Shown here piece by piece: positions 1 through 48,091 of a DNA stretch of 48,091 nucleotides; positions within the stretch are counted from its first letter, which is position 1, and each line of letters begins with the position of its first letter. Both the position numbers and the translations under genes were made by a program. The stretch is from NCBI GenBank assembly GCA_003990765.1, contig RBNJ01000039.1, forward strand, positions 1 to 48,091. Direction: 5' to 3'. The DNA is from Jimgerdemannia flammicorona. Its lineage: Eukaryota. The notes beneath the pieces are model-generated. The model made no database searches. It was given only the letters and a program-made list of their open reading frames with translations, and had not been told where the DNA came from.

Positions 1-59
1 AAGGTTGGTCTTGTTCCAACTTCAGGAGTGTGTTCCTTGGTGCCTTCTTGGCTGGTAAT

Positions 60-71
60 CCGCTGCTACCA
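60..71 (-). promoter_or_regulatory. Primer-binding site (TGGTAGCAGCGG), tRNA-iMet type, of LTR family A element
   Basis: Reverse complement of 60-71 reads TGGTAGCAGCGG, 3 nt beyond the LTR terminus at 75. A mutated equivalent (TGGTAGTAGTAG) follows the LTR-A copy at 16928. TGGTAGC matches the 3' end of eukaryotic initiator tRNA. Confidence 0.75.
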
Positions 72-74
72 AGT

Positions 75-974
75 TGTAATAACTCTTACTTCTATCCCTC
101 TCTTATCCTTTGGATAATTAGGGAAGTGGACTATTACTTAGGGACTTAGTACACAATGTGTACCAAGAAGCCTTCAGTTTGAGGAAGCGCTCGCTTAAAG
201 TAGTTGTAGTGGCAGTGTCTTATCATTCAAAGGTCTTTCTCTGGTTTGCCTTATCTTTCAAAGGTCTTTCTCTTGTACCCTATTTTGAGGGTCTTGTTCT
301 TTTGCTATGCACAGACTGAATTCACCTTGGAATTCAGATTTAATGGGTTTACTTAAGTCTTTGGGGATTTATATACTGGTCTCAGTTCTGGCAGAAGTTA
401 GCTAGGCTTCTGGAGTTTAGTCAGAAACACTAGAGTCACTTAGATGTCATTACTAAGACTCAGGGGAATGTGTATGTGTAGGGGGGGACTTGATTCTTAT
501 ATCAAGGACTAAACTAAAACTGCTATATTTCAGATGGAAACTGGGGGGTATTTATACAAGTTGGTCCGCGATTTCTGACTAAGTATGAGTGACTAATTTG
601 GTAACTATAATGAGGTTTGTGATTACGACCTTTGTCAGGTGGTTTTTGGCAAAAACAACTTTGTGATCAGGACCTCAATTACTAGGCAATGATCAGCAAT
701 TGTGGCAACTGTGGCTGTGGTGCCGATTGATGGGGATAAGCTGGATATCGTTTTCCATGTCATTTCGCATCATTCATTCATTATTCATATGTCGCGCTTC
801 ATTCGTATGATGACGTCATTACTCGTTGGGTCACGTGATCGCTCGTTGTTTGTCATTTGTCATTTGTCGTTCATCGTTTGTCGTTTGTCATTTGTCGTTT
901 GTCGTTTGTCGTTTGTCATTTGTCGTTCGTCATTCGTCGTTCCCATCTGTTCACTCATTCATTCGTTCTATTAC
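75..974 (-). mobile_element. 5' LTR (family A, 900 bp) of an LTR retrotransposon whose body runs off the left edge of the window
   Basis: TGTAATA...TATTACA inverted termini; reverse-complement match to 4683-5417 and 16185-16924; adjacent PBS; internal (TCGTTTG/TCATTTG)n tandem repeat at ~840-965. Confidence 0.9.
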
Positions 975-1049
975 AGAAACCAACAAACTGAACCTACTCA
1001 GCCAGGTTTCCACACCACCCCACTCTGAGACAACCATCAAGGTCACCTA

Positions 1050-1487
1050 ATGAGTCTTATGGAGATATTTGAAGGACCACCCATCACTATAGAGACACCC
1101 ATTGGAGCTACCCCAACCACCCACCACCCTGTCAGCCACAATTCACACCTCATCATTTGGGAACCGAATCAAGAAGAAGCCCAAGAAGTTCCTGTCTTTG
1201 AAGAGGAGGCCCAAGAACTCCAAGACCCTGCCCCTGAAGAAACCCCCTCTGACACTGAAACTGACGAGCCTTCAGAAGAAGAAGAGGAGCAACAGAGAGT
1301 CTACCAGTCCTCTGTCTGCATTCAAGCTGTTCAAGGGTTGGAGAATGTTGTTGAAGATGACTGGCCACTTTTCTATCCCCTCATCTCTTGGCCGGTGCTT
1401 CCCCCCTTTGAGAAGAGATATGATGAAGAAGAAATCACAACCCAGCAAGATTTGCCCACCACGGATGAAGGGTACTATTTCCTCTAG
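1050..1487 (+). CDS. Acidic low-complexity ORF (145 aa), probably retroelement/LTR-borne, function unknown
   Basis: Open ATG-TAG frame rich in E/D/P/T, followed by LTR-like tandem repeats, TATAAATA (1858) and GTGAATAAACC (~1880). No recognisable domain. Confidence 0.3.
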   Translation: MSLMEIFEGPPITIETPIGATPTTHHPVSHNSHLIIWEPNQEEAQEVPVFEEEAQELQDPAPEETPSDTETDEPSEEEEEQQRVYQSSVCIQAVQGLENVVEDDWPLFYPLISWPVLPPFEKRYDEEEITTQQDLPTTDEGYYFL

Positions 1488-1518
1488 AGTACCGCCCATC
1501 AGCCGTGAGAACCCAGCT

Positions 1519-1730
1519 TTTGTCAGCAAGTCCATTTCCAGCATTGCTACCCTGTACTACTGTTTTCAGCATTTTGTCAGCAGGTCCGAATCCAGCATTG
1601 CCACTCTCCACAACTGCTTCTGGCAACAATCATCGTATCATGTCAGCCCATCCAAATCCAGCATTACTACCCAGTACTACCATTTTCAGCATTTTGTCAG
1701 CTCATCCAAATCCAGTGTTGCTATCCCCTA
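1519..1730 (+). repeat. Four imperfect 54-66 bp tandem units (TGTCAGC...TCCAGCATTGC), U3-like
   Basis: Units start at ~1521, 1575, 1641 and 1695, upstream of TATA and polyA-like motifs. Confidence 0.7.
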
Positions 1731-4169
1731 TAACCCAATCTGTAGTAAACAATAGCCTGCACCTCGCATCATACAAGCCAATAGCATAGCGAAGTTTGCC
1801 ACAACGTAGTATACCTTAGCCTTAGTCGCGCCCCCTCTCTCATAGCTAGCAAACTTGTATAAATAACCCATATTCTTAGAGTGAATAAACCTCAGTCAGC
1901 TTGTGTTTAAAAGTAAAAAGGATTACAAAGAAACCACTACCTCCAAGAGACCGGATAAATTCTGAGAACAAGATAACAACCTAGAGCAACAGATCACTCG
2001 GAAGTTTGAGTTAAAGAATTTTCTCTTGCCACAGAAAGAAAGAAAACATTACCCGACCGCCATTTGGACTGCCGCCATTCGACCGCCATTCGAGATTCAA
2101 GACCCGGAAACCCAAGGATACTCAGCCAAAGGATACTAGACCGCCAAAGACAAGACTGCTGCCAAAGACCCGAATGACCGCCACAAACCATTTAAAGTCA
2201 AGACAGACGAGCGAGCCATCAACCTCCGTTTCCCGACCTACTGCGCCACAGACTGCTTTAATTGACTGCATAAAGAGCAAGACCGTCAAGACCATTGCTG
2301 CATAAATTCAAGTTTGCTGCCAAGTTAATCGCCACCAGGAATGCCCTTTTCCACTGGATATTGAGCTATTGAACAATCAAACGACCTCATCCACTAAACA
2401 ATTGAGCCACCATTGTTGAACGATCTCCCACTATTATTATTACCGCACGAATCAAACGACCTGTCACGTGACCATCAACCCATAATCATCGCGAATGCAT
2501 TCAGTTATACATCGTGCGCTTCACCAGTGGCACACATTGAGCCATGCAGTCGAAGTTCATTATACATAACCAATGCCACAATAGTATATCTGTGAGAACT
2601 GAGGAAGGGGTTGGCAAAATGATAGATAGTGTGTAAGAAGTATCAGGAGTTAATAAAAGAGTAGAATAAAGAGAACTGTCTGAAGATACTGATAGTTCTG
2701 AATGCTCAACAGGAGGTAGAGGATGAACTAGAGATAGAGAGAAACTTGGATATAGCTAAAGATAGAGTGAGTATAGAACTGTAGAGAAGTTTTTTCTCTT
2801 ATATATATTATCTTCTTTATGAACAGTATGACTAGAATATTCTTCTTAAATATTAATAGACTTAGAGGAATAGTGGGAAAGTAGAATATTTTCTCTTGAC
2901 TGAAAAAACTAAAAGCAGATCTTTTTCTATTATAGAATATAAGAGGTGATGAGGACTTAGATATATAGGATTAGACTTAGGAATGAGAGGAAGAAGTAGT
3001 GGTATAGTAGGACAAGATAGATATACTTGTTCAAAAAAAAAAAAGAGAAATATTGTAAGAATCAGACATTGGAAGGAGAGGCTGGTGTGAGGAACTTGGA
3101 GAAGACAAGATGAGACCTGATAATAGTTGGATTCTGCTACTATCTAGCAGAAAGGAGAGTCTATATAAATTGGCTTACTAGATTGTAAGAGTCAGGTGGT
3201 CTAGTTGTAGCAGAGGTCAACTGTCTGAGAGATGACTTCAATATAGTCTATAATGAAAGGGTGAATAGAACAGATGGTAGAAAGGAGTTGTCTGGGAGGA
3301 GTGGGGGCTTAGATAACTAAATGAAAATTAAATGACTTGGCTATCTTATAAATGTAGGCAGATAGGGCTGAGATAATTGCTAGATATTCATATATTGGGT
3401 AGATGACCTTGACTCAAAGATTGACTGGGTCCTGACTACTGAGTACTAGAGAGATAATATCTGAGAATTATTGAAAGTTAAATTGTACTTCTGGTTAGAT
3501 TATTGAGATCTTCTGAAGTATAGAAGATTTAGAGAGTATAGAGAGAGGTATAGATATTAGTATCTGAATTTAGTACTACTAGATAAGCCATCATTATAGG
3601 AGGCTTGGGTGGCAAATATTATACCTAAGATACTTACTTAGAGAGAGAGGACTTACTATTAGTAATCAGTAGTAGAGGCTGAAGTCTGATGCTTAGTATT
3701 TCTGAAGAAAAACTGAGAAAATAAGGAGTATTCAGAGAAGAGTAAGGGTGTGATAGATCTCATACAGATTGAAATGGCTCTTAAAGAGATGGGCTGACCT
3801 ACTGAAGGCTGAGAAAGTGACAGATTAGAGGGTTCAGTATACCCAGCTAAAGATAGAGAAGCTATAATATATATTATAAACTGAGAAGAGCATATAAGTA
3901 TAAGATATGATAGTCAGACTATAATGATAGAATCTGGAGGAAGAGGAGAGACTAACAATTCTGTCAAGACTTCTTTAAGTAAGGAGAGTGTATCAGTACT
4001 AGAATAGAGTATTGAATAAGAAGAGAGAGAGATCAGATATTCTAAACCAACTAAGTGAGAGGTGGGAATCACTGTAAAGTGAGAAGGAGGGGGATGAGAA
4101 TGTGCAGACAATTGAGTACCATCTAGAGAACTGGTAGAGTTGGAAGACCTAGTTCAGAGAGAGGAGATT

Positions 4170-5700
4170 CTTAAGATCTTAGTAGAGACTAGTCTCAAGA
4201 TAATCTCTAGAGGATAAACTACTCTGGGACTTCTGAAAATAAATAGCAGAGGTAGAGGTGGTCCTGAAGGAGCTGTGGCTGATGTATAATAAGATCATTG
4301 ATTCTAGAGTATAACTAGGAGACCAATATCTAGAACTGATAGCTCTACTATTTAAGGATAAAGAGAAAAGAGAAGAGTGGAAGAACTGACAACTGATCAT
4401 ACTATTAGACATAGACCAAAAACTAATCATAAAAGTCATTGTAGTATAGCTACAGAGAGTAGTCCAGAGGGTACTGGGTGAGGAGCAGTGGGGCTTCATT
4501 AGGGGCTATTTGATTTGAGATAAAATAGCCTAGATCCATAGTATCATAGAAGGGGCCAGGGCTGCAGAGATGGATGAACAGCTGGTTTTTCTCAACCAAA
4601 AGAGGTATATGATCAGGTGCAGAGAGTGTGGTTGAATAGGGTGCTAAAATGTATTGGCATTCCTTTCAGCTTTCAGTAGTCCTGTAATAGAATGAGAAGA
4701 CGCGACGAGCGATCACGTGATCCGGCGATGACATCACAATCGAGCGTGACATATGACGAACGTAATGAACGAGACGCGAATGACACGAATGATGCAAATA
4801 AACGATATCCAGCTTAACCCCAGCAACCGGCGCCACAGCAATCACTGCAGCAACTGATCATTACCTAACAACAAAGGTCCTGATCACAAAGGTCTTGATC
4901 ACAAAGGTCACAATCATAAACCTCATCCATAGTTACTAAATTAGTCCTCATATTTAGTCAGAAATTGTGAACCAACTTGTATAAATACCCCCCAGTTTCT
5001 ATCTGAAATAAAGCAGGTTTTAGTTCAGTCCTTGATATAAGAATCAAGTCCCCCCTCCATACATGCATTCTTCTGAGTCTTAGTAATGTCACTTAAGTGA
5101 CTCTAGTATTTCTGACTAAACTCCAGAAGCCTAGCTAACTTCTGCCATAACTGAGACCAGTATATAAATCACAAAGACTTAAGTAAACCCCCTGATTGAA
5201 TCTGAATTCTAAGGCAAATTTAGTCTATGCACAGCAAAGAACAAGTTCCTTATAACTATAGTTATCAAAAAGAGCATTGTTACTATAACTACTTTTAAGT
5301 GAGTACTTTCTTATACTAAAGACTTCTTGGTACACTTGTATACTAAGTCTCTAAGTAATACCTTATTTTCCTAATTATCCAAAGGATAAGAGAGGGGTAG
5401 AAATAAGAGTTATTATAAGTTCTTAATCAGTCTATTGGAGGGAAGTAGAGTAGCTATCTTAGTTAATAGATACTAGAGAATATCTTTCTCTTTGAATAGA
5501 GAGATATTGCAGAGTAATCTACTGTTACCTATTCTCTATATTCTCTCTTTGGAATTTTTGCTAGACTGAATTAGATATAGGGTAGGAAGACTGATAGTAC
5601 TTAGGGTGAATTGGAATATAAGAGTCTTTATAGATAATATAGTTATTAGACTAAGCTCTATAGAGGATATATATAATAAAATTATATTTCAATATTATAA
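4170..5700 (+). pseudogene. Degenerate non-LTR (L1/Tx1-like) reverse transcriptase, interrupted by a solo LTR
   Basis: Translates LIALLFKDKEKREEWKN*QLIILLDIDQKLI (ancestral KNWRPITLLDTDRK), then EQWGFIRG and an FLDQEKAYDRV-like motif. After the LTR come QGDPLSP-like (QSNLLLPILY) and FADD-like (VFIDNI) motifs. Many transition-derived stops. Confidence 0.8.
4683..5417 (+). mobile_element. Solo LTR, family A
   Basis: TGTAATAG...TTATTATA termini; 5-bp TSD AGTCC/AGTTC (one C>T); homologous to 75-974. Confidence 0.9.
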
Positions 5701-7929
5701 AGGATAATATCATTAAGCTAACATCATCAGATTTATATCACTAGCAAGATTACTAGAACACTCAAGAATTATCAGAAAAAAAAACTTCAGTTTATATTTA
5801 CTAGTTTATATTTATAGTTGTTTGAGTTTATATTATTTAATATAGTTTAAGTTTATAGTTTTTTAGTTCATATTACTATATATTTCTGTCTGTATACTTG
5901 CTATTTAGTTCATATGACTGTATTTTCAAGAAAACAAATCTGTTAGTATCTACTAGTTCATGTCTGTAGTTATTTGAGTTTGTATTATGAAATTGTAGTT
6001 TATATATTACTATATTTTTAGCAATTTAGTTTATAAAATATGTATATAGAAATTTGAGACTTAGTTTGTGACTAGTAAGCATGACTATCTGGATAAGAAA
6101 AATGATAAACAAATAGAGGATAATAAATAGAAAATATATCTGCAATTCAACTATTCTAATTTCCCAATTAATATTCTTAATACTATTGACAAAATCCAGA
6201 TATTTATTGCTATATAGGTAAGATAGAAAGAAATATAAATTATAGTCAATAAAGGATTATTTTATATAAGTAAAGTAAGAATAATACTATCACTACCTCT
6301 AGTTAGTAATAAAGAGTGTTCTAATAGTAGAGAATAAATCTTAATAAAACAAAAAGCCACTGTTCACACCAAATAAAATACTAAGTATTAAAAGTGATAG
6401 TGACTTCTAAAAAAAGCCAAATGGACTAATAAAGTCAATAAAACACTTTAACAAATTAGTACTACCCTAGACAAGCTTAAGATGTAGTTTCTGGACAAAA
6501 CTCAGAGCTAATAAACTTAATCAAAACATACTCTAAATTGTATAAATATGCTACCAATACTACCTCTAAAGATACTATTATAGAATATTATCTATTTAGT
6601 AAAAAATTATAATATAATAAATAAATTCAATATAATAAGACTAAGAAAGAATGAGAAATAGTAATTATCCATTTGATTAAAAATATACTATCTTATCTTA
6701 CTGAAATAGAAGAAGACCAAAAGTAAAACAACATAGTCAAAGAAGTATATCAGATTTATAACATAACTTCTCACCTAACATCAAACCAGATCTGTCATCT
6801 ATAAGAAGTAAGTAAATAAGATTTAACTCAAATATAGAAAGATGAGATATATTTACTATATAAAATATATCTGTAATAAATCTATGAACTATACTATAAA
6901 TACTACTATACTATAAATATTATAAATAATGAATACTATAAATACTATATACAAAACTATATAAATCTCAACTTATATCAATAATGATTTGATTTTAATA
7001 ATAATCTATAGACTCTTATATTATACACAATTCACTATTGAATATATATTTCTAATACTACTACACATTCTTTGAATAAAAACTGATCACAATTACAAGT
7101 AACACTAAGTTTGTATGACTATATTTTTGATCTATATACTTGATTATTTAGTTCAACTATATGTTTATAAATAAAATATATATTTAAAAAAAGTTCTCTC
7201 ATAATATATGATCTATATACTTATTTACTAAATATAAACAAAAAGAATATATATTTAATCTACCTACTAAGTTCTTTCTTACTAAATTATATTTCTTAAA
7301 CAAGGATTATATATTATTATATAGTAGGTACTAAGTTCTCTAAGTATATCAGATTTTCTTTAAGATATATCTCTTAGACCAATTATAAATTTCTTATAAG
7401 CAAGTTCTATTGGAGTATCTTCCCAAGGTCTTATAGTCCTTAAACTTCTTATCTTTAAACTATTCTATTATCTCCTAGATTTGCTTGCTTGGAATTAAGT
7501 AGAGGACTAGAACTTCTATACTTCTTAAGTAGTTAGAGACTTGAGTATTTATAGTACTCCAAATGAGTCAATTTGAATCAAATCTAGATTTAATTCATCA
7601 CATAATAGTTTGATCCAAATCTCAAATCTGAAGCCATCTGAATCAACTTGGATTAATTCAAATTACCTCATCCAAATTACTTCATCTAAATCATCCATCC
7701 AAATCATCCTATCTGAACTACCTTATCTGAACCACTCAATCTAAATCACTCAATCTGAATCACTCAATCTGAATTCTTCAATTCAAATCCTTCAATTCGA
7801 ATCCTCTAATTCAAATCCTCCAATTTGAATCTTCTACATAACTCATATACTGGATGCATCTATATATATAATATATATATATGTAAATACACAAACACAT
7901 ATATTGACAGATTAGTCTTCAGCAGTTCA

Positions 7930-10473
7930 TAGTACTGATGATATTTCAAGTTAAACATCCTTGATAGTTCCACACCTTCTATGTAATTCTTGCTCTGAAA
8001 TCTGGCAACATTGTATTAAGATAGGAGATGATGTTGTTTGTAATTATTATAGGTAAAAAATTAAGATGCACCTATTGATATAACTGACACTTTTGTTTAA
8101 TATACACATAATACTATTTCATTTACCCCCATAAACTGCACCAGTTAGAAGTTCAAAATACTTAGTAGTATGACTTTGAACATATATTGATACATAAAAG
8201 ACAAGTACTTTGATAAAATCAAAAAGAACATGGAGATAAATAAAATTGATATCTAAGCTATAGTGAGTACATTTATCCAATTGCCTGACTATTTCTATAT
8301 CAATAACTCTATTTAATTAAAAATATTTAGCCATACTTTTTGGCAGAATTTTGAAATTGGCTCATTTGCTGAATTATATACATAGACCAGCCATTCACAA
8401 TCATCAAAAGTGATCAATTGTATAGCATCTTTGGTCTTCTCAAGTATGATTTATATTTGCTAAGTGCTAATACTATTTACAAAGATATCCTAAAGGCCTA
8501 TAGGAAGGAGTATAACAATCTCTGCCAAATACTTCAGGTAAAATAAGAGCAGTACCATGACCTTTGCAAGCTGAATTATATATATATTTTTATAAAGAGC
8601 TCACCAATTTAACCTCATATTCAATAAGCAGAATTTGGCAGACAAAATTTTGTTTACAATCAACATATGGGTATCCACCAATGTAATTTCATTTCTGAAT
8701 ATTACTAGTTATTAGATTGACCTCAATTGGTAGCTTAAATCTCTTACTTTGACTTTATCAAACTTGCTGGCCCTCATTCTGGAGACAATATCACAGATAC
8801 TTTTATTAGTTATATCTAGGAGCTTGGGATCACAACCAAGGTAAAAAAGAAGGACTTGCTATTAGGTTGGTATTTTGAAAGAGATCCTAAAATAAAACAG
8901 ATTTTATTGGTTACTTATTTTCACATAAATTTGTCAACCAAATATTTCAAGTACAGATTTTGGCCATTATAACAGATAATGCCACAAATAACTCAACATT
9001 TTTCCAAGTTTTAGCAGCCAGCCTCAAACAGGAAAACATAGTCTTCAGTACAGAAAGCTACTATATACAACATCAGGCCCATGTACTGAACCTCACTGTT
9101 CAGGACTATCTTATGCATATAGACAAAACATCTGAGAGAGGAGGGGCCCTGAGTATAATTTCCAAGCTGTGCAAACTGATTGTATCAGTCTGATCATCCC
9201 CACAACAATAAGACAAATTCACTGTATAGTGTAGAGCAATCAGTTTAGCCTTGAAAGAGCTTATATTGGATGTCTGTATACATTGGAACTCAATATTTAC
9301 AATGATCCAGCACATGCTGGAGTTTGCTGTAGTATGCATTCTTTTTTTCTTCAGTTGGCTGAAGTAACTTATTTTGGATAATTGAAGATTTTTTTTTTTT
9401 TTAAAAAAAAAAAAACAAAAAAAAACAACAGATTCAACAGTGACTGCTGACAAGGAAATACAGAGCAAGGCTCTAAATGAAAGTAAGTGGGATGTACTTA
9501 GGAATATTGTCAGAATTTTGGAAGTAAGTGGTAATTACTCTAGCTCTACACTCATTTTATCTGCCTCTATATAATATAATACCTCACCACATATAACTGT
9601 CAGTGTTTCAATAATTATATGAAGGATATAGTCAAACAAATGACCCTGACAATAAGCTCTGCAATACCAGTATACAACCTTCTGATTGACCAGCTAGAGG
9701 ACAAGCTTAAGGATAGGCTGAAGGGTTGCAGTAATTTACAGTTAAGTCTGGATCAGAGAGATGCCATAGAGGTTGCTCTAAGTAAGCTCAGAAAATACTA
9801 CTTCAAAACAGATACCACCATATACTCAATCAGTACAGATATGTCAGCATGTGGCCATTACCCCTTCTAAAACAGAGAAATCTCTATAAAAACTCACTCT
9901 TCTTTTCTCCAAACAGTGCTGGACCCATGCTTAAAGCTATAATACTATAAAGATCAGAGCTGGGAGCAGCACTTCATTGAGAGAATCAAGTAGGCCATAA
10001 TTGAAATATACTGGAAAAACTATATACTGTTGCAAGAAGTTCAGACAAATATACTGCGAGATCCCTTCTGTCTCATATTTACTTCAGCAGAAAAAGGAAG
10101 AGGGAGCCATTAGCAGAAGAGCTGCCATCAATAAAAAAACTTACCATTTACCTTACCAGTGACCATGTGATCCTGCTGGAGGGTACAGAGATGCTCAACT
10201 AGTAGAAGATGGGTTATTAGGTGAGTGTTGGGCCAATTTAACCCATCAATCTAACCACTGCTCTACCCACTAAAGTATATAGCTGTATCAAACAGACTTC
10301 TCCAGCCTATATGATATGGCTCAGGACTATCTGGCAATTTCTGTCTCCAGCACTCCTATTGAGCAGGTGTTCTTAGGTAGAGTAGACCTCATTGCTCCAA
10401 AGAGATGTATGCTGAATACTGAGATAATCTAGACATATATGTGTCTAAAGTCTTAGTGGGGCTCAGGCCACTA
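7930..10473 (+). pseudogene. Intron-containing hAT transposase (BED finger, DDE core, hATC dimerisation domain), inactivated
   Basis: EIWQHC...VVCNY (BED-like), ILAIITDNATNN, HQAHVLNL (CxAHxLNL), a WNS-type motif, VLDPCLK, and MAQDYLAISVSSTPIEQVF...CLKS*W. Several GT..AG introns (e.g. after 8840 and ~9523). Start approximate. Confidence 0.9.
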
Positions 10474-10724
10474 AAATTTGGCAGGTCCTAGGGATTTATG
10501 GATAAGTTGGTTGGCCTTATGGAATATTTAATATCTTTCAAAAATAAAAGAAAAAAAAACCTAAAGACTTGGCCCAGAGTTTGTAGCCCAAGTGGAGCAG
10601 TAGTCAGTGGGGTTGGCAGTAGCAGAGAGAGCATGCAAAATTTGTAACCCTCTGCCAGCAGTAAGGAGTAGCCCCAAGCTATCAGTATCTGAGTTAGTAG
10701 ATGGGTTAGTGGGCACAGGGTTGG

Positions 10725-12216
10725 TGTAAGTGCACAACCTCCAAGCCACCAAAATCACATGGCATCCTCAGAACTAATTTGGAAACCACATACAAAACTA
10801 CAAAACAAGTTACTGAAGAGATCATCTGGTTACACAAAATATGCCAGTAAGCATAAGAACTCACCACCAAGATACAAGAATACTAGAAGAAGTACTATAA
10901 CCATAAAACTGACTCTGAACCACTATAACTAGTTTGGTGTACTGTACTATTACAAAAGAAAACCAAAAGTACCAAACTCAAATCGAGACAAGAAGAACCC
11001 TATCTCATCTACCAAAGGTTTATGAACTACACTTATCAACTCAAGACCAAGATATACTGCAACTATACAAGACCTCATTACTAGTAGAAGCAAAACACAT
11101 TTGAACAACTCCATTTGCTCTATCTGTGTCACCTCTATTGGAGAGTGATGGATGCTTCATCTGAACTCAAGAAAGCCAACATCGTCGAAACCAATCTCAA
11201 GTCATCCATATGATAGATATTACTACTAGAAATTACCTCAGATTATAGAAAATATCATTTCTGAGAGGTTCAAACCCCCAGCTGCAACATTGGGAGCCCT
11301 TGCTCTAGATGAGAATGGCCAGTCCTCGCAAATATACCAGCAGACCAAAAAAAAAGAAACCAAGACCTGTTATCCTTATACAACTACCACCACCAAGGAC
11401 AGCCTTAATCTTACAAGAGATAGAAGTGATGACACCTTTGAAACTGATGATGTCAGAAGTCAAAAAAACTGCTCAGACTTCACCAGTGATGATATCATCA
11501 ATAGTGATATCATCAAAGACTAACCAGACAGCACCTAAACCTATAAATAGCTTAGCAGTCATAGTATAGTTAGATTAGCCTTGTAAAATGTAACTGTGAA
11601 CTGACTCAGCAGTCAGATGATCTCTTGATATGTCAGATCACACTTGTACTACATAACTGTATTTCAATTCAGCAAGGCACTTAGTGCTATATCCATATTC
11701 AGTATAGTTCAGATAGCCTCTTACTAGTATAAATACCCCCTCCCCCAGACCTCAGAATCTCAGATCTGAACAATCCAAACACAACTCCTGAGTACTTCCC
11801 CACAATATCCCTTTATACAACTACTCTTAGTATAACAATATCATGAATAGTGAATAAACCTATTTAATAACCCACAAACCACTCTTAAGTAAATCTGCTC
11901 TCCATTAAATTCTACTCCTAACTCCATCATGAAATTGCCTAATTGGGTATTGTCTGCAGTGATATGCCAATTCAAGTAAGCTGGTCTTAGTTTCTTGAAC
12001 TTCCTGAAATATGAAAAATCCTGAACATCTGAAACTAGTCCAAAAAAGGACTTTGGTTGAGATGTCAACTTGATCTTGAAATCAATAAGCATAGAGGACA
12101 TACTCCATATGAAATTGATCTTGACCATAAGAAAATGATCTTCCAGAACATTTAGAACTTCCAGAAAACCCTTCCAGAACTATGTAATGGTTACTCTAAA
12201 AAGCAACCCTCTTATA
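10725..12216 (+). mobile_element. Solo LTR, family B (1492 bp), nested in hAT copy 1
   Basis: TGTAAG...CTTATA termini; 5-bp TSD GTTGG on both sides; absent from hAT copy 2; 3' half homologous to ~32650-33346. Confidence 0.9.
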
Positions 12217-13065
12217 GTTGGTGGAGAGAGCATACAAAATTTGTGGCCCTCTACTAGCAGTAAGGGAGCTCTAAGCTATAAGTGTCTGAGATGGGGGAGT
12301 TGGCAGAGAGGGGAGTAGGCAGAGGGAGCACACAAAATTTGCGGCCCTCTATCAGCAGTAGAGATAGCCCCAAGCTGTCAGTGCCTGGGTCAGCTCCAAG
12401 CTGTCAGTGCCTAGGTCAGTGGGCAGGATCAGTTGGTAGAGTTGGTGGGCACAGAGTTAGTGGAGGAAGCATGCAAAATTTGCAACCCTCTGCTGGCAGC
12501 AAGAGATAGCCCTAAGCTACTGTCTGGGATGGGTGGGGCAGGCAGAGGGAGCATATAAAATTTACAGTACCAGTAGTCTGTATCTGGACCAGGGGTTGGC
12601 AGAGTTGGCAGAGAGAGCACACAAAATTTGTAGCCCTCTACCAGTAGTATAGGAGTAGCCCCAAGCCACCAAGAAGTCCAAGTCTAGGTTGGAGAGTGCT
12701 TCTGGCAATCAGAGGGTACTTCTGGCAGTTCGAGGGTATTTCTGGCAGTCAGAGGGCATTTCTGGCAGTTGGAGGGTACTTCTGGCAATTGAAGTCTACC
12801 ACAGATTCAGGCTCTATCACTAGTTCAGGTCCCATGGGCACTCTGGTCCTGTACTGCAGCACTGTACCAGCAGTACTACAAGAGTAGAGCCAAGGGGCTG
12901 GTAGGGCCTGATATAATAGCTAAACTAGTGCTACAGAAGAGGTGCCCAGCTGCCAGCCCAACCTATATAAAATAACTGCTAAATCCTTATAAAAGATTGC
13001 TTAATCCTTATAAAAGATTGCCTAACCCTTACAAAAGATTGCCTAACCCTTACAAAAACTGCTCC
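12217..13065 (+). repeat. Internal hAT repeat region: hairpin repeats (GAGRGAGCRYRCAAAATTTGYRGCCCTC) plus two ~20-bp tandem arrays
   Basis: Core motif at ~10630, 12230, 12328, 12468, 12551 and 12617; (GAGGGTACTTCTGGCAGTT)x5 at ~12690-12795; (TGCCTAACCCTTACAAAAGAT)x4-5 at ~12960-13060. Equivalent region at 27960-28710. Confidence 0.85.
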
Positions 13066-15058
13066 ACCCACTGGTCCCAGGTCTTGATGAGTCTGTTATT
13101 TGTTGTGAGTGTGACAACTATTGTATCCGAGCTCTCCTCAAAGGTAATGATACTATAGTAGTCATGTGATTAGAATAGAACAGCTGTATTGGCCACAAAC
13201 AGGACTCCAAAACCATAGGTGAGATTATATCAGACACTGCCACTATCTTCCCAGGTTGGGCTCTTTCTTTCTGAGATGTAGAACATTACTAGAGTGATAT
13301 TGTTATCTGTATATATGGGCAGAGAAATATTATACCCAACATATTCTGATGTGACACAAGCATACAGTTAGATGAACCCTTGGCCCAGGACCTCATACTG
13401 CTAGACTGTACTGATAGATACCTGCCCTTGGTCCAGCCCTAGGAGCCCTGGCTTGGAAACCTGCCAGACAAATGATATCTGGTTAGTCCTTTTTGTATAT
13501 AGGGGGGCAAAAACCCTCTGGGCCACAGAAACTCCCTGGACTATAGTACCTAAAAAAAGCAGAGCTCCTCACCTCATATAGCATGCTAAATTGTACCAAG
13601 AATGTATATACATATAGTCATGCTGAGTTCACCACTAAGCTGGTCAGCTATATGCTCTACCAATCTGCTCAAAGAACCCCAGATCATAGTCACTATTGCT
13701 GTATAGGCTATATTGTGCTTATGTATAGTTTGCTCTTTGATGATACTTCTAAAGTTCTGATAGGGGTACAGAATCTTGTGTATCTCTGAATTTATATCAA
13801 AAAGAATATGTTAGCAAAGAGTGTGATTATCTGGAGAGAAGTAAAAAAAAAAAAGATGAGTGTGGGGGATTTTGGATCTCCAGAACCCACTCTTTACCAG
13901 TATTGCAGTATACCTAATTTCTGTCCAAACCCCCCCTTTGCTTTTTTCACTCTCTCTTTTCTGTCACTTGATATTTGATACAATTCTTGCAAACCTCATT
14001 GATATGATAGTGAAGCTTGTTGCCATAGAGATTTCTTACCACCATTGTAACCACCTCTCTATATTTATTAATAATAATATAGTTCTCTTCATTGTTGGTT
14101 ACTCCTGCTGGCCAATGGATCTCTTGGTCAAGAATAATTGGCTCTGATTCAAATGTAGACCCCAAGCCTTAATGATGATGTTAGTACTACTCATGCTGAA
14201 TATCTTATCCTTGAATTTCTCTATTTGATCAGATATTGGATATGGTTGAACTCAGATAACTTTGAACTCTCTTTTCTAATAAAACTAAGCCATGATCTGA
14301 GGGGCTGAGATAAGTATGCAGATGGGTTATATATAGACAGATTGCATGTAGATAAGTTACATATGGGTGGGTTGCATATGGATGGGTTATGTATGGGTGT
14401 TGGTGTTTTTTAGGGAGAGACTACATAAAAAAGGAAGTTAAATAAAATATAGAGATGGATATTTTAGAAAAAGAGTATGAGTGAGTGAGTGAGTGAGTTG
14501 TATACCAATGAGTTGTATGCTGATAAGTTGTATGAGTTGTACAAGATTGCTTATAAAGGCTTGCTTCTGTTCTTTTTGAGACCTCTGCTATGAAATGTAT
14601 TGACTCAACAGCTCAGCCACCAAAGATATACTCTGTAACATCCACCAGCCTTTCTTTATCTTGATCAGATGTTGTGAAAAAAGTCAGCAGAACTTACTAT
14701 AGAGTTGTGGACCCTAAGAAAAGCATAAGATAAATTAAGTCATACTGGGGAAATTTAAATAAACACAAGTAAACAAGTGGCGGCAGAGTGAGCAATCTAT
14801 ATCTACTATTGGCTACTCCAAAAAGGCTGCTGCATACATAGCTGTGAGGTCTGTGAATTCTGAGGTCTGAAAGGCTGCCATGAGTTGTTGCCAGAATTCT
14901 CCAACATTCCTGCCATCACCACCACTATTGCTATCACCATCACCATCACCTCTTTGGCTCTCAATAAGCAACTTGTGTGCTGCCCATATGAGAAATAATC
15001 TAACATTATCAGCAGAGAGTATATTTCCACCTTGAATACTCCCTCTTTTGACAATCAT
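13060..15058 (-). pseudogene. Second spliced gene of unknown function inside the hAT element, convergent with the transposase
   Basis: Open segments MIVKRGSIQGGNILSADNVRLFLIWAAHKLLIESQ..., GSTFESEPIILDQEIHWPAG...CKNCIKYQ and MHKILYxYQNFRS...GSLSRLVEH, bounded by minus-strand GT/AG signals; conserved in copy 2 (~28710-30717). 3' end approximate. Confidence 0.55.
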
Positions 15059-16184
15059 TGTAGGGTAAAAAATGAGTAGACTGGACCAATATATGATTAA
15101 GGGCTGCTGTTTTGTTTGCTCATAATGTGGCAGAAAAGAAAAAAGAATAAAGAAAAAGAACAAAGAAAAAATAAAAGAAGAGAGAGAACAAAAGAAAGGG
15201 TGATGTCACCAAAGTATAGCAGAAAAAAAAAACAAGAGTAAAAATGAACAAAAGAAAGAGTGATGTTACCAAAGATTTCAATCTAGATGGATCAATCTGA
15301 ATAGATCAATCTAAATGGATTAATCCAGATAGATCAATCTAGATCAATCTGGATCAATCCAGATCAGATCACAAGACCAATCTGAGTTGATTCGAATCTA
15401 TCATATGACAAATCTGAATTGAATCTCATCTGGATCAACTCTATCCATTTGGAGCACTAAGTATTTAAATACTTGACTACTGACTTTATTTTAAAAGAAA
15501 TAAGAGAAGTATTTATACAAAATATAATTCAATAGTTACTAAGTTATAAAACTAAATATAAATTCCAATAACCAAATAAATAAAGTACTTGAATATAGAA
15601 AACTTCAGGTTGTAAGTCCAAATTTGAGTATCTGTACAATTGGTTGTATAAGGTCAAAATGCTAGGATAATTTCTGAGTTACATAAGATCAAAATACTAG
15701 AAGAATTCCAACAATTATATAAAGAACTTAGAGCAGAATATTCAGAATCCTAGAGACTTCATCTTCATCACTATTATCAAGGCTAGAGGTCAGAGACAGG
15801 ATGTCTTCAAAGGAAATGAGATTAGTGAATATTTTGTCTATTTACATATTTTGTAAATATCATGTATGTCAATTAGCAGGATGACATTATCACCAATGAT
15901 ATCATTACTGATGATATTATTACATTCAGTAGTGGCAGAGAGAACAAGAAGATCAGAGGCTCTCCAATCTATGAGGTTCTCCTCTACAAAGTAGGAGACA
16001 AAGGTGAGATCTTGAGGAGATCTAACTTGAATACTAGGGCCTTAGAATACTGAGATTAATTCTTGCAGGAATTGATCTGGATTGTTCTAGAGGATGAGAT
16101 TTTAGAACTCTTCTATCTTATCACTTTTGAGAGTGATAGTGAATTAAACTTCTGTGGCCACTATGGCCTCTAGTACATCTGTAC

Positions 16185-16924
16185 TGTAATAGAGTAAATG
16201 GTCAAGATACAATATATAATGAGCAATCATGTGACCTGGTGATGATGTCACAATTGAGCATAATATACAACAAATATAATAAATATAATAAATAATATAA
16301 ATAATATAAATAATGCAAATAAAATAATATTTAGTTTATCTCCAGCAATTAGTACTATAGCAATCAGTACTATAGCAATCAGTACTATAGCAATACTGAT
16401 TATTACTTAGCAATAGAGGTCACAATCATAAACCTCATCATAGTTATCAAATTAATTACTTATACTTAGTCAGAAATTACAAACTAACTTATGTAAATAC
16501 CCCTCAGTTTCTATCTGAAATAAAGTAGTTTTAGTTCAGTTCTTGATATAAGAATCAAGTTTCTCTCTACATATACATTCTCCTGAGTTTTAGTAATGAC
16601 ACCTAAGTGACTCTAGTATTTCTGACTAAACTCCAGAAGTCTAACTAACTTCTGCCAGAACTGAGACTAGTATATAAATCTCAAAGACTTAAGTAAACCT
16701 ATTGAACCTGAATTCCAATATGAATTCAGTCTGTGCATAGCAAAGAACAAGTTCCTTATAACTAAGATTGATAAGAAGAGTACTGCTGCTATAACTACTT
16801 TCAAGTAAGTACTTTCTTAAACTGAAGACTTCTTACTACACTTTGTATACTAAGTCTTTAAGTAATATCTTATTTCCCTAAATATCTAAAGGATAAGAGA
16901 GAGATAGAATTAAGGGTTATTATA
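16185..16924 (+). mobile_element. 5' LTR, family A, heavily mutated, followed by PBS
   Basis: TGTAATAG...TTATTATA termini; PBS at 16928-16939; downstream sequence matches the reverse complement of 1-74. Confidence 0.9.
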
Positions 16925-16939
16925 ACTTGGTAGTAGTAG

Positions 16940-18280
16940 TTTACTGAGCCAAGACAGCATTAAGAACATATTCCTGAGAAGTTGGAATAAGACTAATCTT
17001 AGACAGGAGTAACCCCTAGAACCAACTGTAGATTCTCTAGAAACAAACCCCCAAATAAGAGCCAGACAAGCTCTTGCCATTAGGACCAAGTGGTACCAGA
17101 AAACCACAGATATAGAGACCCACAACCTTGTAATTGACCAAGCTTACAAGGATCTATACCAGACCTTTAGGACTTTCCACCCATATAGTCAGCTGCTGAA
17201 GGTTCTATATACTTCTCTGCAGCCATATTAGAACCACTAGGACTCCAGAATCTACTGCTATAGCTATCTAGGAATTTCTAAATTATATCTCACCACCTAT
17301 AGTAAGAGAAGTAGCTGCAGAGTAGATTGCATCTGACAGATATCATCATACTTTCATCAGGACCTCCCTCTACTATAAACTAGTTGTATACTATGTCTCT
17401 GCCATAACAAGATATGAGAATGAGCAAGCAGGCCACCCATCTCCTACTGCTGATCAAGAAGCAGGTCTATCTACCTAGCCAGAATCTGATATCCTCTTTG
17501 AAGGGCCTAGTCAGTATAAGGATACACTATCTTATCAGAGAAGAGAGTTAGATGAAGACTCTATAGAATACCAGTCTGATGATAGCCAATAAGGAAAAGC
17601 AGGTCTAGAAATTTACCAAGAACTCACAGGTCAAGAAGACCAGACCCCAGAACCAATCCAGCCACCTACACAGAGGTTTGGCCTACCATCTCTTACAGAA
17701 CTCTTTGATCTAATATCTAGGAATCAAGTAACCTCAACTACAACCACACCAGACAGAACAATCTTCAGGAGAATCTACCCCTATATGTCTATTACTAATA
17801 GGTAGATGTTAATATTATAGTACTAACTATCTAGCTAGCTATACTGGCAGAGATAGTAGAATGAATTGCTAAATAGAACAAACTAACCAAGATCTTATAA
17901 ATTCCCACATTCAGTAGAAAAAACAGTGACATTGAAATCTTCATCAATGCAGTTGATATAGGTTACTGAGTAAATCAATAGAATGATAACTAAGTACAGG
18001 AATGCTCACCAATAACCAAGACAACACTCTTCAATAGTTATTTGTCACATCAGCAGTACAAGTGGAAACAGTAGCTATATTCTTCACTGAAATAGTAGCT
18101 GAATTCTGGTATATCTTGAAAGAACATCCAGTAATCTGGGAAGACTGCCCTCAAGTTGCAGGCCAAACACCTGGCAACACCAGACCAGATTAGAATGATT
18201 ATACAGTAGACCCAGAACTCAAGGCCCTACTATTGATCAAATTCCAAAATACAGCCTATATATAAGAAACTTAGAACAAA
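16940..18280 (+). pseudogene. Degenerate gag region of the LTR-A retrotransposon (truncated)
   Basis: Directly follows the PBS. An IPTFS(G)KNSDIEIFINAVDIGY...N(Q/W)-like retrotransposon gag motif lies at ~17900-18000; many stops. Confidence 0.6.
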
Positions 18281-19175
18281 CTGGGGTGGTTATCAGAGCT
18301 GGAGTAGGTGCTGTATCAGTGGGGCCTTCTGATTAGTGTGGAGCAATTAGATAGTAGATATCACTTATGGCTTCTTTTGGCAATTTATGAGATTGGGCCC
18401 TAGTTGTTAGGAGGGATCAAGGGGCCCAAGACTACTTATTTCAGGTATCTTAGCTATACTCAACTGAAACTGAGAGCTGATATAGCAATGTAATCAAGGC
18501 CTATAGGCTTGAGTAATGGGATATTGGGGGTCTTCTCCCACCTTATACATATATAAGTTCTTTACTCATCTCATCTAAGAAAACTAGATCCTATCTACTA
18601 TGATGTACTTTGAGGGGGGGTTTTTTTTTACCTGTCATTCTCCTTAGAGTAGTAGGGGCTATTCTATTTAGCTCAGGTATGACTTTATACATATATTGGG
18701 CTTTTAGGTATATGTTTTCAGTTATTGTTATACATATAGTTGATTTTCTCTAGTAGTAGGGAGAGAGCATGATATACAGAATGAGGTGCAGGCCACATTA
18801 GACCCTGCTATATCTAGCATGGTCAAGCTGCTAGATAATAGCTAGTTTAGATTTATTGGGGGTATAGTGCTTAAGGGGGGAGTGGGAGAGAGTTTTGGCC
18901 TATATAGTCTTAGGTTCCTTTTAATAAAAATCTGTGAAATATAGTTCATTAAAAAAAAAAACAAAAAAAAAAAACAAGAAGTCTACTAAAATAAAGCTAC
19001 TAGTTAGGTTTGAATCCCTCCCAGTTGATTAGTCTGATAATAAGTCCTCTGCCCTATATGAGGGTGGCCAATTCCCACTAATATACTAGTTTGAGAAATT
19101 TTAGTTAAGTATATCTAGTCTTATACATATTATCTAAGAACTTAATAAGGATATTGGTTCTTAAAGAGAGAGAGA

Positions 19176-19992
19176 TGTAATAATTTCACAGTCATATTTA
19201 GTCTTAATATATTTTTGTGTCTTTTAGTTAGTCTTTTCTTATCATTTCTTGAATATTCTACTATTATCTACCACCTTTTACTTGCTTGGAAATCTTCTCT
19301 TGACACCCAGATACTACTAGAATATTCTTGTCTTTCCTTAGTACCAAGTATCTTATCTTAGCTAATTATAGAATCTTTTGGAATATTGTAGAATTATATT
19401 AGTCAGCTTTGCTGAAAATCTATTTCTTGGCATTTCTCTTTCTTTTCAAGATTCTTCCAGATCTTTCTTTTAGATTATATATAAATATCCTTATTCTTTG
19501 TCTAAATAAAGCTCAGAATATTTTCTCTCAGAAATTCTTTGAGAATACTTGAACCTTTAAGTATCTTTTCAAGCTATTTTAAGCTAACTAGAACTAGTGC
19601 TTCCAATGAATCGAATTGAATCAAATTTGGCCCAAACTTGATTTGATTCGATTGAATCAAGGGTCCAATTCGATTTGATTTGAATTGAATCAAAGGTTCA
19701 ATTCAATTCGAAGTTCAATTCGAACCCTAATTTTCAAAATGTAATAACTCGATGAAAACTCATCCGAATTTAATGTATTTTAGCTTGTTAGATTCACCGT
19801 ATTAATGTGATTCTAGCAAGCTAAAGTACGTTAGATTTGGATGAGTTTACGCTGAGTTATTGCATTTTGAAAATTAGGGTTCGAATCAGACCCTCAATTC
19901 GATTCGATTCGAATTGATTCGACTCATTTGGGAGCACTAACTAGAACTTTTCAATTTAGTCACTTCCTCTTAAAGAAACTAAAACTATTACA
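19176..19992 (+). mobile_element. 3' LTR, family C, preceded by a polypurine tract and interrupted by a MITE
   Basis: PPT AAAGAGAGAGAGA immediately before TGTAAT; ends TATTACA; homologous to ~45220-45640 and to the terminal fragment at 33378-33412. Confidence 0.8.
19595..19939. mobile_element. hAT-family MITE (345 bp), largely palindromic
   Basis: TIRs TAGTGCTTCCAATGA / TCATTTGGGAGCACTA resemble the large hAT ends; perfect 8-bp TSD ACTAGAAC; internal long inverted repeat at ~19720-19884. Confidence 0.93.
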
Positions 19993-19999
19993 GAAATAG

Positions 20000-22300
20000 T
20001 ATCTTGTATCTATATATTATCTTTAGACCTATAATCTATCAAGTTGATTTATGGGTAGAGTTTGGAGTTATTTTTGTTTTCAAATTCTTCTTCTTCTAGT
20101 AGATTCTTCACTACTAGTATATTATTTCTAGATAGTAATCTTCTTCTTCTTTTTATATTACTCATAACTAGTTATCTTAATTCAGTATTTCTTCTCTTTA
20201 TAGTCAAATTTGAGTATCTGTTGATTAATATCTATAACTATATTTATCACTTTCATCTAGTTAGTACTAAGGATTATATTATAAGTAATAGCTTCAGTAA
20301 CAATAGTCTTTGGAATAGAGAACTGAATATGTGACAGTGATGTTTTATACTTCTCCTAGGGGTTGAGTTCAGGCTCTATCTGCTACTATGATACTGAGAT
20401 TAGATGGTCTGTCAATAGGCTACTAAAAAGTATCTAGGAATCTTTTAATAATAATACAGATTACTGCTCTTATATCAATGAGGATTTTCGCCTTCTGTCC
20501 TCTAATATCTCTATATAAATATATACTGATATATCTTTTGGCAGCCTGAATGATAGTTGGTACAAATTCTTATTGTGGAATTAAAACTCAGCTAGTGCTG
20601 GATCTAGTAATTCTCAATAATTTATTTTAACTCCAGTAGGTATCAATTATAAGAATTGCAGGAGAGAGACTTCTATTTTAGCTTTTTGAATCTTTTTCTA
20701 GGCTTTATTATAGATATCTTAAGATATAGTCTTTGGAGTATACTTCTTCTTGGTTTTCAAGATTGTTGACTCCTGCTTTTTTTCATCTTTAGATAAAAGA
20801 TTTCCTTTATAAGTTGTAGTTTTAGAGACAAAGATAAAGAAGACTAAAGAGATATTTCAATCTACTCTTCTTTATCTTCTCTATCTTCTTTTTAAATAGT
20901 TCTTCTACCTACTCTTCTAGATGATCTTCCTACTAGTATTTTCTTTTTCTCAGCAGAGTAGACTGTTTTCTTGAAGATGATCTTAGTCAAGTATAGATCG
21001 AGATCACTGTAGTCTTTATTATTACTTTTCTCAAAGTCTTCTACAGAGTGGGCTTCAGTCTTCTTATACTGAGTTATATTCTTTTAGTTTGATAGTTCTG
21101 GGTCTCTTCAGTTACTTCTTTTGTTGTTATATTCTATAACATAGTATCTAAACTATCTACAGTAGTAGTATTGGACCTGAGTCCTATCTTGAGATAGATA
21201 GTTTCTTTCTTCTTATAGTGAGTAACTTCTGTTCTCTCTAGGTAGGTAGTCTTGGTTTCTTTATAATAGATACTCTTTGTTATCTTGTAAGTAGCTCTAA
21301 TTTTCACATATAGTAAGGTTTTCAATTTGCTCAACTAGTTAGTCTAGTTTGGAGCTAAGATCTTAGATTTTATTCTTATCCTTCTTCTATTCTTTTATAG
21401 ATTTCTTTTCTCTTAGATTTTCTTGAAGGATTTCTTAGAGGGTCTTAACTAAGAGGTCTTCTTTGTCTTCTTTCTTATTATCATTCCAAGCAGTTCCTTA
21501 CTTAATATCAAAGTAAACTTGGACTATATCTATTTATTCATCAGATTTCTTAATATTAAGAGTGCAGATATGCTGAGTAATATTAAGAGAGATTCTATAT
21601 ATTTATGAAGATTATTGAACCAATAATATCTTAATTAGTAGTACTAAATTTAGTAGTATATATTTTTTCTGAATTCTTATAAAGAATACTTATAGGAATT
21701 CTTTGAGATTTATCTTCATATTTATGATAGATTTTTGGACTTAGTAGTGAGTCTGTTTCTATATACTTTTTAATATCAGTAAGAGATAGCTTCATACTAT
21801 TCTATATAATAGTGTATATTAACTATAGCTTATCTTAGATTAGAGTTTGAATTATTTGATAATTTAGTGAAGATTCCTTTGGCTGACTTTCTCAGTTATA
21901 CTTTGAAGACTATAATTTGTCCTGGGAGTAAGGTCTTTCAGGGCTGTAATTCCTTTAAGAGTATCTAGGAATTTCCTTAGGTTTTCTTCTGGATATCTTA
22001 CAAATGTGAGTAGTGATACTATTATTTTGATATTACTGTCTTCTGATTCTTTCTCAGTTTCTAAATCTATTTCAGTTATTATTTTTATAAATATACTGAG
22101 TTTGGTTAAGCTGCTAGAAGTTGAGGAGAGGATACTTAGTCTTTAAAACACTGATATGCCTCTTGATATTCTTGAGAGTATTAAGCTTAGAGAGTTTGCT
22201 GACCCTGATAATAGTGAGATAAGTAGAACTTCTAAAGAAAATCAGAATTGAGTAATGTGGTCTTCAAGTTTTTATATAAGTTTGTTAAAGTTTTAGATGA
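20000..22300 (-). pseudogene. Degenerate gag-protease region of an LTR retrotransposon
   Basis: Minus strand at 20488-20461 reads KILIDIRAV (mutated LIDTGA aspartic protease site), preceded by DIRGQKA; upstream K/E/R-rich gag-like sequence. Boundaries approximate. Confidence 0.6.
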
Positions 22301-23059
22301 TATTATCTATATTATTTAATTGGTCTAGCTAGATCAGATCTCTTGGTAATATATAAGTCTACTGGTAGTATATTTATAAACTATAGTCTTAGTAACTGAG
22401 CTAATAATAGTGAGAGTTTTGTACTATACTGATCTCTGGTTGAGATTCTTATGATGGTTGATAGTTAGCAAGTCTTGAGATAATTACTTCTCTTTCTATC
22501 CAAATGCTGCTGATGATTTGTTCTTCTATAGTGATAGAAATTAGTACAGTATCAAATATATCTGAGTTATGAGCTAAAAAGTCATATAGATTTTGAAAAT
22601 CTTTCTAGTTGAGCCTCTAAATATAATATACTAGCTCAATAGAAGTAAATTACAAGATTGAAGCAGCTATGTAGATTGGCTTGAGCTTCTAGTTACTTTG
22701 TTAAAAAATTACAAAATATTTAGAGTTTTCTCGAAAATTGATATAAGTTCTATTTATATAATATAGATAATTTGATAATTTTCTAATTAGGTGTAAATTT
22801 AGTATTATATAGTAGATTTAGCAGATTTCTCAAAATAATAGTAATTCTTCAGACTTTATCTGATAAGTAGATCAAAATATATTAGATTTCTTGAGTTCTT
22901 TTAGCTTAGTCTAAAAGTATATATTGTAATAGTTGATCTGAATTAGTAATATAAATTAGGAGAATAGATATTTGATTACAGATATAATATAGTCTTATAA
23001 ATAGCAGTTATATTTTACAAATATAAAAACTTTAACAAATGTAAAGATTTAACAAATGT

Positions 23060-24847
23060 TAGAATTAAGACCATAGTTAAGTGAATCCTAACAGCTGGAC
23101 CAATTCTGTCTCAAAAACAATTTAATAATAAAGAAAAATCTTAGACTAAGAAAGAAAAATCTAAATATGAAGCATTCTGAGCTCTCTCTATATCTATCTC
23201 TTAGATACTTCAAAATTCTGAAATTACCCAGCTAAGTACCTTTAAGAAACTCACTGAAGGTAGAATAAATGAACTTTAAAAAAGTAAAGTATACTTCTAT
23301 TGCCAAAAGACAAGATATATGACCAGTACCTACTCTAACTAAAAACTCCAAACAACAATATAAGTAACTATTACCACTCTGTACCATCTTAACAATCTGA
23401 CTATCAGGATACTAGACTTTGTCAAGTTAAGGACAACAGCTATAGCCCCATTAAAAGAAGCCAAAAGTAGCTGAATATGACCTATATACAGCTAAAGAAG
23501 TTATAGTTTCTAACTGAGAAGTCAAGCAAGTCTATATAGGAATTAGTATTCAAATTCCTGAAGAATATATCAAAAGAATATACTGTTATAGCAGTCTGTA
23601 TTAAAAGAACTCTCAGTAGAAAGAAGAGTCATTGATGAAGATTATATAAGTGAAATTATTATTCTCATTTGAAACTATAGTTGGATATCATTCAAGATTC
23701 CTATTGGTTATTGTATTGCTCAGATCTTATTTGAGAAAATTGAATCAACTCTGATAGTTAAGGAAGTCTCTGAACTACTATCTATCATTTGAGGCTCAAA
23801 AGAATTTGGTTCATTAAACAAAGTTCCAGCCTAACTCATTATAAATAAGAAGAAATAGTTCTATAAGAAAATTGAAGATAGATTTGTACTAAGTAGTTGA
23901 TGCCCTAATAGTATTAGAATATACTCTTCCTGAATAATTGATGATTACTTCTTTTATATTAATAAGTTGACCCAATGAAGAGCTAATAGAAGAAAACCTC
24001 CTATAACTGAAATTACCACTATTGGATCAGACAAACTGCTTATCCTCTAAGCTTTCATTAATCAGGCTCCTGTCAAAATTATGATAGACAGTAGTACCTC
24101 AGACAATTTTATCAATGAAGAAATAGCTAATAGATTTAAAGTTTTGACCTCTTCAGTATAATAAACTCAAGCAGTTACTATTACAAATAGAACCTTATAT
24201 ATCATTAGTAAGGAGGTCTGTAATCTACTCTTTAGAATTAGTAACTACTATATATATATTACTCTCTAAATTATATCACTTCCTAATAATAAGATTATCC
24301 TTGAGACCCTATAGTTAAAATAAGAGAACTCTATGATTGATTGGATAAATCATTCTCTGACTATCAAGAAAGAATGCTATAATTTTAAACTATAAAGTAA
24401 AAGAGATCCTCTCAGTTCTAGTAACTCAGGCCCAAAGATCACCTATATATATCAATAAACTATAGCTTAAGAAATTAGCAAAGAAATGCTCTCTCTTTGC
24501 TATCTCTATATAGCTATCTAAAGGAGAACCTGAGAACCTTGAAGAAGACTTTTTAAAAGTTAATAGTTATATCAGACCTTTACTCTAGAAATTCCAAGAC
24601 ATATTTCCAAAGACTTTCAAAAGATCTATTACTCAAATAAGCAGTTGACCATATAATCAAGACTATCTCAGATACCAAGTCAGTCTTTAAGTCAATCTAC
24701 TATATATTCCCTAGAGAAATTGATACACTCAAGAAAGAGATTGATAAACTTCTAGAATAAGAATTCATTAAACCTAGTAAATCACCATATAGTATACCAG
24801 TTTTCTTTATTATCAAAAAAGGAGGAGACCTATGAATATATATTAAC
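23060..24847 (+). pseudogene. Ty3/gypsy relic: gag zinc knuckle - dUTPase - aspartic protease - start of RT, cut by hAT copy 2
   Basis: Mutated CX2CX4HX4C knuckle (~23290-23335); dUTPase motifs at 23410-23820 (xYDL, VIDEDY, IAQILF, *GSKEFGS for RGxxGFGS); protease MIDSSTSDNFI (~24080); RT FIKPSKSPY..PVFFI.KKGGDL up to 24847. Confidence 0.88.
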
Positions 24848-27800
24848 TAGTGCTCTAAATGAGTCAATTCAAATCAAATCTGGATTCAATTTGTCACATA
24901 ACAGTTTGATCTGAATCTCAAATCCAAAGCTATCCAAATCAATTCAGATTAATCTGAATTGCTCCATCTGAATTGTCCTATCTGAATCATCCATCCAAAC
25001 TATTCCAACTGAATTACTCAATCCAAATCACTCAATCTAAATTACTCAATCTGAATCCTTCAATTTGAATCCTCTAATTCAAATCCTCTAATTCAAATCC
25101 TTCAATCTGAATCCTCATCTGAATCCTTCAACTGAATCCTCCAATCCAAATCCTCCATATAACTCATATGCTGGACATGTCCATATATACAATACATACA
25201 CATATAAACATATATATATATATAAACACACATGTTGACAGATCAGTCTTCAATAGTTCACAGTACCAATGATGCTTCAAGTCAAACATCTCTGATAGTT
25301 TCACATCTTTTATACAATCCTTGCTCAAAAATCTGACAACATTGTACTAAGATAGGAGATGATGTTGTTTGTAATTATTGTAGATAAAAAATTAAGATAC
25401 ACCTATTGATATAACTGACACTTTTTATTTGACACACACATGATACTGTTTCATTCACCCCCATAAACTGCACTAGCCAGAAGTTCAAAATGCTTGGTGG
25501 TATGACTTTGAATATATATTGACATATAAAAGACAAGCACTCTGACAAAATCAAAAAAAATATAAAGACAAATAAAATTGATATCTAAGCTATAGTAGGT
25601 ACATTTATCCAATTGTCTGACTATTTCTGTATCAATAACTCTATTTAATCAAAAATATTTAGCCATACTCTTTGGCAGAATTTTGAAATTGGCTCATTTG
25701 CTAGATTGTATATACAGACCAGCCATTCACAATTATCAAGAGTGATCAATTATATAGTATCTTTGGCCTTCTCAAGTATGATTTATATTTGCCAAGTACC
25801 AATACTATTTGCAAAGATGTCCTGGAGGCCTATAGGAAGAAGCATGATAATCTCTGTCAAATACTTCAGGTAAAATAAGAGTAGTATCATGACCTTTGCA
25901 AGCTGAATTATATATATATTTATAAAGAGCTCACCAATTTAACCTTACATTCAATAAGCAGAATTCAGCAGATAAAATTTTGTTTACAATCAACACATAG
26001 GTATCCCCCAATGTAATTTCATTTCTGAGTATTACTAGTTATTAGATTGACCTCAATTGGTAGCTTAAATCTCTTACTCTTGACTTTGTCAAACTTGCTG
26101 GCCCTCATTCTGAAGACAACATTACAGATGCTTTTATTAGTTATATCCAGGAGCTTGAGATCACAACCAAGGTAAAAAAGGAGGACTTGCCATTAGGTTG
26201 ATATTTTGAAAGAGATTCTAAAACAAAACAGATTTTATTGGTTATTTATTTTTATATAAATTTGCTGACTGAATATTTCAAGTACAGATTTTGGCTATTA
26301 CAATAGATAATACTACAAACAACTCAATATTTTTCCAAGTTTTAGTAGCTAGCCTCAAATAGAAAAATATAGTCTTCAGTACAGAAAGCTGCTGTGTATG
26401 ATGCCAGGCCTATATACTAAACCTCACTGTTCAGGACTATCTTATGTATATAGACAAAACATCTAAGAGAGGAGGAGCCCTGAGTATAATTTCCAAAGCT
26501 ATACAAACTGGTTATATCAGTTCAATCATCTCTACAATAATGAGACAAATTTGCTACATATATAGTATAAGACAATCAGTTTAGTTCCAAAAGTGCTTAT
26601 ATTGGATATCTATATGCATTAGAACTCACCATTTGCAATAATCCAGCATATACTGAAGTTTGCTATAGTATGTGTTCTTTTTTTCTTTGGTTGGCTGAAG
26701 TAACTTATTTCAGATGATTGAAGATTTATTTTTTTAAAAAAAAAAATAAAAAAAGCCAATAGATTCAATAGTGACTGCTGATAAGAAAATATGAGATAAG
26801 GCTTTAGGTGAAAGTAAGTGGAATGTACTTAGGAATGTTGTCAGAGTTTTAGAAGTAAGTAGTGATTACTCTAGCTCTATACTCATTTTGTCTGCCTCTG
26901 TACAATGTAACACCTCACTATATATAACTGCTAGTATTTTAATGATTGTATGAAAGATTTAGTCAAAAAAACAACTCTGACAATAAGCTCTACAATACCA
27001 GTATATAACCTTCTGATTGACTGGCTAGAGGATAAGCTTGAGGCTGGAGGGTTATAGTGATTTATGGTTAAGCCTGGATCAGAGAGATGCTATAGAGATT
27101 GCTCTAAGTAAGCTCAGAAAATACTACTCCAAAACAGATACTACTGTATACTCAATCAATATAGGTATGTTGATGTTGATATGTGGCCCTTGCCCCTTCC
27201 AAAACAGAGAAACCCCTGCAAAAACTTACTCTCTTTTCTTCAAACAGTGCTGGACCCATACTTAAAGCTATAATATTATAAAGATTAGAGCTGAGAGCAG
27301 CACTTTATTGAGAGAACCAAGCAGGCTATAATTGAAGTATATCAGAAAAACTATATGCTGCTATAAGGTTCTAGTCAAAGTCTAGACGAATATGCTGAGA
27401 GATTCCTCTTGTCCCACATTTACTTCAGCAGAAAGAGGAAGAGGGAGTCATTAGTGAAAGAGCTGCCATCAATAGATGAACTTATCATTTACCTTACCAG
27501 CAACCATATGATCCTGCTGGAGGGCATGGAGGTGCTCAACTGGTAGAAGGTGGGTTGTCAGGTGAGTATTGGACCAATTTAACCCACCAATCTAACCACT
27601 ACTCTACCCACTGGGGTGTGTAGCTACATCAAATGAACTTCCCCAGCCTATATGGTATGACTTGGGACTACCTGGCAATTTCTGCCTCCAGCACTCCCAT
27701 CAAGTGAGTGTTCTCAGATGGAGTAAACCTTATTGCCCCAAAGAGGTATGTGCTGAATACTGAGATAATCCAGGCATGTATATATCTGAAGTCTTGGTGG

Positions 27801-30800
27801 AACTCAGGCCACTAAAATTTGGTGAGTCCTGGGAGTTTATAGATAAGTTGGTTGGTCTTGTGGAATATTTAATACCTTTCAAAAATAATAAAAAGGGAAA
27901 AAAACCCTGAGAACTTGGCCTGAAGTTTGTGGCCCAAGTGGAGCAGTGGTTGGCAGGATTGGTAGCAGTAGTGGAGGGAGTGTGCAAAATTTATGGCCCT
28001 CCACCAGCAACAAGGGGCAGACCCAAGCTGTCAGTGCTCAGGTTAGTGGGCAGGTCAGTGGATGGGTGTGGGTCAGCAGAAAGAGTGTGCAAAATTTGCA
28101 GCCCTCCACTAGCAATAAGAAGCAGCTCCAAGCCACAAGTATCTGGGTTGGGGGAGGGTTGGCAGAGGGGGGGTAGGCAGAGAGAGCATGCAAAATTTGT
28201 GGCCCTCCACTGACAGCAAGAGATAGCCCCAAACTGCAAGTGTCTGAGATGGATGGGGCAGGTAGAGAGAGTATGCAAAATTTGCAGCCCTCTGTCAGCA
28301 GCATAGAGGTAGCCCCAAGCTGCCAAGAAGTCTGAGTCTGGGTCAGAGGGTGCTTCTAGTAGTTAGAGGGTGCTTCTGGTGATTGGAGGGTGCTTCTGAC
28401 AGTTGGAGGATATTTTTGGTAGTTGAAGGGTATTTCTGGCAGTCAAAGTCCACTACAGATTCAGACCCCATTGCTGGTTTGGGTCCCATAGACACCCTGG
28501 CCCTATGCCATAGTATTGCACTAGTGGTACTACAGAGTAGAGCCAAGGAGCTGGTAGGGCTCTGCATAATGGCTAAACTAGTGCTACAGAAGAGGTGTCT
28601 GGCCCAACCCCCTATAAAAGACTACTTAACCTGTATAAAATAACTACCCAACCCTCACAAAAGATTGCCTAACCTTCATGAAAGATTGTCTAACTCTCAT
28701 AAAAACTGCTCCACCCACTGGTCCCAGGCCTTGATGAGCCTATCATCCATTGTGAGTATGATGACTGTTATGTCTGAGCTCTCCTTAAAGGTGATGGTGC
28801 CATAGTGATTATGTGGTTAGAATAGGACAGCTGTGTTGACCACAAATGGGACTCTGAAACTATAGGTGAGGTTGTACCAGACTCTGCCACTAACCTCTCA
28901 GGTTGGGCTCTTCCTTTCTGGGATGTAAAACATTACTAGGGTGATATTATTATCTGTATATAGACAGAGAAACATTGTATCTGATATATCCTGATGTGAC
29001 ATAAGCATATAGTTGGGTGAACCCTTGGCCCAGGACCTTATACTGCCAGGCTGTACTGGTGGATGCCTGCCCTTGGTCCAGCCCTGGGAGCCCCAGCTTG
29101 GAAACCTGTCAAAACAGATGGCAACTAGTCAGTCCTTTTTGTATATGGGGGGGCAGAAACCCCCCAGACCACAGAAACCCCCTGGGCTGCAGCACTCAAA
29201 AAAAGTAGAGCTCCTCACCTCATATAGTATGCTAAATTGTGTCAAGAATATACATATAGCTGCACTGAGATCACTACTAAGCTGGCCTACTGTATGCTTT
29301 ACCAATCTGCTCAAAGAACTCCAGATTATAGTTACTATTGCCATATAGGCCATATTATGCTTACATATAGTTTGCTCTTTGATGGTACTTCTAAAGTTCT
29401 GGTAGAGGTACAGAATCTTGTGCATCTCTGGAATTATATCAAAAAGAGTATGTTAGCAAAGAGTGTGATTTATCTGGAGAGGAGTAAAAAAAAGAGAGAT
29501 GAGTGGGGGGGATTTTGGAACTCCAGAACCCACCCTTCACCAGTGTTGCAGTATACCCAATTCCCATCCAAACCCCCTCTTCTTGCTTTTTTCATCCCCT
29601 CTTTTCTACCACCTAGTATTTGATGCAATCCTTTCAAATATTGTTGATGTGGCAGCAAAGCTTATTACCATAGAGGTTTCTTATCACCATTATAACCACC
29701 TCTCTGTATTTGTTATGTAATAATGATATAGTTCTCTTTATCATTGGTTACTTCTGCTGGCCAATAGATCCCTTGGTCAAGAATAATTGGCTCTGATTCG
29801 AATATAGACCCCCAAGCCTTAATAACAATACTGGTACTGCTCATACTGAATATCTTGCCCTCAAATTTCTCTATTTGATCAGATACTGGACATGATTGAA
29901 CTCAAGTAACTTTGAACTCTCCTTTCCAATAGAACTGAGTCCTGATCTGAGGGACTGAGATAAGTATACAGACAGGTTATATGCAGATGGGTTGTATATA
30001 GGCAAGTTGTATACAGATAGGTTGTGTGCAGATATGGGTGTTTTTTAGAGGGAGACTATGTAAAAAATGAAGTTAAATAAAACACAGAGATGGGTATTTC
30101 AGAAAAAGAGTATGAGTGAGTGAGTGAGTGAGCTACATGCTAATAAGTTATATGCTGATGAGTTGTACAAGTTGTATGAGTTATACAAGATTGCTCACAA
30201 AGGCTTACTTCTGTTCTTTTTAAGACCTCTGCTATGTGATGCATTGACTCAATAGCTCAGTCACCAAAGGCATATCCTACAATATCCACCAGCCTTTCTT
30301 TATCTTGACCAGATATTGTGAATAAAGTTGGCAGATCTCACTGTAGAGCTGTAGACCCTAAGAAAAGTATGAGGTGAATTAGATCATGCTGGAGAAATTT
30401 AAATAAATACAAGTAAACAAGTGGTAGCCAAGTGAGCAATCTACATCTACTATCAGCTGCTCCAAAAAGGCTGCCACATACATAGCTGTAAGGTCTGTGA
30501 ATTCTGAGATCTGAAGGACCACCATGAGTTGTTGCCAGAATTCTCCCATTGCCACTACCATTGCCACCACCATCACTATCACTACTGCTATTATCACTAC
30601 TGTTGCCCCTTTGGCTCTTAATGAGTAGCTTGTATGCTGTCCATATGAGAAAAAAAATCTAACATTGTCAGTAGAGAGTGCATTTCCACCTTGAATACTC
30701 TCTCTTTTAATGATCATTGCAGGGTAAAAAATGAGTAGACTGGACCAATATACAAATTAAGGGCTGCTGTTTTGTTTGCTCATGATGTAGCAGAAAAGAA

Positions 30801-32114
30801 CAAAGAAAAAGAACAAAGACTAGATAAAAGAAGAGAGGGAACAAAAGGAAAGGGTAATATTACTAAAGTATAGCAAGAAAAAAAAACAAGAGTAAAATAA
30901 ACAAAAGAAAGAGTGATGTTACCAAAGATTTCAATCTGGATGGATCAATCTGGATAGATCAATCTAGATGGATCAATCTGGATGGATCAATTTGGATCAA
31001 TCTGGATCAATCTGGATCAGATCACAAGACCAATCTGAGTTGATTTGAATCTATCACATGATGAATCGAGTGAGTAAGTTGTATGCTAATGAGTTATATG
31101 AGTTGCATAAGATTACTTATAAAGACTTGCTTCTATTTCTTTTGAGATCTCTGCCACACAATATATTGACTCAATAGCTCAGTCACCAAAGACATATCCT
31201 GTAATGTCCACCAGCCTTTCTTTATCTTGACCAGATGTTGCAAATAAAGTTGGCAGATTTTGTCATAGAGCTGTGAACTCTAAGAAAAGCATAAGGTGAA
31301 TTCAATCATACTAAGGGAAATTAAAAAAGTAAATACAAGTAAACAAGTGACAGTAGAATAAGTGATCTACATCTACTATTAGCTGCTCTAAAAAGGCCAC
31401 CACATATATAGCTGTGAGATCTGTGAATTCTAAGGTCTGAAGGGCCACTATAAGTTATTATCAGAATTCTCTCTCATCTCTCCCATCACTACTACTATCA
31501 CCATCACTACTACCATTACCACTGCTATCACTCCTTTGGCTCTCAATGAGTAGCTTGTATGCTGCCTATATGAGAAAGAATCTAACATTATCAGTAGAAA
31601 GTACATTTCCATCTTAAATACTACTCTCTCTTTTGATGATTATTACAGGGTAAAAAAAATGAGTAGACTGGACCAATATATAATTAAGAGCTACTGTTTT
31701 GTTTGCTTGTGATACAGTAGAAAAGAAAAAAAACAAAAAAAAAGAACAAAGAAAGAATAAAAGAAGAGAAGAAACAAAAGAAAGAGTGATGTCACCAAAG
31801 TGCAGCAGGAAAAAAAATAGAGTGAAAAATAAATAAAAGAAAGGATGATGTCACCAAAGTGTGGTAGGAAAAAAAATAGAGTAAAAAATGAACAAAAGAA
31901 AGAGTGATGTCACCAAAGTGCAGTAGGAAAAAAAATAGAGTAAAAAATGAACAAAAGAAAGGATGATATCATCAAAGATTTTATATGATCAATCTGGATC
32001 AATCTGGATCAATCTGGATCAGATCATGAGATCAATCCAAGTTGATTTGAATTCATCACATGATGAATCTAAATCAAATCTCATCTGGATCAATTTCATC
32101 TATTTGGAGCACTA
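24848..32114 (+). mobile_element. hAT transposon copy 2 with duplicated right arm
   Basis: Left TIR TAGTGCTCTAAATGAG at 24848; collinear with copy 1 (transposase relic ~25260-27815); right arm present twice (~30120-31067, truncated before the TIR, and 31068-32114, ending GGAGCACTA); no matching TSD. Confidence 0.92.
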
Positions 32115-33346
32115 GATATATATCTATGATATATGTAATCTAGTTCAATAATAATAAAGCAGAAGACAATGATCTTTCTGATATCAATATAACCTTCAGC
32201 CAAGGATCTCTACTAATATTGATCATCCCACCAATCTTGCTGATGAACTTATAATAATTTATAACTATATATAAGATCTATTAGAATAATGATCACTGGT
32301 ATAGATACTAACCTATATTTATATATAACTACTTTAACTATGATAAGGAGACCAGAGAACATAATCTATACCTCTAGACTATCCTTGAGATAGAATTAAC
32401 AACTTCACTTTCTGAGTATAAGTAAAATAAAAAATAGTTACTAGTATATTACAACCCTATAATATATAGTACTATAATCTATCAAAGATATACTGATAGT
32501 GAATCTGATGAAAGTGAAGATGATATACTCCTTCTCTACTCACCAATACTATACTCAGCATACAAGACAGATGATGCCATTCTGTGAGATAGTGATATAG
32601 TTCTAATATATTACTATATAAAATAAATAGAGAGATATAATTTAAAAACTACTCTTTCTAGATATATAACTACTTTATTAAAGATGATATCATTGATAGT
32701 GATCTTATTAAAGAATATCCAGATAGTGTCTAAACCTATAAATAGCATAACACTCATTAGTATAGTTAGATTAGTCTTATACTATATAACTGTATTCTGA
32801 CTTATTAAAGTACTAAGTACTATATTCACATTTAGCATAGTCTAAATAGTCTCCTATTAGTATAAATACATACTCTCCCAGACCTTAGAAACTCAAACAA
32901 AAATATAGACATAAACACTTCCTTATACAAATATTCCCTCACATACTACTCTTAGTATTAGTCAATAATAATATTATAAATAATGAATAAACCTATTTAA
33001 TAACTCACAAACTACTCTTAAATAAACCTGTCTCATATTAAGTCTCACTCTTAACTAGATTCTGAAATTTTCTAATTGAGTATTATCTGCAGTGATATGC
33101 TAATTCAACTAAGCTAGTCTTAATTTCTCAAACTTTCTGAAATATAGAAAATCCTGAATATTCAAAATAGTCTAAGAAAGAACTTTAGTTGAGATATCAA
33201 TCTAATATTGAAATTAATAAGTATAGAGGATATACTCTATATGAAATTGATCTTAACTTAAGAAAACAGTCTTTCAGAATTTTTAAAACTTCCAGAAAAC
33301 TCTTTCAGAATTACATAATAGTACTCTAAGAAAGTACTCTCTTATA
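32115..33346 (+). mobile_element. Truncated, heavily mutated LTR of family B
   Basis: ~32650-33346 aligns by eye to ~11470-12216 and ends in the same CTCTTATA terminus; assignment of the 5' part is less certain. Confidence 0.75.
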
Positions 33347-33412
33347 GTTACTTTAGGCCTACTAGAATTACCAGTCTTAGCTACTTTCTCTTAAAGAAAC
33401 TAAAATCATTAT

Positions 33413-33966
33413 ACTATCAAGATAATATCTGCCATAACTTCAATAGCTATGTATCACTAGTCTAATATCTGACTAATCTACTATAATTACTCTTCTATCT
33501 ATCTATGATAATCATCTTCTCTCTTATTCTGATACTATCTAAAAAACAGTCACCTACATCAGAACTATGCTTGCTAGGAAGCTCACCAAAGCTCAGAGGC
33601 CTCTACTATAGATATTGATAACCTGCAGGTAATCTATACTGGGACTTGATGCCCAGGATCAGCTGACTCTCTATATAGCCCATAATATATCATAACAATA
33701 TCTTATTGATGATGGCAAAGGAAGAAGGTGTCACACCAAAACAGGTTCACCCCAGATATAGCCAAAGATACCAGAAACTATAAAAAAGTAGAAAAAGTAC
33801 CAATCTGATACCAATAAAGGGACAACTCATCACTATTGCCTCCCTCCCACTATCCTGCAACAGGTACAGCAAACCAACCTGAGGTAGAGGGAGTAAAAGT
33901 TGTAAAAAAGGAACTCAGAAGGTTGTCTACCAAAATCTTGTGACCAGTATGGTAGTGGAGAAAGAT
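33413..33966 (+). repeat. Dispersed repeat (unclassified TE fragment) with an inverted copy at ~45700-46450
   Basis: Example: GTTGTCTACCAAAATCTTGTGACC (33922) is the reverse complement, with transitions, of AGTTATAAGATTTTGGTAGACAAT (45730). The continuation at 46496-46570 matches 18441-18515. Confidence 0.75.
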
Positions 33967-34183
33967 CGTATATCTAAGGTTTCAATATGGAATACCTAAC
34001 CAGTTCTGTGCTTCGTGTTTCCGTGCTTCTGTTGTACACGTTATACATAAATTGGAAATTTGAATCATTAGGGCACATTCATTAAGATAAGCAGTCCGTG
34101 TACTACGCACTTCCGCTTGGCTACTTTGTAAATCATAGTCGTCTTCACATTGACATCCTTCATCTACAACAGTACATTCAGTT

Positions 34184-35883
34184 ATGGAACAGAAGAACAA
34201 ACCAGGTATTAGCTTCTTGGTCAAAGATGTGGATTCGTTTCCCAAGAAGTCAAGCCTGGACCGATGGTCATTTTGTTCGCTAACTCTGTGAAACTGACCT
34301 CGTTCCAAGCAGCCAACCCTGAATCTGGAGGCAGTATGCCGACCAACGTCGCGGAGACAGCTCCTTTTCAAGTAGTCAAGACGGAGTCGGACGTCAGTTT
34401 TTTGGCCAATGCCGTGGAGACGGTTCCTTTCGGGGAAGTCGTGCCATATTCGGATCTTACTCAACTTGCCAGTACGTGCGTTTGGTCTGATAGAGATGAG
34501 CTTTACAATAGTCTGTGACATATATTCTTGTTAAAATCATTTTTCGGACAAAAGCACCCTCATTTGATTTAATTCTGTGTTAATATCAGTTTACATGTTT
34601 CCTTTATCTAGTTTCAGAAAAGCAAATCGGTGATAAGGGTGTCCCCATCTTGACTGATACTCTTAAGAACACATCCCTGGCAGAATTGAGTCTAAGAGGT
34701 CAGTTATAATTGTTTGAAGTGTTGTTTACAGCTGTGTGATAAGTTCCAACCCAGAACCTATGTCTGTTTCTTCATCCATCCCCTGTTCACCAACAGAGAT
34801 CGATTTTAGCGCCGAGAGGGCACATGTACTGGCCGAGGTTCTGAAGAAGAACACGGCTCTAAGAGCGCTGCATTTCGATTGTATGTTTTAAACATGTGAG
34901 ATGTTGATTGCAGCTATGTGATGAGTTCCCATTGGTAACATGTATGTGTTTGCCCATCCATCCTCTGTTCATCTTCAGACAACAACATCAGCGGTGAGGG
35001 AGCACTCGTACTGGCTGAGTTTCTGAAGCAGAACACTACCTTAACTACGCTGCATCTCAACGGTATGTTTGAACTCTGTGGGCTGTTGGTTGCAGCTGTG
35101 AATGAGTTCGAGGCGTGTTTACTCATCTATCCTTTATTCATCCTTAGTGAGCGGAATTGGCGCCAAGGGAGCACTTGCGCTGGCCGAGTCTCTGAAACAG
35201 AACACGACCCTAACTGCGCTGATTCTCGAATGTATGTTTGGACTGTGCGAACTGTTGTTTGCAGCTATGTGCTGAATTTTAACTCACGACCTACGCGTGC
35301 TTACTCACTTATCTTTAGCGGACCTAATTGGTGCTGAGGGAGCACTCGCACTGGCCATGTCTCTGAAACAGAACACGACCCTGACTTCGCTGAGTCTCCG
35401 AGGTATATCTGAGCTGTGTGACATGGTGTTTGCTGCTGTTTGATGAGTTCCAAATCACCCTGGTATTTTTCTCACCCACTTCCTCTTCATCAGATAATCA
35501 ATTTGGTGCCGAGGGAGCGCGCGCACTGGCCGAGGCTCTGAAGCGGAACACCTCCTTGACTACACTGGACATCATAAGTACGATGTCTTCACCAAATAAC
35601 CAAATTGGTGCCGAGGGAGCACTCGCGCTGGCCGAGTGTCTGGAACAAAATACGACCCTGGCTGCGCTTAATCTCAATGGTATGGTTGAAATCTGTAAAC
35701 TGTTTCTTGCAATTATGTGATGGATTCCAACTGACGACTTGAGTGTGTTTGCTCATCCATCTCCCATTCATTCATCTTCAGGTAATGATCTTGGCGATAA
35801 CGGAGCACTTGTGCTGGCCAAGTCTCTGAAGCAAAACACGACCCTGACTGTACTAAATCTCCAGGGTATTTTTGAACTTTGTG

Positions 35884-35948
<65 letters not shown>

Positions 35949-38900
35949 AGATGTGTAATGGGTTCCAACTCACTACTTGGGTGTTTGCTCTTTCATCCCA
36001 TGAACACCTTTAGGAAACCATATTACTGGCAAGGGAGTACTGGCACTGGCAGAGGCTCTGAAACAGAACACAACTCTAACTATGCTGAATCTCCAAGGTA
36101 TGTTTGAACTATGCGAACTGTTGTTTCTAGTTATGCAATGAGTGCTAAACTCACGACGTTTGATCTTCCATTCCCCCTTCATCTTTAGGGAACGGCGTTG
36201 GCGACGAGGGAGCACTCGCACTGGCGGAAGCTCTGAAGAGGAACACAGCCCTAAAGACGCTGGATCTCTGGTGTATGTTGAAGCTATGCGAACGGTTATT
36301 TTCAGTTGTGTGATTGATTCCAACTCATGACCTTTGCGTGTTTACTCGCCCATCTTTAGCGAACGGAATTGGCACCAACGGAGCACTCGCACTGGCTGAG
36401 TCTCTGACACAGAACACGACTTTGACTGCACTAATTCTGGAATGTACGTTTGAACTGTGTGAACTGTTGTTTGCAGCTGTGTGACGAGTTCCTACTCGCG
36501 CGACTTTTATATTTTACTCATTCATCTCCTGTTCATCTTCAGCCAACAAAATCGGCGATGAAGGAACGCGCGCATTGGCCGAGTCTCTGAAGCAGAACAC
36601 GACCCTGACTGAGCTGAATATCGATTGTAAGTTTGAACTGTGCAAACTGTTGTTTGCGGTCTCATGGGTTCCAACTCACATCCTGTGTGTGGCTTCTCCC
36701 CTGTTTATCTCCAGTCAACAAAATCGGCGATGCGGGATCGCGCGCACTGGCCGAATCTCTGAAGCAGAACACCACTCTAACTATGCTGAATCTAATAGGT
36801 ATTATTGAACTATGTGAACTGTTGTTTTCAACTTTGTGATGAGTTCTAATCCCGTGTTTATTCATCGATCCCCTGTTCATATTCAGGCAACGACATCAGT
36901 GACGTGGGAGTGGGTGCACTGGCAGAGTCTCTAAATCAGAACACGACCCTGACTGCGCTGAAGCTCCGTAGTATGTTTGACCTATGTTAAATGTTGTTTT
37001 CGGCTGTGTGATGAGTTCCAACTCACCTATGTATTCATCACTTGTTCATCTTCAGAACGCATCGATTATGTAGGAGGCATCGGCGATGTGGGAGTGCGCG
37101 TACTGGCCGAGTCTCTAAAGCGAAACACGACCCTGACTGAACTTTACATCGGCGGTATGTTGGAACTGTGATTACATATCTGTGACAAATTCCAACTCAC
37201 CAGTGCATGTTTGTTCATCCATCCCCTGTTCACCTTTAGGTGACGAAATTGGTACTGAGGGAGCACTCGCACTGGCCGAGTCTCTGAAGCAGAATGCTAC
37301 CTTAACTACGCTGAATCTCTGCTTCAGTATGTTTTGAAGTTTTTGAAGCGCTAGCTGCATCTGTGTGATGAGTTCTGACCAGCGGCTTATTCGTGTTTGC
37401 TTACTCATCCTCTGTTCATCTTTAGGTAACAAAATCGGAGCTGAGGGAGGGCGCGCGCTGGCCGAGTCTCTGAAGCAGAACACCACCCTGACTGCACTGA
37501 GGCTTTGTGGTATGGTTTAACCTTATGAAATATTTGCATTATGTGATGGCGTATTTGCTCATCCATACCTGTCCTTTATTAGGTAGCGAAATTGGTACCG
37601 AGGGAGCAATCGCACTGGCCGAGTCTCTGAAGCAGAACACAACTCTGACTGCGTTGGATCTTAGCCGTATGTTTGAACTTGGTGAAATGTTTTTGTAACT
37701 GTATGGTGGTTCCAACTGACAAGCCATTCATATTTTTCATATACCTTGTTCATATTTAGAGAATAAGGTTGGTGACGATGGAGTAAGTGCATTGGCCGAG
37801 TCTCTGAGGCAGAACACCACCCTGACCTCACTGTATCTTATCTGTATGTTTTTACTGTGTGAACTGTTGTTTGCAGCTATGCAATGTATTCCAACATATA
37901 CACTTACCCTCCCTCATCCCTATTCACCTTCAGCAAACGAGATTGGTGACAAGGGCGCACGCATTCTGATCCAGTCTCTGAAGCAGAACGCCACATTGAC
38001 CACGCTAAACCTAGAAAGTCAGTATGATTCTGTTTTTACTACATGACGTGTTTTATGTTTGTCTCTTGTCAGTTTTTGCTCATGTGCTATTGAAACGTAT
38101 TAGGGAATGCAATCAACGACCCGATGGTATGTCTATTAGGCAACGCTCTGAAGCGAAACACCACTCTGACCAAGCTATATGTCCAACGTATGTAGGATCC
38201 GTGCGAACTGTTACTTTGAGCCTCATTATGTAATTTAGCTCATTACCTTTTTTATGTTTGCTAGGTTATGAAGGAACAGCTTCAAGCCTATCACTTTGTT
38301 TTCAGTACAAGCCAGCCAAAAATTCTCTTGACCAGATCCGGGAAATTCTCAAAAGCGCTGACTACAATTTTATGTCAAAACTTAAGGGCAGCTTTCCCAG
38401 TGATGACAAAAAACTTTTGGAATGCTTAAGCATGCTCCAAATTGAGGAAATTGCTCCTTGTATGGTTTGGATACCTTATAATGAATTTATACAGATCGAA
38501 CCATTGGGTCAAGGTGGATTTGCCACTGTATACAAAGCCAAAGTAAATTGTGTTGGAAAGAAAAGAACTGTCGCATTGAAGATGTTGAATGGAAGTGATC
38601 TTGTTTTAGATCAATTGCAAAATGAGGTATGTATAAGTTATTCTGTTACAGCTACAACGTCATTTTCACATTTACTGATATTGGATCATCTGTGCTGCAT
38701 TTTGTCATCGCCAGCTACTACTCAACACCTATCTTCGGCTCAGCAATCGTCGAGTGGCAACACCAGCAGTCATTGGACTATCAAAGAGCGACGTGGGGAC
38801 TTATATCTTGGTAATGGAGTATGCTAGTGGTGGCAACCTTGCACAACTCCTTACCCAGTATCCGCCAAAATCGTGGTCGCTTGTATGGCAACTTGCTGCA

Positions 38901-39509
38901 GAAATTACTCGACGATTGCAAATGATTCATAAAGCTGGCTTGATTCACAACGACTTGCACCCCGGAAACATCGTGTTCATTACTGGGACCAACCCCATGA
39001 TCATTGACGTCGGCATAGGCCAAACAGTAGGGTATTTCCGTGAACGTGATGGCTCATATGGTCGAATGGAATACCTTCCACCGGAAGCTATCGACCTGGA
39101 TGAACCTTTCACCCAAAAATCTGACATATACTGCCTTGGAACAATTCTATGGAGGCTTACGACAAATTATTGCCCCCGTGGAACAGCAAAAAATCCGCCC
39201 GGTGCCGCTGCTTCTGCTGGATTGCGTGAAGAACCGATTCCCGGCACGCCAATCGAATATTTGAATATCTACAAGAGATGCTGGCATTCTATCTCCGAAA
39301 TGCGACCGACCATCGAGGAAGTGTTGAGAGATCTTGAAGATATAGAGATGGAGATCGCAAATGAGGATTGGCTAGATGATGAAATTGCAAATCATCTGGA
39401 GAGAATCCAAGGCGAGATGGCTGAAGAGGCTGATTTCGAGTTTTTCGGTGGTTCCGCCAGTCGTTATCACACAAATACCGAGCTAGAAAGACTTACCACT
39501 TCTGCATGA
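34184..39509 (+). CDS. Cytoplasmic LRR (RI-like, 21 repeats) - TKL-type protein kinase, ~1045 aa, ~24 exons
   Basis: Hand-built exons: 34184-34205, 34310-34471; LRR exons 34618-34698, 34797-34880, 34979-35062, 35148-35231, 35319-35402, 35494-35679 (two repeats), 35782-35865, 36014-36097, 36189-36272, 36360-36443, 36543-36626, 36715-36798, 36887-36970, 37056-37154, 37240-37326, 37426-37509, 37583-37666, 37760-37843, 37934-38017, 38104-38187; then 38265-38626 and 38715-39509. Total 3138 nt, open frame. LRR consensus xNxIGxEGAxALAESLKQNTTLTxLxLx. Kinase motifs GQGGFATV, VALK, HNDLHPGNI, DVG, YLPPE, SDIYCLG. The first exon is the least certain. Confidence 0.92.
35886..35946 (+). repeat. Poly(T) tract, 61 nt, inside an LRR intron
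   Basis: Direct count. It replaces the CTGTTGTTT seen at the same position in sister introns. Confidence 0.9.
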
Positions 39510-39904
39510 GCAATATTTATATATTCAGGCAAGTTTCGCCATATATCCAAATGATCAGATATCTGGGCGAGCAGTGGTATTTCCGCCCGAATGTCGTTTT
39601 GTTTTCTAATTCTTATGCTCCTTATTTCAACATAGTGCGACGAGATTTGGAGCGATGTGACTGGTACAGATGTGATAGGTTTACGATTGACGATGGACTT
39701 GTTCAGATAGGAATGGGAGATGTATTGTTAGGGGAAATGTAGCTGGTTGGAGGTATTCAATTTCAAGTTACGCACGCTGTATTCACATCGAGTCCAAATA
39801 AAGTAGTATGTCAAAATAAATTTATTTGAGATAAAATGGTATCTGATAAAGCACATAATATATTGTCGCGTCGTTCTACATCATCGGTTCTCCACCGGGT
39901 AAAC

Positions 39905-40720
39905 TTACAGCAAGTTCAAGTATTTCTGCCAGCTCCTTGTTGGCGGATTCGTGGTCGAGGTGGCGATGTGGAAGGGACGCGTGTTCCACTTAAACCCCGA
40001 TATCTGGCAACGTGAATATTTCCCTTCTCTATTCGTCCACACTTCGAGAAGATGATCGTGCGAGGGAGAGTAAGCGCTTGGTTGCTTTCGAGTCGATTGA
40101 CCCCAAATCGACCGTCCTCAAGTTGAGGCATGAACTTGAACTCGGTTTTGAGCCGTATGGCGAATCGCAGTAACCAGACTTGTCGCATATTCAATCTTGA
40201 AGAGATCAGCGGGGAATGGTGACGTTAGTTAGGTATAGCGATATTGAGATGAATGCATTTAATACCAAAGCGTTTGAGGAATTTTTGGGCTATCTGACGT
40301 GTTTGAGGGTGCCAGCAAGATGTGGTGAAACTTCCGCCTCATCGATATATAAATCCAAAATGAGTAAGTAAGCGTAAATATATGTCGTGTCGCTCTTCAA
40401 GTTTTACGAGATGAAGACCTGAACCTGGTGGCGGCGTGGTAAAACCTTTTGGACTGCGACGTGAATCTGGCGACCAATATTAAGGTAGACGATCAGTGAG
40501 TAGCAGTGGTGTATGATAACTTTGTGCTTAAAAAAAAAAAATTCTGATACTTACGGAAAATGTTGTTTCCTATTTCTCCGAGTAAACACGGCTGACTCTC
40601 TAAGCGTTCCTCCGGTTGATGGCGATATTATTTTCTTAAGACGAGATCACGAAGCTGGAAAACTGAAGATCATTCGGTCTATATTTCGAGCGATGGAAAC
40701 GACAATCTGCCAGGTGCTGG
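39905..40720 (-). pseudogene. Possible frameshifted F-box/LRR-like gene relic
   Basis: Minus-strand splice signals (GTAAG at ~39908 and ~40554, CTAAC at ~40228). Fragments RMIFSF, CLNLRTVDL and IIFSKCGRIEK occur in different frames with stops. Confidence 0.25.
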
Positions 40721-41137
40721 AGGTTCCAAAAAAGAATGAGTTGAAAGGATGGTCAGACGAAGCGTGGCAGACATTTAGTACTGAAAGAGTTTCATTTATT
40801 GAATAGTTAATTTTTCAACTTTATCAATATATCGTAATGGTTAATGAGATGCCAATAGTAATAAAATCATTATAATTACATTAGGATAGTATTCCGGTTT
40901 GTTCTCATACAAGTATACATATTTTAGTATTTCAATCTGCCATTAATTTAGACAAAAGTACTGAAAATATGGCCAAGCTAAAGGTATTATTAGTAATACG
41001 ATGGTGAAATAACTGATAACAGAGTATATTAGAAACGATGAAGTATATTATATATGAAAGAATATATAAAATACAATAAATATGTTAAGTATAAAAGTAT
41101 GTTAGAGTATTTAGGTATAAAGTGTGTGCGGAAACGT

Positions 41138-42967
41138 TCAACTCAGCGATTTTTCGAGATTCTCGCTACCTAAGAGTTAGTACTTGATATTTAGTGGTGA
41201 TAAAAATTATTATTCCGAGGGGTATAATGCTTCACCCACCCAAAGCCTCCATCTCCACCTCCACCCCCGTCCTGACCATGCCCCTCCTCTCCTCCTCTTT
41301 CCTCTCTCTCTCGCACCGACACATCTCCTTCCTCGCCCTTATCACACCCTGCTCCTCCCCTTCCCTTTCCCATCTCTCACACACCTCACAACAAAACACC
41401 TTCCCGTCCGCATACCTCCCCGCACGACACTCATCACAACATAGCACTAGCAGATGACAACTGGCGCCCGCGCACTTCGTATATCGGTCTTCGCGTGTGA
41501 CGGCACAGATCTGGCACCAGGATATAATGACACCCGCGTCATCCCCATTCTCCCACTCACCCTTACCCTTTTCATCGAGACCAAGTGACTGCCGCGCATC
41601 GAAGATGTAGTTCCTGCCGCGCCAGAGCGAGTCGATGATTGCTGAGGATCCGGTAGCCGACACAGGGTCGGACTGCAACTGCTGCTGCTCCTTGACCCAC
41701 TCTAGGTAGTTGTGGATTCCACCGTCAAGCATCAGGATCTTGGTGCGGAGGGCACCTTCGGTGTGAGAGAGGGATTGGCGGAGGTAGGCGGTGGCCTTTT
41801 CGCAACGGATGCCGCTGATTAGGGGAGAGAAGTTTTTGTGGTGGCGATGAGATCAGACGCACGATATAAACATCTCAAGAATAATGTATACCAGCCGAAA
41901 GAAAGAAAGGCAGCAAAAAAAAAAAAAAAAAAAACCTTGACAATCTCCTTATCATCTCCACTCACCCGGTACAATACGCCAGCACGGTTTTCCCCTCCCA
42001 CGCGGCCCTATTTCTTTCCACGAAATCCGGGAACGCGCCGAACCTCCGAATCGGTGGACATAGGGCTCCATCAAACCTACCAATTCTGCTCTCATAATAA
42101 TTTCTCGTATCTAGGCACACATACTCGCCCGGATTTTCCCTCGCCTTCTTCAGCAATCCAAAAAATTCCGCAGGCGATACCTTCCCGTCTGCGCCTTCCT
42201 TGACTCTGAGGCCTGGCACACCTAGAGGACAAATTTCGTCGACGACGCGGACGGATAGTGATGGGAAGACGTGGGCGCACCCCGATGAAGGTTTGAAGAA
42301 GAGATGGCGACGGCGTGTGAAGGCAGTATCGGGATCCTCTGCGGAGAGACGGCCGGCCGCGAGAACAGGATGCCGTGAGATCCAGTCAACGTAGGAGGCG
42401 ATGGATGGGTTGATACCGGCAAGGGTCGCGTTGATGCCCTCGGCCGCGATGCGGATCTTGCCTGTGAGGCCCAGGCGCGTGCACAGGTCGTGATGGTGCG
42501 CGGCGAAGAGAAGTGGGTCGGAGACGGGCACGTATTTGTAGAAGAGGATCACGGTCGAAAAAGTTGGATCGCATGCGCAGGTGAGGGTGACGGGGTCGGA
42601 GGAGCCCTGGAGATGTTAGATTTGACGTGTTATTGATGCCCACATTGGAACTCATACAATCAGAGCTCCTAACCCGACTACAAACCTTCTCCGCTCTCCT
42701 TCTCCTAAACCTCTCAACCAGCTCTTCCTCCCCCTTGCTCCTCCCCTCCCCTTTGAGTCGCCTCAGAAACACCTCGCGCATCTCGTCCAACTCAATCTGG
42801 TGCTGGGAATGGACGTGCCGGGAGACGCTCTCCAACGTCACGTACACCTTGCCGCAGCAGACCCAGCGTCCTGCTTCGGAGGCGTCGTTCGACTGATGAC
42901 GGGCCTCAAGGAAGGTGTTGATGGCCTGGCGCTTCGCGGCGCGTTCGCGGGCCGATGGCTTAGGCAT
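41138..42967 (-). CDS. TSTD2: Rhodanese-domain protein, TSTD2/TrhO(YceA)-like
   Basis: Exons 42967-42686, 42606-41966, 41814-41240 and a probable short last exon 41169-41138 (otherwise stop at 41232). Motifs WxCC...RHVHSQH, ILFYKY, GKIRIAAEGINAT, DTRNYYESRIGRF, YCTGGIRCEK (formed across a splice junction), LDGGIHNY, NYIFDAR and a Cys-rich C-terminus. Confidence 0.92.
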
Positions 42968-43163
42968 GGCGTGAATGTCAAAGCCGCAGAATGTGATGTG
43001 TTGTCACAGCCGAAAAGACAGTCACGCTTCCCTCACTTCCCCAATTCCGCAAAACCTGAATGCCTTTATTTCACCAAGTCTTTCTGAAATTTTTTATCCT
43101 TTTACGGAATCACACATTGTCAAAAATTCCCGAAACTATACAGATAAGTTTCGTCTCAACCGT

Positions 43164-44135
43164 TTACTTAGCGACACCTGTATTGTGGAGAAAATTTTGT
43201 TAAACACATGTCAAACACACGTAGAGCATCCCAAAATCGAGATCGTGGGACCTACCAATGACACCGCAGGCCAAGCGGTCGCCAGCGTTACCGGTGGTAA
43301 TGGAGAGTTGGTCGCCCTTCAGACCAAGGTCGTCCTCGTCGGCGTGGATAACGACGGTACGGCTGTGGGTGGTTGAAGTGTTAATGGTTAATTATGTTAG
43401 ATAAACATAGTTTGAGCAACTGTTAAAAAAACAGAGGCAGGTCTTCACGATGGCCAGAAACTGTACGATGTCCTTTTCTAACTACTCAGCCAATTCCCCT
43501 TTACAAACATTCCTGGCGACAAAGTAATACTTTGACTCCGCGTTCATTTTTCTTAATCTATATTTTCACCATGAAACATTCGTGCCCATCCCTCGTCCTG
43601 ATTGCCACCACCTACCCAATGACGGAGTAGGGACCGATCAACTTGACCTGATTGTCGGTTTTGGTGAATTCGGCGACACCATCGTCATTGGCAAAAACGT
43701 TGCCGAGGTCACCGGTGTGGCGAATGTCTTTATCCGGGGCCCCGTGATTTTTGCCGTGGGGATTGTAGTGGGCGCCGGCGGAGACACAACCTAGTACGAG
43801 TGAGGAAAAAGGACGTGTGAGAAGGGGTTGAAGTCGGAAGGAGTGGGGCGTATATGCAACGCGTTTGTACGTGTTGCACATTACAGGAAATGCGCCAAAA
43901 ACGGATACCCACGAGTCAAAGGAGCGAAACGTGTCAAACCCCTAACCCCTACACCCACACATTACATACCATTGGTGTTATCGCCAAACTCGTGAATGTG
44001 GAATCCGTGGTTCCCTTTCTTGAGGCCGGTGATGGTGCCCTTGATGACAGTTGAGGCGGACTCGTTCTCCTGGGAAAGGAGGATGGTACCGGTGACGGAG
44101 GGGCCACCCTTGAGAACGGCGACAGCATTGACCAT
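43164..44135 (-). CDS. SOD1: Cu/Zn superoxide dismutase (153 aa, 4 exons)
   Basis: Exons 44135-43970, 43790-43616, 43362-43256 and 43177-43164 (462 nt). [46 protein letters not shown] and [13 protein letters not shown]; all metal ligands present. Confidence 0.98.
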
Positions 44136-44559
44136 GTTTGCTATGTAGAATGTGAATTTGGGTTCAGAAGCACTGAGTAGAGAATACAGAGAACGGGAGG
44201 TGCTGGGTAAGGGGTGAGGAAGGTGAATATTTATTCAGAGAACTGACAGGGGTTCCCACATGTCGTCACGCAGACACGGGACGGGAGACGGCGTCAACCC
44301 CCTTGCAGAATTGATCAGCATGGCGTTTTTTTTTTTTTTTAGCTTATGGTTTTGGTTTTTGGGTTTTGTTTTTGTAGCGAAGCGAAGCACTGGTACCATG
44401 GGGGAACGAGGGATGACGCGTACACAATGAAGGTTGAGAGATGAAACTGGGTGAATCATGGTAGACCGGAATCGAAATTATCCGGCCTCTTGTCAAATAC
44501 GTCAAAACCAATCTGTGATTTATCTAGAAGAATATTTTGTATAGCCAATAGCTTGATAG

Positions 44560-45200
44560 TGAATTTGTATATAACATTGGATAAGTATCATTGGATAAGT
44601 AATACCAATTATTGATAATAAATATTATTTTTCTTTATTAAATTTAAATATTTTATTAGATAAAATAATAAAAATTTTGAGTTTTATTTTATAATTAAAT
44701 AAAATCATTATGATTATTATGATTATTATGATTATAAATTTTAAATATATATATATTTTTTAATAAAAATTAATTTATTTTAATGGTTAAATTTCTTGAT
44801 ATATAACTTTTTGATTTTAAATTTAAATAAAATAAGTATATTTTTGAGTTTAATAATTATTAATAAAAAGGGTAACTATCTTAATATTTAAATATTATTT
44901 ATTATATTTAATTAAAAAATATTTTTTTTAATTAATTTAAATAATTTAATTTATTGTTTTTTTTTTTTAACTAAAGTTTAAAATAAAAATTATTTATATA
45001 TTTTTAAAGTTTAAATATTTATAATATTTAAAATATTTATTTTTAGATATTTTTTTATTTAATTAATTTATAAATTAAAAATTTAAGTCTTTATATTTCT
45101 TAATTTAACTTTAAAGAAATAAATTTTTTTAAGTTAGATATATTTTAATTAAAATTTATAAAATAATATCAACTTTTAATTTATTATCTACTATTTAGAA
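44560..45200. other. Extremely AT-rich tract, probably an end-stage mutated TE
   Basis: Almost no G/C; grades into the recognisable LTR-C copy at ~45220. Confidence 0.5.
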
Positions 45201-45219
45201 AGAACTAATACTAATATTA

Positions 45220-45640
45220 TAATAATTTCTTAGTATTTCTTATCTTTGCATCTTTTTCTCTAGTCTTTTTTTTGTCTTTTCTTAAATATTCTATAATATT
45301 TTAATATTTTTCAAATACTTAGAAATCCTCTCTTAGCATCAAAACTTTACTAGAATATTTTTATCTTTTCTAAACACTAAGTATCTTATCTTAGCTAGTT
45401 ATAGAATCTTTTGGAATGTTATAGAATTCTATTAGTTATCTTTATCAAGAATCTATTTTCTGATTTTTCTCTTTATTTCTAAATTCTTTTTTCAGATCTA
45501 TATAAATATCTCTATCTTCTACTTGAATAAAATATAGCTTATTTTCTTTAAGATCTCTTGAATCTATAAGTATCTCTTTAGTTCTATCTGAATACTTCTA
45601 GATTTAGTTACTTTCTCTTAAAGAAACTAAAATCATTATA
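45220..45640 (+). mobile_element. LTR family C copy, heavily mutated
   Basis: Shares AAGTATCTTATCTTAGCTA..TATAGAATCTTTTGGAAT and the terminus CTCTTAAAGAAACTAAAATCATTATA with 19176-19992. Start approximate. Confidence 0.75.
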
Positions 45641-46165
45641 CTTAGTAGTAGTAGTAAAGTTATATCTTACCTTATTAAGAAACCTCATATAAATATAGAT
45701 ATTCTTTCCTCTTTCTTTACTACTATATTAGTTATAAGATTTTGGTAGACAATCTATTAAGTTCTTTTTTCACAACTTTTACCCTCTCTATCTTAGATTA
45801 ATTTACTATATCTATTATAGAATAGTAGGAGAGAGATAATGGTTACCTCTTTATTAATAATAAATTAGTACCTTTTTTACTTTTTTATAGTTTCTGATAT
45901 CTCTAGCTATATCTAGAATATACTTATTTTGGTACAGTACCTTTTTTCTTTTACTATTATTATTAAGATATTATTGTGATATATTATAAGCTATATAGAG
46001 AGTTGGACAACCTTAGATATCAAGTACTAGTATAGATTATCTATAAGTTGTCAGTATCTATAGTAGAGCTCTCTGAGCTTTAGTAAGCTTTCTGATAAGT
46101 ATAGTTCTAATATAGATAACTGTTTTTTTAGATAGTATCAGAATAGGAGAAAAAATGACTATCAC

Positions 46166-46358
46166 TAGTACTTTTAAATAAATTAAATTAATTTAAATTG
46201 AATTAAATTGAGAGTTATTTGAATTAAATCAAATTGAGGATTTTTCAATTTGAATTAAGTTCAAATTGAATTAAATCTTAAATCAAATTTGACTTTTAAT
46301 TTGATTCAAATTAAATCAAATTGGATCTTTAATTCAATTCAATCTATTGAGAGTACTA
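46166..46358. mobile_element. Small degenerate hAT MITE (193 bp)
   Basis: TAGTACT...GAGTACTA ends; 8-bp flanks ACTATCAC/GCTGTTAT differ only by transitions; the empty site is visible in the homologous repeat at ~33500-33515. Confidence 0.8.
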
Positions 46359-47099
46359 GCTGTTATAGATAGACAGAAGGATAATTATAATAGACTAGTT
46401 GAGTGCTAGACTGATAATAGCTATTAAAGTTATAGTAAATATTATCTTAGTGGGGTCTTTTGATTGACTAGCAGACAGTGGAGTAGTATAGTAGTTGATA
46501 TCTTATCTATATCTAACTAGAACTAAGAGTTAATGCAGTAATATAATTAAGGCCTACAGGTTTAGAGAGCGAGATCTTCCTTATTTAACAGTATCTGACT
46601 AGAATCTTCTACTTAGACATATGAATACTATATTTATTTTTACTCACTAAGGAATAATTATAGTAATTACTAAATCCTTAATTTCAAAAAGATTCCAATA
46701 TATATCAGCAATTAAAGACAAAGACAAGATAAATGAATTCTAGTCCTCAGATGAATACAATTATCTATTTCAAAGACTTTCAAGAAAATCTATAAGGAAG
46801 AGTAAAAGATTCTCTCTCACCAATCTGTAGAGATCCTTATAATTAAAGACAATAACAATAGTATTTATATTATTACTTAAGTTCTTCAGATCACTTTATC
46901 TACCTATGACAAATATCAAAAAAGGTACTCAATAAGTAAGAAAATTAAACAGCAGAATGAGAGATTTGTTAAATAAGAATACTGTGATTATGAAAAGACC
47001 TTTATCTATTACTAGTATAAATATTGAAGTGTCTACCTTAGTGAAGATATATACCTATAAGAGCTGAGTCAAGAGAAAGAATCTCATCTTATAAGAACT

Positions 47100-47830
47100 C
47101 TGAATTTTCTGGCCTATCAGAAATACAAAGAGATCAACTATAAAAGAGACTGTAAAACCAAGAACAAGATCTCTATCTGAGATCTACTATTAAAAATTCT
47201 TACTATTATTTATTAGTATTGCTGGCCATACTAAGATAAATAAAGAGTTAATCTCACTTTCATTTTTATAGAAGCCTTAGATTTACTTAGAAAAACTAAA
47301 TTCAACTATATAAAAAACCTAAAATCTGAAGTATATTAATTATTCTTTAAACTAGAATATATAGAGTTCTTACTTATAGTAATAACTACTGAGGTAATAT
47401 TTCTCAAGATTCAGTCAGTTATCTAAGTCAAACTGCTATTACCTTAGGCACAACCTCCTCTTATACAAATAAAAGAATCAGTAAGATATAATCTCTATCT
47501 TCTCTATCAGACAATACTCTATTCTAGGACTACTAGGACTTTGATCTTTAAATTGTACTTACTATACTACTTGAACATTATGGACAACTGATATCAAGAT
47601 CATCTCTAGTAGCTAAAGAAATTACAGTAGAAGAAAGAATCATTGATCAGAATTATCAAGGTCCTCTGAAGGTCATTATTCACAATAATAGTAAAAATTA
47701 CTGAGTCTTCAACCACTTGGAAGCCATCTGCCAAATTCTATTTATTAAGATATTATAGCCTACTATTCAAAAGATAAATTAACTAAACAGTATTGAGAGA
47801 ATAAGGAGGTTTTGAAAGTATTAATAGAAC
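47100..47830 (+). pseudogene. Second retroelement dUTPase relic, preceded by zinc-knuckle-like remnants
   Basis: HYGQLISRSSLVAKEITVEERIIDQNYQGPLKVIIHN...ICQILFIKI... with a terminal GF*S-like motif; upstream mutated CxxC...H motifs at ~47115-47230. Confidence 0.75.
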
Positions 47831-48091
47831 TTCTTAATCACTATCTATTAAAGTCCACTTAGTAATAGTAGCTCAGTTTTGATAAATGAAACTATATATC
47901 TACCACTTTATCTAAGCAAGAGAAGATATTTTCCTTCAATCATATAAACAAAAAAGCCTTAACATATCCCTTTGTCTGTAGATAAGATCGTCTTTTAAAA
48001 TCATTTAGCAGACAAATTAAAGTTTGAAAAAAATGATTTTTTGAAACATTGTTTTTCTGTTAAAAATATATCTCAATTTGTTTAAAAACAA

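Follow-up and report, generated by a model that had tools for sequence, protein, structure and literature searches.

Vertebrate genes of the ribonuclease inhibitor (RI) and NLRC3 type have a repeat-per-exon, phase-symmetric structure; in ribonuclease inhibitor itself, repeats of 28 and 29 residues alternate and are encoded two per exon. Variable x residues on a conserved scaffold are a general property of leucine-rich repeat (LRR) proteins, and the highly conserved WD, ANK or TPR repeats of fungal NLRs are not known to have per-repeat introns. Candidate receptors with one LRR per exon are known from brown algae (excerpts of PMC3341825 and PMC11378527). According to these excerpts, the LRR-ROCO genes of Ectocarpus and Saccharina carry small symmetric LRR exons in a long tandem array, their LRRs are joined to a cytoplasmic signalling domain, and the residues of the concave face are variable, for which a role in binding diversity was proposed; up to nine splice variants are annotated for these genes in the excerpt of PMC11378527. 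The Podospora nwd/het-e NLRs, with WD, ANK or TPR repeats, are described in the excerpt of PMC4986451 as cytoplasmic candidate non-self sensors with variable positions on a conserved repeat scaffold, and a change of repeat number through recombination was proposed there.

The locus studied here lies in a window of 48,091 nucleotides (the whole stretch of DNA that was analysed) and is a genuine gene that is spliced. It belongs to a soil fungus from an early-diverging lineage (Endogonales, Mucoromycotina); the ORF of a neighbouring SOD gene matched a protein named for Jimgerdemannia flammicorona, which points to this species. It occupies 34184-39509 on the + strand, and its 24 exons (Table 1) assemble into a single open frame of 3144 nt encoding 1047 aa; all 23 introns are GT..AG, and the start codon in exon 1 is the first ATG of the transcribed stretch. 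This 24-exon structure was beyond chance by far. The protein starts with 62 N-terminal residues and continues with 21 RI-type LRRs, which are followed by a TKL-type kinase encoded by the two exons 3' of the LRR exons; the N-terminal region from exon 2 matched no Pfam family. Transcript evidence is indirect and came from contigs assembled from two small, probable RNA runs (X1 and X2); 15 of the 109 joints were listed, as were 24 of roughly 1229 pieces.

Table 1. Features of the LRR-kinase gene, with positions in the window and the evidence or remark for each.
Feature	Position	Strand	Evidence or remark
Exon 1 with start codon	34184..34205	+	gene model; exact-match X2 contig 34116-34205 ends at donor
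Exon 2, N-terminal, no recognisable domain	34310..34471	+	exact or 1-difference contigs 34308-34471, 34310-34470
LRR exon 1, 87 nt, degenerate first repeat	34612..34698	+	linked to exon 2 in ~90-92% identical transcript
LRR exon 2, 84 nt	34797..34880	+	gene model
LRR exon 3, 84 nt	34979..35062	+	gene model
LRR exon 4, 84 nt	35148..35231	+	gene model
LRR exon 5, 84 nt	35319..35402	+	gene model
Fused exon, LRR units 6 + 7 (84 + 18 + 84 nt)	35494..35679	+	X1 and X2 contigs gapless over 35492-35678
In-frame remnant of 18 nt joining units 6 and 7	35578..35595	+	begins GTACG, donor-like
LRR exon, unit 8, 84 nt	35782..35865	+	gene model
148-nt intron	35866..36013	+	61-T run at 35886-35946
LRR exon, unit 9, 84 nt	36014..36097	+	gene model
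LRR exon, unit 10, 84 nt	36189..36272	+	gene model
LRR exon, unit 11, 84 nt	36360..36443	+	gene model
LRR exon, unit 12, 84 nt	36543..36626	+	gene model; in TRF repeat 36513-37018
LRR exon, unit 13, 84 nt	36715..36798	+	gene model
LRR exon, unit 14, 84 nt	36887..36970	+	gene model
LRR exon, unit 15, 99 nt, begins with 5 additional codons	37056..37154	+	1-difference contigs 37056-37153
LRR exon, unit 16, 87 nt	37240..37326	+	gene model
LRR exon, unit 17, 84 nt	37426..37509	+	gene model
LRR exon, unit 18, 84 nt	37583..37666	+	gene model
LRR exon, unit 19, 84 nt	37760..37843	+	joint 37843>37934 in X1 and X2
LRR exon, unit 20, 84 nt	37934..38017	+	joint 38017>38105 in X1 and X2
LRR exon, unit 21, 84 nt, cap-like and the most divergent unit	38104..38187	+	joint 38187>38265 in X1 and X2
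Linker and kinase N-lobe exon (GQGGFA glycine loop, VALK lysine, helix-C Glu)	38265..38626	+	contigs contiguous with next exon
Kinase C-lobe exon (HNDLHPGN, DVG, PPE), acidic tail, stop codon	38715..39509	+	Pfam PK_Tyr_Ser-Thr 5.3e-21

The first-pass annotation had described 21 LRR units over 34612-38187, a span that coincided exactly with the LRR exons, and its count was upheld, as was the length of 84 nt (28 codons) for 18 of the 21. It had given the remaining units as 81-99 nt; the upper value was right, but the actual lengths were 87, 99 and 87 nt, and none was 81. The proposed rule of one LRR per exon applied to the 19 units that stand alone, but not to units 6 and 7, which share a 186-nt exon, and the 21 LRRs are distributed over 20 exons, 16 of them 84 nt long. 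Judging from its letters, the remnant at 35578-35595 within the shared exon is probably what an internal deletion left of an intron. The phase-1 boundaries were confirmed throughout (all 20 LRR exons are phase 1-1, with lengths that are multiples of 3), and this anatomy supported the claim that any subset of exons stays in frame. The introns between LRR exons were also as described, with 18 of the 19 measuring 73-102 nt and one, with poly-T, 148 nt.

The units were of RI type, 28 residues long in 18 of 21, with LxxLxLxxNxI followed by a helix-forming segment. Leucine at columns 27, 30 and 32, asparagine at 7 and isoleucine at 9 were kept, and mean pairwise identity between repeats was 56% in protein and 66% in DNA. 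The conserved scaffold and variable x positions reported earlier were evident, as residues 11-23 had 76% mean pairwise identity and the five concave x residues 13%. The two-LRR exon matched LRR_6 (PF13516) at 25.8 bits (E 8.8e-6; curated cut-off 23.4), with a single 27-aa LRR exon just under the cut-off at 22.2 bits, and NLRC3 proteins were among the best named matches of the two-LRR exon. Vertebrate ribonuclease inhibitor and NLRC3 have this LRR class in common with the array. Compared with ribonuclease inhibitor, however, the repeats here are uniformly 28 residues long and one per exon, with no NACHT and no RNase-inhibitor context; a 28/29 A/B alternation was absent from the 21 units, the exceptions of 29, 33 and 29 residues being non-alternating.

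The origin of this layout was indicated by the introns. Introns 3-20 aligned over their full length with a mean pairwise identity of 0.677, against 0.664 for the exons (0.67 and 0.66 by pairwise global alignment), TRF reported a 172-nt period over 36513-37018, and the intron sequence was confined to the gene, with 0 of 54 matches outside it. Since introns 3-20 are homologous to one another, the array therefore arose by tandem duplication of a unit of about 172 nt, made up of an 84-nt exon and its intron. Such duplication accounts for the repeat-per-exon, phase-1 layout as well as for the mutual similarity of the introns, and it makes in-frame phase symmetry automatic, so that the symmetry is no evidence for the use of exons as cassettes. 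Exon-based and intron-based similarities between units were nearly uncorrelated (r 0.02-0.21); this is at odds with a simple duplication tree and hinted at recombination or conversion between units.

Set beside the brown-algal LRR-ROCO genes as described in the excerpts of PMC3341825 and PMC11378527, the gene belongs to a different kingdom and differs in its building blocks, with RI-type exons of 28 residues, 84 nt and phase 1 as opposed to 24 residues, 72 nt and phase 2. The output there is a ROC-COR GTPase, whereas here it is a TKL kinase. The algal loci contain relic or antisense LRR exons in long introns and occur with clustered paralogues and pseudogenes, whereas no relic or antisense LRR exon was found inside the 73-148-nt introns here, and a tblastn search of the rest of the 48-kb window gave neither an LRR copy nor a kinase copy. 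Fungal NLRs, as far as the excerpt of PMC4986451 describes them, are built around a NACHT or NB-ARC core and lack LRRs, whereas this gene has LRRs and no NOD domain.

Three receptor classes were tried and rejected. An NLR or STAND receptor was discounted, as neither the scanned exons nor 87 other ORFs of the window contained NACHT or NB-ARC, and only 62 residues precede the LRRs. A plant- or oomycete-type LRR-RLK was set aside, as a hydropathy scan detected neither a signal peptide nor a TM helix, and a ROCO or LRRK kinase was dismissed because Pfam detected no ROC or COR in the LRR-kinase linker of about 85 residues, which had no Pfam match besides the kinase. The proposed NLR/RLK-like sensor therefore did not stand as a matter of membership, although the comparison with a sensor wired to a kinase is still a fair one. 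The earlier statement that no obvious signal peptide or TM helix is present agreed with our scan, a simple hydropathy measure rather than a dedicated predictor: the top 19-aa Kyte-Doolittle window reached 1.41 and lay inside the LRRs, the N-terminus was polar, and the stretch between LRRs and kinase had no hydrophobic segment. By this measure, the product is probably a soluble cytoplasmic protein.

The kinase matched PK_Tyr_Ser-Thr (5.3e-21) and Pkinase (3.8e-20) in Pfam, and its nearest solved chains were RIPK4 (1.1e-17), RIPK1, TAK1 and DLK, which we take to be members of the TKL group, with FGFR, EGFR and HCK at the same level or behind. We assigned it to the TKL group on these nearest characterised kinases rather than on a kinome-wide tree. 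The intact kinase claimed at first reading was upheld in its catalytic residues, all of which are there (VALK Lys, QNE Glu in helix C, HND Asp, Asn and DVG Asp, with the HND Asp and DVG aligning with the catalytic loop and DFG of RIPK4), but it is non-RD, with HND at the catalytic loop, and where DFG and APE are canonical it carries DVG and PPE. By sequence comparison, the kinase falls in a Mucoromycota-specific subfamily, with its closest relatives in Endogone, Gigaspora and Rhizophagus.

These non-canonical motifs would suit a decaying copy, either a recently expanded, repeat-embedded pseudogene-in-waiting or a pseudokinase that serves only as a scaffold. Next to the gene lie 34 kb of DNA that is rich in repeats and in AT and in which no gene was recognised, and kinase-region contigs in both runs carried variant letters and never those of the window, as decay would also allow. 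However, the frame is open over all 24 exons and the 23 introns are canonical, scaffold codons had a dN/dS of 0.19-0.25, indicating purifying selection, and exons 1 and 2 had exact-match contigs. Moreover, the odd motifs are subfamily-wide, as HxDLHPGN with D[VI]G is the norm there, the non-RD state was present in 37 of 50 relatives examined, and the catalytic Asp was kept in 43 of 50. We consider decay highly improbable.

An LRR-then-kinase order is already known elsewhere, and the gene is a fungal variant of it with one LRR per exon. The same order of LRR_6 followed by PK_Tyr_Ser-Thr was found in Hyaloraphidium curvatum (P0078, P0082), in Euglena (P0055) and in P0040 and P0058, with no TM stretch obvious by eye in P0040 or P0078; some of these LRR_6-kinase proteins add a U-box or coiled coil. 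Where they were read, their kinases are canonical, with HRD in P0040, and they lie outside the HxDLHPGN / D[VI]G subfamily, unlike the HND kinase here. The Mucoromycota HxDLHPGN TKL kinases share with the gene their subfamily and a conserved pre-kinase linker (W/L-IPY-x-EF), and two soil loci (L001, L002) have the same intra-kinase intron position. Their partner domains are Peptidase_C14 (Endogone P0002), MLKL_N (P0299), a second kinase domain or none; LRR_6 was found in 0 of the 54 closest kinase relatives, and within this set an LRR partner occurs only here.

The symmetric exons had raised the idea that regulated skipping of phase-1 LRR exons yields many receptor isoforms from one gene. The 20 of 20 symmetric exons and the algal splice variants are compatible with this, though unit duplication explains the symmetry. 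Splicing across consecutive junctions was observed in close relatives: in addition to the three joints at the end of the array in Table 1, X1 and X2 contigs contained 38624>38713 and 34467>34611, and among the 15 of 109 joints listed all linked consecutive exons by GT..AG introns, in contrast to the algal loci with their annotated variants. The junction-bearing contigs differed from the window by about 4-10% and so represent a paralogue, an allele or another strain; exact-match contigs stopped at the borders of exons 1 and 2, and none of the 24 of about 1229 pieces listed crossed the middle of the array. Splice signals were strong and uniform, with GT donors after 20 of 20 LRR exons (GTATGT after 11 of 20), YAG at every acceptor and short introns, and among the 20 introns directly downstream of LRR exons, 19 would bring in a stop or a frameshift if retained. 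No docking- or selector-like conserved RNA structure was predicted, with 0 consensus pairs in 17 introns. Exon borders split the beta-strand/loop motif (LxLx | xNxI), so skipping would be structurally tolerated but would merely shorten the solenoid. Exon skipping is also comparatively low in fungi as a group, according to the excerpt of PMC6142364. Exon mixing at the RNA level as a source of diversity was unsupported, and we give the skipping model very little credence.

The likely explanation, and the one that we favour, is an ordinary, constitutively spliced LRR-TKL kinase gene whose array grew by unit duplication and whose repeats form a fixed composite binding surface. The 21-repeat horseshoe of 28-residue RI-type LRRs, N-terminal to the non-RD kinase, would bind a protein or small ligand on its concave face, and binding may change how active the attached kinase is, how it oligomerises or where it is located; the kinase would then phosphorylate downstream targets. 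The whole array would presumably be spliced constitutively, with the differences between repeats contributing to one long, fixed surface. Any diversity would come about in the germline, as units and paralogues are duplicated, lost or diverge in the course of evolution, and not through mixing of exons in RNA.

Selection at the concave face was compared between repeats. The dN of concave x codons was 1.16, against a scaffold dS of 0.64-0.74 and an intron K of 0.39-0.43, a comparison that covers 5 codons in repeats of one gene, assumes a star phylogeny and uses imperfect neutral proxies that are probably constrained themselves (short introns full of splice signals and a codon-biased scaffold). 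Divergence from the consensus agreed, with a concave pN of 0.447 against a scaffold pS of 0.305 (Fisher p 5e-4) and an intron value of 0.203 (p 1e-14); within the 5 concave codons, dN/dS was 0.75-0.96. That concave codons outpaced synonymous and intron sites is suggestive, not proof, of diversifying selection. The excess of non-synonymous change anticipated at exposed positions was seen between repeats, within the limits of five codons and imperfect proxies. Faster concave divergence counts against the favoured reading, being more in line with a receptor in an arms race than with a scaffold that has a housekeeping role.

Such divergence is also what would be expected if the gene were one of a large family of LRR receptors that are exon-modular and evolve fast. 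Unequal crossing-over, gene conversion and exon shuffling among near-identical exon-intron units, within and between paralogues, would there keep generating alleles and paralogues that differ in the number and order of their repeats and in their concave surfaces, with diversifying selection acting on them. Such a family would be akin to the brown-algal LRR-ROCO genes and fungal NLR repeat domains (excerpts of PMC3341825, PMC11378527 and PMC4986451) and would not conflict with constitutive splicing. The two probable RNA runs had 592 and 422 contigs that were at least 90% identical to parts of the gene, their depth peaked over scaffold-coding stretches, and many of their joints had unmatched letters exactly at the variable segment; the pattern points to many expressed paralogues that share the scaffold at the nucleotide level, though it arises partly by construction, as placement required at least 90% identity. 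The discordance of exon and intron similarity, the intron-deletion scar, the variation in unit length and the dispersed repeats that flank the gene are in keeping with such a family. Against it, the protein and DNA identities of the repeats are far below the approximately 85% protein identity of fungal NLR repeats in the excerpt of PMC4986451, and therefore frequent ongoing homogenisation was not evident; the relic exons and neighbouring paralogues of the algal loci are lacking in the window, and the selection comparison has the limits given above. We judged active germline building of a repertoire to be unlikely.

A broader proposal is that Endogonales possess a large, expressed, exon-modular family of RI-type LRR receptors. 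Cassettes of exon and intron, nearly identical to each other, would move between repeats and between paralogues in the germline, and might also be skipped in splicing, and the concave recognition surface diversified in this way would control a RIPK-like non-RD kinase with sisters joined to caspase-like and MLKL_N-like death modules. We regard this proposal as distinctly unlikely; if true, it would give a kingdom reputed for many years to be devoid of LRR receptors a system for innate immunity or symbiont recognition that is built on LRRs, and the brown-algal ROCO system would have a counterpart that evolved convergently.

The surroundings had been described as TE-rich. The label is half right: large dispersed repeats do flank the gene, but of the outside ORFs (>=70 aa), 0 of 87 gave a match to a transposon domain. 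Housekeeping genes lie downstream, and a SOD gene is among the neighbours in the window.

Scanning of 33800-40500 for AG...GT-bounded, stop-free, LRR-like segments gave one consistent solution, a plus-strand gene of 24 exons extending from an ATG at 34184 to the end of a TGA at 39509, with a CDS of 3144 nt encoding 1047 aa and GT..AG ends on 23 of 23 introns. The span 34612-38187, which the first-pass annotation had assigned to an array of leucine-rich repeats (LRRs), coincided exactly with exons 3-22. Each of these exons was phase 1-1, the first two bases finishing a codon and the last base starting the next, and all lengths were multiples of 3. The 19 introns between them measured 73-102 nt except for one of 148 nt, which bore out the sizes and the poly-T tract reported earlier. 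The description of one LRR per exon held for nearly all exons, but the array comprised 21 LRRs in 20 exons, two units being fused in one exon; likewise, the odd units were 87, 99 and 87 nt rather than 81-99 nt, while the remaining units were indeed 84 nt. The 18-nt insert in the fused exon started with GTACG and contributed six residues. Because it begins like an intron donor, it was read as the probable scar of an internally deleted intron (~70 nt lost), and would represent a captured instance of intron loss by genomic deletion. An antisense stop-free frame of 182 aa over exons 1-2 (33985-34530, minus strand) had no Pfam match and was probably a chance occurrence.

Features of the LRR-kinase gene and of the genes downstream of it (window positions; X1 and X2 are two small sequencing runs, presumed RNA)
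Feature	Positions	Strand	Remarks
LRR exons (exons 3-22)	34612-38187	+	16 of 84 nt, 2 of 87 nt, 1 of 99 nt, 1 of 186 nt
Fused exon, 186 nt	35578-35595 (18 in-frame bases)	+	two 84-nt LRR units plus the 18 bases; X1/X2 contigs cross without gap
T run	35886-35946		61 T, uninterrupted, inside the sole long (148-nt) intron; sequencing records appear broken there, length approximate
TSTD2/rhodanese-like gene	41235-43003	-	TSTD2_N, UPF0176_N, Rhodanese_C; intron-split; downstream of LRR-kinase
Cu/Zn superoxide dismutase (SOD) gene	43615-44234	-	intron-split; downstream of LRR-kinase

The predicted cytoplasmic protein joins an LRR solenoid of the RI type to a TKL kinase of the non-RD type. Pfam assigned the LRR exons to LRR_6 and the last exon to PK_Tyr_Ser-Thr (5.3e-21) and Pkinase; the kinase N-lobe was encoded by the exon preceding it, and the 53-aa translation of exon 2 had no Pfam match. 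No TM helix was found by a hydropathy scan (maximum 1.41), in agreement with the first-pass annotation, and the N-terminus was polar. Conserved in the kinase domain (residues ~735-1000) were the glycine loop, the Lys of VALK, the Glu of helix C, the Asp and Asn of the catalytic loop (HNDLHPGN) and the Asp that binds metal (DVG); the kinase was non-RD. Its nearest solved chains were RIPK4, RIPK1, TAK1 and DLK, alongside FGFR, EGFR and HCK, which supported the TKL assignment made earlier. RIPK and TAK1 are immune or cell-death signalling kinases.

The repeat was a uniform 28-residue RI-type unit, xNxIGxxGaxALAESLKQNTTLTxLxLx. Each exon border split the LxxLxLxxN motif, leaving 'LxLx' on one side and 'xNxI' on the other, so that two adjacent exons jointly encode the concave strand of any given structural repeat. 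Per-column entropy dropped to zero where the structural L and N residues sit and peaked at columns 33, 8, 6, 31 and 29, which line the concave face in RI-type LRRs. Mean pairwise protein identity between repeats was 56% overall, rising to 76% for the ALAESLKQNTTLT segment and falling to 13% for the five x positions.

Introns 3-20 were mutually alignable along their full length, with a mean pairwise identity of 0.677 by multiple alignment (0.67 by pairwise global alignment), compared with 0.664 (0.66) for exons and 0.57 for the third codon positions of exons. TRF detected a period of 172 nt (84 + 88) across 36513-37018, and 0 of 54 matches to intron sequence within the window lay outside the gene. 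Because the introns are homologous, recur with the 172-nt period and have their sequence confined to the gene, the duplicated unit was an exon together with its intron, and the array was built by tandem duplication of that unit. The gene structure is a clean textbook case of solenoid building by exon-plus-intron duplication, including one probable intron loss with an in-frame scar. An internal exon duplicate survives only if it is phase-symmetric; therefore, the earlier observation that any subset of exons stays in frame was correct, but this property results from how the array originated and does not point to cassette use. Conserved intron blocks matched an extended donor, a CTNAC-like block, which is probably the branch site, and a pyrimidine-rich 3' end. 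Introner-like mobile introns were rejected for the window, as the sequence occurred only inside the gene and unit duplication more simply accounts for introns that share position and phase in all repeats. Docking/selector or hairpin RNA structures in the introns were likewise rejected, with 0 consensus pairs predicted across 17 introns.

Of the sequencing runs that shared words with the window, each in small proportion, none was annotated as RNA and one was a soil metagenome. Transcript evidence came from X1 and X2 contigs of one organism, presumed to be RNA, which break in the repeats and gave informative coverage of part of the array; 15 of 109 joints were listed. Among these, the joints 37843>37934, 38017>38105 and 38187>38265, together with the contiguity 38624>38713 and the join 34467>34611, connected consecutive exons of the model every time. 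Intron-less contigs were present in both runs. The junction-bearing contigs were ~4-10% different from the window, with 33 listed differences in their kinase part (16 synonymous, 17 non-synonymous), and stem from a closely related paralogue, allele or strain. Contigs with no or one difference terminated where exons 1 and 2 end and also covered the 99-nt exon. We conclude that the gene is genuine and intact, with at least partial transcript support. The other 12 listed joints were without GT..AG ends, several with unmatched letters between their sides, and derive from the paralogous LRR contigs, hundreds in number, in which the scaffold is at least 90% identical. Distinct contigs matching scaffold-coding parts of the repeats at this level (at least 90%) numbered 592 and 422 in X1 and X2, and summed word depth over 36513-36713 reached ~42,000; these numbers and depths indicated that the organism sequenced expresses an LRR family of very large size.

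The first-pass annotation had proposed a diversity-generating sensor, with exon skipping as one route to a repertoire of binding surfaces. Such a splicing-based repertoire would draw on the in-frame exon subsets; the listed joints with GT..AG ends followed the model order, and retention of 19 of 20 introns 3' of LRR exons would yield a stop or a frameshift. Exon skipping is described as comparatively low in fungi (PMC6142364). We regard this explanation as unsupported and highly improbable. The best-supported reading, which we hold to be probable, is that the gene would be constitutively spliced and its kinase would sense a ligand or partner.

Selection between repeats was estimated from Nei-Gojobori counts over 20 aligned units, comparing the repeats of one protein with each other. 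For scaffold codons, dN/dS was 0.19-0.25. The five concave codons (1, 3, 24, 26 and 28 of the repeat) showed a dN of 1.16 versus a scaffold dS of 0.64-0.74 and an intron K of 0.39-0.43, these neutral proxies being probably constrained or homogenised. Against the consensus, with a star phylogeny assumed, concave pN was 0.447 versus a scaffold pS of 0.305 (Fisher p 5e-4) and an intron divergence of 0.203 (p 1e-14), figures that come from five codons, non-independent comparisons and concave sites near saturation. The excess of non-synonymous change expected at exposed positions was thus present between repeats, but it involved five codons with a within-codon dN/dS of 0.75-0.96. As the repeats compared belong to one protein, the result indicated a heterogeneous surface and not differences between individuals. 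Exon-based and intron-based similarities of units were nearly uncorrelated (r 0.02-0.21), and the history of the units either is star-like or has been obscured by exchange among them. A receptor family diversifying in the germline, to which both the concave excess and inter-unit exchange would be relevant, is a live possibility, if an unlikely one. The gene is a well-formed representative of an architecture already known; as a diversity-generating system it is not demonstrated.

The closest matches of the LRR exon were 'RNI-like' proteins of Mortierellomycotina and animal NLRC3, and the closest named relatives of the kinase were from Endogone sp. (48%), Gigaspora and Rhizophagus. The SOD ORF was most similar to a protein named for Jimgerdemannia flammicorona. 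The host is, to judge from sequence, an Endogonales (Mucoromycotina) fungus. LRR_6 and a kinase were both present in 9 of the 120 LRR matches listed, and the LRR-then-kinase order from N to C was confirmed in three proteins from the searches (P0040, P0055, P0058) and in two Hyaloraphidium proteins. Within the subfamily of this kinase, an LRR partner was found in 0 of 36 matches and in 0 of 54 relatives with at least 35% identity, many of which were fragments. Sister kinases carried Peptidase_C14 (caspase-like; P0002, from Endogone) or the four-helix MLKL_N (P0299), partners compatible with a modular signalling or cell-death toolkit. Other kinases of the HxDLHPGN clade to which these two belong (such as P0003) had two to ten kinase domains per protein. 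A soil-metagenome scan with the kinase exon returned 4 short loci at 29-39% identity, with no orthologue among them and no information on repeat number; two (L001, L002) shared the intron position inside the kinase. At another locus (L003, 1021-1428), a related kinase was followed by a ~136-aa intron-free RI-type LRR stretch, representing either a reversed domain order or a neighbouring gene.

Fungal proteins with LRRs and a kinase were described as nearly absent, with four in a chytrid and five in ascomycetes, the ascomycete genes being intronless and probably bacterium-derived (PMC2939053). The present gene is intron-rich and clearly eukaryote-born. One-LRR-per-exon arrays have been proposed as diversity generators in brown-algal ROCO genes, whose LRR exons are 72 nt long and of phase 2 and for which shuffling of exons, splice variants and positively selected concave sites are reported (PMC3341825, PMC11378527). 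Surveys list fungal NLRs without LRRs (PMC4986451, PMC5658179). Three proteins in our searches (P0037, P0062, P0104; one named for Mortierella alpina) combined LRR_6 arrays with NACHT (PF05729), one of them having a Death domain as well, at odds with the broad claim that fungal NLRs are LRR-free. Our literature search found no description of the gene, of an Endogonales LRR-kinase family or of fungal one-LRR-per-exon arrays, and PMC8778642 contained nothing pertinent; the Endogonaceae genome-assembly paper, which may cover expansions of kinases or LRRs, was outside the reach of the search. The gene places an LRR-kinase, with LRRs of the animal NLRC3/RI class and a kinase closest to animal RIPK/TAK1, in a mycorrhiza-forming Mucoromycotina lineage. 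If biotic partners are sensed, it could provide an entry point to the perception of bacteria, host or fungus in early-diverging plant-associated fungi.

The 34 kb upstream of the gene were AT-rich and had no recognisable protein domain, and 0 of 87 ORFs of at least 70 aa matched a transposon family. The region had been called TE-rich; it is repeat-rich, but TE content was not shown at the protein level, and the dispersed repeats yielded no match to a transposon protein domain. No second LRR or kinase copy occurred within the 48-kb window. The segment 24848-31067 resembled 7552-15414 at 82-83%, and 33506-33965, immediately 5' of the gene, had an inverted copy at 45710-46164. Further dispersed repeats lay at 4705-5421, 16417-17000 and 1-846, and the large repeats in the AT-rich DNA around the gene were 75-85% identical. 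Inverted copies of one repeat family bracketed the LRR-kinase together with both housekeeping genes.
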